This document shows, one piece after another, positions 1 to 64,000 of a stretch of DNA of 64,000 bases. Every line of letters starts with the position of its first letter. Within the stretch, counting starts at the first letter, position 1. Location: positions 16,648 to 80,647 of the forward strand of contig JBHIBC010000002.1 of assembly GCA_046758905.1 (NCBI GenBank), read 5' to 3'. The DNA comes from Acidobacteriota bacterium. GTDB lineage: Bacteria; Acidobacteriota; Polarisedimenticolia; Gp22-AA2. The translations under genes were made by a program, and so were the position numbers. The notes under the pieces are model-generated. The model worked only from the letters and a program-made list of their open reading frames with translations. It searched no databases and was not told the origin of the DNA.

Positions 1-71
1 TTAGGCGTCTTCGTGGATAGCGGACAAGGGACGAATCTCGGGACCGACAAGTCTAGGGAGAGGTTTGGAGC

Positions 72-1340
72 ATGCGGAGCCTTTTCGATCCGGTCGATGA
101 TATCAAGCTCCCTGAGGAGCGGCCGAAGCGCGACTTCAAGAAGCTGCTCAGGATCCTAGGCATCCTGGTCGGGGGCGCGGTCCTAGTCGCGGGAGGCTGG
201 CTCGGGTACAGGGCGCTTTTCCCGCCCCAGCTGACGGAGCGGCCGATCCCTCCGACTCCGGCCAAGCTGATGGCCGAGCTGAAGGAGGCCCGGGATGACA
301 TCGACATCCAGACCAGGGAGATCTACGCGCGCATCCAGCAGTTCAACAGGCGGATGGAGACCCTCGGCCGGAAGCCGGTCTCCTTCTCGCAGGTCTTCCT
401 CCAGGGTCTGAGCGCTGAGGAGGAGGCGGCCCTAGACGACCTGGTGCGCCAAGAGAGGGACCCCTCCTACCGTGGGATCCTCGGGCGGGTCGTGGAGGAC
501 ATCAAGAAGATCCGCGAGCTCCAGAACAAGGTGGCCGAGCTGGAGGCGCAGCTGCCCGGGGAGGGGGTGGAGGTGAAGCGGGGCGATACCCACATCGAGC
601 TGGCCAAGAGATGGCTGGTCGAGGAGCGGGGCGTCCCGGAGACGCGGGCCAGGGAGCTGGCCGAACGGTTGAACATCATGGACGCCAGGCTGCGGCCGGG
701 CTTCCGCGTCCACTTCTACTACGATCCCGCCCGGGATTTCTTCGGGACCTGGGTCGCGCAGGGCGAGGCGGACCGCACGCCCCTGGCGGTCGTCAGGGCC
801 AGGAGGATGCGCCTGATCCGCGAGCGCGACGCGGCGATCGCGCGCGCCGATGACCTCGAGGAGAAGAAGGCGGAGCTTGAGGAGGTCCTGGCGACGCTGC
901 GCGGCGAGATCAACGCGCTCGAGGTCCGCAAGGCCAACTTGGAGACCAGCGTCGCGCAGCTCGAGGCGGAGAAGTCCGAGGCGCTGGCGAAGTTCAACAC
1001 GACGCAGAAGGAGCTCGAGCGGGCGCGCAACTCGCTTTACTACGAGGCGGACCTCGAGGACCGGCTGAAGGCCCGCGGCGTGCTCCGCATCCTGAACAAC
1101 ATCGAGGATATCGGCAACGCCAGGTTCGCCTCGTCGCTGGATCTGCGCGAGTCGAAGTCGATCACGCTCGAGCCGAGCCAGTTCGGCCTCAACAGGATCC
1201 GCGACGTGCGGGTCGTCCCCAAGTTCCTCAAGGAGGGCCGCGACATCGACGTGAAGTTCGGCGACGACGGCACGGTCGAGGTCACGGTCCTGGACGAGGA
1301 CGCGCTGAGGGGCCAGCGGGTCATCTTCGTCGTCAACTGA
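72..1340 (+). CDS. hypothetical membrane-anchored coiled-coil protein
   Basis: 422-aa ORF. N-terminal hydrophobic segment (LLRILGILVGGAVLVAGGWLGY) followed by long Glu/Arg/Lys-rich heptad-like helices. No recognisable catalytic motif. Confidence 0.55.
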   Translation: MRSLFDPVDDIKLPEERPKRDFKKLLRILGILVGGAVLVAGGWLGYRALFPPQLTERPIPPTPAKLMAELKEARDDIDIQTREIYARIQQFNRRMETLGRKPVSFSQVFLQGLSAEEEAALDDLVRQERDPSYRGILGRVVEDIKKIRELQNKVAELEAQLPGEGVEVKRGDTHIELAKRWLVEERGVPETRARELAERLNIMDARLRPGFRVHFYYDPARDFFGTWVAQGEADRTPLAVVRARRMRLIRERDAAIARADDLEEKKAELEEVLATLRGEINALEVRKANLETSVAQLEAEKSEALAKFNTTQKELERARNSLYYEADLEDRLKARGVLRILNNIEDIGNARFASSLDLRESKSITLEPSQFGLNRIRDVRVVPKFLKEGRDIDVKFGDDGTVEVTVLDEDALRGQRVIFVVN

Positions 1341-1397
1341 TCGTCCGGTTCCCGGCGGGCACGGCCCCGCGACGCCCCCGGACCCCGCGCGGGCCTC

Positions 1398-2852
1398 TCA
1401 GCGCGTGGCCCCGGCTCCCGCCTTGTCCGCCGCCCCGATCCGAGCCGGCCCGGGGCTCTCATCCCCGGCGGCCGCGGAGCCCGCCCTCTGGAGCTGCAGC
1501 AGGACCCGGGTGAACCAGGCCAGGAACAGCACCGAGCACAGCGCGCTGGCCAGGATCAGCCCCACGACGATCCCGTACAACGCCGGCCGCTCGACCTCCA
1601 GGGCCACCCGCCTGCCGAGCAGGGCGCAGGGCGCGGCCAGCACGACGTAGCGCAGGATGGCCATCACCAGCCCCGGGGAGCCCCGCTGCAGCCCCTCGAA
1701 GGCGGGACGCAGGAGCTGGAACGGGATCATCGACAGACACGCCAGCGGCGAGAGCCACAGCGCCACGCGCGTCAGGTCGGCGGTGATCTGCGACTCCGCC
1801 AGAAGCCGGGCGACGGCCGGGCCTCCGCCGATCATCGCGGGCGTCACCACGACGAGGCAGTAGGCGGCGGCCGCCAGCGTGATCTGCCGCAGGCCGCGGC
1901 GGATGGAAGCGAGATCGCCCTCGCCGTAGCGCCGCGCGACGAACGGGAGCACCGCGACCGAGGCGGCGATGATCGGCATCACCGCGAACAGCAGGACGCG
2001 GTAGTAGATGCCGTAGGCGGCGATCGCCTCGGTGGCGTGGGGCCGATCGGCGAGGAGCCAGTTGACCAGCGAGGTCTCGACCGCCATCAGTCCGTAGGTG
2101 AGCGCCGCGGGCAGCGCCAGAGCCAGGATCGACCGGAGCGGGGCCGGGTCGAGGGCCGGGGAGGTGTCCAGGCCGCTCGCCTTGCGGTCCGCCTCGTGCC
2201 GCGCGGCCCTGCGCATCGCGTAGATCAGGCCCCCGAAGCGACCCAGGACCGTGGACAGGGCGATCCCGAACACCCCCCAGTGGAGGGCGAACGTGAACAG
2301 GGTGTTGAGAACAACGTTGATCACGTTCGACCAGATCCCGGCCCACATGGTGGAGCGCGTGTCGTGGTGCGCCTTGACGATGGAGTCGGGGATGATCGAC
2401 CAGAAGGCTGTGAGGGCGGAGCCGCCGACCAGGACGCCGGCGTAGACGGCGAACAGGCTGGCCGTCTCCTCCTCGAGCCCCATGCGACCGGCCCCGAGCC
2501 AAACGGCCAGGGCGATGGCGGCGAAGACCGGCACCAGCCAGCGGACCATCCGCCGGGCGGTCGCCAGGAGCTGCTCGACCCGCGCACCCTCCCTGGCCCC
2601 CATGGCGCGCGACAGGCTGGAGGTCAGCCCCGTCGAGACGCCCACCCAGCAGGCGATCAGCAGGAACTCGAGCGGGATCGACAGGCCGATCGCGGCCACC
2701 GCGGCGTCCCCGAGGTAGGCGGCGTAGGCGGTGTCGACGAAGGTGAACAGCGATCGCATCCAGAACGACACGATCAGAGGGGCCGCCATCCGAAGGATGG
2801 ACGGGCCGTCGGCGGCGGTGGCCCACGAGGGGCGCTCTTCTCCGGGACGCAT
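1398..2852 (-). CDS. MATE family efflux transporter
   Basis: 484-aa polytopic membrane protein. N-terminus LRMAAPLIVSFWMRSLFTFVDTAYAAYLGDAAVAAIGLS is typical of NorM/DinF-type MATE proteins. Start may be the internal Met at 2789. Confidence 0.8.
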   Translation of the reverse strand: MRPGEERPSWATAADGPSILRMAAPLIVSFWMRSLFTFVDTAYAAYLGDAAVAAIGLSIPLEFLLIACWVGVSTGLTSSLSRAMGAREGARVEQLLATARRMVRWLVPVFAAIALAVWLGAGRMGLEEETASLFAVYAGVLVGGSALTAFWSIIPDSIVKAHHDTRSTMWAGIWSNVINVVLNTLFTFALHWGVFGIALSTVLGRFGGLIYAMRRAARHEADRKASGLDTSPALDPAPLRSILALALPAALTYGLMAVETSLVNWLLADRPHATEAIAAYGIYYRVLLFAVMPIIAASVAVLPFVARRYGEGDLASIRRGLRQITLAAAAYCLVVVTPAMIGGGPAVARLLAESQITADLTRVALWLSPLACLSMIPFQLLRPAFEGLQRGSPGLVMAILRYVVLAAPCALLGRRVALEVERPALYGIVVGLILASALCSVLFLAWFTRVLLQLQRAGSAAAGDESPGPARIGAADKAGAGATR

Positions 2853-3150
2853 GGGCCCACCGATGATAACCCGCGCCGGGCCCCGTCGCTCACGCGGGGC
2901 GCGGAGCGGGCGGCCGGCGGAGAGCGGATCGCGGCTCGTGGTGCCGGCTCCTCCGCTGTTGACTCGTTCCGGCCGGCGGGCATACCGTAGGTCCCACTAG
3001 GTGCCCCGGGCATCCCGCGCACACGCGATGGCCCCGGGTCCCCGCGGCGTCGCGGCAGCCGGGGAGCGCGGCTTCCTCGCGAACGGCGCGAGAGCCGTGC
3101 CCCGCAGCGCCGGGTGACGCCCGCCTCGCTCGACCCGGGCGGGAGGGGCG

Positions 3151-3486
3151 ATGAAAGCGAGGGTCAGGGACGCGGGCAAGATACGGATCCTCGATCTGCG
3201 CGGCAGGATCACCATGGGCGCCGGCGACCTGGCGCTGCGGGAGGCCGTGCGGGGGCTCATCGAGGACGGTCACAGTCGGATCGTGCTCAACCTCAAGCAC
3301 GTGGAATGGATCGACAGCGCGGGACTCGGGGAGATGGTGGCGTGCAAGAAGAGGGCCGTCCAGAGCGGGGGCGAGGTCAAGATCCTGATGCCCTCCGAGC
3401 AGGTCCACAACATGATGGTCCTGGCGCGCATCCACGAGGTCTTCGACATCTTCCACGACGAGCTGAACGCCGTCGGGTCCTTCTGA
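3151..3486 (+). CDS. STAS-domain anti-sigma-factor antagonist (SpoIIAA-like)
   Basis: 111 aa. KIRILDLRGRITMGAGDLALREAV...HVEWIDSAGLGEM... is typical of a STAS fold with the conserved phosphorylatable Ser region. Confidence 0.85.
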   Translation: MKARVRDAGKIRILDLRGRITMGAGDLALREAVRGLIEDGHSRIVLNLKHVEWIDSAGLGEMVACKKRAVQSGGEVKILMPSEQVHNMMVLARIHEVFDIFHDELNAVGSF

Positions 3487-4388
3487 TCCCGCCGCACGAA
3501 TCGGGTCGGACGCTGCAGGCGGTCCTGCACGACCGCCTGGGCGTCAGCCACCGCGAGGCACGCGGGCTGATCGACGCGGGCGCGGTGCGCGGCCCCGGCG
3601 GCATGCGCCCGGGTGATCGCGCCCGCCGGGTCGCCGGCGGCGAACGGTACGAGGTGATCCGCGAGCCGGGGCGCCGCTACCGTCCCTCGGCCCGGCCCCG
3701 CTCCGGCCGCGGATACGCGACGCTCCACCAGGACCGGGACCTGCTGGTGGTGTACAAGCGCCCCGACCTGCTGACGGTCCCGACCCCGCTGCGCGAGGGA
3801 GAGGAGAGCCTGGTGGAGCGCCTGCTCGAGGCGGAGAGGAGGCGCGGCGTCCGCCGCCCGGCCCTGTACGCCCTGCACCGCCTCGATCGCGACACCTCGG
3901 GCCTGCTGCTGTTCGCGCGCAGCCGCCGCGCCATCGCGGCCCTGCAGGAGCAGTTCGAGGATCGCAGCATCGACAGGCGTTACGTCGCCGTGGCCGAGGG
4001 GGCGTTGCCGCAGGACCGAGGCCGGCTCGTCAGCCGCCTGGTCGAGAGCGGCAGGAGTCTGAAGATGCGGTCGGCGAGGGGCCGGCGGGCCGGGAAGCAG
4101 GCGATCACGGAGTACGAGGTGATCGAGAGGCTGCCCGGGGCGAGCGTCCTGGCGGTGCGGATCCTTACCGGCCGCAAGAACCAGATCCGCGTCCAGCTCG
4201 CCGAATCGGGCCATCCGCTCGTGGGCGACCGTCGCTACGGCCGCCCCTCCGCCCTCATCGGCAGGACGGCCCTGCACGCGAGGAGCATCTGCTTCGTCCA
4301 CCCGGCCGACGGCCGGCGCGTGATCTTCTCATCGCCGCTGCCGGGCGACATGCGGCGGCTGATCCGGTCGTTACGTCGCGGACGCTGA
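3483..4388 (+). CDS. RluA-family pseudouridine synthase (S4-like N-terminus plus catalytic domain)
   Basis: Catalytic-Asp motif HRLDRDTSGLLLFAR, plus LLVVYKRPDLLTVP and ILTGRKNQIRVQLA. No ATG/GTG/TTG lies in frame between the STAS stop and the conserved N-terminus, so the start coordinate (CTG at 3483) is uncertain. Confidence 0.75.
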   Translation: MIPPHESGRTLQAVLHDRLGVSHREARGLIDAGAVRGPGGMRPGDRARRVAGGERYEVIREPGRRYRPSARPRSGRGYATLHQDRDLLVVYKRPDLLTVPTPLREGEESLVERLLEAERRRGVRRPALYALHRLDRDTSGLLLFARSRRAIAALQEQFEDRSIDRRYVAVAEGALPQDRGRLVSRLVESGRSLKMRSARGRRAGKQAITEYEVIERLPGASVLAVRILTGRKNQIRVQLAESGHPLVGDRRYGRPSALIGRTALHARSICFVHPADGRRVIFSSPLPGDMRRLIRSLRRGR

Positions 4389-4455
4389 GCCGATCGACCG
4401 GCCGCAACGGGACCGTTTTGCAGTATCCTTGTCGCCGTCATTCGCCGAGGTGCCG

Positions 4456-5769
4456 ATGCCGCGAGCCGAGGAAGGATCCGCGCGAAGGGACAGCCTGACC
4501 ATCGTCGACAACCGCACCGGCAGGAGCTACGAGATCCCGATCGAGGACGGCACCGTCCGCGCGGTCGACCTGCGCCAGATCAGGACCGGCCCGGATGACT
4601 TCGGCCTGATGAGCTACGACCCGGCCTTCAACAATACCGCGTCGTGTCGCAGCCGGATCACCATGATCGACGGCGAGAAGGGGATCCTCAACTACCGCGG
4701 CTATCCGATCGAGCAGCTGGCGGAGCACAGCACATATCTGGAAGTCGCTTACCTGATCCTGCACGGCGAACTTCCCTCGAGGGCGCAGTACCAGGACTGG
4801 GTGCACAACATCACTCACCACACCATCCTCCACGAGAACATCAAGAAGTTCATGGAGGGGTTCCGATACGACGCCCACCCGATGGGGATGCTGATCAGCT
4901 CGGTGGCGGCCCTGTCGACGTTCTACAGGGAGGCGAGCCGCATCTTCGACGCCGGCCTGCGGAGGATCCAGCAGGTGCGGCTGATCGCCAAGGTGCCGAC
5001 CCTGGCCGCCTTCGCATATCGGGACAGCGTCGGCCTGCCCTACGCCTATCCCGACAACGACCTGTCCTACACCGGCAACTTCCTCAACATGCTGTTCAAG
5101 ATGACCGAGGTGAAGTACCGCCCGGACCCGGTGCTGGAGCGGGCGCTGGACGTGCTGTTCATCCTGCACGCCGACCATGAACAGAACTGCAGCACCAACG
5201 CGATGCGCAGCGTCGGCTCGTCGCACGTCGACCCGTTCTCGGCCGTGGCGGCGGCCGTCGCGGCGCTGTATGGGCCTCTGCACGGGGGCGCCAACGAGAT
5301 GGTGCTGCGCATGCTGAACGAGATCGGCGCCCGGAGCCGGGTGCCGGAATACATCAGGCGGGTGAAGGCGGGGGAGGTGCGCCTGATGGGATTCGGACAC
5401 CGGGTGTACAAGAACTACGACCCGCGCGCCCGCGTGATCAAGAGCATCGCCGACCAGGTGTTCGAGGCGACGGGGCGCAATCCGCTCCTCGACATCGCCC
5501 TGGAGCTCGAGCGGATCGCCTTGCAGGACGAGTACTTCGTGGAGCGCAAGCTCTACCCGAACGTCGACTTCTACTCCGGCCTGATCTACCAGAGCATGGG
5601 CTTCCCGACCGAGATGTTCCCGGTGCTGTTCGCCATCCCACGCACCGTGGGGTGGCTGGCGCAGTGGGAGGAGATGCTGCTCGACGAGGAGCAGAAGATC
5701 GCCCGGCCGCGGCAGATCTACGCCGGGCCTGCGAGACGGGACTACGTCCCGATGGAGGAGCGGGTCTGA
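4456..5769 (+). CDS. gltA: citrate synthase
   Basis: GFGHRVYKNYDPRA active-site signature and LHGGANE. ~437 aa from the ATG at 4456. A TTG at 4429 is also possible. Confidence 0.93.
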   Translation: MPRAEEGSARRDSLTIVDNRTGRSYEIPIEDGTVRAVDLRQIRTGPDDFGLMSYDPAFNNTASCRSRITMIDGEKGILNYRGYPIEQLAEHSTYLEVAYLILHGELPSRAQYQDWVHNITHHTILHENIKKFMEGFRYDAHPMGMLISSVAALSTFYREASRIFDAGLRRIQQVRLIAKVPTLAAFAYRDSVGLPYAYPDNDLSYTGNFLNMLFKMTEVKYRPDPVLERALDVLFILHADHEQNCSTNAMRSVGSSHVDPFSAVAAAVAALYGPLHGGANEMVLRMLNEIGARSRVPEYIRRVKAGEVRLMGFGHRVYKNYDPRARVIKSIADQVFEATGRNPLLDIALELERIALQDEYFVERKLYPNVDFYSGLIYQSMGFPTEMFPVLFAIPRTVGWLAQWEEMLLDEEQKIARPRQIYAGPARRDYVPMEERV

Positions 5770-5858
5770 TCCGGGGGCCGTCGGCGCCCGCCCGGCTCCG
5801 GCCCGGCCCTGCGAGACGCCGCCGCGCTCACGCTCCCGGCGGGCCCGTCCCGCCCCGC

Positions 5859-7085
5859 GTGCTGCTGCTTCTCCCCACGACCACCTACCACGCGCGCGAT
5901 TTCGTCGAGGCGGCGCACCGGCTGGGCGTCGAGACGGTGGTGGGGTCCGAGAGGGCGCAGGCGCTCGAGCCGCTGCAGCCGGGGGGCACCCTCACCGTCG
6001 AGCTGGGCTCCCCCGAGCGGGCCGCCGAGCGGATCGCGGAGTTCGCGCGCCGGCGGCCGCTGCGCGCCATCGTGCCGACCGACGACGGGACCGCGGTGGT
6101 GGCCGCGGTCGCGTCCCGGCGACTGGGTCTCCCGCACAACCCGCCGGAGGGGGCGCGCGCGGCGCGGCGGAAGGACGAGCTGCGCCGGCTCCTGCGCGCC
6201 TCCGGGGTCCGGACCCCCGGGTGGCGCCTGGAGCCGGTGGGCGCCGACCCCGCGGCCGCGGCGGCGCGCGCTGGCTATCCCTGCGTCCTCAAGCCGACCT
6301 TTCTGGCCGCGAGCCGAGGCGTGATCCGCGCCGACGGCCCGGACCAGTTCGTCGCCGCATTCGGCAGGATCCGCGCGCTGCTGGCGCGGTCGGACGTGGC
6401 CCGGAAGGACGCGGACGCGGCGGGCATCATCCTGGTCGAGGAGTTCGTCCCGGGAGCCGAGGTGGCCGTCGAGGGTCTCCTCCTGCGGGGCCGGCTCAAG
6501 GTCCTGGCCATATTCGACAAGCCGGACCCGCTCGATGGCCCCTACTTCGAGGAGACGATCTACGTCACCCCCTCGCGGCTGCCGCCGCGGACGCGGGGGG
6601 CCGTCGTCCGGACCGCGAGAGCGGCGGCGAAGGCGATCGGCCTCGCGGAGGGCCCGGTGCACGCGGAGCTGCGGATCGGCCGGGGCGTCCCGTGGGTGAT
6701 CGAGATGGCGGCGCGGTCGATCGGCGGGCTGTGCTCCCGGGCGCTGCGGTTCGGGACGGGGCTGTCGCTCGAGGAGCTGATCGTGATGCACGCGGTCGGG
6801 CAGGACGTGAGCCGGCTGGAGCGCCAGCGCGAGCCAGCGGGGGTGATGATGATCCCGATCCCGCGCGCCGGAGTCCTGAAGGAGATCGGCGGACTCGCCT
6901 CGGCTCGGGCGGTACCCGGTGTCGTCGACGTGACGATCAGCGCGACGCTCGGAAGGCCGCTGGAGCCGCTACCGGAGGGGTCGAGCTACCTCGGTTTCAT
7001 CTTCGCCCGCGGCCACCGTCCCGAGGACGTGGAGGGCGCGCTGCGCGAGGCGCACCGCAGGCTGTCGTTCGCCATCGAGCCCTAA
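5859..7085 (+). CDS. ATP-grasp domain protein (carboxylate-amine ligase-like)
   Basis: YPCVLKPTFLAASRGVIRAD..., LVEEFVPGAEVAVEGLL and IFDKPDPLDGPYFEETIYVTPS are ATP-grasp B/C-domain motifs. GTG start at 5859 is the first start codon in frame after the gltA stop. Confidence 0.7.
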   Translation: MLLLLPTTTYHARDFVEAAHRLGVETVVGSERAQALEPLQPGGTLTVELGSPERAAERIAEFARRRPLRAIVPTDDGTAVVAAVASRRLGLPHNPPEGARAARRKDELRRLLRASGVRTPGWRLEPVGADPAAAAARAGYPCVLKPTFLAASRGVIRADGPDQFVAAFGRIRALLARSDVARKDADAAGIILVEEFVPGAEVAVEGLLLRGRLKVLAIFDKPDPLDGPYFEETIYVTPSRLPPRTRGAVVRTARAAAKAIGLAEGPVHAELRIGRGVPWVIEMAARSIGGLCSRALRFGTGLSLEELIVMHAVGQDVSRLERQREPAGVMMIPIPRAGVLKEIGGLASARAVPGVVDVTISATLGRPLEPLPEGSSYLGFIFARGHRPEDVEGALREAHRRLSFAIEP

Positions 7086-8029
7086 CGCCGGCCGACGGTC
7101 ATGCTGTCGTAGACGATCCCCACCCAGGCGTCCGGCTCGAGGAACCCGCCTCCCCACTTGTCGTCGAGATCGCGCGTCGGCTTCGCCGCGATGACCTCGT
7201 CCCGGCCCTTCCCCCGGTCGATCAGCCGGCGGACACGGTCCCGGACCTCGACCAGCATGGCACGGTAGTCGCGATACTCCTTCACGCCGGAGACCTCTCC
7301 GTGGCCCGGGATCAGCCTGGTCTTCGGGCCGGCCATCTGCAGCACCCGGTCGGCGGCGGCGATCATGCCGTCCATCCTCCCGCCCGTGGACGCGTCGATG
7401 AACGGGTACATGCCGTTGAAGTAGGTGTCGCCGAGGTGGATCACGTTGGCCCGCGTGAAGTAGATGATCGAGTCGCCGTCGGTGTGCGCGGGATCGACGT
7501 GGAAGACCCGCAGCTCATCGCCGTTCCAGTGGAAGGTGATCGAGTCGGTGAAAGTGATCACCGGGAGGGCGGCCTCGGGCGCCGGTCCGGTGCGCCTGCC
7601 GAACGCCTCGATGAAGTTCTCGACGCTCATCCTCCTGCGGACGTTCTCGTGCGCGACGATCAGGGCGCCGGCCTCCCCGAGGTTCTCGTTGCCCCCGGTG
7701 TGGTCGCCGTGCCAGTGGGTGTTGATCACGAAGCGGATCGGCCCGTCGGTGACCGACGCCACCGCCGCTCTGATCTTCTCGGTGAGCGGGGCGTACTGGT
7801 CGTCCACGAGGAACGCCCCGTCCTCGCCGACCGACAGGCCGATGTTCCCGCCCCGTCCCCGGAGCATGTAGACGCCCTTCGCGAGCCTCACCGCCTCGAC
7901 GGTCGCGTCCGCCAGATCGTCCTGGGCCGCGGCCGGGATCGCCCCCGCGACGGCGATCGCCGCCAACAGAGCGCCGGCCCGCCGGCCCGCACGCCCTCGG
8001 GCCCCCGTTGAACCTAATGATCGAGTCAC
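7082..8029 (-). CDS. MBL-fold metallo-hydrolase, secreted
   Basis: Signal peptide (AGALLAAIAVAGAIPAAAQ). INTHWHGDHTGGN is the HxHxDH motif of a metallo-beta-lactamase fold. Confidence 0.85.
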   Translation of the reverse strand: MTRSLGSTGARGRAGRRAGALLAAIAVAGAIPAAAQDDLADATVEAVRLAKGVYMLRGRGGNIGLSVGEDGAFLVDDQYAPLTEKIRAAVASVTDGPIRFVINTHWHGDHTGGNENLGEAGALIVAHENVRRRMSVENFIEAFGRRTGPAPEAALPVITFTDSITFHWNGDELRVFHVDPAHTDGDSIIYFTRANVIHLGDTYFNGMYPFIDASTGGRMDGMIAAADRVLQMAGPKTRLIPGHGEVSGVKEYRDYRAMLVEVRDRVRRLIDRGKGRDEVIAAKPTRDLDDKWGGGFLEPDAWVGIVYDSMTVGRR

Positions 8030-8115
8030 CTCCGCCTCCCCTCGAGTCGATGCACGAAGCTCACCAGTCTAGCGGCACTTCGGGGCGCCCACAAGTCGGC
8101 CGTCGGGCGGCCGGG

Positions 8116-9612
8116 TCAGAACCCGGCTTCGGGCGAGCGCGCGGGGTCCAACTGACCCTCCATCGGCTCGGCTCAGCAGAACCAGGGCTCGGACAGGCGC
8201 GGCGGCCGCCCCCGGTCGCGCCGCGGCGGTGGATGGAGGAGGGCGTCGGGGGACGGCGCGGGCGACTCGCCCCCGGCGCGCGCCGTGGCCGAGCGGATTC
8301 GCAGGAAGGTCAGGCGCGGGTCCTCGCGCGCGCGGGCGGCGCGCTCGACGATGGCCGCCACGTCCTCCTGGAGGCGGTCCACGCGCGCGTCGGGGTGGGT
8401 CCAGAGAAAGGTGTGACGGCCGGCGTCGAGCGGGCCGAGGAACGGCCGCACCTCGGGCCGATCGTTGAGCAGCGAGCCGGGCGGCAGCAGCAGGCGGATG
8501 GAGAGCTGCACCGGGTCGAGGTGGTCGATCAGGTCCCGGCGCTCCACGAAGTCGAGCAGGTCGCGGTGGTCCTCAAGGGTGGTCCAGGGCGTGAACGGGA
8601 CGAGGGACGGCCGCAGCGCCAGGCCGGCGTCCCGGGTCAGGGCGAGCGCCAGCTCCACGTCGGCGCGGGTGTGTCCCTTGTCGAGGATGGCGAGGACGCG
8701 GTCGCTCAGCGACTCGACCGCCGAGACGACGAACAGGCAGCCGAGCCGGGCCATCTCGGGGAGCAGGCCACGGTATCTCAGCAGGTGCGCGACCTTGGCC
8801 GTGAAGTCGAACGTCAGCCGCGGGAATTCGTCGTGGAGCCGCCGCAGGATCGCCATCGAGTGACCGGGACCGTTCAGGAAGTCCGGATCCCCGATCGTGA
8901 TGTGCGTCGCGCCGGCGGCCACCTGGCCCCGCGCGTCGGCCAGCACGACCTCGCGCGGCACGACGAAGAGGCGGCCGCCGTACACCGGAGGGATCGGGCA
9001 GTGCCGGCAGCCGTGCAGGCAGCCGCGGCTCGCCTCGAGGTGGCCGGCGATGCGGGTCGCGCCGTCCTGCTCGAGCCGCGCGTACCGATCGAGCGGCCGG
9101 AGCAGGCCCCGGTACGGCACCTCGAACCGGATCCTCCGGATCCAGGGTGGCTCGTCGGCGCCCCTCACGCGGACCCCGGGGATCGGCCCCGTCCCGCCCC
9201 GGTCCAGGCGCCCCGCCAGTCGGAGGAGCGGCTCCTCGTACTCGCCCCCGACGATCGAATCGGCCCCGCGCTCGAGAAGCGTCGCGGCGTTGAGCGACGC
9301 GTACAGGCCGTAGTAGCACAGGTGGCATGCGGGGTTGATCGCCCTGATCCGGTCCGCGACCCGCGACCCGAGCCGCAACGCCGTGTGCATCGGCACGGCG
9401 ACCGCGACCAGCCGGGCCGCCGCCACCGCTTCCGGGCGCAGGCGATCCACCGCGAGGTCGATCGCCTCGGGGGCGTATCCGGCGCGGCGCAGCAGGGCGG
9501 CCGGGGACGCGATCGACAGCGGCTGGTGTCCGAGCTCGTAACAGGAGATCAGCAGGATCGCGCCGGGTGCTCGGAGGGGCCTGGGGGTGTCGATCCACGC
9601 GGGAAGCCTCAT
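8116..9612 (-). CDS. B12-binding-domain radical SAM selenoprotein, CUAEP-tail family (in-frame UGA=Sec at 8173..8175; naive ORF 8176..9612)
   Basis: Radical SAM CxxxCxxC motif (SRGCLHGCRHC). N-terminal B12-binding-like domain (AILLISCYELGHQPL...). The minus-strand frame reads ...EPWFC-TGA-AEPMEGQLDPARSPEAGF-TGA, i.e. C-U-A-E-P. ATG at 9612 checked in sequence. Confidence 0.72.
8144..8159 (-). other. candidate SECIS-like hairpin 14 nt downstream of the Sec UGA (mRNA GGGUC-AGUUG-GACCC)
   Basis: 5-bp GC stem with a GU-containing apical loop at a spacing compatible with bacterial SECIS. Not folded computationally. Confidence 0.3.
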
Positions 9613-9644
9613 CGGCCACGCGGGCTCCGCGGCTCGTTCCCGCA

Positions 9645-9935
9645 CTACTTGGAGGGCTGGTAGTAAGGGTTCGTGCCGCCGGCGTGATCGGTCTGATCGA
9701 CGACCCCGGAGATCTGGGGGATCTCCTCCTTGAGGGTCGCCTCGATCCCCTGTTTCAGGGTCACGTTCACCATCCCGCACCCCTGGCAGCCGCCGCCGAG
9801 CATCAGGTAGACCACGTTCTGCTTGACGTCCAAGACCTCGACGAAGCCGCCGTGGCCGGCGATCGCGGGGTTGATCATCTCGTCGATGATCTTCTGGACT
9901 TTCTCCTTGACGGCGCTGTCGTCCAGAGGCTCCAT
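9645..9935 (-). CDS. NifU-like (Nfu-type) Fe-S cluster scaffold domain protein
   Basis: 96 aa. GGCQGCGMVNVTLKQGIE is the CxxC Nfu C-terminal domain signature. The track's 556-aa ORF 9645..11315 is a composite. Confidence 0.85.
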   Translation of the reverse strand: MEPLDDSAVKEKVQKIIDEMINPAIAGHGGFVEVLDVKQNVVYLMLGGGCQGCGMVNVTLKQGIEATLKEEIPQISGVVDQTDHAGGTNPYYQPSK

Positions 9936-10093
9936 CTTCCCGGCTCCTTTGCGACCGAACAGAGCGAACACGCGCCCATTATACGCGTCGGGCGGGCGGT
10001 TGGTGGCCTCGATATGCGGGTTTTCTGGGGCGCGCCGCGCCGCGTCGTCCGCCTTCACCGCCACCGGGACGGCCCGTTCCGGGGAGGGCCCGC

Positions 10094-11095
10094 TCAGCCC
10101 CGGGGCCGGCGCGGCTCCCATGGGTACATCGCGGCGACCTGCTCGGCGTACCCGTTGAAGATGCGGGTCGGGAGGACCTCCCCGGTGTCGATCCGCCGCT
10201 CCGTTGCCTGCGACCAGCGCGGGTGCGGCACGTTGGGATTGACGTTCGCCCAGAAGTCGTACTCGTCCGAGGAGTCGCTCCAGAAGGTCGAGGGCCGACG
10301 GGCAACCAGCTCGATCCTGACGATCGACTTGATGCTCTTGAAGCCGTACTTCCAGGGGACGACGAGGCGGATCGGCGCGCCGTGCTGGGCCGGGAGGGCG
10401 TGGCCGTAGATGCCGGTGACCATGAAGGCCAGCTCGTTGCGCGCCTCCTCGAGGGTCAGCCCCTCGTAGTAGGGCCAGGGGTACCAGCTCATCCGCCTCT
10501 GGCCCGGCGCCTGCTCGGGCCTGAGGAAGGCGAGCATCCGCACATGCCTCGCCGCCGAGCGCGGCTCGACGCTGTCGATAAGGGCGCGGAGCGGGAAACC
10601 GGTCCAGGGAACGACCATCGACCAGGCCTCGACGCAGCGGAAGCGATAGACACGCTCCTCGAGGGGAAAGGACCGGACCAGATCGTCGATGTCGAAGGTC
10701 CGCGGTCGGTGGCACAGGCCGGCGACCTCGACCTCCCAGGGTCGCGTCTCGAAGCGCTCCACGTGCCGCCAGACGTCCTTCCGCTCGGTGAACTCGTAGA
10801 AATTGTTGTGCCGTGCCGCGACCATCTCGTCGGTCGGGGGCGCTGCGGCGACGTACTCCGGACGTCGCGGGGCGGGGTAGAGGCCGGGACCTCCGGGGGG
10901 CGGGTCGGGCGGAGCGTCCGACCCGGCGCCGGCCCCTCGCGAGGTGGGCGGGGAACAGCCGAGGAGCAACGCAGCGGCCCCGATCCCCAGTTGGCCCATG
11001 TCCCGCAGAAAGCGGCGGCGGTCCCGGCAGGCCGATTCGGGCGTCGAACACGACTGCGGGATCTCCCACGGGCGCGGCACCCTGATCAGGGGCAT
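10094..11095 (-). CDS. msrP: protein-methionine-sulfoxide reductase catalytic subunit MsrP (YedY-type molybdoenzyme), TAT signal with lipobox-like LLGC
   Basis: TAT motif RRRFLRDMG then AAALLLGC. NNFYEFT, RFRCVEAWSMVVPWTGFPL and PWKYGFKSIKSIVRIEL are typical of MsrP. ATG at 11095 verified. Confidence 0.85.
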   Translation of the reverse strand: MPLIRVPRPWEIPQSCSTPESACRDRRRFLRDMGQLGIGAAALLLGCSPPTSRGAGAGSDAPPDPPPGGPGLYPAPRRPEYVAAAPPTDEMVAARHNNFYEFTERKDVWRHVERFETRPWEVEVAGLCHRPRTFDIDDLVRSFPLEERVYRFRCVEAWSMVVPWTGFPLRALIDSVEPRSAARHVRMLAFLRPEQAPGQRRMSWYPWPYYEGLTLEEARNELAFMVTGIYGHALPAQHGAPIRLVVPWKYGFKSIKSIVRIELVARRPSTFWSDSSDEYDFWANVNPNVPHPRWSQATERRIDTGEVLPTRIFNGYAEQVAAMYPWEPRRPRG

Positions 11096-11276
11096 GGCTC
11101 GACTCCTCGAGAGGGGCGGGCGAGCGGCCCGCCGCCCCATGCGATAGAATACCGGCACCCGCGCTGCCGGGAACAGAGAATCCCGCGGCAGCGCCTCCGA
11201 CCGGGGCCCGGCGCGTCCGCCCCGGCGCCGGTGAGGTCGCGGCCCGGGAGCGCGACGGCCGCGCGGGCGCGCACGC

Positions 11277-11879
11277 GTGCCACGTCATCGAGAGGCCCGA
11301 GTGAGGTTCGTCCACGAGATCATCGCCCTGGCGATCCTGCTCCTCGGGGCTGGGGCGATCGCCGTCGTCCCGCGCGATCTTCCCTCCTCCGCGGCGGCCG
11401 ATCCGGCGGCGTCACCGCCCGCGCCGATCGGGCCCGGGGACCTCTCGGCGGGGGCCGTGCCCCCCGCCCCCCGGAGCCCGCAGCCGGCGGTCCACATCCT
11501 GGAGCAGGATTCCCCGGCCATCGGCTCGGACGACGTGCTATCTCAGGCCGTGGGCGTCGAGATGCCGCGCGGCGCCTTCCTGCCGGTCCTCGAGGCGGGA
11601 TCGGTCCAGCCGGCCACCGGGTGGAAGGCGTTCAGGACGGCCTCGCCGGGGCAGGAGGAGATCCGGCTGCACGTCCTGCGGGGACGCTCCGATCGGATCG
11701 AGGAGAATCACTCCCTCGGATGGGTCCGGATCGGCGACCTTGAGCCGGGGCCACGGGGGCTGGTCGGCGCGGTCGTCTCCCTGAGGATCGTCGACGGCAA
11801 CATAGTCATGGCGGCGGTGGACGCCTTCTCGAGGAGGCCCGCCACCGTCCGGCCCATCGCTCCGCCCGCGGGGCGCTGA
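11277..11879 (+). CDS. hypothetical membrane-anchored protein
   Basis: 200 aa. N-terminal TM (IIALAILLLGAGAIAVV), Pro/Ala-rich linker, then a conserved-looking C-terminal domain. 12 nt upstream of the exonuclease gene. Confidence 0.45.
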   Translation: MPRHREARVRFVHEIIALAILLLGAGAIAVVPRDLPSSAAADPAASPPAPIGPGDLSAGAVPPAPRSPQPAVHILEQDSPAIGSDDVLSQAVGVEMPRGAFLPVLEAGSVQPATGWKAFRTASPGQEEIRLHVLRGRSDRIEENHSLGWVRIGDLEPGPRGLVGAVVSLRIVDGNIVMAAVDAFSRRPATVRPIAPPAGR

Positions 11880-11890
11880 AGTCGGGAACG

Positions 11891-12469
11891 ATGCCCGGGA
11901 CGATCTACTTCAGCGTCGATGTCGAGGCGTCGGGCCCCGTCCCGGCGCTTTACAACCTCGTCTCGATCGGCGCCGTGCCGGTGGTGCGGCGGACCGAAGG
12001 GTGGCGGCCGGACGACGGCCGGTTCTACGTGGAGCTCCGGCCGATCGCGGCGGGCTTCGACCCGGAGGCGATGGCGGTGCACGGCATCCCCCGGGAGCGG
12101 CTGGAGAGGGAAGGCGTGCCGGCCGGCGAGGCGATGCTCCGGCTGACCCGCTTCGTCGAGGGGCTGTCGGGCGGCGCCCTGAGGCCGGTCTTCGTCGGAC
12201 ACAACGCGGTCTTCGACTGGGCTTTCATCAGCTACTACTACGAGGCGCACGGCCTGCCGAACCCTTTCGGGTACAAGGCGCTGGAGCTGAAGTCGTTCGC
12301 GATGGGGCGTCTCGGGATCGACTGGCTCGAGACCGGGAAGGAGACGCTGCAGCGCCTGCTCCCCTCGCTTCCGCCTGAAGATCCGTCGCTGGTCCATCGC
12401 GCCGACTACGACGCGCTCTACCAGGCCGAGATCCTCTGCGCGCTGCTCAACCTGCCGGATCGGACCTGA
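11891..12469 (+). CDS. DEDDh 3'-5' exonuclease (DnaQ/epsilon-like)
   Basis: Exo I (YFSVDVEASG), Exo II (VGHNAVFDWAF) and Exo III (YHRADYDALY) motifs of a DEDDh exonuclease. Confidence 0.8.
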   Translation: MPGTIYFSVDVEASGPVPALYNLVSIGAVPVVRRTEGWRPDDGRFYVELRPIAAGFDPEAMAVHGIPRERLEREGVPAGEAMLRLTRFVEGLSGGALRPVFVGHNAVFDWAFISYYYEAHGLPNPFGYKALELKSFAMGRLGIDWLETGKETLQRLLPSLPPEDPSLVHRADYDALYQAEILCALLNLPDRT

Positions 12470-12506
12470 CTCCGGGCGGCCGCCTGCGCGGATGTTAGGA
12501 TAGGTC

Positions 12507-13220
12507 ATGCCCGGGGCGGAGCAGGTCGCGGAATTCGCCATCTGGTACGTCGTCTTCATCCTCACGCTCACGCTGCACGAGGGAGCGCACGCCCTGGTCG
12601 CGAGGCTCGGAGGGGACGATACCGCCTACCGGGGCGGGCAGGTCTCGCTCAATCCCTGGCCGCACATCCGGCGGGAGCCGTTCGGCACGGTCCTCGTCCC
12701 GTCCCTGACCTTTTTCCTCTCGGGCTGGATGATGGGGTGGGCCTCCGCGCCGTACGATCCGGTCTGGGCCCGACGCTACCCGCGTCGACAGGCGGCGATG
12801 TCGGCGGCCGGACCGGCCGCCAACCTCGTGCTGGCGGCCGCGGCGTTCGCGGCGCTGCGCCTGCTGCTTGGGGCCGGAGTCTTCGTCCCGGCGGACGTGC
12901 TCCGGTTCGGGTCGGTGGTCCAGGCGGCGCCCGGGACCCCCCCCGAGTCGCTGGCGCACGCCCTCGCCTTCGGGCTGTCGGTGGGAATGAGCCTGAACAT
13001 CGTGTTGTTCTTGTTCAACCTGATACCGCTGCCGCCGCTCGACGGCAGCGGCGTCCTGCAGGGGCTGGCGCAGGGCCGGGTGAGCCGCTTTCTGGAGGGC
13101 GTGGCGGCCAGCCCGATGATGTCGCTGGTGGGCCTCGTCCTCGCGTGGCGGATGGCCGGCATCATCCTGCCGCCCGCCTTCGCCGTCGTGGTGACGCTGC
13201 TTTACAGGGGTCTGGTCTAG
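12507..13220 (+). CDS. site-2 protease family (peptidase M50) membrane metalloprotease
   Basis: HEGAH (HExxH) in the first TM helix, a polytopic membrane protein and the LNLIPLPPLDG motif. Confidence 0.85.
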   Translation: MPGAEQVAEFAIWYVVFILTLTLHEGAHALVARLGGDDTAYRGGQVSLNPWPHIRREPFGTVLVPSLTFFLSGWMMGWASAPYDPVWARRYPRRQAAMSAAGPAANLVLAAAAFAALRLLLGAGVFVPADVLRFGSVVQAAPGTPPESLAHALAFGLSVGMSLNIVLFLFNLIPLPPLDGSGVLQGLAQGRVSRFLEGVAASPMMSLVGLVLAWRMAGIILPPAFAVVVTLLYRGLV

Positions 13221-13231
13221 GGAGGTCCTCC

Positions 13232-14668
13232 ATGTCGCGATTCCGCCTGGCGGGGGCGCCGCTGCTCGGCGCGGCGCTGCTCGTCGCCCCGCCGGCTGCT
13301 CACGGCTCCCGAGGGACGCCGTTCGAGGTCGGCAAGCCGTTCCCCGGCCTGGTCCTGCCGTCGGCGGCGGACGGGCGGCCGATGTCGCTGGAGCAATTCC
13401 GCGGCCGCAAGGTGCTCCTGCACATCTTCGCCTCCTGGTGAGCGGGCTGCCGCGTGCACGTGCCCGGGTGGCACGAGGCCGTTCGGTCGCTGGGGATCGG
13501 CGATCGCCTCCAGATGGTGGGGATCCTGCAGGAGCAGCATCCCGATCGGGCGCGGCTGTTCATGCAGTGGAAACGGATGGACTGGCCGCTGCTGGTCGAT
13601 TCCTTGGGCCTGCTTGGGGTGCCGTACGTTCCGATCACGCTGGCGATCGACGAGGGCGGCATCGTGCGCCGGATCGACCCTCCCCTCGCCTCTCCGGACG
13701 AGCTGAAGTCGACCTTCGTGGAGCGGCGGTTTCCGGGCGGCGAGGAAGGGCCGTCGCGGCCGCCGTCCGCCCCCGACCTCGAGGAGCTGTGTGCGGCCGC
13801 CGCCGAAAGGGGCGCGGCGGGGTGGCGCGCTTGCGCGGACGCCCTGTTCCTGTGGGGCGGGCCGCGCCGGCTCGACGAGGCCATCAGCCTGTACCGGAAG
13901 GCGATCGGAGCGGAGCCCGAGGACGGCGCGACCCACTTCCGCCTCGGGGTGGCGTACCGGGCCCGGTACGATTCCGAGGGCCGGCGGCCGGGCGATTTCC
14001 GGAGGGCGGTCGAGGCCTGGGCGCGGGCGCTCCACATCGACCCGAACAACTACATCCGGCGGCGGCGGATCCAGCAATACGGTCCGCGGCTCGAGAAGCC
14101 GTACTCCTTCTACGACTGGGTCGCGCTCGCCAGGCGGGAGATCCGGGCGCGGGGCGAACAGCCCCTTCCTCTGATCGTCGAGCCGGGCGGCGCCGAGTTC
14201 GCCCGTCCGGCCGCGGCCTTCGCTCCGGCCGCCGCCGCGGCGGAACCCGACCCGGAGGGACGGATCGTCCGCGACACGAGGGGCTTCATCCGGGTCGAGA
14301 GCACCGTCGTCCCGCCGGCGATCGCACCGGGCACGGCCGCTCGGGTGCACGTCACGTTCACCCCGAACGCCGCCATCAAGGCGCACTGGAACAACGAGGT
14401 CTCCGACCTGCTGGTCTGGCTGAGCCCTCCGAACGGCTGGCAGGTCGAATCACGGCGCCACGCCTATCCCAACCCGCCGCAGCCCGTCAGCCGCGAAGTC
14501 CGCGAGGTGGAGTTCGAGGCCCGGGCCCCTGAAGGCGCCGTCGCGCGCCGGGCGACGATCTCCGGGTACGCCCTGTACTACGTCTGCGAGGACGTCAAGG
14601 GGACCTGCCTCTACCGCCGGCAGGACCTGGAGATCCCGGTGCGGGTCGGGGCAGCCGAGCGCAGATAG
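13232..14668 (+). CDS. secreted TlpA/ResA-like thioredoxin-fold selenoprotein (UxxC) fused to TPR repeats and a DsbD-alpha-like C-x6-C domain; in-frame UGA at 13439..13441
   Basis: RBS GGAGG then ATG 13232. Signal peptide MSRFRLAGAPLLGAALLVAPPAAHG. ...KVLLHIFASW-TGA-AGCRVHVPGW continues in frame (the track splits it into ORFs ending at 13441 and starting at 13454 in the same frame). Downstream thioredoxin-fold strand (VPITLAIDEGGIVRR), TPR-like helices (LGVAYRARYDSEGR...) and a C-terminal YYVCEDVKGTCLYRRQ pair. Confidence 0.7.
13457..13477 (+). other. candidate SECIS-like hairpin 16 nt downstream of the UGA (CACGUGCC-CGGGU-GGCACGAG)
   Basis: 6-bp perfect stem cgtgcc/ggcacg with a 5-nt GU-containing loop. 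Seen by eye only. Confidence 0.3.
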
Positions 14669-14731
14669 CCGGCTCCGGACCGTCCGCGCCGCCCGTCCCC
14701 AAGGGCCTTCTGGCACGGCCATTGCTTGAAG

Positions 14732-14743
14732 TGATCATGATCA
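14732..14743. promoter_or_regulatory. perfect 12-nt palindrome TGATCATGATCA (plus adjacent CAATTG) in the lower-GC intergenic region upstream of the cytochrome gene
   Basis: Self-complementary 12-mer in an otherwise GC-rich genome. It lies 64 nt after the selenoprotein stop and ~160 nt before the cytochrome start. Candidate dimeric-regulator operator or methylation-sensitive site. Confidence 0.3.
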
Positions 14744-14904
14744 ATTGAGACTGCCGCGGTTCCGCGGGCGGCGGCGGGAAAAAGCTTCGCCCGGGTCATC
14801 CAGCGCGCGACGCCGCCCGCGGAAATTTCGCGGGGATCCGGGAATCCCGGGCCCGAATGCGGCCGGGCAGATCTTCGAGGACGTTTCCGCAGGGAGAACG
14901 GCTC

Positions 14905-15906
14905 ATGATGCGCAACAGAGCGAGAAGGTGGAGGTTGCCGGCGGTCCTGATCGGCATACTCGGGTTCTCGGGGACGGGTCGCGAGGCTCTCGCCTACGAG
15001 TCCTATCACGACCCGCTGCAGAACGACAAGGGATACTGCTCCACCTGTCACCCCGGTTTCGCGGGCGGTCGGAGCGATGCGCTCCACGCCCTGCACACGG
15101 GCGGCTCCGACCCCGTCACCGGTGAATGCAGCTTGTGTCACACCGGCTCGGGCCGCGACAACCCGCTGACCATGTGGAGCATCGGCGATGGGAGCGGCAA
15201 CGGCCTCGGCTGCGCCGGCTGCCACGGCCGCATGTATGGGGAGGCGATCCGGGACAACTACCGCGGATTCCCCACCTTCGGCAGGAGCAAGTCCAGCGGC
15301 TACGGCCTGCGCCGGCACCACTTCAACAGCGGCGTGACCGTCTGCCTCGTCTGCCACGCGCCCGAGCCTCCCGGCGGAGCGATCCTGCCGGAGAGCGAGG
15401 GCCCGCCGTACTACGCCAGGAGCGACGTCAGCCTCGGCGGCCGGCCGGTGGACGCCTGCACCAACGAGGACACGGCCAACGACCAGGACGCTGCCGGCCT
15501 CGACAACGACGGCGACGGCCTGTACGAGCTGAACGACGCCGACTGCCTGGAGTGCACCCCGGGCGTCGTCGAGATGTTCGACGGCATCGACAACAACTGC
15601 AACGGCGAGACGGACGAGGTCGAGGGGCTCGGCTTCGGCGAACCCGGGAACCCCGCTCTCCTGAGCTGGAACGATCAGCCGCCGGAGGGGCAGCTGTACG
15701 ACGTCATGCGCAGCGACAGCCGGTTCTTCGCCCCCGACGCGCCGTTCTCCGCGTGCCTGGCGGTCGCCACCCCGACGCATTCCTTGGAGGACACGGAGCC
15801 GGTGCCGCCGGGCAGCGCTTTCTACTATCTGGTCCGCAACACGTTGATCTCCGACTACGGGAACTCGTCCGACGGGAGTCCGCGGCTGTTCACTGTCTGC
15901 CCGTGA
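14905..15906 (+). CDS. secreted tetrahaem c-type cytochrome with C-terminal MopE-like putative metal-binding motif
   Basis: RBS AGGGAG then ATG. Signal peptide. Four CxxCH motifs (CSTCH, CSLCH, CAGCH, CLVCH). C-terminal DNDGDG...DCLECTPGVVEMFDGIDNNCNGETDE resembles the MopE-type Cu/Ca-binding repeat. Confidence 0.8.
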   Translation: MMRNRARRWRLPAVLIGILGFSGTGREALAYESYHDPLQNDKGYCSTCHPGFAGGRSDALHALHTGGSDPVTGECSLCHTGSGRDNPLTMWSIGDGSGNGLGCAGCHGRMYGEAIRDNYRGFPTFGRSKSSGYGLRRHHFNSGVTVCLVCHAPEPPGGAILPESEGPPYYARSDVSLGGRPVDACTNEDTANDQDAAGLDNDGDGLYELNDADCLECTPGVVEMFDGIDNNCNGETDEVEGLGFGEPGNPALLSWNDQPPEGQLYDVMRSDSRFFAPDAPFSACLAVATPTHSLEDTEPVPPGSAFYYLVRNTLISDYGNSSDGSPRLFTVCP

Positions 15907-15993
15907 GGCGCACGAAGCCGGAAGGTCGAGGGGGAAGCGCTGAGGGCTCCGGGGAGCGCGGAGCGCCGGCGCCGGCGGCCACGGGGGCGCATC

Positions 15994-18006
15994 CTAGCCC
16001 GGATCGGGCTCCTCGCGCTCCAGATCGCCGGTCGCCTCCTCCCACTCGACGTACAGGTGGGCCAGCTCGACCTCGATCGACTTCTTCTCCGCGCCTAGCC
16101 GGCGCGCGACGCCGTCCTCCCTGTAAGTGGCGGGGTCGGAGAGCGCCGCGTCGATCTCCTTGAGGCGGCCCTCGTAAGGGAGGATCTCGGCCTCCAGCGC
16201 GGCCACCCGCTCACGGCGGGCGCGCAGGCGGCGGTTGCGACGGTTGCGCTGCTCCGCCGCCGCGCGGCGGCGGTCCCGGGCGGTCGCCCCGCCGGGGGAG
16301 GGGCGCCGGCGGGGCCGGTGGCTCGATTCCCCCCGAGCGACGTCGGACCCGGCCGCGGCGGGAGCGATCCCTCGCGCCCCGGCGCGGCCCCGGACGGCCG
16401 GGGACGGTGCGCGCCCGGAGGCGGCAAGGTAGTCGTCATATCCCCCGTCGTACGACTCCAGCCGGCCGTCGCGGAAGGCGGCGACCCGCGTGGCCACCCT
16501 GTTGATGAAGTAGCGATCGTGGGAGACGAACATCAGCGTCCCGCCGAATCCCGCCAGCGCGTCCTCGAGCGCCTCCCGGGTCGGCAGATCGAGGTGGTTG
16601 GTCGGCTCGTCGAGGAGGAGGAAGTTACCCGGGTCGAGCGTCAAGCGGGCGAGCGCCAGGCGGTTCTTCTCGCCGCCGCTGAGGACCTCCACCCTCTTGA
16701 ACACGTCGTCCCCGGAGAACTGGAAGATCCCGAGCAGGGTCCTCAGCCGGCCGACGGCTCTCCCGGGAGCCCAGGCTTGCATCTCATCCAGAACCGTGCG
16801 CCCGGGCGTCAAGGTCTCGAGGACGTGCTGGGCGAAGTAGTGCAGGATGACCTTCTCGCCGATCTCGATCGCCCCGCCGTCGGGCGCCTCGCGTCCGGAG
16901 ACGAGACGCAGCAGGGTGCTCTTGCCGCAGCCGTTCGGCCCGACCAGAGCCACCCGGTCGCCCCGCCAGATCTCGAGGTCGAGCCCTCGGAGGACCGCCC
17001 GGCCGCCGTAAGCCTTGTGCACCCCCGCAAGCCGAGCCACGCGATGCGATGAGCGCGGCACGCTCGGGAGGGAGAACCTCCAGGAGCGCTCCTCCGCCAT
17101 CAGCTCGGTGCGCTCCATCCGCTCCAGCATCTTGAGCCGGCTCTGGACCTGGCGGGCCTTGGTCGCCTTGTAACGAAAGCGTTCGATGAAGCGCTCGATC
17201 TCTGCGACTCGGTGCGCCTCCTGGGCCGCCCTTCGCGCGGAGCGCTCGCGCTCCCGCTCCTTGGCCTCGCGGTACCGGTCGTAGTCGCCGGGCCAGGCCC
17301 TGAGGCGCCCGCCGTCGATCTCGGCGATCGAGCCGACCAGCCGGTTCAGAAACGTCCGGTCGTGCGAGACCATGACCAGGGCCGAAGGGATATCGCGCAG
17401 GAACGACTCCAGCCAGGCCGTGGCCTCCAGATCGAGATGGTTGGTCGGCTCGTCGAGGAGCAGGTAGTCCGGCTGCCGCAGGAGCAGGGCGCCGAGCGCG
17501 GCGCGCATCCGGAAGCCGCCCGAGAACTCCCGCAGCGGCCGGGAATGGTCGGCGGCGACGAAGCCGAGGCCCCCCAGGATGGCCTTCGCCCGGGACTCGA
17601 GGTGGAACCCGCCGGCCGCCTCGAACCGGTGCTGCAGGTCTCCGGCGCGCCGGATGAGGCCGTCCAGGTTCTCGCCCCGCGCGGTCGCCATCTCGCCGTG
17701 CAGTCGGGCGAGCTCCTCCTCCATGCGGGCGATCTCGGCGAACGGGGCGAGGATGGTGTCGAGGACCGTTCCCGCCGCCAGCCGCGCCCCCTCCTGCGGC
17801 AGGTAACCGAGGCTGGCCCCCCGGGTGATGTCGAGGGCTCCTCCATCGATCTCCTCGAGTCCGGCGATGAGCCTGAGGAGGGTGGTCTTGCCCGCCCCGT
17901 TCGGCCCCACGAGGCCGACCCGCGAGCGGGGAGGGATCCCCCAGTCGATCCCCTTCAGGACCTCGTGCGCCCCGTAGGCGCGCCGCACGCCGCGCAGCCG
18001 GATCAT
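15994..18006 (-). CDS. ABC-F family ATPase (tandem ABC domains, no transmembrane domain; Uup/EttA-like)
   Basis: Two Walker A motifs (GPNGAGKTTLL, GPNGCGKSTLL), two LSGG signatures and a C-terminal Arg-rich coiled-coil tail. Confidence 0.9.
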   Translation of the reverse strand: MIRLRGVRRAYGAHEVLKGIDWGIPPRSRVGLVGPNGAGKTTLLRLIAGLEEIDGGALDITRGASLGYLPQEGARLAAGTVLDTILAPFAEIARMEEELARLHGEMATARGENLDGLIRRAGDLQHRFEAAGGFHLESRAKAILGGLGFVAADHSRPLREFSGGFRMRAALGALLLRQPDYLLLDEPTNHLDLEATAWLESFLRDIPSALVMVSHDRTFLNRLVGSIAEIDGGRLRAWPGDYDRYREAKERERERSARRAAQEAHRVAEIERFIERFRYKATKARQVQSRLKMLERMERTELMAEERSWRFSLPSVPRSSHRVARLAGVHKAYGGRAVLRGLDLEIWRGDRVALVGPNGCGKSTLLRLVSGREAPDGGAIEIGEKVILHYFAQHVLETLTPGRTVLDEMQAWAPGRAVGRLRTLLGIFQFSGDDVFKRVEVLSGGEKNRLALARLTLDPGNFLLLDEPTNHLDLPTREALEDALAGFGGTLMFVSHDRYFINRVATRVAAFRDGRLESYDGGYDDYLAASGRAPSPAVRGRAGARGIAPAAAGSDVARGESSHRPRRRPSPGGATARDRRRAAAEQRNRRNRRLRARRERVAALEAEILPYEGRLKEIDAALSDPATYREDGVARRLGAEKKSIEVELAHLYVEWEEATGDLEREEPDPG

Positions 18007-18080
18007 CGGCTGAAGTTTACACGCACGCCGCGCTCCGCCCCAGCGAGCGGGGGCCGGGCCCGCGGGCGGTGCGGCCGCGC

Positions 18081-18938
18081 TCAGCCGCCGGTGGCGAAGC
18101 CGGGATACAGGGTCATGCCCCCGTCCACGTACAGGCTCACGCCGTTGACGTAGTCGGAGAGGTCCGACGCGAGCCAGACCGCGGCCCGACCGATGTCGTC
18201 CGCCTCGCCGATGCGGCCGTACGGGATCAGCCGCATCAGCCTCTCATAGGCCTCGGGCGTGCTCCAGGCGGCCCGGTTGATCGGCGTGCGGACCGCCCCG
18301 GGCGCGAGGCCGTTGACGCGGATCCGGTGCGGCGCGAGCTCCTGCGCGATGCTCCTCATCAGGAGCATCACGCCGCCCTTGGAGGCCGCGTAGTTCGCGC
18401 GCCCGGCCCAGGGGATGATCTCGTGCACGGAGCTGACGCAGAGGATCTTCCCGGCGGCGCACGAGATCTCGGGCACCACCCCGCGGCGCTTCATCTCGCG
18501 GGCCGCCTCGCGGGCGCAGAGGAACTGGCCCGTGAGGTTGACGCTCAGCACCTCGTCCCACTGCTCCAGGGTCATCTCGTCCAGGGGCGCGTCCCTCTGC
18601 AGCCCGGCGTTGTTGACCAGGATGTCGATGGTGCCGAAGTCGCGGAACATCCTCCGGAACATCCCTCGCACCTGATCCTCGCGCGACACGTCCGCCCGGT
18701 GCGCGTAGGCGCGCGAGCCACCGCGGCGGATGGCCTCGACGACCTCGCGGGCCGCCTCCTCGGCCGCGACGTAGTTGACCACGACGTCGGCCCCCGCGCC
18801 GCCCAGGGCGAGGGCCACCCCCCTGCCGATGCCCGAGTTGGCTCCGGTCACCAGCGCCTTCTGGCCCTCCAGGACGGGCTGCGGCGGGCGTTCCTGCATC
18901 GGCGCTTCTGGAAGGGCGGTCGTCTTCGGTCCTGTCAT
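18081..18938 (-). CDS. SDR family oxidoreductase (glucose 1-dehydrogenase-like)
   Basis: TGANSGIGRG Rossmann motif, NNAG and the YAASKGG catalytic Tyr-x3-Lys. ATG at 18938 verified. The upstream part of the 803-aa track ORF is a read-through artefact. Confidence 0.85.
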   Translation of the reverse strand: MTGPKTTALPEAPMQERPPQPVLEGQKALVTGANSGIGRGVALALGGAGADVVVNYVAAEEAAREVVEAIRRGGSRAYAHRADVSREDQVRGMFRRMFRDFGTIDILVNNAGLQRDAPLDEMTLEQWDEVLSVNLTGQFLCAREAAREMKRRGVVPEISCAAGKILCVSSVHEIIPWAGRANYAASKGGVMLLMRSIAQELAPHRIRVNGLAPGAVRTPINRAAWSTPEAYERLMRLIPYGRIGEADDIGRAAVWLASDLSDYVNGVSLYVDGGMTLYPGFATGG

Positions 18939-19016
18939 GGTCTTCTCCTCCACGGAAGGCTCACCCCCCGGGGACGGGACCGCGTCTCCCCGACGCCGGG
19001 CGGCGGCGGTGGTGCT

Positions 19017-20552
19017 ATGATGCACAGTATGGAGCACCTCGAGCGCAGCCTCCTCGAACTTGTGGTCGAGACCTCCACCGACCTGCCGCCCGACGTGCGC
19101 CTCGCCATGTCGCGGGCCTTGGGGGAGGAGCAGGCGGGCGGCCGCTCTGAGCAGGCGCTCAACGTCATCGCCACCAACATCGACATGGCGGCCGACAGCA
19201 AGGGGCCGATCTGCCAGGACACCGGCTGGCCGACCTTTCTGGTCAGGACGCCCGTGGGCGTCAGCCAGCTCCGCGTGGCGGAGGCGATCCGGGGCGCGGT
19301 CCGGGATGCGACCCGGCTCGGGAAGCTCCGTGCCAACTCGGTCGATTCGCTCACCGGCAGGAACAGCGGTGACAACCTGGGGCCGGGGACCCCGACGGTT
19401 CACTTCCAGCAATGGGAGCGCGATGATGCCATCGATGTCAGGCTGTTGCTGAAGGGCGGGGGGTGCGAGAACAAGAACATCCAGTACTCGCTGCCGGATG
19501 AGCTCCCCCACCTCGGCAGGGCCGACCGCGACCTGGACGGCGTGCGCAAGTGCCTGCTGCACGCCGTCTGGCAGGCGCAGGGGCAGGGGTGCAGCGCCGG
19601 GGCGCTGGGCGCCGCGATCGGCGGAGACCGTACCACGGGGTACGAGCAGGCCAAGCTCCAGCTGTTCCGGACCCTCGACGACACCAACCCGGAGCCGAGG
19701 CTGCGGGCCCTCGAGGAGTACATCCTGAAGACCTCGAACACCTTCGGCATCGGGACGATGGGGTTCGGCGGGAGCGTGACGCTGATCGGGTGCAAGATCG
19801 CCGCGATCAACCGCCTCCCAGCCAGCTTCTTCGTGTCGGTCGCGTACGACTGCTGGGCCTTCCGGCGGCTGGGGATCGTCCTGAACCCGCGCGACGGCTC
19901 GATCCGCGAGTGGCTCTACCGGGACGAGAGGCCCGCCGCGCCGATGGCGAAGGCGGAGGGCTTCCCGACCACCGGACGCGAGATCCGGCTGTCGCCGCCG
20001 ATCACGGAGGACCGCGTCCGGCGGCTCAGGGTCGGCGACGTCGTGATGATCAGCGGGGTCGTCCACACCGGCCGCGACGCGATCCACCATCATCTGATGA
20101 AGCACGAGCCGCCCGTCAGCCTGCGCGACCAGATCCTCTACCACTGCGGTCCGGTGGTCCTGAAGCAGGACGGCGGGTGGCGGATCACGGCGGCCGGGCC
20201 GACCACCTCGAGCCGCGAGGAGCCGTACGAGGCCGAGGTCATCGCGCGCTGCGGCGTGCGCGCGGTGATGGGCAAGGGCGGCATGGGCCCGAGGACGCTC
20301 GCGGCGCTGAAGCGGCACGGGGCCGTCTACCTGAACGCGATCGGCGGTGCCGCCCAGTACTACGCGCGCTGCATCGAGAAGGTGGAGGGCGTCGACATGC
20401 TGGAGTTCGGGACACCGGAGGCGATGTGGCACCTCCGGGTGAAGGATTTTCCCGCCATCGTGACCATGGACGCCGCCGGCAACTCGCTGCACGCGGAGGT
20501 GCAGGACGCCTCCGCGGTGGTCCTCCGGGCGCTCGCGGCGCCGGTCTTCTGA
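19017..20552 (+). CDS. class I (Fe-S) fumarate hydratase, fused alpha/beta domains
   Basis: 511 aa from the ATG at 19017. GPICQDTGWPTF, LLKGGGCENKN and GIGTMGFGGSVTLIGCKIAA are class I fumarase / tartrate dehydratase motifs. Confidence 0.88.
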   Translation: MMHSMEHLERSLLELVVETSTDLPPDVRLAMSRALGEEQAGGRSEQALNVIATNIDMAADSKGPICQDTGWPTFLVRTPVGVSQLRVAEAIRGAVRDATRLGKLRANSVDSLTGRNSGDNLGPGTPTVHFQQWERDDAIDVRLLLKGGGCENKNIQYSLPDELPHLGRADRDLDGVRKCLLHAVWQAQGQGCSAGALGAAIGGDRTTGYEQAKLQLFRTLDDTNPEPRLRALEEYILKTSNTFGIGTMGFGGSVTLIGCKIAAINRLPASFFVSVAYDCWAFRRLGIVLNPRDGSIREWLYRDERPAAPMAKAEGFPTTGREIRLSPPITEDRVRRLRVGDVVMISGVVHTGRDAIHHHLMKHEPPVSLRDQILYHCGPVVLKQDGGWRITAAGPTTSSREEPYEAEVIARCGVRAVMGKGGMGPRTLAALKRHGAVYLNAIGGAAQYYARCIEKVEGVDMLEFGTPEAMWHLRVKDFPAIVTMDAAGNSLHAEVQDASAVVLRALAAPVF

Positions 20553-20636
20553 GCCCTTGCTCCCGGACCGCCCCTCGGGCCCGGATCACGTCACGAAGTC
20601 CAGGTGCTCGGGGGAATCACCCCGCTCGGGCGCGGA

Positions 20637-21839
20637 TCAGGGGCTGCGCTCCCTGTCGGCCGGTCGCCCGGCGCGGCGGCGCGGCCGGAGCCCCGCCCGC
20701 CGCGCGACGAGAGCGTCGACCTCCCGCCTGAGACGGTCCAGCACCTGGTCGTAGCCGAAGCGGCCCACCAGCTCCGCGCCGCGCTTGAGGTTGACGTGCG
20801 TGGGAGCGCACCAGAGGCCCAGGTCGGCGTCGTCGGTCTCGCCCGGACCGTTCACCCGGCAGCCCATCACCGCGATGGTGATGGCGTGATCCCTCGCGTA
20901 GGCCGTCGCCTCCCGCACCCTCTCCGCGAGGTCGACGAACGCCTCGTTCTCGACCCGGGAGCAGGAGGGGCAAGAGATGATGTTGAGCCGGCCGCCGAGG
21001 TTCTCCGGGACGGACCGGAACCGGCCGCGCGCGATGTCGTCCAGGATCCGTCGGCCGACGGCGATCTCCTCGGCCTTCCTCTCGTTGGGCAGGGTCAGCG
21101 ACACCCGGATCGTATCGCCGATGCCGCGCGCGATCAGCTGCTCGAAGGCGATGCGCGTCTTGATCACGCCCTCCGGCGGGAGGCCGGCCTCCGTCACTCC
21201 GAGGTGGAGCGGCACCTCCGGCCGCTCGCGCGCGAACCTCCGGTTGGCCTCGATCACCCTGGCCGGGTCGGAATCCTTGAGCGAGACCACGAATCGGCCG
21301 AAGCCGAGGCCGTCGAGGATCCGGCAGTGCTCGAGAGCCGAGGCGACCATCTCGGCCACCGAGTCAGCCGCGAACCGGCCGGAGAGGTCGGGGTCGATCG
21401 ACCCGCAGTTCACGCCGACGCGTAGCGCGCAGTCGTGCCGGGCCGCCACCTCGGCGAGGCGCGCGACCTTGTCGCGCACCGGCCTGGTCCTCTCGTGGTG
21501 GTGGAGGTGGCCCGGGTTGTAGCGGATCTTGTCGACGAACGGGGCCACCTCGGCCGCAATGCGGTAGTTCTCCTGCAGGTCGACCGACAGGCCGACCCGA
21601 GTCCGCTCCCGAATCGCGGGCAGGGCCGCGGCGTCGCGCGGGCCGTCGACGGCGACCCGGACCAGGTCGGCCCCGGCGCGCTCTAGGTCGCGGATCTGGC
21701 GGACGGTCGCCTCGACGTCCGAGGTCCTGGTGGCGCACATGCTCTGGACGGCGATGGGGCGGCCGCCGCCGATCGTGATGGGGCCGACCCGGACGGCGCG
21801 CGTCGGGTTGCGCGGGAGCGCACTCGTATCCGGCGTCAC
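20637..21839 (-). CDS. ispG: 4-hydroxy-3-methylbut-2-enyl diphosphate synthase
   Basis: GcpE family: [23 protein letters not shown] and [11 protein letters not shown]. Confidence 0.92.
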
Positions 21840-21903
21840 GGGCGGATCTTATCAGGGCGCGGAGCGCGGGCACAAGGAACCGCCGAGTGCTAAGATCCGC
21901 CGC

Positions 21904-22902
21904 ATGCGGGCGATGGTCCTGAGGCGGCCGGCGGCGGTCGAGCAGGGGCCGCTCGAGCTGGCCGAGCGTCCCGTCCCCGCGCCCGGCGAGGGGGATGTCC
22001 TGATCCGGGTGCGCGCCTGCGGGGCCTGTCACACCGACCTGCACATCGCCGAGGGCGAGGTCCCGGCGCCGCGGCTGCCGATCGTGCCGGGGCATCAGGT
22101 GATCGGCCTGGTGGAGAAGGCGGGGCCGAGCGCGACACGCTTCCCCGTGGGCGCGCGGGTCGGCGCCGCCTGGCTGCACCGGACCTGCGGGGCGTGCTCC
22201 TACTGCGTCCGGGGGCTGGAGAACCTGTGCGACGCGGCCCGCTTCACCGGCTATCACGCCGACGGGGGCTACGCCGAGTACTGCGTCGCGCCGGAGGACT
22301 TCGTCTACCGGGTGCCGGACTCCTACGCCGACACCGACGCGGCGCCGCTGCTGTGCGCCGGGATCATCGGGTACCGCGCCCTGCGGCTGTCGGGAGCGGG
22401 ACCGGGCGACCGGCTGGCCCTCTATGGGTTCGGCGCCTCGGCGCACATCACCCTGCAGGTCGCGCGCCACCGCGGCTGCGAGGTCTTCGTCTTCACCCGC
22501 TCGGAGGAGCACCGGCGTCTGGCGCTGTCGCTGGGCGCCGCCTGGGCCGGCCGGGCGGGAGACGCCGCCCCGGCGCCCGCCGACGGCGCCATCCTGTTCG
22601 CGCCGGCCGGGCGCTTGATCCCCGCGGCGCTGCGGGCGCTGCGCAAGGGGGGCACCCTCGCGAGCGCGGTCATCCACCTGGACGCGGTTCCGGAGATGGA
22701 CTACCAGCTGATGTTCGAGGAGCGGGTCCTCAGGACCGTGACGGCGAGCACCCGGAAGGACGGCGAGGCGCTGCTGGCGGCGGCCGCGGAGGCGAGGGTG
22801 AGGGTCGAGACCGAGGTCCACCCGCTGGCGGAGGCCAATCGTGTCCTCGCCCGCATCAAGGCCGGCCGCGTGAGGGGCGCCGCGGTGCTCACGACCGGCT
22901 GA
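21904..22902 (+). CDS. zinc-dependent alcohol dehydrogenase (AdhP-like)
   Basis: GACHTDLH catalytic Zn site, CGACSYC structural Zn site and a GFGASAH Rossmann motif. Confidence 0.85.
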   Translation: MRAMVLRRPAAVEQGPLELAERPVPAPGEGDVLIRVRACGACHTDLHIAEGEVPAPRLPIVPGHQVIGLVEKAGPSATRFPVGARVGAAWLHRTCGACSYCVRGLENLCDAARFTGYHADGGYAEYCVAPEDFVYRVPDSYADTDAAPLLCAGIIGYRALRLSGAGPGDRLALYGFGASAHITLQVARHRGCEVFVFTRSEEHRRLALSLGAAWAGRAGDAAPAPADGAILFAPAGRLIPAALRALRKGGTLASAVIHLDAVPEMDYQLMFEERVLRTVTASTRKDGEALLAAAAEARVRVETEVHPLAEANRVLARIKAGRVRGAAVLTTG

Positions 22903-24211
22903 GATCCTCTCCCGGGCTCCGGCGCTCCGGGAGGCGACGGCCGGCGCCGGGCGGCACCAGCCCGGCCCGCAGCTCGGCCAGGGGGTAGAACGTGTCGCGC
23001 CACACCACGCCGCCGCGCGCCACCGTCCGGATCGCGGAGTTCCACGCCGCCACCAGCAGAAGGAGGATCGACATCGGCTGCGCGAGCGCCACGGCCGCGG
23101 GGCGAAAGCCCCCGTGCCTCGGTCCCTCGGAGGCCGCCGCGAAGGCGAGGCCGGTCTGCAGGACGAAGGGCATCCAGGCCGCGAGCAGGATGATCGGTCC
23201 GGCCGAACGGCCCCCCAGGACGCTCACCAGGATGCCGGAGAGCGCCGGGCCGTAAGCCGGCAGGGCGGAGGCGATCGTCCACAGCAGAAGGATCGGCAGG
23301 GAGAAGCCGAATCCGCCGAACAGGTTTTTCTCCAGGCCCCGGATCAGGCCGAGCGCTCCCCGGTGCCAGGCGCAGCGCACCAGGGAGAGGCCGCCGAACA
23401 GTCGCTGGCGGGCGCCCGACTCCTTCAGAAGACGGCCCAGCTTGAAGTCGTCCGCTAGGTCCATGCGGACCAGGTCGTGGCCCCCGATCCGATCGTAGGC
23501 GGTCCGGCGGATCAGATTGAACGCGCCGACCCCGGCCCCTCCTCTCGGCAGGTCGCGATCCATCTCGTGCGCCCGGGCGGCCAAGAGGTAGACCTGGCCG
23601 AACGCGGCCACCAGCCCGGCCTGGATCACCGGCATCGGGCCGAGGTCCGGGAGCACCGCCACGTGGTCGAGACCGGCGTCCTCGGCGTAGGCGACGACCC
23701 GCGCCAGCAGGTCGTCCTCCTCCAGGAGGACGTCGCCGTCGGTGAACAGGATCCAGTCGCCCCGCGCGCCGAGCGCGCCGACCTTGCAGGCGTGGCACTT
23801 GCCGATCCATCCGCGGGGGAGATCGCGCACGTGGATCACCGTCAGGCGGGAGTCGTCCCCCCCGGCCTCGGACCGGATCCGCTCGAGGATCGCCCCGGTA
23901 TCATCGCGCGAGCGGTCGTTCACCACGATGATCCGCAGGCCGGGATAGCGTTGCTCGAGCAGGCGGCGGACCGTCGCCTCGATGCGCCCGCCCTCGTCCC
24001 GAGCGGTCACCACCACGGAGAGGGAGGGCTGGGGCGAGGCGCCTCCGATCCGGCCGGGGGAGCGGCCCGGGCCCGGCCCGCCTCCGGGCGACAGGACCTC
24101 GGAGAGACGCCGCACCCTGCGCGCGCCGGCCAGGATCAGCAGCGCGATCGGAGCCCAGAGCGCGAGGCCGAGGAAGCCGGCGGCGAGCGGTCCGGCGACG
24201 GCGGGGCTCAA
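22889..24211 (-). CDS. family 2 glycosyltransferase, polytopic membrane protein
   Basis: LSVVVTARDEGGRIEATVRRLLEQRYPGLRIIVVNDRSRDDTGAIL (GT-A DxD region) flanked by multiple TM helices. TTG start at 24211 overlaps the stop of the upstream gene (cTTGAg). Confidence 0.7.
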   Translation of the reverse strand: MSPAVAGPLAAGFLGLALWAPIALLILAGARRVRRLSEVLSPGGGPGPGRSPGRIGGASPQPSLSVVVTARDEGGRIEATVRRLLEQRYPGLRIIVVNDRSRDDTGAILERIRSEAGGDDSRLTVIHVRDLPRGWIGKCHACKVGALGARGDWILFTDGDVLLEEDDLLARVVAYAEDAGLDHVAVLPDLGPMPVIQAGLVAAFGQVYLLAARAHEMDRDLPRGGAGVGAFNLIRRTAYDRIGGHDLVRMDLADDFKLGRLLKESGARQRLFGGLSLVRCAWHRGALGLIRGLEKNLFGGFGFSLPILLLWTIASALPAYGPALSGILVSVLGGRSAGPIILLAAWMPFVLQTGLAFAAASEGPRHGGFRPAAVALAQPMSILLLLVAAWNSAIRTVARGGVVWRDTFYPLAELRAGLVPPGAGRRLPERRSPGEDLSRS

Positions 24212-25122
24212 GAGGCGGCCGGGACGGCCATCACGGCGGAGCGCGCGATGTCCTCCTGTCTGATGCGGCTCGGGTCGAACGACTCGAGCGCGCGGAGGAG
24301 CCGGTCCAGGGCCTGATCGAAGCCGGGGATGGACTTGCGGGCCCGGGTGAGCGGGTTGCAGCGCGCGAGGACGAAGTTCTTGACGAACGGATGCCTGATG
24401 CCGCGTCGCTTCAGGGCGTCCACGACCTTCTTGAGCGCCGCGTCCGCCGCGGCCACCTTCGCGGCGCGCGCCTCGCGGGTGGCGTAGGAGGCCCTCAGCG
24501 GGGTCCTCAGAAACCTGTCCACCCTGCGCAGGATGGGCGAGAATGCGCCGCCGGCGAACCGGGCGTCTCTCTCGTACAGCAGCCCCAGCGTGATGAAGTA
24601 AGCCTCCTCGAACTGGAAGGCGAAGTCCTCCTCGCACTCCTTTCCGCCCCGCTCCATGAGCCCACGGTACATCCGGATCACCTCGAGCGATTTCTCCTTG
24701 AGGTTGTGGGCCTTCTCGGTGTTCAGGGCGAGGATCTGGAACGCAACGTCGGGCTCGGGCACGACGATGGCGGGGACCAGATCGGCCTTGAGCTTCTCCA
24801 GGACGTGGCGGCGGTGGTTGCCGTTCGGGGTCCAGTAGGACCCTTCCTGCCGCACGGCAACGACCGGATCGATGAACCGGCCGATCTTCTTGACCACCCT
24901 CAGGAGCCGTTCCGCGTGGCTCTTCGACAAGTCGCGCTGGTAAGGGGTCGGCCGGACCCGCTCGCGCGGCAGCAGGGCGAAGATCTGCCAGTGGCCGCCG
25001 ATCGGGTCCCGGTACAGAGCCAGCGCGTGACCTCCGTCCCGGTCGATCTCTCCGGCCAGGCGGACGACGTCGGCCGGGGGATCGACGTTCTCGGGGTGGA
25101 CCGCGAAGCGGAGACGCGCCAT
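24208..25122 (-). CDS. ParB/Srx-like N-terminal nuclease-domain protein
   Basis: YQRDLSKSHAERL and TPNGNHRRHVLEKL resemble ParB-N/sulfiredoxin-fold motifs. No HTH partition domain is evident. Confidence 0.5.
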   Translation of the reverse strand: MARLRFAVHPENVDPPADVVRLAGEIDRDGGHALALYRDPIGGHWQIFALLPRERVRPTPYQRDLSKSHAERLLRVVKKIGRFIDPVVAVRQEGSYWTPNGNHRRHVLEKLKADLVPAIVVPEPDVAFQILALNTEKAHNLKEKSLEVIRMYRGLMERGGKECEEDFAFQFEEAYFITLGLLYERDARFAGGAFSPILRRVDRFLRTPLRASYATREARAAKVAAADAALKKVVDALKRRGIRHPFVKNFVLARCNPLTRARKSIPGFDQALDRLLRALESFDPSRIRQEDIARSAVMAVPAAS

Positions 25123-25233
25123 GTGCTCGGGCCCCTCCGGGATCGAACCTTAGCAGCGAACGGGAACCGGGGGCAAGTGACCGGATGTCGGGTGAGATAG
25201 AATGACACTTCAGGCGGCGAGGGAGGAGGTCGC

Positions 25234-25902
25234 ATGCCCCTCAGCGTCAGGCTCCGGGAGCGGGCGGCGCCGATCTGGGAGCGGGAGCAGGCGCACCCGT
25301 TCGTCCGGGGGCTCGGGGACGGCACCCTCGAGCCCGACCGGTTCAGGGTGTGGCTGCGGCAGGACTACCTGTTCCTGATCGAGTACGCCAGGGTGCTGGC
25401 GATGGCGGCGGCGCGCGCGGAGGATCTCGAGACCCAGGCGCGCTTCTCGGACCTCCTGCAGGCGACGCTGCGCACCGAGATGGATCTACACCGGCGCTAC
25501 GCCCGCCGGTTCGGGATCTCCGAGGCCGATCTGGAGCGCACGGCTCCGGCGCCCACCACGCAGGCCTACACGGATTTCCTGGTCCGCGTAGCCCTGCAGG
25601 GACCGCTGGCCGCGATCGTGGCGTCCCTGCTTCCGTGCGCCTGGGGATACGCGGAGATCGCCCGACGGCTGGTGCGCCCCGGAGGCGCGCCGGAAGGCTC
25701 GCCCTACGCGGAGTGGATCCGTGCTTATTCCTCAAGGGAGTTCGGCGAGTACGCGGACTGGCTTAAGGACCTGCTCGACCGCCTGGCCGACGGGGCCCCC
25801 GATCGGGAGCAGGAGAGGCTGACGCGTATCTTCCTCACCTCGAGCCGATACGAGTATCTGTTCTGGGAGATGTGCCACTGCAAGTCTTCCTGGCCGGTCT
25901 GA
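25234..25902 (+). CDS. tenA: TenA/thiaminase II family (aminopyrimidine aminohydrolase)
   Basis: RBS GGGAGGAGG. HPFVRGLGDGTL, FRVWLRQDYLFLIEYAR and a catalytic Cys (LLPCAWGY). Confidence 0.8.
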   Translation: MPLSVRLRERAAPIWEREQAHPFVRGLGDGTLEPDRFRVWLRQDYLFLIEYARVLAMAAARAEDLETQARFSDLLQATLRTEMDLHRRYARRFGISEADLERTAPAPTTQAYTDFLVRVALQGPLAAIVASLLPCAWGYAEIARRLVRPGGAPEGSPYAEWIRAYSSREFGEYADWLKDLLDRLADGAPDREQERLTRIFLTSSRYEYLFWEMCHCKSSWPV

Positions 25903-25942
25903 GCCGCGGGAGGCCGCCGGCGGGACATCCGAGGAGGTCGTC

Positions 25943-26575
25943 ATGAGAAGCCGAATGCGTCGTGCGAGCCCGTTCCCGGCGGCGGTCGCCCTCTTCTTCG
26001 CCTCTCTGCTCGCGGTGCCGGCCGTCGCCGTCCCGGGCAGCGGCAAGATCCCGCGCAGCGGACCGCTTTACTTCTCGTCGGGCGCCATCGAGACCGTGCA
26101 GACCATCCTGAGGGACAACGGGTACCTGGAGCCGGAAGAGTACGCTCCGGGCACCATGGACCAGCCCACCATCGACGCGCTGCGCCGGTTTCAGCGCGAG
26201 CACTACCTGAAGTCGACCGGCCTGATCGACCCGGAGACGATGGGCCTGCTGACGACCCACGGGCTGTCGAGCGCGGCGGGAGCGCCGCCCTCGTCGCCTA
26301 AGGCCGAGCTGTCGGAGCGAGGGCTCGGGGAGCCGGAGGGCGAGGCGGTGGTGGAGGAGTCGGCCGACTGGGTCGAGGTGACGCGCGAGGACATGGAGGA
26401 GGAGTCCGTGGCCCTGGCGGCGACGGTGTCCGAGGAGGAGGCGTCCGGGTCGAGCGGCGCCGGGGAGTCGGAACGATGCAGGCCGCAGTCGGCGAGCCGC
26501 GAGCCCATGCGGGCGCTCCTAGGAGCGGCACTGCTCGCGATCGGGGCGGCCTGGCTTCTGCGCCGCCAGGGATGA
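25943..26575 (+). CDS. secreted peptidoglycan-binding (PG_binding_1) domain protein with C-terminal sorting-signal-like tail
   Basis: RBS GAGGAGG and signal peptide. QPTIDALRRFQREHYLKSTGLIDPETMG is a PG-binding domain. Acidic linker. The C-terminus SREP-MRALLGAALLAIGAAWLL-RRQG is a motif / TM / basic tail. Confidence 0.7.
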   Translation: MRSRMRRASPFPAAVALFFASLLAVPAVAVPGSGKIPRSGPLYFSSGAIETVQTILRDNGYLEPEEYAPGTMDQPTIDALRRFQREHYLKSTGLIDPETMGLLTTHGLSSAAGAPPSSPKAELSERGLGEPEGEAVVEESADWVEVTREDMEEESVALAATVSEEEASGSSGAGESERCRPQSASREPMRALLGAALLAIGAAWLLRRQG

Positions 26576-26576
26576 G

Positions 26577-27185
26577 ATGGGGGGAACCCGGCGTATGAGC
26601 TCCAGAGTCCGCCTGGGGCTGGGCGTGCTGTGCGTCGCGGCGGGCGTGGGGCTGCTGGCGCGTGCCGCGGCGATCCGCGCCGACGCGGCCGCCTGGCAGG
26701 CCCGGCACGCCGCCCGGCTCGCGCCGGCCGCGGCCCGCCTCGCGGCCCGGGAGGAGCCCGCTCGCCCTCCCGTCCCGGGGGAGCCGGTCGCCCGCCTGCG
26801 CATCCCCGGGGTGGGGCTCGACGTCGTGGTGGCGGAGGGCGTCGACCCGGCGACGCTGGCGCGGGCGCCGGGGCATATGCCGGGCAGCGCCCTGCCGGGG
26901 CAGCCCGACAACTGCATCATCGCCGGCCACCGGGACGGCCCCTTCGGCCGCCTGCACTCGGTGCGCGAGGGCGACTGGGTGATCCTGGAGGGTCCCGCCG
27001 CCCGGGGCCGCTACCGGGTCGTGTCGGTGGGGATCGTCGGCAGGGATGATCCGGAGCCCCTGGCCCGATCCGGGCGGCCGCTTCTGACCCTGATCACCTG
27101 CCACCCCCTCGGGTACCTGGGGCCGGCGCCGCAGCGGCTCGTCGTGAGGGGCGAGCTGGCCGCGGTGGAGGATGGCGGCGCCTGA
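26577..27185 (+). CDS. sortase family transpeptidase
   Basis: N-terminal TM anchor. Catalytic His region (CIIAGHRDGPF) and the TLITCHP (TLxTC) active-site Cys motif. Starts 1 nt after the upstream stop. Confidence 0.8.
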   Translation: MGGTRRMSSRVRLGLGVLCVAAGVGLLARAAAIRADAAAWQARHAARLAPAAARLAAREEPARPPVPGEPVARLRIPGVGLDVVVAEGVDPATLARAPGHMPGSALPGQPDNCIIAGHRDGPFGRLHSVREGDWVILEGPAARGRYRVVSVGIVGRDDPEPLARSGRPLLTLITCHPLGYLGPAPQRLVVRGELAAVEDGGA

Positions 27186-27554
27186 GGGCGCACCGGCCGC
27201 CCCGCGCGCCCCCCGCTCGTGCAGCGGGCGGCGCGGGCTCGGGGCGCTCCTGCCCTCAATGCGCCCGGGCCGGCGATAACCTTATCCGCACGGAGGGGCG
27301 TTCCTCCCTGCTCCTCGGCCCGCGGCGGCGGACGAGCAGCTTCGGATCGGCGTACCCCTTGGGGTACCAGAAGCCGGAACGGTCCCTCTGTCCAGGAGGC
27401 AGCACGGACTGGTCGTCGCCAGGCTCGACGATCTTGACGCGGAACGGCACGACGGTCCCCCGTCCCACTTGGGGTGGACGGTCGGTCTGTCTGGGTCCGA
27501 GCAGATTTCGGCTAAGCGGCCGTTATTTTACCCCAGCCGGCCGGATACGTTACC

Positions 27555-27600
27555 CGTCGATTTTCGAAAAAATCAGGTCCGGCGCGGCCTTTTCCGGGGC
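27555..27600. terminator. candidate bidirectional terminator (GC-rich hairpin flanked by A/T runs) in a convergent intergenic region
   Basis: cgattttcgaaaaaatcaggtccggcgcggccttttccggggcgcgccg: a GC hairpin with an A6 run upstream (T-run on the minus strand, after the pilin-like gene) and TTTT downstream. Confidence 0.3.
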
Positions 27601-27639
27601 GCGCCGCGGCGCGGGAGCGCCGCCGCACTCAGGGGCGGC

Positions 27640-28128
27640 CTAGCGCTGCGCCCCGGCCGGCCACTGGTAGAAGGCCCCGTTGGAGTAGATGATGTCGCAG
27701 GTGAATTCCCCGATCGGGCCGCCGGTGTTCGTCCCGGGCATCCCGTCCCTGCCGTAGCTGCTGATGGTGTACACGGTCCCGGTGGCATTGGTGTCGATGT
27801 GCCACGGATTGTCCCAGCCGTCGGTCAGGGGGACCTTCTGCAGGTAGAGAGGGGCGAGGTAGGCGCCGATCGTCTCCCCGTTGGCGTCGGTCAGGCCCCG
27901 GGGGTAGACGTTGTTGTCGGTGGCGTACATCTCGAGCCCCATGCCGATCGACTTCATGTCGGCCATGGTCGCCTTCTGCTTGGCGCGCTGGATCGCCTTC
28001 TGCAGGTTGGGCAGGGCCAGGGCGGCCAGGATCCCGATGATGGTCACCACGATGAGCAGCTCCACCAGCGTGAAGCCCGCCCCGGGGTCCGCCCTCCTCC
28101 CGCCTCGACCGGCCAGCACCGACGGCAT
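27640..28128 (-). CDS. prepilin-type N-terminal cleavage/methylation domain protein (pseudopilin-like)
   Basis: RBS AGGAGG. GFTLVELLIVVTIIGILAALALPNL is a class III signal peptide / N-methylation site. Confidence 0.75.
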   Translation of the reverse strand: MPSVLAGRGGRRADPGAGFTLVELLIVVTIIGILAALALPNLQKAIQRAKQKATMADMKSIGMGLEMYATDNNVYPRGLTDANGETIGAYLAPLYLQKVPLTDGWDNPWHIDTNATGTVYTISSYGRDGMPGTNTGGPIGEFTCDIIYSNGAFYQWPAGAQR

Positions 28129-28215
28129 CCTCCTGTGTTCGCGTAGTTTAGCACGCCCCCCGCGGTGGAGCGAGGCCGGCGGCGAATCTACATACGGTGC
28201 GGCCCTCGGGGCCGT

Positions 28216-29202
28216 CTAGGTGGCTCGGGCCGCCGGCTCCGCGGCGTCGAGCAGGGCGCGCGGTTCGATGTTCCCTCCGCTGACGACCGCCGCCGTCGGG
28301 CCCGCGGGCCCGCGGACGGCGCCGGTCAGGAGCGCGGCGACGGCCGCCGCCCCGCTCCACTCGGCCAGCAGGTGCTCGGAGCGGAGCAGCCACAGGGCGG
28401 CCGCACGGATCGCGTCGTCGCTGACGGTCACGATGTCGGCCACGAACCGTTGCGCCAGCGCGAAGTTCAGGCCGCCCGGGCGCGAGGGGAGCAGGCCGTC
28501 GGCGATCGATCCGACCGAGGCCAGGGTCACGGGGGCGCCGGCGCGCAAGGACGCCGCCATGCAGGCCGCGCCCTCCGGCTCCGCCCCGATGACGTGGATG
28601 CGGGCGCGGTGGTAGCCGCAGGCGAGGGCGATCCCCGAGAGCAGGCCGCCGCCGCCCACCGGCACGACGATCGTCTCGACCTCCGGCATCTGCTCCAGGA
28701 TCTCCGTCGCGCAGGAGGCCTGGCCCGCGACGATCCAGGGATGATCGAACGGCGGGACCATCGTGAGGCCCCGCTCCTTTCCGATCGATTCGGCCAGGGC
28801 CCTGCGCTCGAGCGAGGTCGTCCCCCTGAAGTGGACCTCCGCCCCGTGATCCCGCGCCAGCTGGACCTTCAGCGGAAGCGCCGTCTCTGGCATCACCACC
28901 ACCGCCGGGATCCCGGCCCGGCGCGCCGCGATCGACACGGCGATGGCGTGATTGCCGGAGGAGTATGTGATCAGCCCGCCCGGCCGCCCCTCCTCGATCG
29001 CCCGGCACGTGAAGTTCGTGGCGCCGCGGATCTTGAAGGCTCCTCCGACCTGCAGGCTCTCGCACTTCAGCGCCACGGGACAGCCGAGCCGCTCGGCCAG
29101 CGTCTCAGAGACGATGAGCGGGGTGACGCGGGCGCCCCGGTGGACGCGCTGTCGCGCCGCCCTGAGATCGGACGGGCCTAGGCCCCTCTCCTCGATTCCC
29201 AT
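28216..29202 (-). CDS. PLP-dependent threonine/serine ammonia-lyase
   Basis: PLP-lysine motif ESLQVGGAFKIRGA. SGNHAIAVSIAA. Gly-rich loop VPVGGGGLLSG. ATG at 29202 verified. Confidence 0.85.
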   Translation of the reverse strand: MGIEERGLGPSDLRAARQRVHRGARVTPLIVSETLAERLGCPVALKCESLQVGGAFKIRGATNFTCRAIEEGRPGGLITYSSGNHAIAVSIAARRAGIPAVVVMPETALPLKVQLARDHGAEVHFRGTTSLERRALAESIGKERGLTMVPPFDHPWIVAGQASCATEILEQMPEVETIVVPVGGGGLLSGIALACGYHRARIHVIGAEPEGAACMAASLRAGAPVTLASVGSIADGLLPSRPGGLNFALAQRFVADIVTVSDDAIRAAALWLLRSEHLLAEWSGAAAVAALLTGAVRGPAGPTAAVVSGGNIEPRALLDAAEPAARAT

Positions 29203-29371
29203 GGTCTGCACCGGCCCCGGTGGGCCGCGGGCACCCCCATCTTCCCTCACCTCGGGGCCGGACGTCACGGGGTATCGCGAGGAAAGAGACGCCGCGGCGA
29301 TGCCCGGGCCGGAGCGCTTGAACCCGCGGGGGCGATGTGAGAGACTCGACCCGTTCCCGGGAGGTGACGGG

Positions 29372-29782
29372 ATGCCCGCTCCTGCCGATTACAAGAACAA
29401 GTTCCTCAAAAAGCCGCCCAAGCGGCTGGCGGTGATCGACCACACCAACTGCTCCGGCTGCGCCGGCTCTCCCGCCTGCGTTGCGTTCTGTGAGACGGTC
29501 ACCGTCAAGACCCAGGTCGTCGACGCGATCCGCTACATCGCCTCGCCGCAGGCCCCCAACAACCTGGCGGTCGTCGAGTACGACAGGTGCATCGGCTGCG
29601 CCCTCTGCTCGGAGGTCTGTCCGTGGGACGCGATCACCATGTACAGCTTCGAGGAGGCGTGGGACGCGCACGCCCAGGTCACGCTGGTGGAATACAGCCC
29701 GGAGATCGATGTCCATCCCAGGCCGAGGGAAGAGGAGACGGAGACGAAACCGGCCGCGGCGGCCCCGGGCCCCGCGCCCTGA
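29372..29782 (+). CDS. 4Fe-4S dicluster ferredoxin-domain protein
   Basis: RBS GGGAGG. Cys clusters CSGCAGSPACVAFCE and CIGCALCSEVCP. Confidence 0.7.
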   Translation: MPAPADYKNKFLKKPPKRLAVIDHTNCSGCAGSPACVAFCETVTVKTQVVDAIRYIASPQAPNNLAVVEYDRCIGCALCSEVCPWDAITMYSFEEAWDAHAQVTLVEYSPEIDVHPRPREEETETKPAAAAPGPAP

Positions 29783-29793
29783 GCGGTCCGACC

Positions 29794-30435
29794 ATGGATG
29801 TCGTCGCGATATTGCTGGCCGCAGGCGAGTCCGAGCGCATGGGGACCTCCAAGGCGTTGCTCCCGTGGCACGGCCAGACCCTCCTCGCGCACCAGCTGCG
29901 GCAGATCCAGAGAAGCCGCATAACGGAGTGCGTGGTCGTCCTGGGCCGGGAGGCGGACAGCCTGGCCCCGATCGTCGAGTCGTCCAGGCGGCTCACGTGG
30001 AAGTCGCGGGCCGTCTACAACCCGCGGTATCGCGAGGGCAAGACCACCTCCATCCAGGCGGGTCTGGCCTCGCTCTTCTCCAGGCCCGACGGCGTCATCG
30101 TCGCGGCGGTCGACCAGCCGCTCGATCGCCGGCTGCTCGATGCGCTCCTCCGGCGGGGCGAGGAGGAGTGGGAGTGGGGCGGCGTGCCCGGGCGGCGAAC
30201 GATCCTGGTCCCGGTCTTCCAGGGCAGGCGCGGCCATCCGCCGCTGTTCTCCGGCGCCCTGATCGGCGAGCTGATGGGGATCTGCGAGGAGAGGGAAGGC
30301 CTCAGGGCGGTGGTCCGGCGCGATCCGGGTCGCGTCCTGGAGGTCCCCTGGGACAGTCCCGAAGTGCTCCTCAACCTGAACGCGGCGGCCGATCTCCCTC
30401 CCGCCGCGCGCCCGGGCGGGCCCGGGGCGCGGTAG
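29794..30435 (+). CDS. MobA-like NTP transferase (molybdenum cofactor cytidylyltransferase MocA-like)
   Basis: VAILLAAGESERMGTSKALLPW is the MobA/MocA nucleotide-binding motif. Located upstream of the XDH-family subunits. Confidence 0.78.
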   Translation: MDVVAILLAAGESERMGTSKALLPWHGQTLLAHQLRQIQRSRITECVVVLGREADSLAPIVESSRRLTWKSRAVYNPRYREGKTTSIQAGLASLFSRPDGVIVAAVDQPLDRRLLDALLRRGEEEWEWGGVPGRRTILVPVFQGRRGHPPLFSGALIGELMGICEEREGLRAVVRRDPGRVLEVPWDSPEVLLNLNAAADLPPAARPGGPGAR

Positions 30436-30471
30436 CGCCCGCGGGGGGCCGGATCCCGGGTGGAGGCCAGG

Positions 30472-31161
30472 ATGCCCCGACCACGAGCGCGCGGCAGGAA
30501 GAGAGCGGGCCGCGGCGCGGCGGTTTCCCGCCGTGAGTTCCTGAAGGGCCTCGGCGCGGGCGGCGCCCTCGGGGCCGGCCTCCTCGGGGCCGGCGGCGCG
30601 GCGTGCCGGACCGAGCGGCGCCGGGGGGAGGCGGCCCGGTTCGGGCCGGGCGCGGGGCCGATCCGGCTCACCGTCAACGGCAGGACCCGTACCGTGCGGG
30701 TGGAGCCTAGGGTCACCCTGCTCGACGCCCTGCGCGACCGGCTGGACCTCACCGGGACGAAGAAGATCTGCGACCGTGGGGAATGCGGCGGCTGCACCGT
30801 GCTGCTCGATGGGCTGCCGGTGTACGCCTGCATGATGCTCGCGGTCGAGGCCCGCGACAGGGCGATCACGACCGTCGAAGGGCTCGCGCCGGCAGAGCGG
30901 CTGCATCCGCTGCAGGAGGCGTTCGTAGAGCGGGACGCGCTGCAGTGCGGCTTCTGCACGCCCGGCTTCCTGGTCGCCTCCAAGGCGCTGCTGGATCGCA
31001 ACCCCGGCCCGTCGCGCGAGCAGGTGCGCCGGGCCCTGGGCGGCCACATCTGCCGCTGCGGGACCTACCCCCGGGTGATCCAGGCCGTGCTCGACGTGGC
31101 GGCCCGCTCCGGCGGCCGGGCGGCGCGACACGGCGGCGCACGGTCGGGCACCGGCCCGTGA
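30472..31161 (+). CDS. (2Fe-2S)-binding small subunit of XDH/aldehyde-oxidoreductase-family molybdoenzyme, TAT signal
   Basis: SRREFLKGLG twin-arginine motif. CDRGECGGCTV and CGFCTPGF 2Fe-2S motifs. Confidence 0.88.
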   Translation: MPRPRARGRKRAGRGAAVSRREFLKGLGAGGALGAGLLGAGGAACRTERRRGEAARFGPGAGPIRLTVNGRTRTVRVEPRVTLLDALRDRLDLTGTKKICDRGECGGCTVLLDGLPVYACMMLAVEARDRAITTVEGLAPAERLHPLQEAFVERDALQCGFCTPGFLVASKALLDRNPGPSREQVRRALGGHICRCGTYPRVIQAVLDVAARSGGRAARHGGARSGTGP

Positions 31162-31180
31162 AGGGCCGGTGAGGAAGGGC

Positions 31181-33484
31181 ATGGCGGAGACACGTAGGGT
31201 GCGCGTCGGCAATCCCGCCGGTACCCGGGAGATCACCGTCTCGGTGCCGCCGAGCGAGCCGCGGATCTGGGACGCCGACGCCCGGCTCGAGGTCGTGGGT
31301 TCAACGGTGCCGAGGCTGGACGGCGCCGACAAGGTGACGGGCCGGGCCCGCTTCACGTACGACATCAATCTCGAGGGGATGCTTCACGCGCGCGTCCTCA
31401 GGAGCCCGCACCCGCACGCCCGGATCCTCTCCATCGACGCCTCGGAGGCGAAGCGGCTGGCAGGGGTGAGGGCCGCGATCACCTTCGAGGGAGCCGACCC
31501 CTTCTCGTCGCTCGGTCGGAAGGACGAAGCCGGCCGCGCGGTCGAGGGAGAGGGGAGGACGGGCTCCCCGTCGGGCGAGCGGCGCCGGGTGCTGTTCGCC
31601 GGCGAGGAGGTCGCCGCGGTCGCCGCCGTGACGCCGGAGCTGGCCGAGGACGCCCTCGACCTCATCCGGGTCGAGTACGAGGCGCTGCCTCACGTCACCG
31701 ATCCGGAGCAGGCGCGTCGCCGGGATGCGCCGAGAGTCTTCCCGGAAGGAAACGTGGCGCCCGCCAGCGTGCGGGAGCGCGGCGACGTCGGGGCCGGCTT
31801 CCGGGAGGCCGCGGTCACCGTCGAGGGAACCTACGGGACCCCCGTGGCGCTGCACAACTCGCTCGAGTCGCACGGGGCCGTGGCGCGATGGCAGAGAGGC
31901 AAGCTGACCGTGTGGGCCTCGACCCAGGGCGTCTTCGGCTTCCGCGACGACCTGGCGAAGTTCTTCGGCATCCCGTCGGGGGATGTGCGCGTCGTCAGCG
32001 AGTATCTCGGGGGAGGGTTCGGATCCAAGTTCGGCGCCCAGAGCACCGGCGTGATCGCGGCGCTGCTGTCGCGGGCGGCGCGCGCCCCGGTGAAGCTGAT
32101 GCTCGACCGCCACGAGGAGAACCTGGCGACCGGGAACCGCCCGAGCTCGACCCAGTGGATCCGGGTCGGCGCGCGGCGCGATGGGACGCTCACGGCCGTT
32201 CACCTGAAATCCTACGGCACCGCAGGGATCGCCACCGGCGCTGGAGTGGGCGGGCCCGCGTGGAAGATCTACGCGTGTCCCAACGTCCGGATCGAGGAGG
32301 AGGACGTTTACACCAACGCCGGCCCGGCGGCGCCGTTCCGGGCTCCCGGCTACCCGCAGGGCTCGTTCGCGCTCGAGTCGGCCCTCGACGAGCTGTCGGA
32401 CCGCCTCGGGCTGGACCCGCTCTCCCTGCGGCTCAGGAACTACGTGGACAAGCCGGCGAAGGCGTTGCGCCTCGAGTACGAGCTGGCCGCGAAGGAGATC
32501 GGCTGGGAGCGCCGGCGTTCGCCCCGGAGGGGCGCCGGCGGGGTTCGCCGCGGCATGGGTATGGGGACGGCGCTGTGGCCGATGTACGGCGGGCCGCCGG
32601 CCGACGCCACCGTCACGATCCACAGCGACGGCACGGTGGAGTGCGTCTGCGGCACGCAGGCGATCGGTGGCGGGACCCGGACCGCCATGGCCATGGTCGT
32701 CGCCGAGGTCCTGGGCCTGAAGCCCGGGGACATCCGGGCCACGATCGGCGACACCGGCAGCAACATGTACGCGGGCGCCTCGGGTGGCAGCACGACGCTG
32801 ACATCGATCCTGCCGGCGGTGCGCACCGCGGCCGAGGGGGCGAAGGCCAGATTCCTGGAGGCGGTCGCCCCGTCGTTAGGTGGCGAACCGGGCGAGTTGG
32901 AACTGCGCGACCGGCGGGTGAAGACCGCCGACGGCGGGCGCTCGGTGCCCTTCCGGGAGGCCGCGGGCCGTCTGGGGTCGAGCCTCATCTCCGCGCAGGC
33001 ATCCCGGGCGAGGAACTTCGAGGGGCTGGGGATCGAATCGTACGGCGCGCAGTTCGCGGAGGTGGAGGTCGACACCGCGACCGGCAGGGTCCGGGTCCTG
33101 AAGATCGCGGCGGCCCACGACTGCGGGCGTACGATCAACCGCCTGACCGCGGAGAGCCAGGTCAACGGCGGCGTCATAATGGGGCTGTCCTACGCGCTCC
33201 TGGAGCAGCGCGTGATCGATCACCCCACCGGCATCGTCGTCAACCCCAACCTCGAGGCGTACAAGATCGCCGGCACGATGGAGACTCCCGAGATCGTCCC
33301 GATCCTGGTGGAGGTCCACGACCCGGCGAACAATGTGGGTGCGAAGGGCCTGGGCGAGCCGCCGATCGTCCCGACCGCGGCGGCCATCGCCAACGCCGTG
33401 AGCAACGCCCTCGGCGCGCGGGTGCGCGAGCTGCCGATCACGCCGGCCCGGGTGCTGTCGCTGCTCGGTGGCGGGGAGGCCTGA
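31181..33484 (+). CDS. molybdopterin-binding large subunit of XDH-family oxidoreductase
   Basis: RBS GAGGAAGG. ~767 aa with a/b hammerhead and MoCo-binding domains (GGGFGSK motif). Confidence 0.9.
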   Translation: MAETRRVRVGNPAGTREITVSVPPSEPRIWDADARLEVVGSTVPRLDGADKVTGRARFTYDINLEGMLHARVLRSPHPHARILSIDASEAKRLAGVRAAITFEGADPFSSLGRKDEAGRAVEGEGRTGSPSGERRRVLFAGEEVAAVAAVTPELAEDALDLIRVEYEALPHVTDPEQARRRDAPRVFPEGNVAPASVRERGDVGAGFREAAVTVEGTYGTPVALHNSLESHGAVARWQRGKLTVWASTQGVFGFRDDLAKFFGIPSGDVRVVSEYLGGGFGSKFGAQSTGVIAALLSRAARAPVKLMLDRHEENLATGNRPSSTQWIRVGARRDGTLTAVHLKSYGTAGIATGAGVGGPAWKIYACPNVRIEEEDVYTNAGPAAPFRAPGYPQGSFALESALDELSDRLGLDPLSLRLRNYVDKPAKALRLEYELAAKEIGWERRRSPRRGAGGVRRGMGMGTALWPMYGGPPADATVTIHSDGTVECVCGTQAIGGGTRTAMAMVVAEVLGLKPGDIRATIGDTGSNMYAGASGGSTTLTSILPAVRTAAEGAKARFLEAVAPSLGGEPGELELRDRRVKTADGGRSVPFREAAGRLGSSLISAQASRARNFEGLGIESYGAQFAEVEVDTATGRVRVLKIAAAHDCGRTINRLTAESQVNGGVIMGLSYALLEQRVIDHPTGIVVNPNLEAYKIAGTMETPEIVPILVEVHDPANNVGAKGLGEPPIVPTAAAIANAVSNALGARVRELPITPARVLSLLGGGEA

Positions 33485-33485
33485 G

Positions 33486-34496
33486 GTGCGTCGCTTCGCC
33501 TACGTCGAGCCGGAGTCGCTCCAGGCCGCCTCCCGGATCCTGGCCCGGGAGGGTGAGGGGGCGCGGCCGATCGCCGGCGGCGCGGATCTCCTCGGGGAGA
33601 TGAAGGACGGGATCATCGAGCCGCGGACCGTGGTCGACCTCAAGTCGATCCCCGGGCTCGACCGCATCCGGCTCGAGGAGGACGGCACCGTCCGCATCGG
33701 CGCTCTCGCGACCCTGACCGCCGTCGAGACGGACGACGCGATCCGCAGGGAGTTCCCGGCGGTCGGCCAGGCCGCGGCCAGCGTCGCGTCTCCCGAGATC
33801 CGCAACGTGGGGACCGTCGGCGGGAACCTCTGCCAGCGACCGCGGTGCTGGTATTACCGGTCGCCCCTGCATCCCTGCCTCAAGAAAGGGGGGGAGGTGT
33901 GTTACACCCTCGAGGGCGACAGCCGATACAACGCGATCCTCGGAGGTGGGCCCTCGTTCATCGTCCATCCCTCCGACCTGGCTCCGGCGCTGGTCGCCTG
34001 CGGCGCGCGCGTCGGCATCTCCGGGCCGGCCGGGCCGAGGGAGCTGCCCCTGGAGGAGTTCTACGTCCTCCCCGAGGTGCGGCTCGACCGCGAGACCATC
34101 CTCGAGCACGGCGAGATCGTCACCGAGGTGACGCTGCCGCGCCGTTGGTCCGCCGCCGGCGGCGCGCGGAGCCTGTTCCTCAAGTTCAGGGAAAAGGACT
34201 CGTTCGACTTCGCCCTGGTGAGCGTCGCCGCTGCCCTGACTCTGCGGGACGGCCGCTGCGAGACGGGGCGGGTGGTCCTGGGAGGCGTGGCGCCGATCCC
34301 GTGGCGCTCGAGGCGGGCCGAGGCGGAGATCGAAGGGGAGGCGCTCGATCCGATCACGGTGGGGCGAGCGGCCGAGGCCGCCCTGGCCGCCGCCGCGCCC
34401 CTGGCGCACAACGGGTACAAAGTGCCGCTGGCCAAGGCCCTGATCCGGCGCGCCCTGCTGGACCTCGCGCGGGAGGCGGGCGCATCCTCCCGGTAG
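33486..34496 (+). CDS. FAD-binding medium subunit of XDH-family oxidoreductase
   Basis: GTG start 2 nt after the upstream stop. PIAGGADLL and VGTVGGNLCQ are FAD-binding CoxM/CutM-type motifs. Confidence 0.85.
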   Translation: MRRFAYVEPESLQAASRILAREGEGARPIAGGADLLGEMKDGIIEPRTVVDLKSIPGLDRIRLEEDGTVRIGALATLTAVETDDAIRREFPAVGQAAASVASPEIRNVGTVGGNLCQRPRCWYYRSPLHPCLKKGGEVCYTLEGDSRYNAILGGGPSFIVHPSDLAPALVACGARVGISGPAGPRELPLEEFYVLPEVRLDRETILEHGEIVTEVTLPRRWSAAGGARSLFLKFREKDSFDFALVSVAAALTLRDGRCETGRVVLGGVAPIPWRSRRAEAEIEGEALDPITVGRAAEAALAAAAPLAHNGYKVPLAKALIRRALLDLAREAGASSR

Positions 34497-34519
34497 GGAG
34501 AGGAGACCTCGGAGAGACC

Positions 34520-34771
34520 ATGGGCGAGCCGACTCACGGCGATCGACCGGCGGTCCGGGCGGCCGGGCTCTGCCGTCATCTGCGGACGAAGACTTACTAC
34601 TACGGCTCCGCGGACGACGCCCTGGGAGAGGCCGGCCTCTCGACCACCGCCCAGTTCTGGTGTCTGCGGACGACGCGCCCCGTCGGCCCGGACGAGCGGC
34701 CCGCCTCGGCCCGCTCCTGCCGCCCGGGGCGAGACTGCTGCGATCTCCCGCCCGGAGGCCGAGCCAGTTGA
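34520..34771 (+). CDS. small Cys-containing hypothetical ORF (83 aa), possibly spurious
   Basis: ATG preceded by AGGAG/GGAGAG. Five Cys including a terminal CC (CRHL..., FWCL..., SCRPGRDCCDLPP). Ends at the TTG start candidate of the M28 gene. Confidence 0.2.
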   Translation: MGEPTHGDRPAVRAAGLCRHLRTKTYYYGSADDALGEAGLSTTAQFWCLRTTRPVGPDERPASARSCRPGRDCCDLPPGGRAS

Positions 34772-37239
34772 CCCGCCTCCGGCCGGGCGGCCGTGCCGCG
34801 CCGGGCGCTCGCCTCCGGCTCCTGTCTCCAGTCGTCGCGGCGCTGCTCGGGACGGCCGTGCCGCTGCTCTCGCCGCCCGCGGGCGCCGCGTCGGGGCGGT
34901 CGCCGGCCGAGGAGGCGGAGGACGAAGAGGTCGAGATCGTCGAGGAGGAGATCACGCCCCTCGGCTTCTCGAGGGCCGGCTGGGAGCGGCAGCGCGCGCT
35001 CGAGGGCCGGCTCGCCTCCCTGCTCAAGCCGACGCGGATCGCGAGGACCCTCCGAAGGCTCACGGCCCGGCCGCACCGCGCCGGGACCGCCGACTCCGAG
35101 CGCGTCGCCCGCTGGATCCTGTCCGAGGCGGAGCGCGCCGGCCTCGAGGCCGAGATCGTCCCCTACCTCTTCTACAACTCGCACCCCGGCCCCCGGTCGA
35201 TCCGCCTGACCGCCCCCGTGGAGCGGGCCCTATCCCTGGAGGAGGACCGGATCGAGGAGGACCCCTTCGCGAGGGCGCCGTGGAAGCACCGCGCCTTCTG
35301 CGCCTACAGCGGGTCGGGAACCGCCGAGGGCGAGGTGGTGTACGTCGGGCAGGGGACGGTGGAGGACTTCGGCGCGCTGGACGAGAGCGCGATCTCCCTC
35401 GAGGGGCGCGTCGCCCTGATGCGCTACTTCGGCGAGGAGGAGGGGACGAAGGTGCTGCGGGCCCGGGAGCGCGGCGCGGTGGCGGTCGTCCTGTACGCCG
35501 ACCCGCTGGAGGACGGCTTCGTGCACGGCGAGGTCTACCCGAAGGGGAACTGGCGGCCGCCGGGAGGGATCATGCGCCGCTCGGTCATCGCCACGCCGTA
35601 CGACGGCGACCCGCTCAGCCCGGGGTGGGCCGCGACCCCCGGCGCGCGGCGCCTCGAACCCGGCGAGATCGAGGGGCTGCCGCGGATCCCGGTGCTGCCG
35701 ATCTCCTACCGCGCCGCCGCCGTCGTCCTCTCGCACCTCGGAGGGCCCCGCGCCCCGGACAGGATGCAGGGGGCGATCGTGCGCGGGGACGGCGGAGCCC
35801 GCCCGCTGGAGTACCGGCTGGGCCCGGGGCCGGCGCGGCTCCGTCTCTCCGTCCAGATGGACGAGAGGACGGACACCATCCTTGACGTCATCGTCAGGGT
35901 ACCGGGGGAAGCCGAGCCGGAAGCCTGGGTGATCCTCGGGACCCATCACGACGCCTGGATCTACGGCGCGGGAGACCCATCTAGCGGCACCGCTGCGGAC
36001 CTGGAGATCGTGAGGGCGCTCGGGGATCTCCGGCGGGAGGGCTGGCGGCCGCGGCGCACGATCGTGCTGGCGTTCTGGGACGCGGAGGAGATGAACCTGG
36101 GCGGATCCGCGGAGTGGGTGGAGGAGCACGCCGAGCAGCTGCGCGAGAAGGGCGTGGCGGCGATCAACATGGACTCCGCGGTGTTCAACGGCGAGCGGCC
36201 GCTCTACGTGGCGGCGAGCCCGGCGCTCCACACCTTGTTCCGCGAGGCGGCGGACGTGGTGCCTGCCCCGGCCGCGGAAGGGAGCCTGTGGGCGAGCTGG
36301 CTGCGGATGCAGAACGAGGCGCGCGGGCAGGGCTCGGTGGACGGGCACGGCCCCGACTACGACCCGTCGGAGCCCTTCGAGCGGCCGTACATCGACCCGA
36401 TCCCGCTCGGGGACGACCAGACTCCGTTCGTGGTGCGTGCGGGGCTGCCCGGGAGCGACATGTACTACGGCGCCGACTACGGCATGTACCACTCGCTGTA
36501 CGAGGATTACCACTGGATGACGACGATCGTCGACCCGAACTTCGCCCATCACTGGGTCATGGCGCTGCTGCACGGGGTCCTCGGGCTGCGCCTGGCGATG
36601 GCCGAGGTCCTGCCGCTCGACCCCGAGGTGAGCGCCGCGGCCTGGGAGGACGCCCTGGCCGATCTCGAGGGGCGTGCCGCGGCGCTGGGGGTCGACGCCG
36701 GGATCTTCGGACCGGTGCGAGAGGCCCTCGTACGGTTCTCCGACGCGGCCCGGACGTTCGGCGAGAGGCGCGACTCCGTCCTCCACGAGGCGCGCTGGGA
36801 GGCGGGGGCCCACCCGGATGCCCTGACGGCGGTCAACGCGGGCGTCGCGGCGGCCGCGCGCGCGTTCTACCTGGAGGACGGTCTGCCCGACCATCCCTAC
36901 GACCGCGGCCTGTGGGTCGCCCCCTCGCGGGCGGTTCCGGGCCTGCGCGACGCGCGCCTTCCGGGCCTGCGCTGGGCGCTCGAGCTGGGGCGGGAGGGGG
37001 AGCTCCCGCGCCAAGTGGAGATCTACGCGCGCGCGCTCGATGAGGCGGCGCGGCAGCTGACCGGCGCCGCCGAGCTCGTGGCCGGGCTCCCGCGGGAGGC
37101 GCAGGCGAGCGAGCCTGCGCCGGCCGAGGCGGGGGATCCCGGCGCCCGGCCCGCGACCCCCGGCGGACGGCCCGCCGCCCCTCCCGAGGCGGCCGGGGAG
37201 CCCGAACGCGGCTCCGCCACGCGCTCCTCCGGCGACTGA
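34768..37239 (+). CDS. M28 family Zn-peptidase with PA domain and TfR-like dimerisation domain (glutamate carboxypeptidase II-like), secreted
   Basis: Signal peptide LRLLSPVVAALLGTAVPLLSPPAGAAS. GTHHDAW and FWDAEEMNLGGSAEWVE are M28 Zn ligands. Start is uncertain (TTG 34768 or earlier in the 34660 frame). Confidence 0.8.
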   Translation: MTRLRPGGRAAPGARLRLLSPVVAALLGTAVPLLSPPAGAASGRSPAEEAEDEEVEIVEEEITPLGFSRAGWERQRALEGRLASLLKPTRIARTLRRLTARPHRAGTADSERVARWILSEAERAGLEAEIVPYLFYNSHPGPRSIRLTAPVERALSLEEDRIEEDPFARAPWKHRAFCAYSGSGTAEGEVVYVGQGTVEDFGALDESAISLEGRVALMRYFGEEEGTKVLRARERGAVAVVLYADPLEDGFVHGEVYPKGNWRPPGGIMRRSVIATPYDGDPLSPGWAATPGARRLEPGEIEGLPRIPVLPISYRAAAVVLSHLGGPRAPDRMQGAIVRGDGGARPLEYRLGPGPARLRLSVQMDERTDTILDVIVRVPGEAEPEAWVILGTHHDAWIYGAGDPSSGTAADLEIVRALGDLRREGWRPRRTIVLAFWDAEEMNLGGSAEWVEEHAEQLREKGVAAINMDSAVFNGERPLYVAASPALHTLFREAADVVPAPAAEGSLWASWLRMQNEARGQGSVDGHGPDYDPSEPFERPYIDPIPLGDDQTPFVVRAGLPGSDMYYGADYGMYHSLYEDYHWMTTIVDPNFAHHWVMALLHGVLGLRLAMAEVLPLDPEVSAAAWEDALADLEGRAAALGVDAGIFGPVREALVRFSDAARTFGERRDSVLHEARWEAGAHPDALTAVNAGVAAAARAFYLEDGLPDHPYDRGLWVAPSRAVPGLRDARLPGLRWALELGREGELPRQVEIYARALDEAARQLTGAAELVAGLPREAQASEPAPAEAGDPGARPATPGGRPAAPPEAAGEPERGSATRSSGD

Positions 37240-37240
37240 C

Positions 37241-38572
37241 TCAGCGCAGGCTCGCCGCGACCTCCTCGAACGCCTTCAGGTTAGCCTCGACGTCCTCCTC
37301 CGTATGGACGATGGAGACGGTCCAGACGTCGCCGCCGAAGTGGTGGGCCGGCAGGACGCCCCGGTTCATCATGGCGAACCACCAGTGGCGGAAGGTCTCC
37401 TCGTCCGCCGTCATGAACTCCCGGTAGCTCCTGAGGGGCCGATCGGTGAAGGTAATCATGCCGCAGGGGCCGACCCGGTTGATCTGCGCCCTCAGCTCGT
37501 GCTCCCGGGCGATCGTCCTGTAGCCGTCCGCGAGCCTGCGGCTGAGGTCGGACGTCCTCCTGTACGCCTCGGGCGTCAGCAGGTCGCGCAGGACGACCCT
37601 GGCGACGTTCAGGACCAGAGGGTTGGCGGCGAAGGTGCCGACCTGGATCACCTGTCCGCTGCTGACCACCTGCATGATCTCCTCGTCCGCCCCGACGGCG
37701 CCGAGCGGAAGCCCGCCGGCCAGCGCCTTGGCGGTGCAGACGATATCGGGCCTAATGCCGTAGTACTCGGTCGCGCCGCCGGGAGCGATCTTGCAGCCGG
37801 TCTTGACCTCGTCGAAGATCAGCAGCGCCCCGTTCTCGTGGCAGAGATCGCGCAGCTCCCGGAAGAACCCCTCCTCCGGCTCGATGCAGCCGCAATCCAT
37901 CATGATCGGTTCGGTGATCACGGCCGCGATCTGGTTGACGTGACGGGCGAACAGATCCTTCACGGAGTCGAGGTTGTTGAAGACCGCCATCAGCGTCAGG
38001 GCGTAGGTCTCCTCGGGGATCCCCTCGGAGGCCGGGACGCGGGCGCCCCGATCCGCGCGGCCGAGCTGCCGGAGCAGGGCGCTGGTGGTCACCAGGGTCT
38101 GGTCGTTGTGGCCGTGGTAATGTCCCTCGAACTTGACGATGTACTTCTTGGATGTGTAGCCGCGCGCGATCCGCAACGCGGTCATCGTCGCCTCGGTCCC
38201 GGTGTTGACGAAGCGCCACTGCCCGTGGCCGAACCGCGAGGCGAGCAGCCCCGCGACCTCCTGCTCCAGCAGGTGCGGCATGCAGAAGAGCGTGCCGCGC
38301 TCCGCCTGCTCCGTCAGCGCGGCGACGACCTCGGGATGGGCGTGGCCCACGAACTGGCTGCCCATGTTGAGCATGAAGTCGATGTACTCGTTGCCGTCGA
38401 GGTCGTAGATGCGCGAGCCCCGGGCGCGTGCCGCGAACATCGGATAGGGGTCCATGAAGCGGAAGTTCCCCGACGCCCCGCCCGGGACACGCTCGCGCGC
38501 CCTCTCCCAGGCCTCGCGGGAGGTGGGGGTCCTGCCGATCCACTGATCGATCGCCTTCGCCTTGTCCGACAT
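37241..38572 (-). CDS. class III aminotransferase (glutamate-1-semialdehyde 2,1-aminomutase-like)
   Basis: 443 aa. GSRIYDLDGNEYIDF, FVNTGTEATMTALRIARG and FDEVKTGCKIAPGG (PLP Lys). Confidence 0.85.
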   Translation of the reverse strand: MSDKAKAIDQWIGRTPTSREAWERARERVPGGASGNFRFMDPYPMFAARARGSRIYDLDGNEYIDFMLNMGSQFVGHAHPEVVAALTEQAERGTLFCMPHLLEQEVAGLLASRFGHGQWRFVNTGTEATMTALRIARGYTSKKYIVKFEGHYHGHNDQTLVTTSALLRQLGRADRGARVPASEGIPEETYALTLMAVFNNLDSVKDLFARHVNQIAAVITEPIMMDCGCIEPEEGFFRELRDLCHENGALLIFDEVKTGCKIAPGGATEYYGIRPDIVCTAKALAGGLPLGAVGADEEIMQVVSSGQVIQVGTFAANPLVLNVARVVLRDLLTPEAYRRTSDLSRRLADGYRTIAREHELRAQINRVGPCGMITFTDRPLRSYREFMTADEETFRHWWFAMMNRGVLPAHHFGGDVWTVSIVHTEEDVEANLKAFEEVAASLR

Positions 38573-38916
38573 CTTCGATGACTCCTATCCATGGTGCAGG
38601 GATGATCCCATCCTGGAAATGAAATCTCCCGCTGTTCGCGCCGCCGGGGCACAGGCGCCCGCTCTCCCCCGGCGGCTCTAGACCCCGCCGCGGGCCCTCG
38701 CCGGACGACCGCTAGGTGTCGTCGTGCAGGTGCTCGATCTTTCGAGGGTAGCTCGACAGGTGGGGACACTCGTCCGGCCGCGGCGCGCTGCGCCCGGCCG
38801 CCCAACGGTGCGTTCCCCGGTCCGTTCCGATCACCGGCGATTCCCGGAAGCCTACGTCATGCTAGCCCGCCCCGGGGGGCGGGTGTCAAGGACGACGCCC
38901 GCGGGGGGCGAGGGTC

Positions 38917-41565
38917 TCAGCCCTGCACGGGGCTCGCGGGTCGCCCCTCGAGCGCTTCCCGCACCCTGCGGATCAGGAGATCGGAGGAGAACGGCTTCTG
39001 TATGAAGGATACCCCCACGTCGAGGACCCCCTGCCGCGCGATCGAGTCCCCGGTGTATCCCGACATGAACAGGACCTTCACCTCAGGCCGCAGGGCCGCC
39101 ACCTGCCTCGCCAGGGCCGGCCCCGCGATCTCCGGCATCACGACGTCGGTCAGCAGCAGGTGGATGGCGCCGGCGTGACGCCGGCACAGTTGCAGGGCCT
39201 CGCGACCGTTTCTGGCCTCCAGGACCGTGTAGCCAATCGATCGAAGCGTATCCCCGATGAGCGCCCGCACGCACCCCTCGTCCTCGGCCAGGAGGACCGT
39301 CTCGGTGCCGCGCTGCGGGCGGCCGGATCGCCCGGCCCGCGCCCTCGGCGCGGCGACCTCCTCGTCGACCCGGGGGAGGTAGATCTTGAAGGTGCTGCCG
39401 CGCCCGGGCTCACTGTAGGCCCAGATGTTGCCGCCGCTCTGCTTGACGATGCCGTACACGGTGGACAGGCCCAGCCCGGTGCCCTTGCCGACCTCCTTCG
39501 TCGTGAAGAACGGCTCGAAGGCGCGCGCCGCGACCTCCGGGCTCATTCCGTGGCCGCTGTCGCTGACCGCGAGCATCGCGAAATCGCCGACGCGGGCGCC
39601 CACGTGGCGATCGGCGTAGAGCTGGTCGAGGGTGACGTTCGTGGTCTCGATCGTGACCTCGCCGCCCCCGGGCATGGCGTCGCGGGCGTTGACGATCAGA
39701 TTGACGATCACCTGCTCGATCTGGCCGGGGTCGGTCCTGACGTGCCACAGGTCCGGGGCCAGCACCGTGCGGACCCGGATGTCCTCGCCGATCAGGCGAC
39801 GCAGCATCGGCGCCAGGGCGGTCGCGATCCGGTTGAGGTCGAGGACCTTCGGATCGAGGACCTGCCGGCGGCTGAAGGCGAGCAGCTGACGGGTCAGGGA
39901 GGCCGCCCGCTCCGCGGCGCCCCGGATGCCCTCGATCCCCTTCCTGTGGGGTCCGCCGTCCTTGGCCAGGCGGCGCCGCAGGATCTCGCAGTGGCCGAGG
40001 ATGACGGTGAGCATGTTGTTGAAGTCGTGCGCGACCCCGCCCGCCAGCTTCCCGATCGCCTCCATTTTCTGCGACTGGCGCAGTTGATGCTCCAGGGAGA
40101 GCTCGCGCTCGTGCCTGCGGTAGCTGTCGTAGAGGACGCTCGCCAGGTGGGCCAGGACCTCGAGCTGGTCCCGCTCCGCGGCGGAGTACCCGTCCGGCCG
40201 GTTGGCCACGGCGATCATCCCGACCACCTCCTCCCGCTTCAGCATGGGGGCGCCGAGGAAGCAGCGCAGCGGCGGATGGCCCCGGGGGAGTCCGGCCGCC
40301 CGCGGGTCGGCGGACGGGTCGTTGCTCAGGACCGACCTGCGGCCGGTGATCACGCTCCCGAACAGGTTGTCGAAGCTGGTGAACTCGAGGTAGCCGGCCT
40401 CGCGATAACCCCGCAGGGCCCGCTCGTAGAACTCCCGGTTGACCGCCGCATCCCACTCGATCCCCTCGTGCGCCAGGATGCGCAGGACCGGCCCGTCGAC
40501 GACGACGCCGAGAAAGCCGAACTCGCTGTCCGTCTGGCTGAGCGCGGCGCGGAGGATCAGGGCCGTCGCCTCGCGCCACTCCCCCCTCTCGAGAAAGGCC
40601 ACCATGGCGTCGTTGATCGCCTGGAGCTGCTCCGTCCTGCCGCGCAGCTCCCGCTCCGCGCGGTTCCTCTCGGCCAGCTCGCGCGCGTGGGCCAGCATCG
40701 AGGAGATCGTCTGGGCGAAGCCGGCCGCGAGCACCGCGTCCTCCTGCGAGAACGGCTCCCCGCTCTTCTTCTCCGACAGGTACACGCGCCCGAAGATCCG
40801 TCCCCCCTTCACGATCGGCACGGCGAGCAGGGTCTTCATCGGCGGGTGGCGGGGAGGCAGCCCGACCGCGCGCGGGTGCCGCGAGATGTCGTCCACTATC
40901 AGCGCCTGGCCGGCTTCGATGACCAGCCCGAGCAGGCCGTGCCCCTGCGGCAGCCCGCCGATCTCCTCGGCCTGCGCATCGCTCATCCCTGCGAAGACGA
41001 AATCGTCCTGTCGCCCCTCCTTATTCAGGATCGCGGCAGCCGCGTAACGCGCCTGGAGCAGCGCGGCGAGGATCTCGATCCCCTCGCGGAGCAGCGCCCT
41101 GGTCTCGGTCGATTTCGCCAGCAGGGCCAGGAGCCTGCGGTAGCTCGAGTTGAGATCCTGCAGGTGATCGATGCCGGCGCCCAGCTCCACGACCCTGCGC
41201 TCGGAGTCGACGCATTGGAGCCGGCTCTGCTCGAGCTGGCCGGCCTGAGACTGCAGGCGGGCCGCGAGAAGGCCCGAGCGCGTCACGACCCCGAGGAACG
41301 CGCCCGACTCGTCGATGACCGGGAGGGCCTCGGCCCGCGCCTCGTCCATGTCCCGCAGGACATCCTCCAGCTCGGCATCCGCGCGGACCGCGGGCGGCGA
41401 GGGTCTGGGGATCAGGTCGGCGAAGATCCGCCCCGGGAGGCTCACCGGGTCGGCGTCGGTCACGAGGCCGAGAAAGGTCGTGCCGCGGCCGCCGCCCGGA
41501 TCCTCGTCGAAGACCGCGTAGATGCTCGGCCGCGACGGGTCGCGCTGCAGGTCCCGCGGGCGCAT
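38917..41565 (-). CDS. hybrid sensor histidine kinase / response regulator with N-terminal CBS pair and tandem GAF domains
   Basis: H-box AHDFNNML. HATPase N/G boxes ([19 protein letters not shown]). C-terminal REC ([13 protein letters not shown]...LLTDVVMP). Two GAF-like segments. The ORF upstream of Met 41565 looks like non-coding overlap. Confidence 0.85.
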
Positions 41566-41618
41566 GTGCGCCGTCACCGTCACGACCCGCCCGCTGAGGC
41601 TGCCGCGGGCCGTGGCCG

Positions 41619-41963
41619 TCACGGCAGGTTCTCCTCCAGCCACACCTCCGCCTCCAGATCCAGGTGCAGGATCTCCTCCGGGCCCATGTAGGGCTTGATC
41701 ACCGTCTGGATGAACTCGGTGAGCCTGTCCCTGCTGATCCGCCTGAGTATCGCGGAGCGGATGAGGATGTTCGAGATCACGTCGTCCCGGATCTCGAGGT
41801 GATCGAACTGGTGCGACGACAGCAGCTCGATCGCCCTGCGCATCGCGACGCAACCGATGGGCGCTTTCCTGCCCAGCACCAGGGCGTCGTGTATGGGCGG
41901 GATGGAGAATTCCTTCAGCCGGACCCTGATGGCGTGGCTGTTTCGGGGCGACGGTCTTCTCAT
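41619..41963 (-). CDS. hypothetical protein (lower-GC small ORF)
   Basis: 114 aa (or 74 aa from the Met at 41843). Unusual Ile/Leu-rich composition for this genome. No recognisable motif. Confidence 0.3.
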   Translation of the reverse strand: MRRPSPRNSHAIRVRLKEFSIPPIHDALVLGRKAPIGCVAMRRAIELLSSHQFDHLEIRDDVISNILIRSAILRRISRDRLTEFIQTVIKPYMGPEEILHLDLEAEVWLEENLP

Positions 41964-42366
41964 GACGAGGCCTCCCGTATGCCGGCGCCCTGCCCGCCTC
42001 TTCAACCGAGGAGTCGGCGGGCGCGCGGGTGACTGGACGACGAGACGGCGCGGGTCAAGTCGCGAACGGTGACGGGATTCACGACGGAAGCCATAGAAGG
42101 TAGGTGCGGAATGAGCCGTGAGACTTCGCGTATCGGGTGACGCAATACATTGCCCCTCTGCAATCGCCCGGGAGCCGGCGCCGCTCCCGCGACACGCCAC
42201 CGCCCCGTCGCCGCCCGCGACCGCCCGGTCCCGGGGCGGCGAGGTGGCGGCTTTTCTACCATATTCGCTCGGGCCCGTAAAGACCGGCGGCAGGAGCGGG
42301 ACGGGTCGATCCCGCCGCGGACCCGAGGCCGGCTCCGGGCGCGAGCGGGGCCTGCTCCGGCCCGCC

Positions 42367-44217
42367 CTAATCGACGCCCTCGCGCCGGTGGAGCCTATCG
42401 ATCTGCTTGCCGTACGCGACCACCAGATCGCGGCGGGTGAAGGCGCCGAGGACATCCGGGACGGCGCGGCTGCGGACGACGATGACCGAGTCGGTCTGAC
42501 GGTTGGAGAGGAGCTGGGCGGCGTAGGCGAGGTCGTCGGCGGGGGTGAGGGGGCCGAGCACCTTCTTCATGACGGTGCGGACCGTATTCCCCTCCTGGGA
42601 CTGTTCCGAGACCAGGGCCCGGCGCACGTCCTCGATCGACAGTTCGCCCACCAGGCCGCCTCCCTCGCTCAGGACGGGGAAGGTGTTCTGGGTGGAATCG
42701 GACGCGAGCCGCACCACCGAGGGGAGGGTGTCGTTCTCCCTCACGGTGAGGAACTTCGACCTGGACGGCTCCCAGCAGTCCCGCACCTTGGCCTGTCGCA
42801 ACACCTCGACCGCGAACGAGCCGAGGTGGGCGGGGGAGTCGGCGCGGCTGGGGACCTGGTTCTCGTACAGCTTGATCCAGGGCGGCGTGAACATGAAGGC
42901 GATGGTGGCCACCAGCAGCGAGGGGACCAGCAGCCCGTACGATCCGGTCATCTCCATCACCATGATCACCGAGGCGAAGGGCACCCTGGCCACGCCCGCG
43001 AAGAACCCCCCCATCCCGACCAGGATGCAGGCGGCGGGCTCAGGGGCCACCAAGGGGACGAACTGCGTCGCCGCCTGCCCGAACGCGGCCCCCAGCGCGC
43101 CGCCGATGACCAGCGAGGGGCCGAACACGCCCCCGCTCCCGCCGCTGGAGATGGTCAGGGAGGTCGCGATGATCTTGACGGCGGCGAACAGGAGCAGGAA
43201 GCCGATGGCGTGGCTTCCATCGATCGCTTCCTGGATGTAGCCGTACCCCATGCCGAGGGCCTGGGGGAAGAAGGCGGCGATGACCCCGAGCGCCAGGGCG
43301 CCCGCCGCCGGCCTGAGCCAGCGGGGCATGGGCAGCCGCTTGAAGACCCGTTCCCTGAAGCCGTAGAAGATCCGGGGGTAGAGGTTCCCCACGAGGGCGC
43401 AGAAGAGCCCCAGGACGGCATAGACCAGCAGCTGCCGCGGCTCGTGGAATGAGATGGGCGGTGTCTCGAACAGAAAGCCCCAGCCGGCGTAAGTGGAGTA
43501 GATGGAGTACCCGGTGATGGCGGAGATCAGGCTAGGGAGGAGGACCTCGTACTCGAAGTCGGGCTTGCTGTAGGGCACCTCGGCGGCGAACAGCGCCGCC
43601 CCGAGGGGCGCCCGGAAGATGCTCCCGATGCCCCCGGCTACGCCCGCCATCATCAGGATGCGCCGGTCGTGGTTGGTGAGCTTGAGGGTGTCGGCCACGA
43701 AGGACCCGAAGCCGGCGCCGATCTGGGCGATCGGCCCCTCGCGGCCGCCCGAGCCGCCCGAGCCGATGGTGATGGCCGAGGCGACCGCCTTCACGGCCGG
43801 GACCCGGCGGCGGATCTTCCCGCGCAGGTGGTGGAACGATCGGACGACCGCGTCGGTGCCGTGCCCCTCGGCCTCCGGCGCCAGGCCGTAGACCAGCGCG
43901 CCGGATAGCAGGCCGCCGGCCAGCAGCGAGACCGGCAGCATCCAGGGGTGCTCCGGGAGGTATCCCGGCCCGCCTTCGGTGCCGCTCCCCGGAGGGAGAA
44001 AGGTGCCGATCCCCTCGAGCATCACCCACTGGCACAGCCGGAACATGAGGTCGAACAGGATGGCGCCGATCCCCGAGACGGTGCCGACCAGGATGCTGAG
44101 CAGGATCCAGCGCCCGTGATGGCTCAGGTTCGGGTCGAGGAAAGGGTCGAAGGGACGGGCGAACCAATCCAGCCGCACCGCGGTAATTTTCGATCCGATT
44201 TCCTTCCATCCTCGCAT
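42367..44217 (-). CDS. ClC family chloride channel / H+-Cl- antiporter with C-terminal CBS pair
   Basis: GSGGREGP and GGVFGPSL selectivity-filter motifs. C-terminal CBS domains. Confidence 0.9.
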   Translation of the reverse strand: MRGWKEIGSKITAVRLDWFARPFDPFLDPNLSHHGRWILLSILVGTVSGIGAILFDLMFRLCQWVMLEGIGTFLPPGSGTEGGPGYLPEHPWMLPVSLLAGGLLSGALVYGLAPEAEGHGTDAVVRSFHHLRGKIRRRVPAVKAVASAITIGSGGSGGREGPIAQIGAGFGSFVADTLKLTNHDRRILMMAGVAGGIGSIFRAPLGAALFAAEVPYSKPDFEYEVLLPSLISAITGYSIYSTYAGWGFLFETPPISFHEPRQLLVYAVLGLFCALVGNLYPRIFYGFRERVFKRLPMPRWLRPAAGALALGVIAAFFPQALGMGYGYIQEAIDGSHAIGFLLLFAAVKIIATSLTISSGGSGGVFGPSLVIGGALGAAFGQAATQFVPLVAPEPAACILVGMGGFFAGVARVPFASVIMVMEMTGSYGLLVPSLLVATIAFMFTPPWIKLYENQVPSRADSPAHLGSFAVEVLRQAKVRDCWEPSRSKFLTVRENDTLPSVVRLASDSTQNTFPVLSEGGGLVGELSIEDVRRALVSEQSQEGNTVRTVMKKVLGPLTPADDLAYAAQLLSNRQTDSVIVVRSRAVPDVLGAFTRRDLVVAYGKQIDRLHRREGVD

Positions 44218-44276
44218 AAGATGCCACTTCTACTCGACTCGCGGGCGATTGGCAAGCCCGCGCCGCGCGGGAGCGC

Positions 44277-45812
44277 ATGAACGGGAGGCCGGGAGGTGCG
44301 ACGCTCATGAGCCGCGGCTCGATGGCGCGATCCGCCTCGTTCCTCGCCCTGGCGCTGCTGGCGGGGGCCTGGCTGCGCGGCCCGAGCGCCGCGCCGGTCC
44401 CGGAGGAGGCCGGCCGCGCCGGGGGCGGGCACGTCGATCCCTTCTCCTTCATCCTGCTGGAGCTGTCGCTGGTCATCATCGTCGCCATGTTCAGCCGTTG
44501 GGTGGCGGAGCGCGCCCGCCAGCCCGCGGTTCTCGGCGAGCTGGTGGCCGGCGTGGTGATCGGGAACCTGGGGTTCTGGATCGGCAGGCCGCTCTTCGTC
44601 CTGGTCATGCACCTCGGAGAGGTGGGCCCCCTGCTGACCGAGATCTTCACCTCCGGCGCCTCGGTGGCCGGGGCGGCGCGGCACGTCTTCTCGGCGAAGG
44701 AGCTGGCGCCCGGGGCGGTCGGTGCGCAGGTCCTCCGGATCGTCACCGGGCCCGAGGCCCCGCACTACGTGATCATGGGGATGGCCCTGTGGCTGTTCTC
44801 CAACCTCGGCGTCATCCTGCTGCTGTTCATGGTGGGCCTGGAGTCGAGCGTCGCGGAGATGCTGCGCGTCGGCGCGCGGGCGACGGCGGTCGCCGTTGTC
44901 GGCATCATCGTTCCGTTCGTGCTCGGCCTCGGCGCGAGCATGTGGCTCCTCGAGGGCGCCACCCTGCCGGTCCACCTGTTCGTGGCCGCGACGCTGTGCG
45001 CCACGAGCGTGGGGATCACGGCCCGCGTCTTCAGGGACCTGAACCGGCTGCAGACGGCCGAGGCCAAGGTGATCCTCGGGGCGGCCGTCATCGACGACAT
45101 CCTCGGCCTGATCATCCTGGCCGTCGTGGTGGGGATCGTGGCGACCGGCGGCATCGTGGTCGCGGAGGTGGCGCGCATCCTGCTGCTCTCGATGCTGTTC
45201 CTTGGCGTGGTTATCCTTCTCGGCAACCGGCTGGTCCGCTGGGTGATCCCGGCGGTCAGCGCCCTCGACCGGCATCACGTCAAGCTCCTGTTCCCGGTGG
45301 CGCTGGCCTTCGCGATGGCCTGGCTGGCGAGCATGATCGAGCTCGCGTCGATCATCGGGGCCTTCGCGGCGGGACTGATCCTCGAGGAGAGCCAGTTCGA
45401 CAGGCACGCCGAGACGCGCCAGACCATGGAGGAGATGATCGGGCCGCTGGAGCGGATCTTCGCCCCGATGTTCTTCGTCCTGATGGGGATGCAGGTCAAC
45501 CTGGCGACCTTCCTCGAGCCCGAGACGGTGGGGCTGGCGGTCGCGCTGACCCTCGTCGCGATCGTCGGCAAGATCGTCGCCGGGTGGCCGGCGGGGCCCG
45601 GGACGGACCGGATCTCGGTCGGGCTGGGGATGATCCCGCGCGGCGAGGTGGGGCTGATCTTCGCCAGCATCGGCAAGGGGCTCGGGGTGGTGACCCCGGC
45701 GCTGTTCTCGGCGGTCGTCATCATGGTGATCGTGACGACGTTGGTCACGCCCTTGGCCCTGAAGTGGTCGCTGGAAAGACGCGCCCGCGGGCCCGCGGCC
45801 GCGGCTCGGTGA
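44277..45812 (+). CDS. cation:proton antiporter (CPA2/Kef-type)
   Basis: 12-13 TM helices. LELSLVIIVAMFSRW and GIVGKIVAGW segments typical of a Na+/H+ exchanger family. Confidence 0.85.
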   Translation: MNGRPGGATLMSRGSMARSASFLALALLAGAWLRGPSAAPVPEEAGRAGGGHVDPFSFILLELSLVIIVAMFSRWVAERARQPAVLGELVAGVVIGNLGFWIGRPLFVLVMHLGEVGPLLTEIFTSGASVAGAARHVFSAKELAPGAVGAQVLRIVTGPEAPHYVIMGMALWLFSNLGVILLLFMVGLESSVAEMLRVGARATAVAVVGIIVPFVLGLGASMWLLEGATLPVHLFVAATLCATSVGITARVFRDLNRLQTAEAKVILGAAVIDDILGLIILAVVVGIVATGGIVVAEVARILLLSMLFLGVVILLGNRLVRWVIPAVSALDRHHVKLLFPVALAFAMAWLASMIELASIIGAFAAGLILEESQFDRHAETRQTMEEMIGPLERIFAPMFFVLMGMQVNLATFLEPETVGLAVALTLVAIVGKIVAGWPAGPGTDRISVGLGMIPRGEVGLIFASIGKGLGVVTPALFSAVVIMVIVTTLVTPLALKWSLERRARGPAAAAR

Positions 45813-45868
45813 GGACGGCGGACGTGAGAGAGTGCGCCCCGCCGGCCCTGACCAGGACGCGTTGAGCC

Positions 45869-46756
45869 GTGGAGCGCATCCGCGTCGCCGCGCTGCAATA
45901 CTGGATCCGTCCCGTCCAGACCTTCGACATGTTCCGCGATCAGGTGGAGGGGCTGGTGGGGACCGCCGTGGACAACCGCTGCCACCTGATCGTCTTCCCC
46001 GAGTACTTCACGGTTCAGCTCCTCACCCTCGGCAACGTCAAGCGGCCGATCGCGGAACAGATCCGCGACCTGGCGCGCCAGGGGCCGAAGTTCGTCGAGC
46101 TGATGGCCGCCCTGGCCAGACAGCACCGCATCTACATCGTGGCGGGCACCATCCCCGTCGTCGACGAGGACTCGGCGCCGGTCTACAACCAGTGCTTCCT
46201 CTTCAGTCCCAAGGGGGACTACGGCATCCAGAGGAAGCTGCACACGACCCGCTTCGAGACCGAGGAGTGGCGGATCTCCTCCGGGACGCGCCTGCGGGTG
46301 TTCGAGACCGACTTCGGGAGGATGGCCGTGACCATATGCTACGACGTCGAGTTCCCGGAGCTGGCGCGGGCCGCGGCGCGACAGGGCGCCTACCTGCTGG
46401 TCGTGCCGAGCTGCACCGAGGACCGTCAGGGGTTCCTGAGGGTCCGCTACTGCGCGCAGGCCCGGGCGATCGAGAACCAGCTCTACGTCATCCAGGCCCC
46501 GACGGTCGGGTCGCTGCCCATGGTCCCCGCCGTGTCGCTGAACTACGGGCAGGCATCGGTCATGACGCCGAGCGATTTCCCGTTCTCGCGCGACGGGATC
46601 ATCGCGGAGGGCATCCCCAACCAGGAGACCATGGTGATCGGCGAGCTCAACCTGAAGACCATCCAGGAGAGCCGCGTCGCCGGGACGGTCCTGCCCCTGA
46701 GGGACAGCAGCACCACCGCCGAGGTCGTCTCGAAGCTGGAGGTCCTGCCGCTATGA
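45869..46756 (+). CDS. carbon-nitrogen hydrolase family (nitrilase/amidase superfamily)
   Basis: GTG start. LIVFPEYF (catalytic Glu), RKLH (Lys) and ICYDVEFPE (Cys) form the E-K-C triad. Confidence 0.85.
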   Translation: MERIRVAALQYWIRPVQTFDMFRDQVEGLVGTAVDNRCHLIVFPEYFTVQLLTLGNVKRPIAEQIRDLARQGPKFVELMAALARQHRIYIVAGTIPVVDEDSAPVYNQCFLFSPKGDYGIQRKLHTTRFETEEWRISSGTRLRVFETDFGRMAVTICYDVEFPELARAAARQGAYLLVVPSCTEDRQGFLRVRYCAQARAIENQLYVIQAPTVGSLPMVPAVSLNYGQASVMTPSDFPFSRDGIIAEGIPNQETMVIGELNLKTIQESRVAGTVLPLRDSSTTAEVVSKLEVLPL

Positions 46757-47484
46757 TCCGGTCCGCCGACGAGGTCGTGGTCCGCAATACCCGGCGCGAA
46801 GACTTCCCGGCGATCATCGACCTGAGCCGGCGGACCTATCCGCACTCGCCCCCCTGGAACGAGACGCAGCTCGGCTCTCACCTGGACGTCTTCCCCGAGG
46901 GCCAGTTCGTGGCCGCGAGGGCCGACTCCGGAGAACCGGTCGGCATGGCCGCGAGCCTGATCGTGTCCTGGGACGACTACGACATGAGGGGGAGCTGGCG
47001 GGACTTCACCAGCCACGGGATGTTCACGAACCACGACGGCGTGCGGGGGAGGACCCTCTACGCCGCCGAGATCATGGTCCATCCCGCCTGCCAGGGGCGC
47101 GGGGTCGGGAGGAAGATGTACGAGGCGCGCAGGGAGCTGGCGCGTCGCCTCGGTCTGCTCCGGATCCGGGCGGGCGCGCGCCTGCGCGGCTACGGCCGGT
47201 ACGCGGAGCGGATGAGCGCGGAGGAGTACGCCGTCCGGGTCATCAGGGGCGAGTTCCGCGACCCGACGCTGTCGTTCCAGCTCCATCAGGGGTTCCGCGT
47301 CCTGGCGATTGTGTCCGGCTACCTGCGCCACGACCAGGAGAGCCGGGGCTACGCGGCGGTGATCGAGTGGCTCAACCCCCGGGTGGCCAGGCCGGAGGAC
47401 CGGGCCGACCCCGACCCGCGCTTCGACCCCCGGTGCTGGAGCCCGGGGGGCGCCGGCGGGGACCCGCCGCGCCGTCATTCCTGA
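46753..47484 (+). CDS. GNAT family N-acetyltransferase
   Basis: ATG overlaps the upstream stop (ATGA). HPACQGRGVGRKM acetyl-CoA-binding motif. Confidence 0.8.
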   Translation: MIRSADEVVVRNTRREDFPAIIDLSRRTYPHSPPWNETQLGSHLDVFPEGQFVAARADSGEPVGMAASLIVSWDDYDMRGSWRDFTSHGMFTNHDGVRGRTLYAAEIMVHPACQGRGVGRKMYEARRELARRLGLLRIRAGARLRGYGRYAERMSAEEYAVRVIRGEFRDPTLSFQLHQGFRVLAIVSGYLRHDQESRGYAAVIEWLNPRVARPEDRADPDPRFDPRCWSPGGAGGDPPRRHS

Positions 47485-47759
47485 GGGGGGCTCCGGCGGG
47501 CGGCCTCCGTCCCGGCATCCCTGTCCCCGAGTCCCGGTGGGGCCCTCGCGCGGGCGGTGCCGCGGCGTCCCGGCCCCGTTTCTCGATGTGAATCCGATCG
47601 GCCGCGCCGGGCGCCCTGGAGCGATCTTACCGACCGGTCGGTTGATCCTCCAAAGCACCCGACAGTACTGGATTAGGGCCGGATCGTCCGCGGCCGCTCT
47701 CCGCGGCACGGGATCCGTTGCAGGATGCGCAACAACATGGCCGGGCCCCGTGAATCCTG

Positions 47760-47788
47760 TTGACAGCCACGGCACGCGCCCGTATATG
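47760..47788 (+). promoter_or_regulatory. sigma70-like promoter candidate: perfect -35 TTGACA, 17-nt spacer, -10 TATATG
   Basis: Lies in the 830-nt intergenic region upstream of the giant secreted protein gene. The -10 deviates from consensus at its last two positions. Confidence 0.3.
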
Positions 47789-47827
47789 GTCGCGCAGATC
47801 CTGCCTTCGGGACCAAAGGGAGCGTCA

Positions 47828-48025
47828 GTGCCCGAGCGCATCGCCGTTCTCCACGACACCCTACGGGACCGGCGGCAACCGGCCGACGCCGGCACGAACC
47901 GCGACGATGAGGTGCCGGGTGCTCGGGAGATCCGCCTTGCGGCGGTCGGTGGTCCGGGGTGCGCGAGCGGCCCGGCGGGCGCCGCCCGGCCCTCGGAGTC
48001 GGATCGACAGATGAGCCTCGTGTAG
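47828..48025 (+). CDS. small ORF (65 aa) with strong SD (AAGGGAG, 5-nt spacer, GTG) in the leader of the giant gene
   Basis: VPERIAVLHDTLRDRRQPADAGTNRDDEVPGAREIRLAAV... No recognisable family. Could be a leader peptide or spurious. Confidence 0.22.
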   Translation: MPERIAVLHDTLRDRRQPADAGTNRDDEVPGAREIRLAAVGGPGCASGPAGAARPSESDRQMSLV

Positions 48026-48312
48026 CGCAGGCCGGTCCGGCCAGCCTGGCGGTCGCCGGACCGTGGCCCTGCGCTCTCGTTTTGTCCCGGCCCGGGGCCG
48101 CTCCTGCCGCCGGAGGGGGAGGTTCTTCGGGACCGGTTCCCGAAGGATCGCCGGCGGCAGCAGCGACCGCGGGCGCGGGAGCGTCGGATAGGGCCCTCCG
48201 GGACCCGGCGGCGCCGGGGACGGACCGGGGAGGACGGCCGCTCCTGCGGCCCGGCGCACGCCACCGAAGGTGGTTGACGCAGCGGCGCGGCAGTCGTAAG
48301 AGGTTGTCCGTG

Positions 48313-51300
48313 ATGCGCCACGACGCGCCGCCCCGGGCCCGCGCGCGCCCGGCCCTGCTGCTGCTAGCCGCGATCGCCGGAACCTCGCCCGCGACGGCAG
48401 CGGATGCGGGCCCCTTCCCGGAACTCATCGGTTACGTCTACGTCAACGAGGGGACCACCGATCGCTCCCGACTCGCCGCGCCGAACGTCGTCACGGGCCT
48501 CGCGGCGTTCTCGGACGGTTCGCTGGCGCTGCTTTCCGGCTCGCCCTGGCCGACCGGCGGGACGGGGCCCGAGGGGGCGGTCTTCCTGGGCTCCCCGCGG
48601 GCGGGGATCTGCGTCGCGCGGCGCCGTCTGTACGTCGTCAATCAGGGAAGCGACGACATCGCGGCCTTCACCATCGGGGAGCACGGCTCGCTGACGGCCG
48701 TCCCGGGATCTCCCTTCTTCTCGGGCGGATCGAGCCCCGAGGCGCTGGCGGTCACGCCGGACGGCCGGTTCCTGTACGTCGGTCACACGGGTAGCCGCGA
48801 CCTCGCCGTCCTGTCCGTGGCGCCCGACGGCGGGCTGATCCCCGCGTCGGCGCCGATCGACCTCGATTCGGCGGTCGACGGCCTGGCGGTGACCCCCGAC
48901 GGCCGCTTTCTGATCGCCACGCTGCCGCTTTTGGCGCGGATCGCCGTGCTGGCGATCGCCGACGACGGGAGCCTCGCGCACGTGCCCGGGTCGCCCTTCC
49001 GCGGCGACGGCGAGACCACCGACGGCGTGTCGCTCGGCGCGGGCGGCGCGGACCTCTTCGTGGCGGTCGCCGACCCGTCGCGGCTGCTCGTCAGCCGGTA
49101 CCGGCTGCGCCCCGACGGGGTCCTGATCCGGATCCCGGGATCGCCGTTCTCCGGCCCCGGCGGGACCGCGAACATCGTGCACACCGTCCCGGGTGACCGG
49201 TTCCTGACGGCGTCGCTGCCCGCCCAAAACGCCGTGGCGGTCTTCCTGGTCGATCCCTCCGGCGGCTTGGTGCCGGCGCCCGGTTCGCCCTTCCCGAACG
49301 GTCCGCTCGGCACGAGCCCGGCGGGCATGGCTTCGGACCCGCTCGGCCGTCTCCTTTACGTGGCCGACACCCTGAGCGGCACGGTCAGCTCCCTCCTGGT
49401 GCGCGAGGACGGCCGGCTCGATCTGGCGGGGGACAGCGTCCGCACCGGCGTCGACGGACTGCCTCTCGCGAGCATCGTCTTCCTGCCGGCCGGCGACCAG
49501 GACGGCGACTTGGTGCCGGCGTCCTCCGACAACTGCCCCGCGGTGGCCAACCCGTCCCAGATCGACCGCGACGGCGACGGGCTGGGCGATCCCTGCGACA
49601 ACTGCCCTGAGGTCGCGAACCGGGGGCAGCGGGACGCCGACCTCGACGGTGCCGGGGATCCCTGCGACCCGGACCGCGACGGAGACGGCGTGGACGACAG
49701 CGCGGATCCCTGTCCCGACGTCGCGGATCCCGAGGGGGGCGATACGGACGGCGACGGCGTGGGGGACGCCTGCGACAACTGCCCCGACGACCCGAACCCG
49801 GATCAGGGCGACGTCGACGCAGACCTCATCGGGGACGCCTGCGACCGGCCGGCCATCCGGATCGGCTGGCTCTACGTGCAGACCGAGTCGCCCGAGAACG
49901 CCATCGCCGCGTACGAGGTGGACCTCGAGGGCCGTCTGCGCCGCCTGAGCGGCTCGCCGTTCCCGACGGGCGGGCTGGGGCCTGAGGGCAGCGCGGTGGC
50001 CCTGTTCGCGCCGCCGCGGCTGGCGGCGGGCCGGTTCCTGCCGGCCAGGCTGTTCGCCGCGAACCAGGGGAGCGACGACGTCAGCGTGTTCCGGATCGAG
50101 CAGGACGGAACGCCCGTCCCGATCCAGGGGTCGCCGTTCGCGAGCGGGGGCCGGCTGCCGGCGGGCCTGGCCCTGCACCCGAGCGGGCTGTTCCTCGCCG
50201 TGGCCAACCTGGGATCGCCGAATGTCGCGCTGTTCAACGTGAAGCCGGACAACCTGCAGCTCAAGAAGATCGCCGGCACCCCGATCCCGGTTCCGGGGCG
50301 GGTGAACGGCCTGGCGTTTCATCCGCGCGGCCGATTCCTTGAGGTCGGCCTGCCCGATCTGGGACGGCTGCGGGCCATACGCTTCGAGTCGCCTTTCCCG
50401 TTCGTGCCCGGCTCGACGATCGTCGACCCCGCCGGAGCGCCCGCCGGCTTCGCGTTCAACGGCGCCGGGGACCGCCTGTTCCTGAGCAGCGCCACGAGCG
50501 GGACCGCCAAGGTCAGCGCGTTCGCGATCGACGTCGAGGGTGTCGCCGAGCCGCTGCCGCGCACCACGGCGACCGGCGGCGGCTCCAACTCCAACGCCGT
50601 CGCTTTGGGATCGGGCGAGAGGTTCCTGTACGTCTCCAATCAGGCGAGCAACACCATCGACGTCTTCGGGGTCGAGGCCTCGGGAAGCCTGGTCCCGCAC
50701 CCCGGGACGCCGTTCCCGAACGCCCGCTTCGGCAGGACCCCCGTGGGGCTGACGATCGATCCCCTAGGGCGGTTCCTGTTCGCGGCCAACACCGCGTCCA
50801 ACAGTGTCTCCTCGTTCCGCATCCGGCCGGACGGCGGGCTCGAGCCCCTAGGTGCGGCGGAGAAGACGGGGGCCGCCCTGGGGCGGCCGCTCGGGGGGAT
50901 CGTCTTCCTCGGCGCGGGTGACGAGGACGGGGACGGGGTCGAGTTCGCGCTCGACAACTGCCCGGGCGCGCACAACCCGGGCCAGGAGGATGCCGACGGC
51001 GACGCCGTGGGGGACGCGTGCGACCGCTGTCCGGATCTGTTCGACCCGGCCCAAGTCGACTCGGACGGAGACGGCGCGGGCAACGCCTGCGACCCCGACC
51101 CCGACGGCGACGGTCTCGAGGGCGGGGAGGACAACTGCCCCGCGGACAAAAACCCGGGCCAGGAGGAGCGTGACGGCGACGGGCTGGGGGACCTGTGCGA
51201 TCGGTGCCCGGACGATCCCGCAAACGACGGCGACGGCGACGGGTCCTGCGCCGGGATCGACAACTGTCCTTCCATCGCGAACCCGTTCCAGGAGGATCAG

Positions 51301-53988
51301 GACCGCGACGGCGTCGGCAACGCCTGTGACAACTGTCTCACCTTCTTCAATCCGGACCAGATCGATTCGGACGGGGACGGCACCGGGGACGCCTGCCAGA
51401 TCGGTTTCATGCGGAACGGCTTCCTTTTCGTGAACGGCCTGTCTCCGCTGAACCGGGTCGCAGCCTTCGAGACCAAGGAGGGCGGCGCCCTCCTTCCGCT
51501 CAGCGGCTCGCCCAGGCTGACGGGAGGCTCGGGGCGGCAGAACGATCCGCCGCCGTCGGCCGCCCCGGGGCTGGCGCTGTCGGGTGGGGCGCCGCTCCTG
51601 CTGGCCGTCAATCCCGACTCGGGCAGCGTCAGCACATTCGTCGTGGGCGGCGACGGGGCCCTCACCGCGGCGCCCGGCTCGCCGCACCCCGTGGCGCTCG
51701 TCGACCCCCTCGGCCTGGCGCTGGCCCCGGGCGGGGGGCGGTTGTTCGTGGCCGGGACGCGCGACGGCGGCGGGGCGATCGCGACCCTCGATGTCGCCCG
51801 CTCGGGACGCCTGAGGGCCGCGGGTGACCCGATCCCGATCGGAGGCGTCGCCGACGGGATGGCGATCGCTCCCGACGGGTCGCTCTTGGCCGTAGCGCTG
51901 CCGGATTCAGGGCGCGTCTCGGTCTTCTCGCTCGGCGCGGGGGACGCGGCACCGGCGCCGCTGAGCGGGTGGCCCGCCCGGCTGCCGGGCATCAACCGCC
52001 CGGGGCCGCTCGCGTTCGCCGCCGAGGCCGGGGCAGCCGGCGCCCCGGAGGGAGCCTGGGTCCTGGTGGGGGGCGAGGCACCGCCGGGGCGCGCGGTGCT
52101 GTGCGCGGTGGAGGTGCGCGACTCGGGGCCGGTGCCTCGCGGGCGGATCGATCTCGGCGCCGACGGCGGGACGCTGGCGATCGCCGTCGACGCTGCGCGT
52201 GACCGCTCCTTCGTCACCCTGCCCGCCGCCGGAGCGGTCGCCTGGGTGGAGGGCCTCCTCGCGGGCGTGCCGGTGAGCGTGCCGGGCTCCCCGTTCGCCG
52301 TCCCAGAGGCTCTGAGCGTGCCGGCGGGCCTGGTGCTCGGGTCGGACGGCGCCTCGGTGCACCTCGTCGGCCGCGGATCGAACTCGGTCGCGACGCTCGT
52401 GGAGGTGGAGGGAGCCGGACTGGCCGCGGGGCCGAACTCCCCCATCCCGACCGGCATCCAGGCGGCCAACCCCTCCGCCGGCGTGATCTTCCTGGAGTCG
52501 TCGGACGATGACGGGGACGGGCTCGAGCGACTGGAGGACAACTGCCCGGGGGTGGCCAATCCGGGACAGGAGGACTCGAACGGCGACGGCGCCGGAGACG
52601 CCTGCCAGCCGGTGGTCGCCATCGCCCGGGTGGTGTCCGCCGAGCGGGCCTCCCCAGCCGACGAGAGCGGGGCGGGCCGGGAGACGATCCCGGTGCTGGC
52701 GGCGGCGGTGTCGCTGTCCGACCCGGACGGGCAGACGCTGCACGGGCGCGTCGTCGTGTCGCGCCTCGAGATCGGATCCTTCACGCTCGAGGACGCGGCG
52801 CTGGAGGGGGAGGGAAGCGACGGGGTCGACTGTGGGCGGACGCTGCCGCTGGACGAAAGGGCCGGACCGGGGATCGCCTACCTGAACGCATCGGCGGGGC
52901 GGCCGCTGCTCGTCGACCAGGACTCGGTCCTGGCCTGCGACGACGGCCTGCAGGACTATGAGCTCGCGGCGGGCGGATGCGATGGCCAGGACCCGGTCTT
53001 CTTCCCGATCCTGGCGCTGTCCGGGCTCCCGCCGCCGGCGGAGATCTGCGCGCGCGAGCGCGACGGCGACGGGCGCCGCTTCGAAATCAGGGTCGAGGCC
53101 ATCCGCGCGGACAGCGCCGACATCGTCGCGGAGCGCGCCCTGGCGCGGACAGTCGTGCCGTACGGCGGATCCGTCCTGCCCGGCGCCATCTCCCTCGAGG
53201 CCCTAGGCGACGCTCCGGCCGGCCCCGCCGGCCTTCCCCACACCCTGACCGTCACGGCCGCCGACGGCGACACGCCCGAAGCCCGGGACAGCGCGGGCTT
53301 CGCCTGGCGCGGCGAGTCCCTGCTGGTGTTCGGATCGCCCCCGGTAGCGGTGGGCCCCGGAGATCTGCTGACGGAGTGCACGGGGCCGGAGGGCGCGACC
53401 CTGACGCTCGACGGCTCCGATTCCTTCGACCCCGACGGCGGCCCGCTCTCGCACCGCTGGCTCGAGGTGGTGGAGGAGGGCACGGAGCGATTCCTCGCCG
53501 AGGGCGAGCGCGTCCAGGTCTCCCTGTCGTTGGGCGCTCATCTTGTGGTGCACCTCGTGCAGGACTCGGACGGTCTGCTGGCCGAGCAGCGTTTCACCGT
53601 CACGGTCGCCGACCGGCTGCCTCCGGAGGCCACCGCCCGTGCCGTCCCGCCGGTGCTGTGGCCGCCCGACCACGCCCTAGTCCCGGTCCGCGTCGTGGTC
53701 GACGCCCGGGACGCCTGTTCCGGCACGGTGGAGATCCGGCTGCAGAGCGTGGCGAGCAGCGAGAGCGACGATGCTCCCGGGGCAGGGGACGGTCGGACCA
53801 GCGGCGACATCCGGGAGGCCGCTCTCGGGGAGGACGACCGCGATCTTCTGCTGCGCGCCGAGCGCTCCGCTCCGGGGCCGGGACGGACCTACCGCCTCGT
53901 CTACCGCGTCGCCGATCCCTCGGGCAACGCCGTGAGCGTCCGGATCGAGGTCGAGGTCCCCCTGTCCCGGCGCGAAGATGTCCCCTAG
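48313..53988 (+). CDS. giant secreted multi-propeller protein: repeated lactonase-type 7-bladed beta-propeller modules interleaved with thrombospondin type-3 (Ca-binding) repeat arrays
   Basis: ~1890 aa. Signal peptide (ALLLLAAIAGTSPATAADA). Recurrent propeller-like segments (FLYVGHTGSRDLAVLSV, LFVAVADPSRLLVSRY, LYVSNQASNTIDVF...). Three arrays of DxDxDGxGDxCDNCPxxxNPxQ TSP3 repeats. Confidence 0.85.
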   Translation: MRHDAPPRARARPALLLLAAIAGTSPATAADAGPFPELIGYVYVNEGTTDRSRLAAPNVVTGLAAFSDGSLALLSGSPWPTGGTGPEGAVFLGSPRAGICVARRRLYVVNQGSDDIAAFTIGEHGSLTAVPGSPFFSGGSSPEALAVTPDGRFLYVGHTGSRDLAVLSVAPDGGLIPASAPIDLDSAVDGLAVTPDGRFLIATLPLLARIAVLAIADDGSLAHVPGSPFRGDGETTDGVSLGAGGADLFVAVADPSRLLVSRYRLRPDGVLIRIPGSPFSGPGGTANIVHTVPGDRFLTASLPAQNAVAVFLVDPSGGLVPAPGSPFPNGPLGTSPAGMASDPLGRLLYVADTLSGTVSSLLVREDGRLDLAGDSVRTGVDGLPLASIVFLPAGDQDGDLVPASSDNCPAVANPSQIDRDGDGLGDPCDNCPEVANRGQRDADLDGAGDPCDPDRDGDGVDDSADPCPDVADPEGGDTDGDGVGDACDNCPDDPNPDQGDVDADLIGDACDRPAIRIGWLYVQTESPENAIAAYEVDLEGRLRRLSGSPFPTGGLGPEGSAVALFAPPRLAAGRFLPARLFAANQGSDDVSVFRIEQDGTPVPIQGSPFASGGRLPAGLALHPSGLFLAVANLGSPNVALFNVKPDNLQLKKIAGTPIPVPGRVNGLAFHPRGRFLEVGLPDLGRLRAIRFESPFPFVPGSTIVDPAGAPAGFAFNGAGDRLFLSSATSGTAKVSAFAIDVEGVAEPLPRTTATGGGSNSNAVALGSGERFLYVSNQASNTIDVFGVEASGSLVPHPGTPFPNARFGRTPVGLTIDPLGRFLFAANTASNSVSSFRIRPDGGLEPLGAAEKTGAALGRPLGGIVFLGAGDEDGDGVEFALDNCPGAHNPGQEDADGDAVGDACDRCPDLFDPAQVDSDGDGAGNACDPDPDGDGLEGGEDNCPADKNPGQEERDGDGLGDLCDRCPDDPANDGDGDGSCAGIDNCPSIANPFQEDQDRDGVGNACDNCLTFFNPDQIDSDGDGTGDACQIGFMRNGFLFVNGLSPLNRVAAFETKEGGALLPLSGSPRLTGGSGRQNDPPPSAAPGLALSGGAPLLLAVNPDSGSVSTFVVGGDGALTAAPGSPHPVALVDPLGLALAPGGGRLFVAGTRDGGGAIATLDVARSGRLRAAGDPIPIGGVADGMAIAPDGSLLAVALPDSGRVSVFSLGAGDAAPAPLSGWPARLPGINRPGPLAFAAEAGAAGAPEGAWVLVGGEAPPGRAVLCAVEVRDSGPVPRGRIDLGADGGTLAIAVDAARDRSFVTLPAAGAVAWVEGLLAGVPVSVPGSPFAVPEALSVPAGLVLGSDGASVHLVGRGSNSVATLVEVEGAGLAAGPNSPIPTGIQAANPSAGVIFLESSDDDGDGLERLEDNCPGVANPGQEDSNGDGAGDACQPVVAIARVVSAERASPADESGAGRETIPVLAAAVSLSDPDGQTLHGRVVVSRLEIGSFTLEDAALEGEGSDGVDCGRTLPLDERAGPGIAYLNASAGRPLLVDQDSVLACDDGLQDYELAAGGCDGQDPVFFPILALSGLPPPAEICARERDGDGRRFEIRVEAIRADSADIVAERALARTVVPYGGSVLPGAISLEALGDAPAGPAGLPHTLTVTAADGDTPEARDSAGFAWRGESLLVFGSPPVAVGPGDLLTECTGPEGATLTLDGSDSFDPDGGPLSHRWLEVVEEGTERFLAEGERVQVSLSLGAHLVVHLVQDSDGLLAEQRFTVTVADRLPPEATARAVPPVLWPPDHALVPVRVVVDARDACSGTVEIRLQSVASSESDDAPGAGDGRTSGDIREAALGEDDRDLLLRAERSAPGPGRTYRLVYRVADPSGNAVSVRIEVEVPLSRREDVP
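49510..49846 (+). repeat. TSP3-repeat array 1 (coding tandem repeats, gacaactgcccc... units)
   Basis: DNCPAVANPSQIDRDGDGLGDPCDNCPEVANRGQRDADLDGAGDPCDPDRDGDGVDD...DGDGVGDACDNCPDDPNPDQGDVDADLIGDACD. Confidence 0.8.
50918..51397 (+). repeat. TSP3-repeat array 2
   Basis: GDEDGDGVEFALDNCPGAHNPGQEDADGDAVGDACDRCPDLFDPAQVDSDGDGAGNACDPDPDGDGLEGGEDNCPADKNPGQEERDGDGLGDLCDRCPDD...DNCLTFFNPDQIDSDGDGTGDACQ. Confidence 0.8.
52501..52608 (+). repeat. TSP3-repeat array 3 (single unit)
   Basis: SDDDGDGLERLEDNCPGVANPGQEDSNGDGAGDACQ. Confidence 0.7.
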
Positions 53989-54062
53989 CCCATAAGCGAT
54001 CGCCCGGCCGGACCACGATCGCTCCCGTATAATAGGGTTCCCCACCCATCCAGGAGGAGGGC

Positions 54063-54380
54063 ATGTCCAAGATCCCCGGCTGGTACAAAGAACAACAACG
54101 GCGATATCCCCGGGTCCTCGAGGCCTACGAGAAGCTGGGCCGGGCCTGTCAGGACGCCGGGCCGCTCGACGCGAAGGCCCGGGCGCTCGTCAAGCTGGGC
54201 ATCGCCGTGGGCACGCGACACGAGGGGGCGGTGCACTCGCACACGAGGCGTTCGCTGGAGGCGGGCGCCTCGATCGAGGAATGCCGCCACGTCGCTCTCC
54301 TGGCGACCACGACGATCGGCTTTCCCGCCATGATGGCCGCGCTGTCGTGGATCGAGGACCTCGCCAAGGACCGGGGCTAG
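54063..54380 (+). CDS. carboxymuconolactone decarboxylase / AhpD-like family protein
   Basis: 105 aa. The ...SIEECRHVALLATTTIGFPAMMAAL CxxH core is typical of the AhpD/CMD fold. Confidence 0.85.
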   Translation: MSKIPGWYKEQQRRYPRVLEAYEKLGRACQDAGPLDAKARALVKLGIAVGTRHEGAVHSHTRRSLEAGASIEECRHVALLATTTIGFPAMMAALSWIEDLAKDRG

Positions 54381-54432
54381 GCGGTCCCGGATACGCTCGC
54401 CGCCTCGCCTCCGCGCCGCGGCGGACGGCGGC

Positions 54433-55473
54433 TCAGTAGCCTTCCTCCTCGAGGCTCACCTTCCCCGCGAAGCGGCGGTAGGCGAGCGCGAAGTATCCGG
54501 CGGCGAGGACGACGCCGGGGATCCACCACAGCAGGCCCGCGCGGAGCCCGTATGCGCCGGCCGCGGCGCCGCGTGCGGTCAGGCTGAGCCCGGGTCCCGT
54601 GCTGGCCGGGAGGACATACGGGTACAGGCCGAACGCCACGCTGGCCATCATGCCGGCGAGATACGAGCAGGAGGCGAGGAAGGCGCCGAGGTCGGCCCCG
54701 TCGCGCCCGAGCCACCGGATCGCCAGCAGTCCGCCGAGCGCCAGCGCGGGGAAGAGGTATCCCCAGGGCTGAGCGGCCAGCCGCGCCGGCACGTTCGCCT
54801 GGACGCGAAAGGTGACGGCGGTGACCGCCGCGGTCAGCACGGCCACGCCCCACCAGGCCCGCCGCGCGACGCGGCGCGCCCGCCGCCGCGTGGGCTCCCC
54901 GGTCTTCAGGGCCACCCACAGCGATCCGTGCACGGTCAGGGCCAGGATCGCCAGGAGCCCCACCAGGGCCGTGTACCAGTCTATGATCCCGGTCTCGCGA
55001 CCGAGGCGGAAGTCCGTCCACAGCGGCTCGAAGAAGTACCCGGACGCGTCGAGGGGGACGCCCCGGACCACGCAGCCGAGGGCCGTCCCGTAGAACAGCG
55101 CCAGCAGCAGGCTCGCGCCCGCGAAGACCACGTCCCAGAACGGCTTCCAGGCGGGGCTGTCGATGTGATTGCGGAACTCGACGGCGACCCCGCGCAGGAC
55201 GAGCAGCCAGAGGACGATCATGAGCGGCAGGTAAAAGCCGCTGAAGCTGCTGGCGTAGAGGGCGGGAAAGGCCAGGAAGAGGCTGCCCGCGGCGGCGAGA
55301 AGCCAGACTCCGTTGCCGTCCCAGACGGGGCCGATCGATCGCAGCACGGTGCGTCGCTCGCGGTCGGTCCGGGCCACCAGCAGGTGGACGATCCCGGCGC
55401 CCAGATCGAACCCGTCCAGGACGACGTAGACCGCAAGCATCAGGGCGATGAGGCAGAACCAGATGGTCTCCAT
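54433..55473 (-). CDS. cydB: cytochrome bd ubiquinol oxidase subunit II
   Basis: METIWFCLIALMLAVYVVLDGFDLGAGI is a canonical CydB N-terminus. Confidence 0.92.
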   Translation of the reverse strand: METIWFCLIALMLAVYVVLDGFDLGAGIVHLLVARTDRERRTVLRSIGPVWDGNGVWLLAAAGSLFLAFPALYASSFSGFYLPLMIVLWLLVLRGVAVEFRNHIDSPAWKPFWDVVFAGASLLLALFYGTALGCVVRGVPLDASGYFFEPLWTDFRLGRETGIIDWYTALVGLLAILALTVHGSLWVALKTGEPTRRRARRVARRAWWGVAVLTAAVTAVTFRVQANVPARLAAQPWGYLFPALALGGLLAIRWLGRDGADLGAFLASCSYLAGMMASVAFGLYPYVLPASTGPGLSLTARGAAAGAYGLRAGLLWWIPGVVLAAGYFALAYRRFAGKVSLEEEGY

Positions 55474-55482
55474 GCAGGACTC

Positions 55483-56835
<1,353 letters not shown>

Positions 56836-56905
56836 CTCGACCTCGAGCCCGGCGGGCGGTCGGCCCGCACCCGGAAGGCGGAGCGACGCCCGGACCGGGG
56901 ACCCT

Positions 56906-57271
56906 TCAGGGCCCGCTCTTCGCGTGCACCCACCTGCCGGGCGTTCCCTCCATGGCGGAGCCGCGCGGCGGCCGCCATAGGGCCAGCCTCTCGATCTCCC
57001 TCGCGAGCGCGAAGTCACGCTCCGTGATTCCCCCGGAGGCGTGAGTCTTCAGCTTGACCCAGACCTTCCCCCAGGTGACCTCCAGGTCGGGATGGTGCCA
57101 CGCCGCCTCGCTCAGGAAGGCGACGGCGTTCACCAGCATCAGGGTCGTCGGCCAGCCGTCGGTGCTGAACTTGCGTCGTATCCAGCCGTCCTCCAACTTC
57201 CAGCCCGGCAGCTCCTCCTCGAGCCGAGCGACCACCCTGTCGTCAGGAATCCTCGGCAGCCTTTCGGGCAT
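56906..57271 (-). CDS. 4a-hydroxytetrahydrobiopterin dehydratase (pterin-4a-carbinolamine dehydratase)
   Basis: RBS GGGAGGAG. LPGWKLEDGWIRRKFSTDGWPTTLMLVNAVAFLSEAAWHHPDLEVTWGKV is a PCD/DCoH signature. Confidence 0.85.
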   Translation of the reverse strand: MPERLPRIPDDRVVARLEEELPGWKLEDGWIRRKFSTDGWPTTLMLVNAVAFLSEAAWHHPDLEVTWGKVWVKLKTHASGGITERDFALAREIERLALWRPPRGSAMEGTPGRWVHAKSGP

Positions 57272-57475
57272 GATGACTCCTCCCTGTTCAAAACACCGGC
57301 TTCGTGTCCTGCCGTTAGAGATGCACGCGCCGCGCGCCCCCGCGGTCCCGGCGGTCGCTCGAGACGGCGAGAGGACGCCGGCGCCCATCCTACCCCAGGC
57401 GGCTGAGGGCCGTCATCGCCTCCGCCCCCGCTTGACAGCCCGACCGTTCCGGCCGACAGTGGCGCGGAGAGGAGG

Positions 57476-58519
57476 GTGGGCGCCGTGCCGACACAGCGTT
57501 GCTGGCGGATCGGGTTCGCGGGGTTCGGGAGCGTCAACCGGGCTCTGGCACGACTGCTCGTCGCGCGGCGCCGGGAGCTGGAGCGCAGGCACGGGATCTC
57601 GTTCCGCGTGACCCTGATCTCGAGCGCTCGGCGCGGGGCCCGGGTTGCGCCGGAGGGGATCGACCTGGAGGGAGCGCTCGGGGAAGGGTGGCGGGGCGTG
57701 GGCTCCGCTCTGGAGGCGATGGGCGGCGCGCCGATCGACATCCTGTTCGAGGGGACCCCTCTCGATCCGGTCCGTGGCGAGCCGGCCACATCGCACGCGC
57801 GCGAGGCGTTGCGGCGGGGCATCTCTGTGATCAGCGCCAACAAGGGGCCGGTCGCGTTCGCGGCCCGCGAGCTGATCCGGATCGCTCACGGCAGCGGGGC
57901 CGGTTTTCGGTTCGAGTCCGCCGTGGCCGACTGCATGCCGGTCTTCAGCCTGGTCGAGTCGGCCCTGCCGATCGGAAAGGTGACGCGCTTTAAGGGCATC
58001 CTGAACTCGACCAGCAACCTGGTCCTCCAGGCGGTGGCGCGCGGCGGGTCGGTCGAGGAGGCCGTCTCGGGGGCGCGCGCGGCCGGCGTCGCCGAGGCCG
58101 ACCCCGCGCACGACCTGGACGGTTGGGACCAGGCCGTGAAGGCCTCGATCCTCGCGGCGATCCTGCTGGGGCGCGAGGTCCGCCCGGCGCAGGTGGAGAG
58201 GACCGCGCTTTCGGGTCTCGACCCGGGCTGGATCCGTTCCGAGACGCGGGCCGGCCGGGTGGTCCGCCTCGCCGCCAGCGGCGGCGCCTCCGGGCCGATC
58301 CGCGTCGCTGCGCTGTGCCTGGATCCGCGATCCTTCCTCGGCGGCCTGAAGGCCGGCTCCCTCGGGCTCGTCCTCGAGACGGAGCTCGCCGGCACGATTC
58401 ACGTCGCGATCGCCGGATCGGGCGTGGAGCAGACCGCCTATGGCATGCTCGCCGACATGGTGGCGATCCACTACGGTCGGCTCGTGGTCCCGTCCGCCCT
58501 GGCGGAGCCCGAAGGGTAG
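57476..58519 (+). CDS. homoserine dehydrogenase family protein
   Basis: GTG start. N-terminal NAD-binding GFAGFGSVNRALARLL. ISVISANKG. Catalytic-domain FESAVADCMPVFS...KGILNSTSN. Confidence 0.75.
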   Translation: MGAVPTQRCWRIGFAGFGSVNRALARLLVARRRELERRHGISFRVTLISSARRGARVAPEGIDLEGALGEGWRGVGSALEAMGGAPIDILFEGTPLDPVRGEPATSHAREALRRGISVISANKGPVAFAARELIRIAHGSGAGFRFESAVADCMPVFSLVESALPIGKVTRFKGILNSTSNLVLQAVARGGSVEEAVSGARAAGVAEADPAHDLDGWDQAVKASILAAILLGREVRPAQVERTALSGLDPGWIRSETRAGRVVRLAASGGASGPIRVAALCLDPRSFLGGLKAGSLGLVLETELAGTIHVAIAGSGVEQTAYGMLADMVAIHYGRLVVPSALAEPEG

Positions 58520-58579
58520 GGGAGGCCTCCCGGACCGGCGGGCCGTCATCGCGCCTCCCCGGAGAAGAGAGCCGCTGCA

Positions 58580-60340
58580 TTGAGCCGTTGGCGAGTCCCG
58601 ATGGTCGCGTTCGCGGTCGCGCTTGCGATCTCCGCCTGCCTTCGGGCGCGGGCTCCCGAGGCCGACCTCATTCTGGTCGACGGCGTGGTTCACACCATGT
58701 CGGCGACGGGCGGGACCGCCGCGGCCATGGCCGTGCGGGACGGCAGGCTGCTGGCCGTGGGAGACGAGGAGTCCATCCTCAGGCACCGCGGGGAGACGAC
58801 CCCGGTGGTCGACCTGCGCGGGGCCACGATCGTCCCCGGGCTGATCGACGCGCACGTCCACCTTCTCGGGGTCGGTGAGACGCTCCTGAACGAGGAGACG
58901 GGAGGCGCGCTGTACGTCGACCTGTCGATGACCCAGAGCGAGGAGGACGCGGTGCAGAGGGTCCGGAGCCGGGTCCGCAGCATGCGCCCCGGCGAGTGGG
59001 TCCTGGGCCGGGGGTGGAACCAGGAGCGCTGGACCGAGAGGCGGCTTCCGGACAAGCGGCTGCTCTCCGAAATCGTCCGGTACAACCCGGCGTTTCTGGT
59101 GCGCTCGGACGGCCACGCGGTGTGGGTCAACAGGGCGGCGCTCGAGCGGGCCGGGATCGACGCCCGCACGCCCGACCCACCCGGCGGGCGCATCCTGAGG
59201 GAGCCTCGCACCGGCGAGCCGAGCGGGCTGCTCCTCGACCGGGCCTGGGAGCCCGTCCTCCGCGAGATCCCAGCGCTCTCGGTGGAGGAGAAGGTCGCCG
59301 CCCTGAGCCGCGCGCTGCGGGAGTTCGCGGCGCGCGGCTACACGATGGTCCATTCGGCCGGGTCGCTCAATCGACTCGGTCTGCGCGACCTGGGGGCGTC
59401 CGGGGACGAGGAGGTCGAGATCTTCCGGACCCTCGCGCTGAGCCGCCGCCTGCCGATCCGGGTCGTGCTGATGGTGCCCGGGCCCTCGGAGGCGGCCGAG
59501 AGCCTCCTGCGCCGCGGCCCGGAGGTCGGCCTGGGGGACGACCGCCTCGACATCCGCACGATCGAGCTGTTCGCCGACGGGACGCTCGGCAGTCGCGGGG
59601 CCGCCCTGCTGGAACCGTACGCCGACGCGCCGGACACCTCGGGCTTGCTGCGAATGACTCGGGACGAGATCGCGGGGTGGGCCTCCCGCGGCCTGCGGAG
59701 CGGCATCCAGGTCGCCGTGCACGCCGTCGGCGACGCCGCGGTCCGGGAGGCGGTGAACGGGCTCGCGCGGGCCCTCACGGGCTCGCCCGGGGCCGATGCC
59801 CGGTTCCGGATCGAGCACCTGTCGCTGTTCGATCCGGCGGACCTCGAGACGCTGGCCCGGACGCGAGCCGTCGTGTCGGTCCAGCCCGGCCTCCTGCAGC
59901 CGTACTCCGGGGTGACGATGGAGGAGGCCAGGGTGGGTGAGGAGCGCGCCTCCCGGGTCTACGCCTTCGGGACGCTCCTGCGGGAGGGGGTACCGCTGGC
60001 CGGGTCGTCCGACGCACACGAGCGCCTGACCCACCCGCTGCTCGGTTTCTATTCGGCCGTCACCCGCAGGACGCCGGACGGCGGGCCGGCGGAGGGGTGG
60101 CACCCCGGGCGGCGCCTGACCCGAGCGGAGGCGCTGCGCCTGTTCACGCTGGGCGCCGCCTACGCGGCCCTCCGAGAGGGGGACGGGGGCAGCTTGGAGC
60201 CGGGCAAGTGGGCCGATTTCACCGTCCTGTCCCAGGACATCATGGCGGTTCCGGCGGACGAGATCCTCGAGACACAGACCCTCGCCACCTATGTCGCCGG
60301 GCACGAGGTCTATCGCCGGCATCGCTCGGCGCCGCCCTGA
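58580..60340 (+). CDS. amidohydrolase family (Amidohydro_3-type) metal-dependent hydrolase, secreted/lipoprotein-like
   Basis: Signal peptide with a Cys (VALAISACL). GLIDAHVHLLG metal-binding HxH, then ...HAVGDAAV. Confidence 0.85.
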   Translation: MSRWRVPMVAFAVALAISACLRARAPEADLILVDGVVHTMSATGGTAAAMAVRDGRLLAVGDEESILRHRGETTPVVDLRGATIVPGLIDAHVHLLGVGETLLNEETGGALYVDLSMTQSEEDAVQRVRSRVRSMRPGEWVLGRGWNQERWTERRLPDKRLLSEIVRYNPAFLVRSDGHAVWVNRAALERAGIDARTPDPPGGRILREPRTGEPSGLLLDRAWEPVLREIPALSVEEKVAALSRALREFAARGYTMVHSAGSLNRLGLRDLGASGDEEVEIFRTLALSRRLPIRVVLMVPGPSEAAESLLRRGPEVGLGDDRLDIRTIELFADGTLGSRGAALLEPYADAPDTSGLLRMTRDEIAGWASRGLRSGIQVAVHAVGDAAVREAVNGLARALTGSPGADARFRIEHLSLFDPADLETLARTRAVVSVQPGLLQPYSGVTMEEARVGEERASRVYAFGTLLREGVPLAGSSDAHERLTHPLLGFYSAVTRRTPDGGPAEGWHPGRRLTRAEALRLFTLGAAYAALREGDGGSLEPGKWADFTVLSQDIMAVPADEILETQTLATYVAGHEVYRRHRSAPP

Positions 60341-60372
60341 CGGCGCCACCACGCCGGCCGCCCGCGCGGGAT

Positions 60373-60378
60373 ATAATC
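60373..60378 (+). promoter_or_regulatory. isolated TATAAT -10-like hexamer 26 nt upstream of the VWA/HEAT gene start
   Basis: gggaTATAATctcgcttgccaccgcgagcg. No convincing -35. Followed by a short inverted repeat ctcgc/gcgag. Confidence 0.2.
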
Positions 60379-60403
60379 TCGCTTGCCACCGCGAGCGCCC
60401 CGC

Positions 60404-62053
60404 ATGCCAGACCGACGCAGGGACAAGGCCATCATCGCCGGAAGTCCGACGGCGGCCCGTCGGGCTCGCGCCGCCGCCCGCCGTACCGCCCTGCTCGCGG
60501 CCTCGCTGCTGATGTCGGCCGCGGCGGCCGCGGCCGGAGAGCGCGCCGGCCCGATGCGGGAATTCGTGCGGGTGGTCGACCGCCCCTACACCCGCGTCGG
60601 GCTGAGCGTGACCGTGACCGACCCGCGCGGCACCCCGATCCGGGGGCTGACGCGGGACGACTTCACCGTGATCGAGGACGGGGCCGAGATGGAGATCGTC
60701 GATTTCGGGCCCGAGGGCGAGCGACGCGATCGGCCGCTGTCGGTGGCCGTGCTCCTGGACTTCTCGGAGAGCATGCGGTCCCAGGTGAAGAAGGTGCGCG
60801 CGGCGGCCCTCGCGCTCCTCGAGGGGCTGCGGCCGCGGGACGCCATCATGGTGGCCACCTTCAACGATCAGATGACCGTGCTGCTGCCGTACACCTCGGA
60901 CCCCCGCGACCCGGAGCGGACGCTCAAGAGCGTCGGCCGCGCGCGCGGCGGGACGGCGCTGTTCCGCTCCATCGAGGAGGCCCTCAAGGACCTGCGCACG
61001 CGCTCCGGGCGCAAGGTGATACTGGTGGTGACCGATGGGCTGGACAGCGACATCGACCGCACGGGACACGTCCTCCAGTCGCTCTACCTGCAGGATCTCC
61101 TCCGGCTGTGCTTCCGGACCCAGACCATCGTCTACGGGGTGCTCCCGGGGATGGCGGCCACCTCCTGGCTGCCGTTCGAGGGGTTCGTCGAGCAGACCGG
61201 CGGGCGCCTCCTGTACACCGGCGGCGACCTCGAGCACCTGTTCGCGCGGCTCGGGGGGGAGTTCCTGAGCCAGTACTATATCGCCTACGAGATCGATCCC
61301 AAGCTCCGCAAGGGGAAGAGGCGCCGGATCCGCATCGAGGTCCGGCATCCCGGTGTGGTGGTCAAGGCGATGCGCGGCTACGCGACCCCGCCATCGCATC
61401 TCGACACCCTGCTGGGGGACCTGGCGGACGACGACGCCGGGATGCGGGCGGACGCCGCCTACGAGCTCGGCTTCGTCGGAGGCCCGCGCGCCGCGCGGGC
61501 CCTGCGGGTGGCGCTTCAGGACCGCGAGGCCGGGGTGAGACGTCTGGCCATTGACTCCCTCGCGCGGCTGGACGAGACGGAGGCGATCCCGGACATCACG
61601 AGGATGCTGGCGGATGGGGACCCGGTCGTCCGGAACGCCGCGGCCGAGGCTCTCCTCGGGTTCGGCCCGCGGGCGGCGCCGCACCTCGCCGAGCGGCTCC
61701 TGCGCGGCCGGGGCAGGCGCAGGGCGAGCGATACCTTGTTGGCCGCGGCCCGCATGCTCGGCAAGGTCGGGGACGACAGGGCCCTGGCCCCACTCGAGGC
61801 GCTCCTGGCGGAGGGGTCGGCCGAGGCCCGGGCCGCGGCCGCGAGCGCCCTGGGGGACCTGGGGCTCAGCCGCGGCCTGCCGGCGCTGCGCGCGGCGCTC
61901 GCCGACCGCCATCCGGAGGTGCGTCTGGCGGCGTTGCGGTCCATCGTCGCCGTCGCCGGGCGGGCGGCCCGGGCGCTGGTGGAGGAGTACCTCAGAGAGG
62001 AGGACGCTCCGGCCGTCAGGGCGCGGGCCCGGGCCCGCCTGGAGGGATCGTGA
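60404..62053 (+). CDS. von Willebrand factor type A domain protein with C-terminal HEAT (PBS-lyase-like) repeats, secreted
   Basis: Signal peptide. MIDAS-like LLDFSESM...TALFRSIEEAL...VILVVTDGLDSD. C-terminal repeated DPVVRNAAAEALLGFGPRAA / EVRLAALRSI HEAT-like units. Confidence 0.8.
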   Translation: MPDRRRDKAIIAGSPTAARRARAAARRTALLAASLLMSAAAAAAGERAGPMREFVRVVDRPYTRVGLSVTVTDPRGTPIRGLTRDDFTVIEDGAEMEIVDFGPEGERRDRPLSVAVLLDFSESMRSQVKKVRAAALALLEGLRPRDAIMVATFNDQMTVLLPYTSDPRDPERTLKSVGRARGGTALFRSIEEALKDLRTRSGRKVILVVTDGLDSDIDRTGHVLQSLYLQDLLRLCFRTQTIVYGVLPGMAATSWLPFEGFVEQTGGRLLYTGGDLEHLFARLGGEFLSQYYIAYEIDPKLRKGKRRRIRIEVRHPGVVVKAMRGYATPPSHLDTLLGDLADDDAGMRADAAYELGFVGGPRAARALRVALQDREAGVRRLAIDSLARLDETEAIPDITRMLADGDPVVRNAAAEALLGFGPRAAPHLAERLLRGRGRRRASDTLLAAARMLGKVGDDRALAPLEALLAEGSAEARAAAASALGDLGLSRGLPALRAALADRHPEVRLAALRSIVAVAGRAARALVEEYLREEDAPAVRARARARLEGS

Positions 62054-63576
62054 TCGGCCCGCGGCGCTCGGCTGCGGGGGCGCTCACCTGCCTGGCGATG
62101 GCCGTGAGCCTCTCCGCCGGGCCGCTCTCGTGCCTGTCCGTGGAGGGCCCGGGACCCGGGGCGGCGACCGGAGCCGGTGGGGCGCCGCCGCCCCGACGGG
62201 CGCCGGCCGTATCGTCCCCGATCCTGGCGGGTGCGGCCTCGCGCCCCATCACGCCGGACCCTTCGTCCGGAGGCTCGCCTATCCGGCTGGCCGGATTCTC
62301 CAGGGGGAGGGACGCCGTGGGCGTCCACGACGACCTCTTCGCCCGCGCCCTGGTCCTGCAGGCCGGCGGGACGGGGGTCGCCTTCGTGGCGCTGGATCTC
62401 ATCGGCTTCTTCTACGACGACGTCGTCCGCATCCGTGAGGAGATCCGGAGCCGCCACCCCGCGGTGCGGCTCGATCATGTCCTCGTCGCCAGCACTCACA
62501 CGCACGCCGGGCCCGACGTGCTGGGGCTATGGACGCCTCCCGGGCGCGCCATCGACTCGGGCTACATCGCTTCGGTCCGGGTCGGGGCGGCGGCCGCGGT
62601 GGCGGAGGCGTGGCGCCGGCGGAGACCGGCCCGGATCTCATTCGCGTCGAAGCGAGTGCCGCATCTGATCCGCGATACCCGACTGCCGCACGTGATCGAC
62701 GACCTGGCGCTCCTGATGAAGGTCGACCGGGAGGACGGCGCGGGGACGATCGCGACCCTGGTCAATTACGCCGATCACCCCGAATCGCTCGGCGCCCGCA
62801 ACCAGATGATCTCGTCCGACTACCCCTGGGCGACGCGCCTCAGCCTGGAGAGGAGGTTCGGCGGGGTCGCGCTGTTCATGCCCGGGGCCGTCGGCGGGCT
62901 GATGACCCCACTCAATATCGACCTCCTGGACCCGGCCAGCGGCGCGCCGGTGCCGAAGGGGAGCACCCGCCTGGCCGAGGCGGTGGGGCGGGCGCTCGGG
63001 CGCGCGCTGATCGGCGCCTGGCTCGGCCGCTCGGGTCGCGGCGAGGGTCCGGTATCCCTGCGCCGCGCGAGGATCGAGGTGCGCAGGCGCGAGCTGCGCG
63101 TCCCGCTCGCCAACCCGAGGTTCCTGCGCGGCCTGGCGGAGGGGCGCATCTGGCCGCGGGCGCTCTCCGACGACGGCACGCTGCGCAGCGAGGTCTCGGC
63201 CGTGACGCTCCTGGCGCCGGCGACGGAGCGCGCCGCGGGCCCCGCGGAGGTGTTGCCGGTGGCCCAGTTCGCCTGCGTCCCGGGAGAGATCTACCCGGAG
63301 CTGGTCGTCGGCGGGGTCCAGGATCCGCAGGATCCGGCGGCCGATTTCCCGGGCGCTCCGAGGGAGCCGCCGCTGCGCCCGATGATGCGCGGACGGTACC
63401 GGTTCGTCCTGGGGCTGTGCGACGACGAGCTCGGCTACATCATCCCGCTCTCGCAGTGGGACGAGGAGCCGCCTTTCGCCTACGGCCGCGACAGGCCGCA
63501 GTACGGCGAGATCAACTCGATCGGCCCCCGCGCCGCGCCGGTTCTGATCGACGCCTTCGCCGGCCTGCTGCGCTGA
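62050..63576 (+). CDS. neutral/alkaline ceramidase-like hydrolase (N-terminal catalytic domain), secreted
   Basis: GTG start overlaps the upstream stop (GTGA). Signal peptide. IRLAGFSRGRDAVGVHDDLFARALVL and VASTHTHAGPD resemble the neutral-ceramidase Zn-site motifs. Confidence 0.62.
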   Translation: MIGPRRSAAGALTCLAMAVSLSAGPLSCLSVEGPGPGAATGAGGAPPPRRAPAVSSPILAGAASRPITPDPSSGGSPIRLAGFSRGRDAVGVHDDLFARALVLQAGGTGVAFVALDLIGFFYDDVVRIREEIRSRHPAVRLDHVLVASTHTHAGPDVLGLWTPPGRAIDSGYIASVRVGAAAAVAEAWRRRRPARISFASKRVPHLIRDTRLPHVIDDLALLMKVDREDGAGTIATLVNYADHPESLGARNQMISSDYPWATRLSLERRFGGVALFMPGAVGGLMTPLNIDLLDPASGAPVPKGSTRLAEAVGRALGRALIGAWLGRSGRGEGPVSLRRARIEVRRRELRVPLANPRFLRGLAEGRIWPRALSDDGTLRSEVSAVTLLAPATERAAGPAEVLPVAQFACVPGEIYPELVVGGVQDPQDPAADFPGAPREPPLRPMMRGRYRFVLGLCDDELGYIIPLSQWDEEPPFAYGRDRPQYGEINSIGPRAAPVLIDAFAGLLR

Positions 63577-63629
63577 GTCGGGGGCGGATCGGCTACAATG
63601 CGGTGCTCTAGACAGGGGAGGGCGCGACG

Positions 63630-64000
63630 ATGGCGGACAATCCGACCCAGCCGAAGGTGACCTACGCCACCCTGGCGGCCGGCCAGACGCCCGAGTTCAC
63701 CAGGGCGTTCGACGAGGCGGCCGACCGCATCAGGAAGAGCCTCGGACGGACGTACCCGAACCTGATTGGCGGGAGAGAGGTGTCGGCGCGCGAGACCTTC
63801 GCGGACACCAGTCCGTCCGACACGCGGGTGGTGCTCGGCCGGTTCGCCGCGGGCACGCGCGAGGACGCCCGGGCGGCCATCGGCGCGGCGAGGGCGGCGT
63901 TCGAGGGGGGGTGGCGCGACCTGCCCTGGAAGGAGCGCGTGGCCCTCGTGCGCAGGGCGGCAGCGGCGATCGAGCGCCGGCGGTTCGACCTGTCGGCGCT
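63630..64000 (+). CDS. L-glutamate gamma-semialdehyde (1-pyrroline-5-carboxylate) dehydrogenase, N-terminal fragment (runs off window)
   Basis: KVTYATLAAGQTPEFTRAFDEA...YPNLIGGREV...VLGRFAAGTREDARAAIGAA is typical of a PruA/RocA-type aldehyde dehydrogenase N-terminus. Confidence 0.7.
   Translation, partial: MADNPTQPKVTYATLAAGQTPEFTRAFDEAADRIRKSLGRTYPNLIGGREVSARETFADTSPSDTRVVLGRFAAGTREDARAAIGAARAAFEGGWRDLPWKERVALVRRAAAAIERRRFDLSA

Follow-up and report, generated by a model that had tools for sequence, protein, structure and literature searches.

Two described systems stand closest to the gene analysed here. The first is the CUAEP/CCAEP-tail radical SAM (seleno)protein family (NCBI model NF040546), the structure and function of which are not well known (Haft 2022 preprint). 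Our literature search turned up no published function for this family. The second is ArsL, an enzyme of arsinothricin biosynthesis that breaks SAM at its C-gamma-S bond into MTA and a 3-amino-3-carboxypropyl (ACP) species, and that has a Cys-rich tail binding arsenite so that a C-As bond can form (bioRxiv 10.1101/2024.02.01.577332, 10.64898/2026.04.29.721666). No sequence determinant for C-gamma-S cleavage was found in these two preprints. ArsL has been reconstituted in vitro with SAM, reductant and arsenite, cobalamin being unmentioned among the components. Deletion of its tail leaves SAM cleavage intact, and binding of arsenite to the tail was shown by intact-protein mass spectrometry. Outside these systems, the rare adjacent Cys-Sec motif is shared with HgcA, SaoC/SaoB, MerT-like and KCU-star proteins, the folds of which differ from that of the protein described here.

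Judging from its sequence, the minus strand of the window (the whole 64-kb stretch of DNA that was analysed) almost certainly encodes, at positions 8116-9612, a 498-residue selenoprotein of NF040546 in which UGA is read as selenocysteine (Sec). The family is already defined and named by NCBI, and the window gene is a correct re-discovery rather than a new find. The explanation as a whole, this identity and the ArsL-like mechanism discussed below taken together, is one that we consider very likely. The gene comprises the following features:

8176..9612, minus strand: radical SAM enzyme, residues M1-C479 (NF040546, Pfam, GenBank identity, alignments)
8998..9021, minus strand: CxxxCxxC [4Fe-4S]/SAM motif, C198-L-H-G-C202-R-H-C205 (direct reading)
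8173..8175, minus strand: in-frame UGA, the proposed selenocysteine codon (U480) (codon comparison across loci)
8116..8172, minus strand: 18 sense codons, AEPMEGQLDPARSPEAGF, and the true stop TGA at 8116-8118 (conserved (A/S/T)-E-P)
8144..8158, minus strand: predicted SECIS hairpin, GGGUC (8158-8154), loop AGUUG (8153-8149), GACCC (8148-8144) (covariation, bSECIS criteria)

Read directly, the gene runs from an ATG (9612-9610) to an in-frame TGA (8175-8173) and on to a terminal TGA (8118-8116). This bears out the first-pass annotation, which had read through the first TGA to the second and obtained the tail WF-C-U-AEP-(15 aa). The codons past UGA are GCC GAG CCG ATG GAG GGT CAG TTG GAC CCC GCG CGC TCG CCC GAA GCC GGG TTC, giving a read-through product of 498 residues with the C-terminus ...WF-C479-U480-AEP-(15 aa). 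GenBank starts the radical SAM protein at the ATG at 9612 (479 aa) and homologues have matching N-termini, which makes this ATG the likely start codon. The 535-aa ORF that begins at a GTG (9780) is simply the longest possible reading frame, and it runs into the NifU-domain gene upstream. The protein is arranged, from its N-terminus, as a Rossmann (B12-binding-like) domain, the CxxxCxxC radical SAM core, a helical C-terminal domain, a linker and the tail. Every family sequence aligned (sets of 22 and 52) retains C198, C202 and C205; Cys292 is also conserved. The linker is variable and Pro/Ala/Arg-rich; the tail motif itself is highly conserved, as is the RPPRLSEPWFC motif directly before the Cys-Sec pair, which ends in C479.

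Scored with C in place of U, the protein reached 674.5 bits against NF040546 (E = 7e-203; curated cut-off, 500 bits), with model positions 1-467 of 468 aligned to residues 19-489. The family named in the first-pass annotation thus exists and includes this protein. The Pfam Radical_SAM model (PF04055) also matched (40.1 bits; threshold, 29.5). By score, full-length model coverage, C[U/C]AEP tail, CxxxCxxC motif and architecture, it is a full member, differing in no substantive way beyond a tail of AEPM where the family consensus has AEPT. A GenBank record, MFQ5876182.1 (479 aa), is 100% identical and carries the NF040546 family name, truncated at the UGA. The family is large, with at least 8000 scored database candidates (all with E <= 0.001), and mostly in the Sec form, and the 80 genomic loci that we compared come from Acidobacteriota, Rokubacteria, Planctomycetota, Nitrospirota, Chloroflexota, Gemmatimonadota and other phyla. 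Cultured carriers include Thermomicrobium roseum DSM 5159 and Ktedonosporobacter rubrisoli (Sec form) and Thermogemmatispora carboxidivorans PM5 (Cys form). A sequence search of the PDB returned no close solved relative (best match 9ccb, E = 6e-6). The main value of the locus is that it confirms the curated NCBI model and shows that gene callers, including the one behind the GenBank record of this MAG, still truncate at the Sec codon. To the model the comparison adds three handles: a covariation-supported SECIS model, a conserved gene set (Nfu or YggX, LAL ATP-grasp, DUF169) and the cultured carriers.

The second-best match was the ArsL model (NF040542), at 293 bits compared with 41 for the next family. 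This score falls below the NF040542 cut-off of 450 bits, and model positions 1-412 of 423 align while the tail positions do not. Against a Bacillus cereus protein of the ArsL family with an RCCLKC tail, the window protein shows 37% identity over 404 colinear residues. The two share the Rossmann-like domain, the radical SAM core and the C-terminal domain, and both end in a short Cys-rich tail, but the tails differ. RCCLKC follows directly after the core in ArsL (the B. cereus member ends ...FKRCCLKC*) and is not present in the window protein, where CUAEP is carried on a linker about 50 residues longer and offers two chalcogens in place of the three Cys that bind As(III). The genomic settings differ too. 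The B. cereus locus has ArsR, MIP, ACR3 and ArsC, whereas the CUAEP family is accompanied by Nfu/YggX, an LAL ATP-grasp and DUF169, and ars genes were found neither in the window nor among the conserved neighbours that recur at the 80 loci. Mercury and organometal genes were likewise absent from the recurrent neighbours of the family. An ATP-grasp in the B. cereus locus was considered as an LAL orthologue and set aside, its 23% identity reflecting generic ATP-grasp similarity and a weak parallel at most.

Two of the conserved neighbours are found near the radical SAM gene in the window:

9645..9935, minus strand: 96-aa NifU-domain (Nfu-type) Fe-S carrier gene (PF01106, 82 bits; NfuA C-terminal domain in TIGR03341)
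5859..7085 (start approximate), plus strand: L-amino-acid-ligase-type (LAL) ATP-grasp (Pfam ATP-grasp_4, LAL_C2, ATPgrasp_N)

Neighbours were counted in the 41 loci whose two flanks each extend for 4 kb or more. The Nfu gene lies 32 nt upstream of the radical SAM gene on the same strand, and the two are probably co-transcribed. Of the 41 loci, 15 have an Nfu gene next to the radical SAM gene in the same orientation, and in the closest relatives (L086-L088) it lies immediately upstream. YggX occurs in 12 loci, mutually exclusive with Nfu, so that one or the other is adjacent in 27/41. The commonest conserved neighbour is the LAL ATP-grasp, which had been missed in the first reading. In the window it is one gene away from the radical SAM gene on the opposite strand, and it has weak NCBIfam matches to BacD and DdaF. 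Orthologues with 47-60% identity occur at 35 of 81 loci; among the 41 well-flanked loci, 19 have one within 4 kb. None was found within 8 kb in L086-L088. DUF169 is found in 7/41 loci, and at least one of Nfu, YggX, LAL ATP-grasp and DUF169 in 32/41. The published mentions of DUF169 that were found are incidental: one places it beside an HgcA-like gene of Nitrospina, and the other comes from a list of selenium co-occurrence. Of the context first cited for the gene, the NifU-like neighbour stands as a conserved partner. The MsrP gene and the MBL hydrolase do not, being found in 2/41 and 1/41 loci, respectively; they were rejected as functional context and reflect lineage synteny.

By homology with ArsL, its only characterised close relative, we tentatively propose that the CUAEP tail works in an ArsL-like manner. 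The flexible Cys-Sec tail would swing to the SAM/[4Fe-4S] site, where it may act as a ligand for a soft substrate or may itself be the nucleophile or H-atom donor, and selenium would speed the tail step relative to the sulfur of the CCAEP forms. Delivery or repair of the oxygen-labile cluster would fall to the Nfu or YggX partner. On this scheme an amino acid would be produced, and the neighbouring L-amino-acid ligase could receive it in about half of the genomes. In an AlphaFold model of a CCAEP homologue (P0016) the body has a pLDDT of 90, and the linker and tail have values of 62/76/54/52/42 per 10-residue block. Low to moderate confidence in the linker and tail is as expected for a mobile arm. 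A more specific proposal, which we regard as unlikely, is that the CUAEP/CCAEP family is a second, far more widespread ArsL-type branch that would move the 3-amino-3-carboxypropyl group from SAM to a soft atom that the tail either holds or itself contributes, making a C-Se, C-S or C-metalloid bond and, with the LAL (and DUF169), an unknown amino-acid or dipeptide metabolite. The homology with ArsL, the mobile conserved tail and the LAL neighbour in about half of the loci are consistent with such a branch. If it is real, the metabolite would be made mostly in uncultured soil, groundwater and marine phyla. With a relative of such unusual chemistry, the family is a promising one in which to seek further cases of non-canonical SAM cleavage and a catalytic reason for a Cys-Sec pair.

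A different role for the tail, which we consider rather unlikely, is that of a redox shuttle: a mobile selenenylsulfide/selenol arm that quenches a product radical (by an electron or an H atom) or re-reduces the enzyme, with conventional 5'-dA chemistry. The vicinal Cys-Sec pair does lie at the end of a variable linker modelled with low confidence, and position 480 is always Cys or Sec where it is seen, as at a redox-active site. In mammalian thioredoxin reductase, too, neighbouring Cys and Sec residues sit on a flexible extension at the C-terminus of a larger redox protein, a Gly-Cys-Sec-Gly arm in which Sec is penultimate and for which the SECIS lies in the 3' UTR. The likeness is one of analogy only, since fold and organism are unrelated and the Sec of the window protein has 18 residues after it. 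Most known bacterial selenoproteins are also redox proteins (PMC13188914). However, the Cys-rich tail of ArsL binds substrate and does not cycle between redox states, and SAM cleavage survives its removal. There is also no thioredoxin or reductase gene among the conserved neighbours, and CU motifs have been tied to heavy-metal and organometallic chemistry (Haft 2022 preprint).

The fold of the N-terminal domain raises another alternative, namely that the protein belongs to the cobalamin-dependent (class B) radical SAM methyltransferases or is a B12 enzyme related to them, its tail being an accessory feature. The first-pass annotation had described this domain as B12-binding. As a fold resemblance the description holds, but as a domain call it does not, because Pfam B12-binding (PF02310) scores 23.1 bits over residues 21-132, below its threshold of 32.1. 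There are further weak NCBIfam matches to HpnR, glutamine C-methyltransferase and PhpK-type models, and the whole-chain fold resembles those of OxsB, TsrM, MgmA, CysS and TokK. In a Foldseek search with the P0016 model, AprD4, OxsB, TsrM and MgmA gave E-values of 5e-18 to 5e-16 and query-normalised TM scores of 0.55-0.67. Sequence identity in these matches is 15-20%, and the enzymes lack the CU tail. The best solved match, ahead of the cobalamin-bound OxsB and TsrM, was AprD4, which has a Rossmann (B12-binding-like) domain but is not known to bind cobalamin. The ArsL model moreover outscores every B12 family (293 bits against 41 or less), and no added cobalamin is mentioned in the ArsL reconstitution. 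We judge a cobalamin enzyme to be quite improbable.

The assignment of U480 as Sec draws on the aligned codon in 80 genomic loci, which is TGA in 55, TGT or TGC in 22 and lost to a contig end in three. Among the best 120 database homologues, 98 stop exactly at ...W[FY]C and 22 continue as CCAEP. When the protein was aligned with these CCAEP homologues (22 proteins, 22 loci), its U480 fell on their second Cys, the position that the first-pass annotation had put forward for such a comparison. The reading frame after UGA encodes (A/S/T)EP, and the three closest relatives (L086-L088) have 18-residue tails of the form AEPTEGQLDPLR...QF*.

The annotation had also pointed to a hairpin, GGGUC-AGUUG-GACCC, as a supporting signal. 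We confirmed its position (8158-8144), 14 nt past the UGA and inside the coding sequence. Single-sequence folding of 40- and 60-nt stretches gave z-scores of +0.50 and -0.21 relative to dinucleotide shuffles, so that the energy of the window sequence itself is not significant. Because thermodynamics alone is uninformative in sequence of 72% GC, support for a SECIS element was drawn from covariation. Across 50 Sec-form sequences, 81.1% of stem cells are paired, compared with at most 62% in slid controls, and 63 cells show double changes (27.6 +/- 4.3 in shuffles, with 0/500 shuffles reaching 63). In the 20 Cys-form sequences, 40.7% of cells are paired, which is the shuffle level. RNAalifold on the 60-nt stretches recovered only four inner pairs and no conserved lower stem. 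The stem has 5 bp in the window gene and 7 bp in many NF040546 relatives. The hairpin agrees with all four published constraints on bacterial SECIS (bSECIS) elements (loop AGUUG, 5 bp, 19 nt, -7.9 kcal/mol; PMC13188914). Family covariation and these constraints together bear out the hairpin as a SECIS, and on this comparative evidence it is predicted to direct decoding of the UGA as Sec.

That the UGA is instead a genuine stop at ...WFC, with the downstream conservation due to a non-coding terminator or regulatory hairpin, is exceedingly improbable: GenBank and all automatic gene callers do end the protein at Cys479, and TGA is the commonest stop codon among the ORFs of the window, but TAA or TAG never occupies the codon in the 77 resolved loci, the 22 Cys-form genes continue into the same AEPTxxQ sequence, the AEP(T)xxQ codons after the UGA keep positions 1 and 2 and vary synonymously at position 3, the NF040546 model reaches 9 residues beyond CU, and the hairpin disappears exactly where UGY replaces UGA. 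The prevalence of TGA as the usual stop, ending most ORFs in the window, also rules out reassignment of UGA in this genome.

The decoding machinery was searched for in the window. A Pfam scan of candidate ORFs with high GC3, the coding signature used for ORF choice in this GC-rich genome, found no selA, selB or selD in the 64 kb. At gathering thresholds Rfam gave no match to tRNA-Sec or a catalogued SECIS anywhere in the window, and ARAGORN found no tRNA. Other in-frame TGAs from the GC3 scan (55483, 50640, 41800, 20637) were judged to reflect adjacent genes or chance. A second selenoprotein gene was identified:

13232-14668: UxxC redoxin (in-frame TGA shared with three distant homologues)

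This second gene is independent of the first, and with it present the genome most likely decodes Sec.

Reading of the minus strand confirmed the gene structure proposed in the first-pass annotation: the open reading frame ends in ...PRLSEPWFC at a TGA (window 8173-8175) and continues as A-E-P-M-E-G-Q-L-D-P-A-R-S-P-E-A-G-F to a second TGA at 8116-8118. The 535-aa ORF in the original track, which starts at a GTG at 9780, extends into the gene upstream. Translation most likely begins at the ATG at 9612, because the resulting 479 residues before the UGA agree with the GenBank call and with homologue N-termini; the full read-through product is 498 residues long. Its CxxxCxxC motif, also reported earlier, is C198-LHG-C202-RH-C205 (8998-9021). 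The protein, entered with C in place of U, matches positions 1-467 of 468 of NF040546, the NCBIfam equivalog model "CUAEP/CCAEP-tail radical SAM (seleno)protein" (curated cut-off 500 bits), at 674.5 bits (E = 7e-203). It belongs to this family, and every defining sequence feature listed was found in it.

The protein is not novel, as the family is already curated and GenBank MFQ5876182.1 (Acidobacteriota MAG), an identical 479-aa protein truncated at the UGA, already carries the family name. Haft's 2022 preprint placed NF040546 among rare CU-motif selenoproteins and described its structure and function as "not well known". We found no other mention of the family in the literature, and a 2026 review that inventories prokaryotic selenoproteins, other CU-motif and radical SAM ones among them, does not name NF040546 in its text (PMC13188914). 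The case keeps its value for the question of what the family does, for its relation to ArsL, for the evidence on gene cassette and SECIS element, and for the cultured carriers of the Sec and Cys forms.

Among the best 120 homologues, 98 stop right at ...W[FY]C, the other 22 continuing as ...WFCCAEPT..Q.... We examined 80 genomic loci, each from a different genome, including Acidobacteriota, Rokubacteria, Planctomycetota, Nitrospirota, Gemmatimonadota, Poribacteria, Tectomicrobia and Chloroflexota/Ktedonobacteria. At the aligned codon, 55 loci have TGA, 22 have TGT or TGC, three are cut off by a contig end, and none has TAA or TAG; the UGA aligns with the Cys codon of the CCAEP homologues, a check that had been suggested beforehand. 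The codons that follow encode (A/S/T)-E-P in every case, and variation among them is confined to third positions, with the first and second fixed, the mark of a translated stretch. That the UGA is a genuine stop is extremely improbable, and reassignment of UGA is ruled out because TGA is the most frequent ordinary stop in the window.

The hairpin noted earlier, GGGUC-AGUUG-GACCC, begins 14 nt past the UGA (8158-8144) and, as claimed, agrees with published bSECIS constraints (PMC13188914): it has a 5-nt loop with G and U at positions 2-3, 5 bp, a UGA-to-loop distance of 19 nt and an energy of -7.9 kcal/mol. Its folding energy alone is indistinguishable from that of shuffles (the sequence is 72% GC). 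Two outer pairs are mismatched here; many relatives form both. In the family alignment the two arms of the hairpin span columns 16-22 and 28-34 (U of UGA = 1) around an AGUUN loop. In 50 Sec-form sequences, 81.1% of hairpin cells are paired (at most 62% in slid controls on the same alignment), and double-change cells number 63, where column shuffles give 27.6 +/- 4.3 and 0 of 500 reach 63. In 20 Cys-form sequences 40.7% of cells are paired, exactly the shuffle level. The arms of Sec forms switch between GGGUC/GACCC, GGACC/GGUCC, AGAUC/GAUCU and GGGCC/GGCCC, and the encoded peptide shifts with them (EGQLDP, RDQFGP, ADQLDL), which means that the constraint runs from RNA to protein and not vice versa. 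Family score, codon and SECIS evidence together uphold the earlier reading of a CUAEP-tail radical SAM selenoprotein.

No tRNA-Sec, selA, selB or selD gene was found within the 64-kb window. A scan of the window for in-frame TGAs with coding-like GC3 on both sides identified a second selenoprotein gene:

13232-14668, plus strand: second selenoprotein gene, Sec codon 13439-13441

The product has a signal peptide followed by ...RKVLLHIFASW-U-AGC-RVHVPGWHE...; besides an AhpC/TSA-Redoxin domain containing FASW-U-AGC (UxxC), it has a TPR region and a C-terminal domain. When C stands in for U, the sequence clears the Pfam AhpC-TSA and Redoxin thresholds over the UxxC site. GenBank MFQ5876189.1 ("hypothetical protein") comprises just the 404 aa past the UGA, and the best 120 homologues are all of about this length (~80-85% query coverage). 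Three distant loci (L083-L085) retain the in-frame TGA, with a conserved upstream frame and near-identical downstream RNA. The protein is probably one of the Prx-like/Redoxin UxxC selenoproteins already known, though built as a long fusion. With two independent, conserved Sec codons lying 4 kb apart, Sec decoding by the organism is very likely. A single TGA at 55483-55485 (minus strand) separates same-frame cytochrome bd subunit I and II genes; it was rejected as a read-through candidate, these being two adjacent genes, the second beginning METIWF....

We searched the 80 loci and the window for neighbouring genes using tblastn, and restricted the counts of genes within 4 kb to the 41 loci flanked by 4 kb or more on each side.

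Genes within 4 kb of the radical SAM gene
L-amino-acid-ligase-type (LAL) ATP-grasp (Pfam ATP-grasp_4 + LAL_C2 + ATPgrasp_N): 19/41, same strand in 14
Nfu-type NifU-domain protein: 15/41, same strand in all
YggX-type Fe(II)-trafficking protein: 12/41, same strand in all
DUF169: 7/41, same strand in all
Any of these four: 32/41
MsrP: 2/41
MBL hydrolase: 1/41

Of three context genes cited earlier, the NifU-like gene is thus meaningful, and MsrP and the MBL hydrolase are not. MsrP, an HSP70-like fragment, an RNase_T-family exonuclease and an M50 peptidase, which adjoin the Nfu-radical SAM pair (window 10094-13220), are found again in the three closest relatives, with their order kept in L086 and L087; this run is lineage synteny with no functional tie to the radical SAM gene. 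The first-pass annotation overlooked the commonest conserved neighbour, the LAL ATP-grasp (35/81 loci, 47-60% identity, at least six phyla), and we found no paper linking it with the CUAEP/CCAEP proteins. The conserved partners in the window are:

9645-9935, minus strand (as the radical SAM gene): Nfu gene, 32 nt upstream
~5859-7085, plus strand (opposite): LAL gene, one gene away, product with weak NCBIfam matches to BacD and DdaF

A cassette of radical SAM, Nfu, (DUF169) and LAL genes recurs (e.g., loci L001, L007, L010, L015, L040 and L050). Nfu and YggX never co-occur, and 27 of the 41 well-flanked loci carry either of the two; in Chloroflexota/Ktedonobacteria a YggX-type gene immediately 5' of the radical SAM gene takes the place of Nfu. 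All three closest relatives (64-67% identity) have Nfu directly upstream, and no LAL gene was found within 8 kb in them.

The second-best NCBIfam model is ArsL (NF040542, RCCLKC-tail; 293 bits), with all other families at 41 bits or less. An ArsL-family member lies on a Bacillus cereus plasmid:

NC_011777.1 (B. cereus AH820 pAH820_272), 438-11206: ArsL-family locus (L082) with ArsR, MIP channel, GNAT, ACR3 and ArsC

This member is 37% identical to our protein across 404 colinear residues and ends ...KRCCLKC straight after the core. An ATP-grasp ~3 kb upstream of it is 23% identical to the window LAL, a weak parallel. Identity with ArsL was rejected because the score is under the cut-off and both the RCCLKC tail and ars context are absent. 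ArsL splits SAM into methylthioadenosine and a 3-amino-3-carboxypropyl (ACP) species and binds As(III) by three tail cysteines; without its tail it loses C-As bond formation and retains SAM cleavage (bioRxiv 10.1101/2024.02.01.577332; 10.64898/2026.04.29.721666). The recent ArsL preprint proposes that tail-bound arsenic attacks an Fe-ACP organometallic intermediate.

The window protein may work like ArsL. AlphaFold modelled a CCAEP homologue found in nature with confidence (pLDDT 90.1, pTM 0.90) except over its last ~40 residues (pLDDT 62/76/54/52/42 per 10-residue block), as would fit a mobile arm. From ArsL, the model and the neighbours we tentatively propose that the Cys-Sec tail reaches into the SAM/cluster site, as ligand of a soft substrate or itself as nucleophile or H-atom donor, that the product would be an amino acid open to ligation by LAL, and that Nfu or YggX would service an oxygen-labile cluster. 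The main rivals are a tail acting as a redox shuttle, as in TrxR, which is less likely, and a cobalamin-dependent class B enzyme, which is rather unlikely. By fold, the nearest solved structures are AprD4, OxsB, TsrM and MgmA, and no close solved relative was found by sequence; Pfam recognises Radical_SAM, and B12-binding scores 23.1 bits, under its 32.1 threshold.

Cultured carriers suited to experiments are Thermomicrobium roseum DSM 5159 (complete genome), whose megaplasmid encodes the Sec form (NC_011961.1, 6953-8389; ...ESWFC-TGA-AEPLEDPSGP...; locus L081), Ktedonosporobacter rubrisoli (Sec form; L063) and Thermogemmatispora carboxidivorans PM5 (Cys form; L074). Elsewhere in the window, a 2025-residue ORF (47911-53988, plus strand) probably encodes a large secreted protein; it carries thrombospondin type-3 repeats together with lactonase/SGL beta-propeller domains and has no relation to the radical SAM finding.

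Follow-up and report, generated by a model that had tools for sequence, protein, structure and literature searches.

Results

The window, which is the whole 64-kb stretch of DNA that was analyzed, contains a CUAEP-tail radical SAM gene and a TlpA-like thioredoxin-fold gene, each interrupted by an in-frame TGA proposed to encode selenocysteine (Sec). Both TGAs were located where the original prediction had placed them (Table 1). The reading frame continues past each of these codons, and GC3 is at least 0.88 on either side of both. The original prediction had also held that the two genes are mis-called, as is borne out by the source record, in which the radical SAM protein is cut at the TGA (MFQ5876182.1, also P0121; 479 aa, ending in EPWFC) and the TlpA-like protein, a 404-aa "hypothetical protein" (MFQ5876189.1), starts past it.

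TABLE 1 Coordinates of the two candidate selenoprotein genes and their features in the window
Feature	Position	Strand	Remarks
CUAEP-tail radical SAM candidate selenoprotein gene, full reading	8116..9612	minus	498 codons + stop; ATG at 9612
Radical SAM candidate Sec codon, TGA	8175..8173	minus	after ...RLSEPWFC, within the C-U-A-E-P tail
Radical SAM SECIS-like hairpin	8144..8158	minus	GGGUC-AGUUG-GACCC
Radical SAM true stop, second TGA	8118..8116	minus	frame after the first TGA reads AEPMEGQLDPARSPEAGF
TlpA-like candidate selenoprotein gene, full reading	13232..14668	plus	478 codons + stop
Predicted export signal	13232..13303	plus	MSRFRLAGAPLLGAALLVAPPAAHG; read from sequence
TlpA-like candidate Sec codon, TGA	13439..13441	plus	after ...LLHIFASW, within the W-U-A-G-C active-site motif
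TlpA-like SECIS-like hairpin	13459..13475	plus	CGUGCC-CGGGU-GGCACG; 6-bp stem, 17 nt past UGA
TPR-like helical region	13778..14149	plus	Pfam TPR matches; PDB profile matches to consensus TPR proteins
C-terminal Ig-like beta-sandwich	14288..14647	plus	domain modeled by itself with AF2, pLDDT 94.4
Invariant Cys-x6-Cys, last hairpin of the Ig-like domain	Cys452, 14585-14587; Cys459, 14606-14608	plus	invariant alignment columns

A window-wide scan for TGA-split frames selected in-frame TGA codons flanked on both sides by coding-type GC3 of at least 0.85. It returned both proposed Sec sites, the cydA/cydB junction and three stretches of 16 to 21 codons, the last three being unsupported; the two proposed sites were the only ones with support. 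A CMD-family gene at 54060-54380 was considered as a third selenoprotein and rejected because it has no CxxC/U motif. TGA is also the commonest ordinary stop in the window, ending 25 of the 37 complete high-GC3 open reading frames. Thus, TGA is not a general sense codon here.

The radical SAM protein carries the CxxxCxxC cluster motif as GCLHGCRHC and the C-terminal C-[UC]-A-E-P motif as WFC-U-AEP, its C terminus reading EPWFC-U-AEPMEGQLDPARSPEAGF. The NF040546 profile matched it with 674.5 bits against a cutoff of 500, over profile positions 1-467 of 468, and a tblastn match over the gene spans 9612-8119. NCBI names this gene in the same metagenome-assembled genome as a member of the CUAEP/CCAEP-tail family, which is a named selenoprotein family (Haft & Gwadz, bioRxiv 10.1101/2022.07.06.499078). 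Structurally the protein does not differ from that family: its N-terminal domain is B12-binding-like, the CxxxCxxC motif is present and the tail reads EPWFC-U-AEP. On the sequence evidence, the gene is a member of this already named family.

Among 63 homologous sequences, the window's own included, the codon at the Sec site is TGA in 53 and TGC or TGT in 10, and the peptide AEPT.GQ that follows is kept with either kind of codon. The Cys-form homologues read CCAEPTEDQ and have the tail EPWFCCAEPTEDQ[FM]DP.R.AE.RF, which equals the read-through tail of the window protein in length. Genes for Nfu and ATP-grasp proteins recur as neighbors of the family.

ArsL, the radical SAM protein with the RCCLKC tail from arsinothricin biosynthesis (NF040542), represents a sister family that matched residues 19-423 with 293 bits. 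Both proteins have a Cys-rich C-terminal tail, which in ArsL binds As(III), the acceptor of the 3-amino-3-carboxypropyl radical (bioRxiv 10.1101/2024.02.01.577332). An assignment as ArsL was nevertheless rejected, since the score lies below the cutoff of 450 and the tail is C-U-A-E-P rather than RCCLKC. Unlike the context of ArsL, the surroundings of the window gene include no arsM or ars operon.

Downstream of the radical SAM UGA, a putative hairpin with the loop AGUU(G) starts 12 to 15 nt past the codon; its conserved stem of 5 to 7 bp begins at 12 to 14 nt. It is limited to the TGA forms and absent from the Cys forms, with mean energies of -13.8 kcal/mol in Sec forms (n = 51) and -5.4 kcal/mol in Cys forms (n = 10; Mann-Whitney p = 3e-6). 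Compensatory double changes were found in 4 of the 5 stem pairs. For SECIS prediction, this contrast between Sec and Cys forms serves as a clean control supplied by nature.

In the TlpA-like gene, the site reads HIFASW-U-AGC-RVHVPGW. The frame past the TGA, beginning AGCRVHVPGW, runs for 408 codons to a TAG at 14666-14668, although the open reading frame table splits the gene into 12737..13441 and 13454..14668, which share one frame. All 80 distinct homologous sequences have TGA at this site and none has a Cys codon. The sources of these homologues span five phyla or more (Acidobacteriota, Gemmatimonadota, Verrucomicrobiota, Phycisphaerae and Neomarinimicrobiota), and the family occurs in roughly 300 GTDB species that belong to phyla of soil and sediment.

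Databases record this family only as pieces, some stopping at FASW and others opening with VHVPGW. The entries seen were all fragments without the signal peptide and the catalytic residue; at 90% identity they form over 1,800 clusters, with 471 representatives at E <1e-30. Among the matches listed, 120 of 120 cover only the part past the TGA, and nearly all of the best 150 cluster representatives start directly past it. When the thioredoxin domain was used as the query, no protein that spans the TGA was obtained, and the family has no NCBIfam model. In P0384, the only full-length representative, the Trp, the Sec and the resolving Cys are missing together with the two Cys residues near the C terminus; this joint loss links the two redox motifs. 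No conserved neighbors of the gene were found, and in particular no conserved ccm, sco or dsbD.

The TlpA-like protein is predicted to begin with a signal peptide, followed by a thioredoxin fold and TPR repeats; an Ig-like domain comes last and holds the invariant CX6C. Export is predicted from the N terminus, which in the homologues is of signal or lipoprotein type. With U written as C, the Pfam models AhpC-TSA (PF00578; 33.2 bits, cutoff 26; residues 33-124) and Redoxin (PF08534; 27.9 bits, cutoff 26.6) both span the TGA, and a domain match above the gathering score together with W-U-A-G-C places the protein among TlpA/ResA-like proteins. Helices 109-232 of P0001, in the TPR-like region, were modeled by AF2 with pLDDT 80-98. 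PDB comparison of the Ig-like domain gave generic beta-sandwich matches only (TM ≤0.55), and its identification as the N-terminal (alpha) domain of DsbD (PF11412) was rejected for want of sequence or fold similarity.

The best NCBIfam match of the thioredoxin domain was NF041054, a ResA-like WAxxUGC selenoprotein (E = 9e-18), and both proteins are TlpA/ResA-like with an active-site Sec. The match is confined to the thioredoxin domain (profile positions 84-201 of 354) and spans the TGA, with the TPR and Ig-like regions lying outside it. Membership in NF041054 was rejected, as the 64.7 bits scored fall short of the cutoff of 300 and the motif is UAGC, not U-G-C. The TlpA, ResA and CcmG (DsbE) reductases, whose NCBIfam matches are weak, share the thioredoxin fold, a W-C-x-x-C-type motif and a predicted export signal with the window protein. 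In contrast to these reductases, the window family has Sec in place of the N-terminal Cys in every member seen, and the window protein has about 320 extra residues, made up of the TPR region and the Ig-like CX6C domain.

Gene callers and the source record treat both TGAs as ordinary stops, as would suit the stop usage of the window; the TlpA-like locus would then either consist of two genes, for a peptide of the 82-aa type and a TPR protein of 404 aa, or be a decayed pseudogene. However, a stop at this position would break the thioredoxin fold inside its active-site motif, where a single domain model spans the site, and the frame is conserved on either side of the TGA in all 80 sequences across phyla. 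In a pseudogene, the TGA and the frame would not persist in about 300 species. The radical SAM gene likewise has a conserved post-TGA tail equal to that of the Cys forms, and a hairpin found with TGA forms only. Ordinary termination is therefore highly improbable, and the retention of TGA in both sets of homologues puts the two sites far outside coincidence, which the earlier argument had called unlikely. Sequencing or assembly error, conceivable in a metagenome-assembled genome, is refuted because assemblies made independently, long-read chromosomes among them (for example OZ250165.1 and OZ252291.1), have the same codon at this position, and its probability is close to nil.

Past the TlpA-like UGA, the cells of the putative stem are 97.5% paired across 79 sequences, and the few changes are all from G-C to G-U. 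No double compensatory change was found in these sequences because the hairpin is nearly invariant. This lack, together with the near invariance of the peptide HVPGWH, would fit conservation of the peptide alone, with no RNA element. Synonymous third positions, however, are frozen over the hairpin codons only (Val GTG 79/79, Pro CCC 73/79, Gly GGG 66/71, His CAC 75/77), whereas other four-fold sites have an entropy of 1.2 to 1.75 bits and another conserved Val has 1.5 bits. Further, a shift of the pairing register reduces pairing from 97.5% to 17-64%. A purely peptide-level constraint is thus unlikely, and it is synonymous-site conservation that argues for a hairpin in this gene.

Bacterial SECIS elements of the Escherichia coli fdhF type are short hairpins within the open reading frame, a little over 10 nt past the UGA, whose apical loop contains G and U. 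Both window genes have a stem-loop with G in the apical loop just past the UGA, resembling this type in placement and in the G and U of the loop; the sequences differ, and binding of SelB is putative. Rfam gave no SECIS model match to either hairpin at gathering or permissive thresholds. Single-sequence folding of both regions was no better than that of shuffles (z about -0.8 to -1.0), a comparison that is uninformative because the sequence is 72% GC.

A search of the window and 162 related loci by tblastn with E. coli SelA, SelB and SelD and by ARAGORN detected no selA, selB or selD homologues and no tRNA genes, selC included; the sole match was a ThiL-like AIRS protein in L001. Such a result would fit read-through of UGA without Sec, for example by near-cognate insertion of Trp or Cys or after a lineage-wide reassignment. 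Against this possibility, most genes of the window end in TGA, and the sites follow the classic Sec/Cys pattern: one is where a CxxC motif has its catalytic Cys, and at the other the CCAEP homologues have Cys. The hairpins, moreover, have G/U-containing loops at SECIS distance, and NF040546 is curated as a selenoprotein family (bioRxiv 10.1101/2022.07.06.499078). Read-through of a kind other than Sec insertion is accordingly very unlikely.

Linkage of the two selenoprotein genes was not found elsewhere. Thus, their proximity within 5 kb in this genome is incidental.

Discussion

Both UGAs are best read as Sec codons, most likely decoded by standard SelB and tRNA-Sec through a hairpin inside the downstream coding sequence, a reading to which we assign a probability of roughly 0.9. 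Two independent Sec codons imply a Sec-using organism, and Acidobacteriota that use Sec are on record (PMC12013277). This core of the original prediction is strongly supported by the conservation of TGA or Cys codons at the sites, the conserved downstream peptides and the hairpins. The accompanying claim that both proteins extend the catalogue of selenoproteins was overstated, because among bacterial selenoproteins those with a thioredoxin fold and a UxxC motif are commoner than any other kind (PMC13188914, Table 1). It fails for the radical SAM family, which was already named, and holds at most for the TlpA-TPR-Ig family. A literature search found no description of a TPR-fused TlpA selenoprotein, although an earlier one may exist. 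We propose only tentatively, at somewhat less than even odds, that the TlpA-TPR-Ig protein represents an undescribed and obligately Sec-containing selenoprotein family.

The comparisons show conserved UGAs, conserved peptides past them, hairpins and family membership; selenium insertion, export, substrates and electron path are inferred, and the functions are proposed by family analogy. In the radical SAM protein, Sec and the Cys before it would make up a vicinal pair within the C-terminal tail. By analogy with ArsL, a soft metalloid or chalcogen is probably bound by this tail as the substrate, to which a SAM-derived radical would be transferred. The TlpA-like product would be an exported TlpA/ResA-like thiol-disulfide oxidoreductase in which the attacking residue of the W-C-x-x-C motif is Sec. 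This Sec would probably attack a substrate disulfide or an oxidized thiol in the cell envelope, after which the neighboring Cys would resolve the selenylsulfide so formed. The TPR and Ig-like domains would pick the partner protein, and the CX6C of the Ig-like domain may relay electrons.

For the NF040546 family, the window adds SECIS covariation and a recurrent neighborhood of Nfu and ATP-grasp genes, the latter being a lead to ArsL-like chemistry. A curated model of the TlpA-like family in which the Sec position is marked would mend the annotation of hundreds of genomes and would also point to Sec use among Acidobacteriota, Gemmatimonadota and Verrucomicrobiota. If the family does depend obligately on Sec, it would mark Sec use in these phyla and would have been overlooked systematically, and Cys would apparently be no substitute for Sec in it. 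A thioredoxin-fold family without Cys orthologues offers a useful test case for what Sec can do beyond Cys.

In-frame UGA codons in the window

The radical SAM and TlpA-like genes each contained an in-frame TGA at the positions originally predicted (Table). The radical SAM frame reads ...PPRLSEPWFC up to its TGA, and then AEPMEGQLDPARSPEAGF up to a second TGA. In the TlpA-like gene, a signal-peptide-like start is followed by the N-terminal half of a thioredoxin fold, which ends in ...KVLLHIFASW before the TGA, past which the frame continues as AGCRVHVPGW... for 408 more codons to a TAG. As had also been predicted, the TlpA-like gene is split into two same-frame ORFs in the mechanical ORF list, and the radical SAM gene is stored C-terminally cut at the TGA, as the 479-aa entry MFQ5876182.1 of the source Acidobacteriota MAG, which carries the NF040546 family name and ends in ...EPWFC. 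The source entry for the TlpA-like gene, MFQ5876189.1, is a 404-aa "hypothetical protein."

Coordinates of the features in the window
Feature	Position	Strand	Remarks
ATP-grasp ligase, BacD/DdaF-like	5859-7085	+	Radical SAM neighbourhood (5859-9935)
MBL hydrolase	7082-8029	-	Radical SAM neighbourhood
Radical SAM gene	ATG 9612; in-frame TGA 8175..8173; second TGA 8118..8116	-	Core motif GCLHGCRHC; frame read
Nfu-type Fe-S carrier	9645-9935	-	Radical SAM neighbourhood
MsrP	10094-11095	-	394.7 bits, cutoff 207
TlpA-like gene	ATG 13232; in-frame TGA 13439-13441; TAG 14668	+	Frame read
TlpA-like hairpin	13459-13475	+	CGUGCC-CGGGU-GGCACG; 17 nt past UGA
CxxCH protein	14857-15906	+	Four CxxCH: CSTCH, CSLCH, CAGCH, CLVCH
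Very large ORF	47911-53988	+	2,025 codons
Small CMD/AhpD-family protein	54060-54380	+	Ends TAG

TGA terminated 25 of the 37 complete high-GC3 ORFs of the window (GC ~72%), and is therefore the normal stop in the source organism. When all six frames were scanned for TGA codons flanked on both sides by coding-type GC3, both selenocysteine (Sec) candidates were returned, along with the cydA/cydB junction and three stretches, 16-21 codons long, that lacked support. Homologues of selA, selB and selD and a tRNA-Sec were absent from the window and 162 related loci; Sec-using Acidobacteriota are on record (PMC12013277). Both UGAs are assigned as Sec codons with high confidence.

The small CMD/AhpD-family protein was considered as a CxxU selenoprotein, since this family includes known examples, and was rejected, as it has no CxxC/CxxU motif and ends in TAG. 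The very large ORF, which matched lactonase-type beta-propeller and thrombospondin type 3 repeat models, is unrelated to these findings.

The radical SAM protein belongs to a known selenoprotein family

With U entered as C, the radical SAM protein matched the whole profile of NCBIfam NF040546, "CUAEP/CCAEP-tail radical SAM (seleno)protein," at 674.5 bits (cutoff, 500); the runner-up family, ArsL (NF040542), scored 293 bits, under its cutoff of 450. Most of the 120 homologues listed stop at ...EPWFC, and about 20 go on as ...EPWFCCAEPT(E/Q)(D/G/S)Q... The closest CCAEP homologues listed (P0136, P0149, and P0154) extend 19 residues past the second Cys, equal to the length of the read-through tail in the window. 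A codon survey of 80 metagenome loci and the window gave 63 sequences with a readable site, at which TGA was present in 53 and TGC/TGT in 10, with AEPT.GQ following the codon in both forms.

The 33 nt starting 9 nt past the UGA were folded in the radical SAM homologues. Mean hairpin energy was -13.8 kcal/mol in TGA forms (n=51) versus -5.4 kcal/mol in Cys forms (n=10; Mann-Whitney p=3e-6). The stem occurred as the compensatory variants GGGUC/GACCC, GGGCC/GGCCC, GGACC/GGUCC, GAGCC/GGCUC, and AGACC/GGUCU, and double changes were found by RNAalifold at 4 of its 5 pairs. Haft & Gwadz (bioRxiv 10.1101/2022.07.06.499078) already mention the CUAEP-tail proteins as uncharacterised selenoproteins in which a rare CU motif occurs; thus, the radical SAM half of the finding is real but known.

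The sister family, ArsL, generates a 3-amino-3-carboxypropyl radical by SAM cleavage and binds As(III) through a Cys-rich C-terminal tail (bioRxiv 10.1101/2024.02.01.577332). By analogy with ArsL, the C-U pair of the CUAEP tail would probably hold a soft substrate atom. In the window, the Nfu-type Fe-S carrier is the next gene after the radical SAM gene, with the ATP-grasp ligase close by. Of the 41 metagenome loci whose downstream flank reached 2.5 kb or more, 12 had Nfu, 14 had the ATP-grasp gene, and 9 had both (L085, L089, L096, L106, L109, L126, L132, L144, and L149). Recurrence of this gene pair near an ArsL-like enzyme hints at what we infer could be a small-molecule pathway. MsrP, a periplasmic methionine sulfoxide reductase catalytic subunit, is encoded between the two selenoprotein genes, and adjoins the radical SAM gene in only 2 other loci.

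The Sec codon of the TlpA-like gene is strictly conserved

With U again entered as C, the Pfam AhpC-TSA (residues 33-124) and Redoxin models matched the TlpA-like protein above threshold, both spanning the TGA, and TPR models matched weakly further along. No curated model covering the protein was found by comparison with NCBIfam and Pfam profiles. The best NCBIfam match was another selenoprotein family, NF041054 (ResA-like WAxxUGC), which resembles it in the Trx domain only (64.7 bits versus a cutoff of 300).

Searched against 5.8 billion protein clusters, the TlpA-like protein gave 1,818 matches, and all 120 of those listed were about 400 aa long and spanned only the post-TGA 79-85% of the query. 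Relatives were present in 297 species when one genome per GTDB species was scanned. In DNA read from 80 loci and a further two, comprising 80 distinct sequences including that of the window, every locus with a readable site had TGA, within the motif H(I/V)(F/W)ASW-TGA-AGC-R-x-HVP(G/V)W; a Cys codon was found in 0 of the 80. Record titles placed these loci in Acidobacteriota, Gemmatimonadota, Verrucomicrobiota, Phycisphaerae, and Neomarinimicrobiota. Carriers of the TlpA-like gene include the complete chromosomes OZ250165.1, OZ252291.1, OZ250179.1, and OZ252293.1. Two homologues were odd: in L041 (Bryobacterales; ~2750-3110) the part before ...IIPEQHPERCRLFMQWK is swapped for an unrelated N-terminus lacking the Sec motif, and L048 (Gemmatimonadales; ~2979-3050) has an extra stop soon past ...HVPGWHEAT. 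Misassembly or gene decay may account for both.

When 1.84 billion representatives were searched exhaustively with a profile, 471 relatives had E <1e-30, and nearly all of the best 150 begin at the first residue past the TGA. The sole true full-length protein among these 150, P0384, has the motif FASS-S-ASS and lacks the motif Trp, Sec, the resolving Cys, and both Cys of the CX6C pair in the C-terminal Ig-like domain; it has the appearance of a redox-dead relative. Searching with only the Trx domain gave no protein that crosses the TGA site, just pieces ending in ...FASW or starting at VHVPGW.

A conserved hairpin follows the TlpA-like UGA

Across 79 sequences, 97.5% of cells in the TlpA-like stem were paired, the only changes being G-C to G-U, and pairing was lost when the register was shifted. 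No double compensatory changes were seen among these sequences, because the stem hardly varies. Synonymous choice at codons +6 to +11 was nearly fixed (Val GTG, 79/79; Pro CCC, 73/79; Gly GGG, 66/71; His CAC, 75/77); codon entropy at other conserved four-fold codons of the gene was 1.2-1.75 bits. These frozen sites indicate a putative RNA element overlaid on the coding sequence. Single-sequence folding z-scores were not significant in DNA this rich in GC, and no Rfam model matched the hairpins. About 20 nt around the TlpA-like hairpin were near-identical over at least five phyla, while the proteins shared only 55-68% identity (nucleotide alignment of window 13433-13507 with 78 loci). This near-identity may come from exceptionally strong SelB/SECIS constraint or from horizontal transfer.

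Architecture and proposed role of the TlpA-like protein

AlphaFold models (pLDDT 78.7 for the 404-aa part; 94.4 for the last 143 residues alone) showed helices in the TPR region and, at the C terminus, a beta-sandwich of seven strands; the invariant Cys pair, six residues apart, lies on either side of its last hairpin. Foldseek comparison of the C-terminal domain with the PDB gave only generic Ig-like matches (TM <=0.55), and a relationship to DsbD-alpha was not supported.

The protein would be an exported selenol/thiol oxidoreductase in which Sec attacks and the Cys at the CxxC position resolves, with the TPR and Ig-like parts presumably picking the partner. All four redox residues are missing at once from P0384, which suggests that the U-C motif and CX6C may act in concert. 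No neighbour gene was consistent across related loci. Directly downstream in the window lies a gene for a secreted-looking CxxCH protein with Asp-rich DNDGDG-type repeats and no Pfam or NCBIfam match; a c-type cytochrome adjoining a TlpA-like reductase is suggestive, but the pairing is not kept in other loci.

The original prediction that both proteins extend the catalogue of Sec applies at most to the TlpA-TPR-Ig protein, the radical SAM family being already named. NF040546 is absent from the table of 119 families in a 2026 review (PMC13188914). Compared by description, that table has UxxC entries of generic kinds ("redoxin family," "thiol-disulfide isomerase-like") and no TPR fusion. Within the commonest bacterial selenoprotein class, the TlpA-TPR-Ig protein is either new or at the least uncurated; it stands out for a strictly conserved Sec and a sequence that is broken in every database entry seen.

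Follow-up and report, generated by a model that had tools for sequence, protein, structure and literature searches.

A putative exported selenocysteine-containing thioredoxin with a TPR module and an Ig-like Cys-pair domain, found in several bacterial phyla

The window, i.e., the whole stretch of 64,000 nucleotides analysed here, carries one gene of 478 codons including Sec70, in which translation met a single internal stop, a TGA in the context ...KVLLHIFASW*AGCRVHVPGWH (Table 1). The mechanical ORFs 12737..13441 and 13454..14668 share one frame and the TGA is the sole stop between them, so that translation confirmed what had been predicted from the letters of the DNA. A ribosome-binding site and a signal peptide had also been expected at the start of the gene, and both a GGGAGG motif and a signal-peptide-like N-terminus are found there. 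The GGGAGG shares one base with the end of the stop codon (13220) of the upstream neighbour, which is an M50 peptidase gene; CcdA was ruled out as the identity of this neighbour. An ORF with four CxxCH motifs (tetrahaem cytochrome) lies 188 nt downstream. NCBI and all gene callers annotate the ORF downstream of the TGA alone, and the database record P0001 consists of the 404-aa post-TGA product only.

Table 1. Location of the gene, its RNA element and the predicted protein features in the window
Feature	Position	Strand	Remarks
CDS, predicted complete selenoprotein	13232..14668	+	stop TAG 14666-14668; read-through kept in 83/83 loci
Shine-Dalgarno-like GGGAGG	13220..13225	+	6 nt before ATG; read directly from the sequence
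Predicted signal peptide MSRFRLAGAPLLGAALLVAPPAAHG	13232..13306	+	orthologues: signal peptide or lipobox-Cys
TlpA/ResA-type thioredoxin fold, residues ~29-165	13316..13726	+	Pfam and PDB profile matches
UGA, predicted Sec70, attacking residue of W-U-A-G-C	13439..13441	+	TGA in 79/79 + 4/4 loci; aligns with first Cys of WCxxC
Putative resolving Cys73	13448-13450	+	
Predicted bSECIS hairpin, 6-bp stem CGUGCC/GGCACG, loop CGGGU	13459..13475	+	encodes His76-Val-Pro-Gly-Trp-His81
Three TPR-like helix pairs, residues ~183-306	13778..14149	+	
Near-invariant motif DPNxYIxRRRIQQYGPRLxKPYxFYDWV, end of TPR module	14039..14122	+	alignments A1, A4
Ig-like β-sandwich, residues ~338-474	14243..14653	+	invariant HWNNE and YYVCEDVxGxCLYRRQD motifs
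Cys452-x6-Cys459, on either side of the last β-hairpin in the Ig-like domain	14585..14608	+	invariant in alignments A1, A4, A6

The internal codon is TGA in every motif-carrying sequence (78 loci and the window), never TAA, TAG or a sense codon, and the four more divergent members inspected at the DNA level have TGA as well. The W-TGA-x-G-C motif and an in-frame signal-peptide N-terminus were conserved at 83/83 informative homologous loci of several phyla, and the carriers belong to Acidobacteriota, Gemmatimonadota, Verrucomicrobiota, Phycisphaerae, Poribacteria and Neomarinimicrobiota. Coding conservation runs in a single frame on both sides of the TGA, over about 69 codons upstream and 408 codons downstream. 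This arrangement is far beyond chance. Homologues encoded as two genes with a real stop at this position, which the original prediction had named as the finding that would speak against it, were not borne out, as all 83 loci displayed the read-through pattern. Profile alignments to the solved structures of Etrx, StoA, ResA, TlpA and CcmG placed the U column on the first Cys of W-C-x-x-C, which was the alignment anticipated for the TlpA/ResA/CcmG homologues. This comparative evidence indicates that we are almost certainly dealing with a genuine selenoprotein gene.

A 6-bp hairpin had been predicted to start 16 nt past the UGA; the hairpin is present and its actual start is 17 nt after the UGA. 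Across the family the stem is 5-6 bp, the loop is 5 nt, the UGA-to-loop distance is 23 nt and loop position 2 is G in 79/79 sequences, and the MFE is -7.5 kcal/mol or lower in 76/79 (median -9.6). The hairpin agrees with the published bacterial SECIS criteria, i.e., a loop of 3-9 nt, a stem of 4-16 bp, a G in the first two loop positions, an MFE ≤ -7.5 kcal/mol and a UGA-to-loop distance of 16-37 nt (PMC13188914). In its GGU the loop is similar to the fdhF SECIS loop. Five of the stem pairs are paired in 100% of the sequences, with a His-to-Tyr variant retained as G·U, and the sixth shows a compensatory double change from C-G to G-C in one locus (L083). Classical covariation support is limited because the stem is nearly invariant and offers only this double change plus a handful of G·U variants. 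The hairpin codons are nearly frozen at synonymous sites, unlike the remaining gene: codon entropy is 0.00 bits at Val77 (GTG in 76/76), 0.47 at Pro78, 0.44 at Gly79 and 0.18 at His81, as compared to 1.2-2.0 bits at conserved 4-fold codons elsewhere. Single-sequence folding of 13436-13500 gave a z-score of -1.08, so that thermodynamics alone did not single out the hairpin and the evidence had to be comparative; likewise, the Rfam search of the window reported no RNA family and did not flag the hairpin. Taken by its conservation, the hairpin is supported as an element that would behave as a SECIS.

All 77 N-termini examined were signal-peptide-like, and a lipobox was found in at least 11 of them. 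When U was written as C, the Pfam families AhpC-TSA (33.2 bits, threshold 26) and Redoxin (27.9 bits, threshold 26.6) both scored above the gathering threshold. The PDB profile matches were led by Etrx (5.6e-14), followed by StoA, ResA, TlpA and CcmG down to 1e-9, and the closest solved relatives are PDB 2yp6, 4hqz, 3erw, 1st9 and 1jfu. Pfam, PDB profiles and signal peptides agree in this way with the secreted TlpA/ResA-like thioredoxin fold, with U for the first Cys of W-C-x-x-C, that had been proposed. The NCBIfam equivalogs all remained below their cut-offs (TlpA 33.5 vs 230, StoA 25.8 vs 210, ResA 20.4 vs 170 and DsbE 17.9 vs 359). By homology, the N-terminal domain would belong to the TlpA/ResA/Etrx group.

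Structures were predicted for the 404 aa that follow the TGA and for the C-terminal domain. The helix-pair repeats superpose on canonical TPR domains of the 3-repeat, peptide-binding type. As originally predicted, TPRs and then a domain with a Cys pair follow in the same polypeptide, but a DsbD-alpha/DsbC-like identity of this domain found no sequence match or specific fold match. The proposed HMM search against DsbD_N (PF11412) gave no match at E<=10 in the sequences of 33 members, the profile of the C-terminal domain found nothing under E 0.8 among all PDB sequences, DsbD-α was not among its top fold matches, and no homology to the SOQ1 CTD was detectable; the domain matches generic Ig-like folds and NEW3/NPCBM_assoc-type domains only. 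Because it is an Ig-like (NEW3/NPCBM_assoc-like) sandwich, the term electron-relay partner domain expresses an analogy and not homology. The YYVCEDVxGxCLYRRQD stretch with its Cys pair is the best-conserved part of the Ig-like domain and is invariant across phyla, and Cys452/Cys459 may form a second redox centre or else a disulfide of purely structural function. One stand-alone homologue of the Ig-like domain, P0265, has neither Cys; Trx domain and signal peptide are missing from it as well. The Ig-like fold therefore does not need the Cys pair.

The family was found in at least 410 species-level genomes, and its proteins form about 470 clusters when grouped at 50% identity. The carriers include the complete chromosomes OZ250165.1, OZ252291.1, OZ250179.1 and OZ252293.1. 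Every database entry encountered was a truncated 'hypothetical/TPR repeat protein' without signal peptide and active site. No Cys form was obtained with the full-length query, the Trx-domain-only query or an exhaustive phmmer search with the Ig domain, nor among four deliberately divergent members checked at the DNA level; judged from these sequences, this widespread family appears to be Sec-only in every member examined. It is rare for a selenoprotein family to have no Cys homologues; GrdA is the classic case (PMC1794560). The fusion architecture had been thought undescribed, and indeed no curated model or paper was found for it; the literature search returned no paper on a Sec-Trx+TPR family or on 'WAxxUGC'. 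Acidobacteria are named twice in the 2006 selenoproteome paper, and the selenoproteome literature searched otherwise contains no mention of these phyla. ORF clustering of 79 loci showed no flanking gene family common to more than 7/79, and the cytochrome ORF was in none of the neighbour clusters common to at least 3 of these loci. Judged by sequence without Pfam, none of the recurrent neighbours in the 79 loci was cytochrome-biogenesis-like, and the neighbours point to no conserved substrate or electron donor.

The annotation of the downstream ORF alone would suit a true stop at the TGA (a pair of genes, or a pseudogene) or an error of the assembly, and no selenoprotein would then exist; the same holds for the Sec machinery, as no selA, selB, selC (tRNA-Sec) or selD turned up in the 64-kb window or the 80 loci, with ARAGORN negative for tRNA-Sec in the window and a crude motif scan negative for SelA, SelB and SelD. 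This reading is effectively refuted, since the TGA is always in frame, at the catalytic Cys and in mid-thioredoxin fold, in 83/83 independent assemblies from several phyla, since the downstream ORF by itself has no signal peptide and no active site, and since the RNA conservation is of SECIS grade. It is improbable that the protein is a selenium-dependent thiol peroxidase (Prx-like), with U70 peroxidatic and C73 resolving, which would reduce periplasmic H2O2, organic peroxides or HOCl. AhpC-TSA is the top Pfam match, selenoproteins of the 'Prx-like UxxC' type form an established group (PMC2398784; PMC13188914), and over-oxidation resistance fits the exclusive use of Sec, but the motif, W-U-x-x-C, has the TlpA/ResA position at the N-terminal end of helix 1, whereas peroxiredoxins have PxxxT/SxxC, and the best solved relatives (Etrx, StoA, ResA, TlpA and CcmG) are all disulfide reductases. 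A role with the adjacent tetrahaem cytochrome or in cytochrome c maturation was part of the original prediction, and it is without support because this neighbour is not conserved in the 79 loci. A CcmG/ResA/TlpA orthologue acting as reductase in cytochrome c maturation or Cu-centre assembly for that cytochrome would explain the homology to ResA, CcmG and TlpA and the closeness of the 4×CxxCH ORF. We disfavour it as very improbable, because neither the cytochrome nor ccm/res genes are in a conserved neighbourhood (any family in at most 7/79 loci), the TlpA, ResA and DsbE equivalog scores of 18-34 bits stand against cut-offs of 170-359, and both CcmG and ResA lack TPR and Ig domains.

A closer alternative concerns the same selenoprotein and differs in the C-terminal Cys pair, which would be merely a structural disulfide; TPR and Ig would then serve substrate or partner recognition, and U70/C73 would be the sole redox centre, with no relay. 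The generic Ig-like and NEW3/NPCBM_assoc-type matches, the absent DsbD_N signal and the Cys-less P0265 are consistent with this, and exported Ig-like domains often carry purely structural disulfides. On the other hand, the Cys pair and its surroundings are the most conserved part of the domain and invariant across phyla, both Cys occupy the tips of a β-hairpin on the surface, as do the redox Cys of nDsbD and the SOQ1 CTD, and P0265 as the sole Cys-less copy is also the sole copy without the Trx domain and signal peptide. We regard the structural disulfide as a real possibility, and no stronger confidence can be given to an intramolecular relay to the Ig-domain Cys pair, which is proposed by analogy.

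An exported reductase that depends on Sec and may contain an internal redox relay is the overall best explanation of these observations and is reasonably probable. The protein is probably an extracytoplasmic thiol/selenol oxidoreductase acting as a reductase, in which the direction of electron flow (reductase vs oxidase) is taken only from TlpA/ResA/Etrx homology. SelB, bound to the small SECIS hairpin 17 nt downstream, would decode UGA-70 as selenocysteine, and the protein would be exported in a periplasmic or lipid-anchored form. By homology, the U70 selenolate would attack the oxidised form of a substrate (a disulfide, a sulfenate or the like), and Cys73 would resolve the intermediate, giving an intramolecular selenenylsulfide. 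The likeliest role of the 3-TPR module is to bind a partner, protein or peptide, or to serve as a scaffold, and the C-x6-C hairpin of the Ig-like domain may swap electrons with the U-x-x-C centre, in analogy only to DsbD γ/α and to the transfer from Trx to CTD proposed for SOQ1. Re-reduction might come from a CcdA/DsbD-type membrane electron transporter encoded elsewhere. That no Cys form occurs suggests that the chemistry needs a selenolate, either for speed at low pKa or for resistance to irreversible over-oxidation outside the cytoplasm.

A bolder and rather doubtful form of this reductase model would be a self-contained soluble DsbD-like two-centre relay assembled from unrelated parts, i.e., a 'γ-like' Sec-Trx, a client-docking TPR scaffold and a convergent 'α-like' Ig domain with C-x6-C. 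In soil and marine phyla of aerobic life (Acidobacteriota, Gemmatimonadota and Verrucomicrobiota) it would serve the cell envelope as a reducing hub with an obligate need for selenium. Sulfur could not replace selenium in such a relay, and the complete lack of Cys forms would thereby be explained. For comparing selenium with sulfur in an oxidising compartment, a thiol oxidoreductase that is exported, Sec-only and carried by mostly aerobic bacteria would offer a clean system, and the SECIS superimposed on the invariant HVPGWH peptide would be a compact example of dual coding, with RNA and protein under co-constraint. A family model marking the Sec position would correct all truncated entries and add a marker of selenium use for phyla hardly mentioned in the selenoproteome literature.

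Bacterial selenoproteins with a UxxC thioredoxin fold are a known class, and judged by the descriptions of its listed families, the present one is probably a new family with a new architecture in that class. Members of that class (Prx-like thiol:disulfide oxidoreductase, Thiol-disulfide isomerase-like/TlpA-like cd02966 and Redoxin-family UxxC) are alike in the Trx fold whose redox motif has Sec as its N-terminal residue (PMC13188914; PMC2398784), in the SECIS inside the ORF right past the UGA and in the AhpC-TSA/Redoxin signature. They are single-domain proteins, whereas the present family combines Trx, three TPRs and the Cys-pair Ig domain, a contrast drawn from descriptions of loosely defined families. 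They also have many Cys homologues, the Cys forms of the GOS UxxC families numbering hundreds or thousands (PMC2398784), whereas none was found for the present family. The best-scoring NCBIfam model, NF041054 ('ResA-like WAxxUGC motif-containing protein'), is a curated selenoprotein family with a ResA-like fold and Sec in the active-site motif. Its score was 64.7 bits against a cut-off of 300, and only the Trx core aligned (profile positions 84-201 of 354); neither its motif (W-U-A-G-C in the present family) nor the remainder of the protein is the same.

TlpA, ResA, StoA, CcmG and the pneumococcal lipoproteins Etrx1/2 are likewise exported, with W-C-x-x-C aligned to W-U-x-x-C, but all of them are Cys-based and single-domain, unlike the present protein. 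The CnoX/YbbN chaperedoxins share the order of a Trx fold followed by C-terminal TPRs; they are cytoplasmic and Cys- or Ser-based, and have no Ig domain. DsbD (γ Trx, α Ig-like) and SOQ1/NHLRC2 likewise join a Trx redox centre and an Ig-like β-hairpin Cys pair in one extracytoplasmic polypeptide, with C-x5-C as compared to C-x6-C here. The present protein has Sec instead of Cys and, unlike DsbD, no membrane (β/CcdA) domain. SOQ1 consists of a Trx-like domain, an NHL scaffold and an nDsbD-like CTD with a Cys pair (bioRxiv 10.1101/2021.03.16.435614), so that a repeat-type scaffold stands between Trx and CTD as in the present protein, NHL there and TPR here. The layout of Trx, scaffold and Ig with a Cys pair parallels that of DsbD, plant SOQ1 and human NHLRC2, and if the relay is true, the same design would have arisen here independently.

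The gene has 478 codons with one internal stop, a TGA in the context ...GRKVLLHIFASW-TGA-AGCRVHVPGWHEA..., and it starts behind a GGGAGG box with a signal-peptide-like N-terminus. The two mechanical ORFs around this TGA (ending at 13441 and running from 13454 to 14668) had been proposed to share one frame, which the ORF listing bore out. At NCBI the product is deposited as a 'hypothetical protein' with 404 aa, from an Acidobacteriota MAG. A protein search over 5.8 billion protein clusters returned 1818 relatives, and among the best 120, where any full-length-annotated member should rank, there was none; each was about 400 aa with ~83% query coverage, so that all of them begin directly after the TGA. 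The family is annotated wrongly throughout databases.

Among 185,579 species genomes scanned, 410 encode a relative; 80 of these loci were fetched. Upstream translation in the match frame gave a near-uniform pattern: signal peptide, conserved thioredoxin (Trx) motif (F-x-V-G-x-x-F-P...L-P-S-L-x-D-G-x-P...F-R-G-x-K-x-x-L-H-x-[FW]-A-S-W), stop, and then A-G-C-R-x-H-V-P-G-W-H. The stop was TGA in all 79 motif-bearing sequences (78 loci and the window) and in 4/4 divergent members fetched separately (L081-L084), with no TAA, TAG or sense codon at this position in any of them. The predicted recoding of this UGA to selenocysteine (Sec) is well supported by these comparisons. There were three exceptions to the pattern: L021 meets a contig end, in L039 (Bryobacterales) unrelated sequence around position 6000 takes the place of the Sec codon and the rest of the N-terminal Trx half, and L046 (Gemmatimonadales) has a 1-nt insertion around position 6000, right after the hairpin, that leads to a TAA. 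Both L039 and L046 come from long-read MAGs, and indel errors, pseudogene formation or rearrangement may account for their oddities. The Gemmatimonadetes MAG JADFRS01 carries one copy on each of two contigs (L032 and L070), and two paralogues may therefore coexist in part of the genomes.

The hairpin expected behind the UGA was present, starting at 17 nt instead of the 16 nt originally given. Folded as a single sequence it was unremarkable (z = -1.08), and the case for a SECIS rests mainly on synonymous-site freezing, a strong comparative signal. When 76 full-length genes were aligned by codon and compared at amino-acid columns conserved in >=85%, 4-fold-degenerate codons outside the hairpin had an entropy of 1.2-2.0 bits, and the gene-wide minimum fell on the hairpin codons (His76 0.45, Val77 0.00, Pro78 0.47, Gly79 0.44 and His81 0.18 bits), Val77 being GTG in 76/76 genes. 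Five stem pairs form in 100% of the sequences and the sixth in 84%; a His81->Tyr variant preserves its stem pair as G·U. As the stem is nearly invariant, it offers minimal classical covariation, and the sole clear compensatory change found in the family is in L083 (~1480-1530), where His76->Lys (AAG) and Glu82->Arg (CGC) convert the C-G of the sixth pair to G-C. RNAalifold recovers the identical hairpin. Every bSECIS criterion of PMC13188914 agrees with the SECIS reading, i.e., apical loop (5 nt; required 3-9), stem (5-6 bp; 4-16), G within the first two loop positions (at position 2 in 79/79), UGA-to-loop distance (23 nt; 16-37) and MFE (<= -7.5 kcal/mol in 76/79).

Signal-peptide-like N-termini were found in 77/77 members examined, with a lipobox-Cys in at least 11. 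Residues 33-124 matched Pfam AhpC-TSA/Redoxin above threshold (U entered as C). The Trx-domain profile best matched the pneumococcal surface thioredoxin lipoproteins 2yp6/4hqz among solved structures (E 5.6e-14), followed by StoA, ResA, TlpA and CcmG/DsbE; their first W-C-x-x-C Cys lies opposite the U column, as originally predicted. The protein being an orthologue of these TlpA/ResA/StoA/CcmG-type proteins was rejected, since NCBIfam equivalog scores were 18-34 bits vs cut-offs of 170-359. Pfam gave TPR signals at residues 212-273. The TPR module ends in a nearly invariant 28-residue motif (DPNxYIWRRRIQQYGPRLxKPYxFYDWV), more conserved than the active-site surroundings and partly low-confidence in the model.

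The C-terminal domain was modelled as an eight-strand β-sandwich (pLDDT 94) with Cys452 and Cys459 flanking the last hairpin. The last ~135 residues had no Pfam match. Across the family, 0/33 members matched PF11412 (DsbD α) even at E<=10, and the domain profile matched no PDB sequence, so the DsbD-alpha-like assignment did not hold by sequence; the Ig-like NPCBM_assoc/NEW3 family matched weakly in 19/33. The layout of Sec-Trx, TPR scaffold and Ig C-x6-C hairpin is thus analogous, but not demonstrably homologous, to that of DsbD. An exhaustive phmmer search over 1.84 billion representatives found the Ig-like domain in 467 proteins; in the best 150 it is C-terminal in calls <=449 aa, which indicates the same truncated architecture, except for a few calls that extend beyond the domain. 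The protein P0265 (L085 394-1026) is a lone Ig-like domain without signal peptide, with both Cys replaced (YYVGENPEGSVLFRRQD), and its gene overlaps a downstream MsrB (SelR) gene by 4 nt.

No Cys form was present in the best 120 of the 1818 full-length-query matches, the best 150 of the 467 Ig-domain representatives or the 83 loci read at DNA level, and a Trx-domain-only query gave 76 matches, none reaching the U position and none a Cys form. Cys members far outnumber Sec members in most bacterial selenoprotein families, GrdA being the noted exception (PMC1794560). The sequences point to a genuine, widespread family of exported oxidoreductases, predicted selenoproteins and apparently Sec-obligate. 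From homology we infer a putative reductase role, in which the U70 selenolate would attack the substrate, Cys73 would resolve the intermediate and the TPR module would hold the partner. By analogy with DsbD, the Ig-domain Cys pair could possibly be a second redox station, receiving a relay from U70/Cys73, and an unlinked CcdA/DsbD-type transporter would re-reduce the protein.

Features of the window around the selenoprotein gene
Feature	Position	Strand	Remarks
MsrP, periplasmic methionine-sulfoxide reductase	10094-11158	-	NF003767, 394 bits
M50-family membrane peptidase (site-2 protease-like, HEGAH)	12507-13220	+	11-nt gap before selenoprotein start
Selenoprotein gene	13232-14668	+	
In-frame TGA	13439-13441		
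Hairpin	13459-13475		CGUGCC-CGGGU-GGCACG
28-residue motif	14039-14122		
ORF with four CxxCH haem-binding motifs	14857-15906	+	3' of selenoprotein gene; Cys/Asp-rich C-terminal half (DNDGDG...)

The M50 peptidase and selenoprotein genes are probably co-transcribed, and their pairing is limited to the closest relatives (L003 and L053, Polarisedimenticolia). The four-CxxCH ORF is an uncharacterised multihaem protein with no NCBIfam match and a sub-threshold Pfam hit (Paired_CXXCH_1, 19.4 bits). A link to cytochrome c maturation had been proposed from it; this ORF is missing from all neighbour clusters common to >=3 of the 79 loci, and ORF clustering found each flanking family in <=7/79, so the proposal is without comparative support. 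MsrP, 2 kb upstream, is not conserved as a neighbour. Near the gene, 5/79 loci have a small MerT-like membrane ORF (...ASACCLGPL...), too few for an association; in L042 it lies ~1.5-1.9 kb 5' of the Sec codon, and in others it is 2-3 kb away. No Sec machinery was found within the 64-kb window or the fetched loci.

UxxC thioredoxin-fold selenoproteins are already established, including a Prx-like thiol:disulfide oxidoreductase, TlpA-like cd02966, the Redoxin family and others (PMC13188914 Table 1), and GOS families also belong to this class. Overlap of the present family with one of these loosely defined ones is formally conceivable. The curated selenoprotein family 'ResA-like WAxxUGC' is the top NCBIfam model, scoring 64.7 bits against a cut-off of 300. 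A Sec-Trx/TPR/Ig(Cys-pair) protein was absent from the literature and NCBIfam models searched, and this three-domain architecture is new among the UxxC thioredoxin-fold selenoproteins.

What the first reader, a model, noticed from the sequence alone, without database searches (positions are those of the whole stretch)
25943..27185. Sortase directly downstream of a secreted peptidoglycan-binding protein whose C-terminal tail is tripartite but lacks LPXTG
A sortase (TLITCHP catalytic motif, N-terminal anchor) starts 1 nt after a 210-aa secreted protein. That protein has a PG_binding_1 domain and an acidic linker. It ends ...CRPQSASREP-MRALLGAALLAIGAAWLL-RRQG: a short motif, a hydrophobic helix and a basic tail. 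This is the classic architecture of a sorting signal, but the motif is REP rather than LPXTG/LAXTG. This resembles the single-substrate dedicated-sortase dyads seen in some didermic bacteria, or alternatively a PEP-CTERM-like exosortase signal. Either way the recognition sequence differs from described motifs. Sortase substrates are usually adhesins, so a PG-binding cargo is also unusual.
Basis: partly seen in the sequence, partly recalled or inferred. Interest (0 to 1): 0.55.

Follow-up and report, generated by a model that had tools for sequence, protein, structure and literature searches.

The report
Acidobacterial sortase pair with mutated signal
This is one copy of a widespread but unstudied acidobacterial gene pair, a sortase plus a single peptidoglycan-binding cargo protein that normally ends in an MPxTG sorting signal; in this genome two point changes have turned that signal into RPQSA, so the cargo is probably no longer processed.

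Summary
A 210-aa secreted PG_binding_1 protein (25943-26575) is followed directly by an intact sortase (26577/26595-27185), and the cargo tail has no LPXTG.

The pair is conserved in Acidobacteriota. In 52 distinct PG-binding cargo tails next to orthologous sortases, the tail reads R-x-[M/L]-P-x-T-[G/A]-S-x-x-P, then a hydrophobic helix, then RR. Met occurs in about 94% of them.

Both MAFFT and an HMM built without the window align the window tail to this signal without a gap. The matching motif is R180-P-Q-S-A184, not "REP". Arg at position 1 and Ser at position 4 occur in none of 83 related tails. Each is one nucleotide away from Met or Thr.

The sortase keeps His/Cys/Arg and folds confidently. 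It is nearest class D but falls below every NCBIfam class cut-off. No exosortase and no second substrate lie in the 64 kb.

Best reading: this is a dedicated diderm sortase-cargo pair, a Met variant of LPXTG/LPXTA, whose signal is crippled here. The cargo would then stay anchored in the inner membrane. Rivals are a retargeted sortase specificity or an error in the MAG consensus. The PEP-CTERM reading is rejected.

The parts
25943..26575 (+). Cargo gene: a 210-aa secreted PG_binding_1 protein with a C-terminal sorting-signal-like tail
   Evidence: ORF. Pfam PF01471 hit. It is identical to NCBI P0001, 'peptidoglycan-binding domain-containing protein [Acidobacteriota bacterium]'. GC3 is 0.90, typical of real genes in this window.
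25943..26032 (+). Predicted Sec signal peptide (aa 1-30: MRSRMRRASPFPAAVALFFASLLAVPAVAV)
   Evidence: Read directly from the sequence: a basic n-region, a hydrophobic core and an AVA site. An equivalent N-terminus is present in all aligned orthologs. The cleavage site is inferred, not computed.
26081..26251 (+). PG_binding_1 domain (aa 47-103)
   Evidence: Pfam PF01471, E 4.9e-9, 36.7 bits against a cut-off of 23. All invariant family residues are retained: Q53, L56, L62, G70, D73, T76, Q84, H87, G93, L103, H106.
26261..26473 (+). Acidic low-complexity linker (aa 107-177), containing the semi-conserved EEESVALAATVS element
   Evidence: 19 D/E against 3 K/R in 71 residues. The EE-x-[VA]-x-L-[AT]-A element is shared with L049, L052, L003, L015, L006, L137 and L138.
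26480..26494 (+). Degenerate sortase motif R180-P-Q-S-A184 (AGG CCG CAG TCG GCG), the in-register counterpart of MPxT[GA]
   Evidence: P181 is invariant and R178 is nearly invariant in MAFFT alignments A2 and A3. The tail HMM aligns PQSASREPM to PaTGSplPL without a gap. Arg at position 1 and Ser at position 4 occur in 0 of 48 tails, and in 0 of 83 once searches are included. AGG/ATG and TCG/ACG each differ by one base.
26495..26512 (+). Spacer S185-REPMR190.
   Evidence: Orthologs have S-[SP]-x-P-[LV] here. The window has three charged residues instead.
26513..26572 (+). C-terminal hydrophobic helix (A191-L206), with invariant G194 and G201, followed by the basic tail RRQG
   Evidence: This is the only such tail among 526 stop-to-stop ORFs in the window.
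26577..27185 (+). Sortase gene (202 aa from ATG 26577; 196 aa from NCBI's start at 26595)
   Evidence: Pfam PF04203, E 9e-26. NCBIfam best hits are SrtD at 99.8 (cut-off 140), class D at 93.9 (165), class GN at 82.5 (158) and class E at 76.7 (160). AF2 gives pLDDT 92 and pTM 0.87. The nearest solved structure is B. anthracis SrtD, 2LN7.
26613..26675 (+). N-terminal membrane anchor of the sortase (LGLGVLCVAAGVGLLARAAAI)
   Evidence: Hydropathy scan. AF2 models a long N-terminal helix, residues 3-50 of P0004. It aligns with the hydrophobic N-termini of 22 homologs.
26928..26930 (+). Catalytic His (H118; H112 in P0004 numbering), in the AGHRD motif
   Evidence: Invariant in 23 sequences. Codon checked.
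27099..27101 (+). Catalytic Cys (C175; C169 in P0004), in TLITCHP
   Evidence: Invariant in 23 sequences. Codon checked.
27135..27137 (+). Catalytic Arg (R187; R181 in P0004), in APQRLVV
   Evidence: Invariant in 23 sequences. Codon checked.

Best explanation
The two genes are one copy of a conserved acidobacterial 'dedicated' sorting module: a membrane-anchored sortase and the single cargo encoded just upstream.

How the family is expected to work (inferred by analogy with class D/A sortases):
1. The cargo is exported by its signal peptide.
2. It is held in the inner membrane by its C-terminal helix and Arg-rich tail.
3. The sortase Cys cuts it after the Thr of R-x-MPxT|[G/A].
4. The Thr carboxyl is transferred to an amine in the envelope, most plausibly the meso-diaminopimelate of lipid II or peptidoglycan. 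This covalently fixes a peptidoglycan-binding domain, on an acidic spacer, to the sacculus.

In this genome the signal is homologous and in register, but two single-base changes (ATG to AGG, ACG to TCG) have replaced the two most constrained residues, giving RPQSA. The adjoining spacer has also become charged. The most likely consequence is that cleavage is lost or strongly reduced. The PG-binding protein would then stay tethered to the inner membrane by its retained helix, next to a still intact sortase.

Shown here: the homology, the register, the uniqueness of the substitutions and the integrity of the sortase. Inferred: the cleavage site, the acceptor and the loss of processing.
For: Orthology:
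- The gene order GT2 / conserved 304-aa protein / cargo / sortase / convergent GspG-like pilin / PALP enzyme is shared with L049, L052, L051, L136 and L138.
- The order TenA-cargo-sortase is shared with L137.
- Across more distant loci only the cargo-sortase pair stays together.

Family signal:
- In 48 distinct tails, position 1 is M 45 / L 3, position 2 is P 48, position 4 is T 48, position 5 is G 39 / A 9, position -2 is R 33 and position +1 is S 38.
- Four more near relatives are all canonical.
- 18 Bryobacterales-type tails read MPxT and 13 wider relatives read [LM]PxTAS.
- Isolated ortholog tails pass TIGR01167 LPXTG_anchor (16.7 and 19.8 against a cut-off of 15.9). The window tail gives no hit.

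Register:
- MAFFT alignments A2 and A3 have P181, G194 and G201 invariant.
- An HMM built without the window aligns its tail ungapped at 24.2 bits.

Sortase integrity:
- His, Cys and Arg are invariant. The AF2 model has pLDDT 92. The best solved matches are sortases of classes D and E.

Expected effect of the substitutions:
- Accepting Ser at position 4 (LPXSG) required directed evolution of S. aureus SrtA into an orthogonal variant (Dorr et al., as described in PMC9060782).

Analogy for the acceptor:
- Class D SrtC of B. anthracis joins LPNTA cargos to diaminopimelate cross-bridges (PMC8225981).
Against: - No experiment exists for any member of this family. The cleavage site, the acceptor and even the catalytic activity are inferred.
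- Specificity rules come from Firmicute sortases and may not transfer.
- The window sortase departs from the family consensus at five positions. These include P158R in the loop before TLITC and Y170H next to the catalytic Cys. That could signal co-adaptation to the new motif, not decay of the signal.
- The cargo gene is otherwise intact and the sortase is well conserved. That is not what a simple loss-of-function story predicts for the enzyme, unless it has another substrate outside the 64 kb seen here.
- The sequence is a single MAG consensus (1 member, 1 contig).
Confidence: 0.6

Rival explanations
1. Retargeted specificity. The sortase of this lineage has co-evolved with its only cargo and now recognises RPQSA, cutting after Ser. 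The pair would then be fully functional with a new recognition sequence.
For: In a one-enzyme, one-substrate pair, the motif and the binding groove are free to drift together. The window sortase carries unusual residues at otherwise conserved positions: R72G, T83V, P158R (in the loop preceding TLITC, the region that sets specificity in S. aureus SrtA by my own knowledge), Y170H and F172L. Both genes are intact, with coding-type GC3 of 0.90 and 0.94. Position 5 (A) and +1 (S), the -2 Arg and the +4 Pro are all retained.
Against: There is only one such sequence, so covariation cannot be tested. His at position 170 also occurs in P0052, which has a canonical MPETG. Arg for Met/Leu is a drastic change at a position filled by a hydrophobic residue in 83 of 83 relatives. 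The nearest gene-order analogue, L137, is canonical.
Confidence: 0.2
2. Sequence artefact. The organism really encodes MPQTA, and the two deviant bases are errors or a minority or chimeric strain variant fixed in the MAG consensus.
For: The protein is known from one contig of one MAG only. Each deviation is a single base. Every other member of the family is canonical.
Against: Two independent substitutions within 12 nt that both hit the key residues are unlikely as random error. The neighbouring spacer is also diverged at the protein level (SREPMR against S-P-x-P-L-x), which points to real evolutionary divergence of this stretch. There is no frameshift or stop anywhere in either gene.
Confidence: 0.13
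3. An exosortase/PEP-CTERM-like or other non-sortase C-terminal sorting signal (motif 'REP'), with the sortase adjacency incidental.
For: Only the superficial tripartite shape and a Pro-containing tripeptide before the helix. There is a weak, sub-threshold hit of the helix part to NF058571 GVDTG_CTERM (13.6 against 29).
Against: The tail aligns in register with MPxT[GA] signals. The cargo-sortase adjacency is conserved in more than 50 loci even where all other neighbours change. No PEP-CTERM model hit was found. The multi-TM proteins of the window are MatE, CLC, a Na/H exchanger, CydA, CydB and an M50 peptidase, with no exosortase among them. No other ORF in the window has such a tail.
Confidence: 0.02
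4. An in-frame deletion of about 8 codons removed MPxTGxxx, so that 'SRE|PM...' joins the pre-motif Arg region directly to the helix.
For: This was my first impression from comparing the window with L007 (SREMPATGGRVPLVAG...). The window tail after 'SRE' is 8 residues shorter.
Against: The ungapped alignment is preferred both by MAFFT and by an HMM built without the window. It conserves R178, P181, A184, S185, P188, G194, G201 and the distance to the C-terminus.
Confidence: 0.03

Closest known systems
Class D sortases of Bacillus/Clostridium (B. anthracis SrtC/SrtD, PDB 2LN7; B. subtilis YhcS; C. perfringens SrtD, 4D70), with LPxTA-type cargos joined to diaminopimelate
   Same: It is the best NCBIfam and PDB sequence match and the top Foldseek match. 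NCBI's pipeline names the window protein and P0015 'class D sortase'. Both are small enzymes with an N-terminal anchor. Both have few cargos encoded nearby. Ala is accepted at motif position 5. A diaminopimelate-type wall is the expected acceptor (PMC8225981).
   Different: Scores are far below the class D cut-offs (93.9 against 165; 99.8 against 140). The host is a diderm acidobacterium, not a sporulating Firmicute. The motif starts with Met, not Leu. The cargo is a PG_binding_1 protein.
Class GN ('marine', subfamily 6) sortase TIGR03784 with its adjacent single vWA/vault-like target in Shewanella, Colwellia, Bradyrhizobium and others (Comfort and Clubb 2004; Haft 2011)
   Same: Both share the concept of a dedicated sortase in a Gram-negative bacterium, encoded next to its only LPXTG-class target (PMC3237569; PMC8225981). 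Both are functionally uncharacterised.
   Different: The HMM score of 82.5 is below the 158.25 cut-off and lower than the class D score. The cargo family is different (PG_binding_1, about 180-240 aa, against large vWA proteins). The phylum and the motif (MPxT[GA]) are different.
Canonical LPXTG cell-wall sorting signal (TIGR01167 / PF00746)
   Same: Ortholog tails share the tripartite layout of motif, helix and basic tail, and pass TIGR01167 when scored alone. JGI annotates several of them as LPXTG-motif proteins.
   Different: Position 1 is Met in about 94% of the family. The window tail (RPQSA) gives no hit to TIGR01167 at E up to 10.
PEP-CTERM/exosortase and other Haft-type C-terminal sorting domains
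   Same: Only the generic tripartite architecture (PMC3237569).
   Different: There is no PEP motif in register, no model hit and no exosortase in the window. The partner enzyme is a sortase.

Membership tests
Sortase superfamily (Pfam PF04203, peptidase C60) | Sortase domain match above the curated cut-off | tested here: met
   90.5 bits against 26.6, E 9e-26, covering profile positions 1-124 of 125. TIGR01076 sortase_fam scores 59 against 39.35.
Sortase superfamily (Pfam PF04203, peptidase C60) | Catalytic His, Cys (TLxTC) and Arg all present | tested here: met
   H118, C175 and R187 are invariant in a 23-sequence alignment.
Sortase superfamily (Pfam PF04203, peptidase C60) | Eight-stranded beta-barrel fold with an N-terminal membrane anchor | tested here: met
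   AF2 gives pLDDT 92 and pTM 0.87, with helix 3-50 followed by the barrel. 138 PDB matches have E<=0.001, and all of the top 50 shown are sortases.
Sortase superfamily (Pfam PF04203, peptidase C60) | Transpeptidase activity on its cargo | not testable with these tools
   Needs biochemistry.
Class D sortase (NF033746 / NF058671) | HMM score at or above the curated class cut-off | tested here: not met
   93.9 against 165, and 99.8 against 140. It is still the best-scoring class and the nearest solved structure is 2LN7.
Class D sortase (NF033746 / NF058671) | Cargo motif LPxTA(TN) | tested here: not met
   Family cargos have MPxT[G 39 / A 9]. The window has RPQSA.
Class GN sortase (TIGR03784) dedicated system | HMM score at or above the cut-off | tested here: not met
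   82.5 against 158.25.
Class GN sortase (TIGR03784) dedicated system | Adjacent vWA/vault-type target protein | tested here: not met
   The adjacent cargo is a PG_binding_1 protein with no vWA hit.
LPXTG-class sorting signal (TIGR01167) | C-terminal [L]PxTG motif, hydrophobic helix and basic tail recognised by the model | tested here: not met
   The window tail gives no hit at E<=10. Ortholog tails score 16.7 and 19.8 against 15.9. The helix and basic tail are present in the window, but the motif is RPQSA.
Dedicated sorting system in Haft's sense (one enzyme, one adjacent target) | Enzyme and target encoded by adjacent genes | tested here: met
   The gap is 1 nt, or 19 nt with NCBI's start. 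The same adjacency is seen in more than 50 loci.
Dedicated sorting system in Haft's sense (one enzyme, one adjacent target) | Only one target in the genome | tested here: inconclusive
   No other such tail lies in the 64-kb window. The rest of the genome is not available.
PEP-CTERM / exosortase system | PEP motif in a TIGR02595-type tail, plus an EpsH-family exosortase | tested here: not met
   No PEP-CTERM model hit for the tail. The multi-TM ORFs of the window are other families. Only 64 kb was examined.
PG_binding_1 (PF01471) proteins | Domain match above the cut-off | tested here: met
   36.7 bits against 23. Actual peptidoglycan binding is not testable here.

The most novel reading that the evidence does not exclude
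A whole, so far undescribed class of diderm sortase systems exists in Acidobacteriota. It uses a Met-type signal (MPxT[G/A], and MPHT[D/S/A]AGW in Bryobacterales) to attach one small periplasmic protein covalently to the sacculus or to an envelope partner. In Polarisedimenticolia-like lineages that protein is a peptidoglycan-binding domain on an acidic spacer, which would create a covalent plus non-covalent peptidoglycan 'staple' or envelope tether. Within this class, the window would show a natural reprogramming of sortase specificity to RPxSA, with compensating changes next to the active site (P158R, Y170H).
Probability: 0.2. Interest if true: 0.7.

Novelty: new variant of a known kind. Interest (0 to 1): 0.42.

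Why it matters
Sortases in Gram-negative bacteria have been known from genomes for 20 years, but none has an established function (PMC8225981).

This family offers a simple case to test:
- One enzyme and one small cargo.
- A sharply defined signal, R-x-MPxT[G/A].
- A cargo whose domain already points to peptidoglycan.
- A sister clade in the Bryobacterales/Solibacter group that could be looked for in cultured strains.

Covalent fixing of a PG-binding module to the wall would be a new way of organising a diderm envelope.

The window copy matters less on its own. It is a natural mutant of the signal, useful as a negative control or as a pointer to specificity determinants, provided it is not a consensus error.

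For annotation, LPXTG detectors that require Leu will miss most of this family. The label 'class D sortase' is also assigned to proteins that score below the NCBIfam class models tested here.

Tried and rejected
1. Hidden LPXTG through a frameshift. Translating the three forward frames of 26300-26700 shows none.

2. An 8-codon in-frame deletion of the motif. This was my first reading. The ungapped MAFFT and HMM alignments reject it.

3. A second substrate or an exosortase in the window.
- A regex and hydropathy scan of 526 ORFs found only this tail.
- Pfam on all ORFs with 4 or more predicted TM segments gave MatE, CLC, a Na/H exchanger, CydA/CydB and an M50 peptidase.

4. Class assignment by structure. 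Foldseek puts classes D, E, C, F and A all at E of about 1e-13 to 1e-11, so the fold does not discriminate.

5. Docking test with the natural cargo-sortase fusion P0052. AF2 leaves MPETG (117-121) in a stretch with pLDDT below 50, and pTM is 0.56, so the test is uninformative.

6. Promoter and terminator scan of 25100-27700. No promoter-like sites were found, and no terminator-like site lies between the two genes.

7. Literature.
- No paper contains 'MPXTG'.
- Searches for sortase with Acidobacteria, Solibacter or diderm gave only a COG count of 6 sortase genes in Solibacter usitatus.
- One search failed on syntax.

8. Covariation between sortase residues and the motif could not be tested, because the RPQSA state occurs only once.
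Full report
**1. What is in the sequence.**
The window is 70-75% G+C. Its proteins are identical to entries from an Acidobacteriota MAG.

- At 25943-26575 (+) lies a 210-aa ORF. At 26577-27185 (+) lies a 202-aa ORF.
- The first ORF ends in TGA at 26573-26575. An ATG follows at 26577.
- NCBI's model of the second gene starts six codons later, at 26595 (P0004, 196 aa). That ATG follows a GGGGGA stretch. Both starts are in the same frame.
- Protein 1 has a PG_binding_1 domain at aa 47-103 (36.7 bits against a cut-off of 23). Protein 2 has a full-length sortase domain (90.5 bits against 26.6).
- Protein 1 also has a basic and hydrophobic N-terminus typical of a signal peptide. Its linker is very acidic, with 19 D/E against 3 K/R in 71 residues.
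- Its tail reads ...ERCRPQSASREPMRALLGAALLAIGAAWLLRRQG.
- No [LM]PxT[GA] is present in any of the three forward frames.

**2. The sortase is intact but does not fit a curated class.**
- Its best NCBIfam scores are the LPxTATN-specific SrtD model (99.8 against a cut-off of 140), class D (93.9 against 165), class GN (82.5 against 158), class E (76.7 against 160) and class C (59 against 160).
- In an alignment of 23 homologs, the catalytic His (AGHRD), Cys (TLITC) and Arg (APxRL) are invariant and present in the window.
- An AlphaFold model is confident (pLDDT 92, pTM 0.87). It shows a long N-terminal helix followed by the sortase barrel.
- The nearest solved sequence and structure is B. anthracis class D SrtD, 2LN7. 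Foldseek scores for classes D, E, C, F and A are nearly the same, so the fold does not settle the class.
- It is not a pseudogene.

**3. The pair is a conserved module.**
A scan of one genome per species found 48 loci. For the 37 acidobacterial ones, I read the ORF that ends just before the sortase.

- In the Polarisedimenticolia-like group the upstream gene is always a signal-peptide + PG_binding_1 + linker protein.
- In Bryobacterales and Solibacteraceae it is a different protein of about 250-350 aa. That protein has a conserved N-terminal domain without a significant Pfam match and a T/Q/P-rich linker.
- Closer relatives share the window's wider gene order: GT2, a conserved 304-aa protein, cargo, sortase, a convergent GspG-like pilin and a PALP enzyme.
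- L137 even shares the TenA gene immediately upstream.
- In more distant loci only the cargo-sortase pair persists. The pair is therefore the functional unit.

This matches Haft's notion of a dedicated sorting system, as already described for the Gram-negative sortase TIGR03784 and its adjacent target (PMC3237569).

**4. The family's sorting signal.**
I pooled tails from genome loci, metagenome loci, look-ups of near relatives and a profile search with the cargo alignment.

| Position | Residues in 48 distinct PG-binding-type tails |
|---|---|
| -2 | Arg 33 |
| 1 | Met 45 / Leu 3 |
| 2 | Pro 48 |
| 3 | variable |
| 4 | Thr 48 |
| 5 | Gly 39 / Ala 9 |
| +1 | Ser 38 |

- The motif is followed by a hydrophobic helix and an Arg-rich end.
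- Four further near relatives read MPQTGG, MPATGS, MPTTGS and MPRTGS.
- Eighteen Bryobacterales-type tails read MPxT[D/S/A][A/S/G], mostly followed by GW.
- Thirteen more distant sortase neighbours read mostly LP[KR]TAS.
- Cut out alone, two ortholog tails pass the LPXTG_anchor model TIGR01167 (16.7 and 19.8 against 15.9).
- JGI labels several of these cargos 'LPXTG-motif cell wall-anchored protein'.

The family signal is therefore an LPXTG/LPXTA-class signal with Met at position 1. I found no paper that uses the term MPXTG and none that describes acidobacterial sortase systems beyond a gene count.

**5. Where the window's motif really is.**
My first comparison suggested an 8-residue deletion (SRE|PM... 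against SREMPATGGRVPL...). That reading is wrong.

- MAFFT aligns the window tail to 14-16 orthologs without any gap. P181, G194 and G201 are invariant, and R178 is nearly so.
- An HMM built from 46 ortholog tails, with the window left out, aligns model P-a-T-G-S-p-l-P-L-l-a-l-l-G to window P181-Q-S-A-S-R-E-P-M-R-A-L-L-G. The alignment is ungapped and scores 24.2 bits.
- The homologous motif is therefore R180-P-Q-S-A184. Compare MPQTAS in L005.
- Arg at position 1 and Ser at position 4 occur in none of the 83 related tails.
- The codons AGG and TCG are each one base away from ATG and ACG.
- The spacer has also acquired three charged residues, while the helix and the RR tail are retained.

**6. 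Mechanism.**

Shown:
- Homology of the signal.
- Adjacency and conservation of the pair.
- An intact catalytic triad.
- Membrane anchors on both proteins.

Inferred from established sortase biochemistry (class A and class D; PMC3237569; PMC8225981):
- The cargo is exported and parked in the inner membrane by its C-terminal helix.
- The sortase Cys attacks the Thr carbonyl of MPxT|G/A.
- The acyl-enzyme is resolved by an envelope amine, most plausibly meso-diaminopimelate of lipid II, as for B. anthracis SrtC.
- This leaves the PG-binding domain covalently bound to the wall through an acidic spacer.

What that achieves (a wall staple, a spacer or a recruitment platform) is unknown.

For the window copy, I judge that replacing both key residues most likely abolishes or strongly weakens processing. 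In S. aureus SrtA, use of LPXSG required directed evolution of an orthogonal enzyme (PMC9060782). The cargo would then remain an inner-membrane-tethered PG-binding protein.

**7. Rivals.**
- (a) Co-evolved specificity. The window sortase is unusual at R72G, T83V, P158R, Y170H and F172L. P158R lies in the loop preceding TLITC, and Y170H abuts the Cys. With a single example, covariation cannot be tested. P0052 has His170 with a canonical MPETG.
- (b) MAG consensus error. The protein is known from one contig only. However, the flanking spacer is diverged too, and there are no frameshifts.
- (c) PEP-CTERM/exosortase. Rejected on register, on conserved sortase adjacency, on the lack of a model hit and on the lack of an exosortase among the window's multi-TM proteins.

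**8. Comparison with known systems, and novelty.**
- It works like the dedicated Gram-negative sortase pairs and like class D sortases.
- It fails the curated membership cut-offs of both sortase classes.
- Its cargo family and its Met-type motif are not described in the literature I could search.
- I therefore rate the family as a new variant of a known kind. The window copy is a singular, probably degenerate, member.
- Interest is moderate. The family gives a clean handle on the open question of what sortases do in diderms.

Noticed in passing
L135:601-1434 (protein P0052, ENA contig of 1519 nt): A natural in-frame fusion of signal peptide, PG_binding_1, MPETG and the sortase catalytic domain. 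Both the cargo's C-terminal helix and the sortase's N-terminal anchor are missing. It is a singleton, so it may be a real soluble self-processing variant or an assembly artefact.
   Followed up: partly
L017-L037 (e.g. L037:3063-3803, L019:3139-3924): Bryobacterales and Solibacteraceae sortase homologs have a different dedicated cargo. It has a conserved N-terminal domain of about 110 aa (…LPYxVTIGDKTLQPGxYxIQQL…DYYFDKIWIQGKDYGYEFPLP), a T/Q/P-rich linker and a tail ending MPHT[D/S/A]AGW-helix-RRKR. Pfam gives only sub-threshold DUF2911 hits (E 0.009-0.13).
   Followed up: partly
window 24208-25122 (-): A 304-aa protein with no Pfam or NCBIfam hit. It is 73-80% identical across syntenic loci (L003, L015, L049-L054), far more conserved than the sortase or the cargo. 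It always lies between the GT2 gene and the dyad.
   Followed up: no
window 27640-28128 (-): A lone GspG-like, prepilin-type protein (N_methyl + T2SSG). It is convergent with the sortase and conserved in that position in the closer relatives (61-76% identity). No other T2SS or T4P genes are adjacent.
   Followed up: no
window 25234-25902 (+): A TenA thiaminase II gene sits directly upstream of the cargo here and in L137. L052, L053 and L054 carry a BON-domain gene on the opposite strand at that place. This is a small lineage-specific rearrangement next to the dyad.
   Followed up: partly
window 26360-26440; also L049, L052, L003, L015, L006, L137, L138: Within the otherwise variable linker of the cargo, a short element EE-x-[VA]-x-L-[AT]-A-[RAST]-x-[TS]-V recurs about 25-40 residues before the motif (EEESVALAATVS in the window). 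Its meaning is unknown.
   Followed up: no
L054:1520-2056 (P0002) and P0003: The closest cargo homologs by domain identity (51-55%) have LPETG (P0002) but no hydrophobic helix after it, ending ...LPETGSVHATRTGSERPLVETRAGS*. P0003 stops even earlier. These may be other decayed signals, or frameshifts near contig ends.
   Followed up: partly
window 47959-53988 (+): A 2009-aa protein with thrombospondin type 3 repeats and several lactonase/SGL-type beta-propeller regions.
   Followed up: no
(P0004, P0015): NCBI names these proteins 'class D sortase', although they score well below the cut-offs of the NCBIfam class D models in release 20.0. The name presumably comes from another rule.
   Followed up: no
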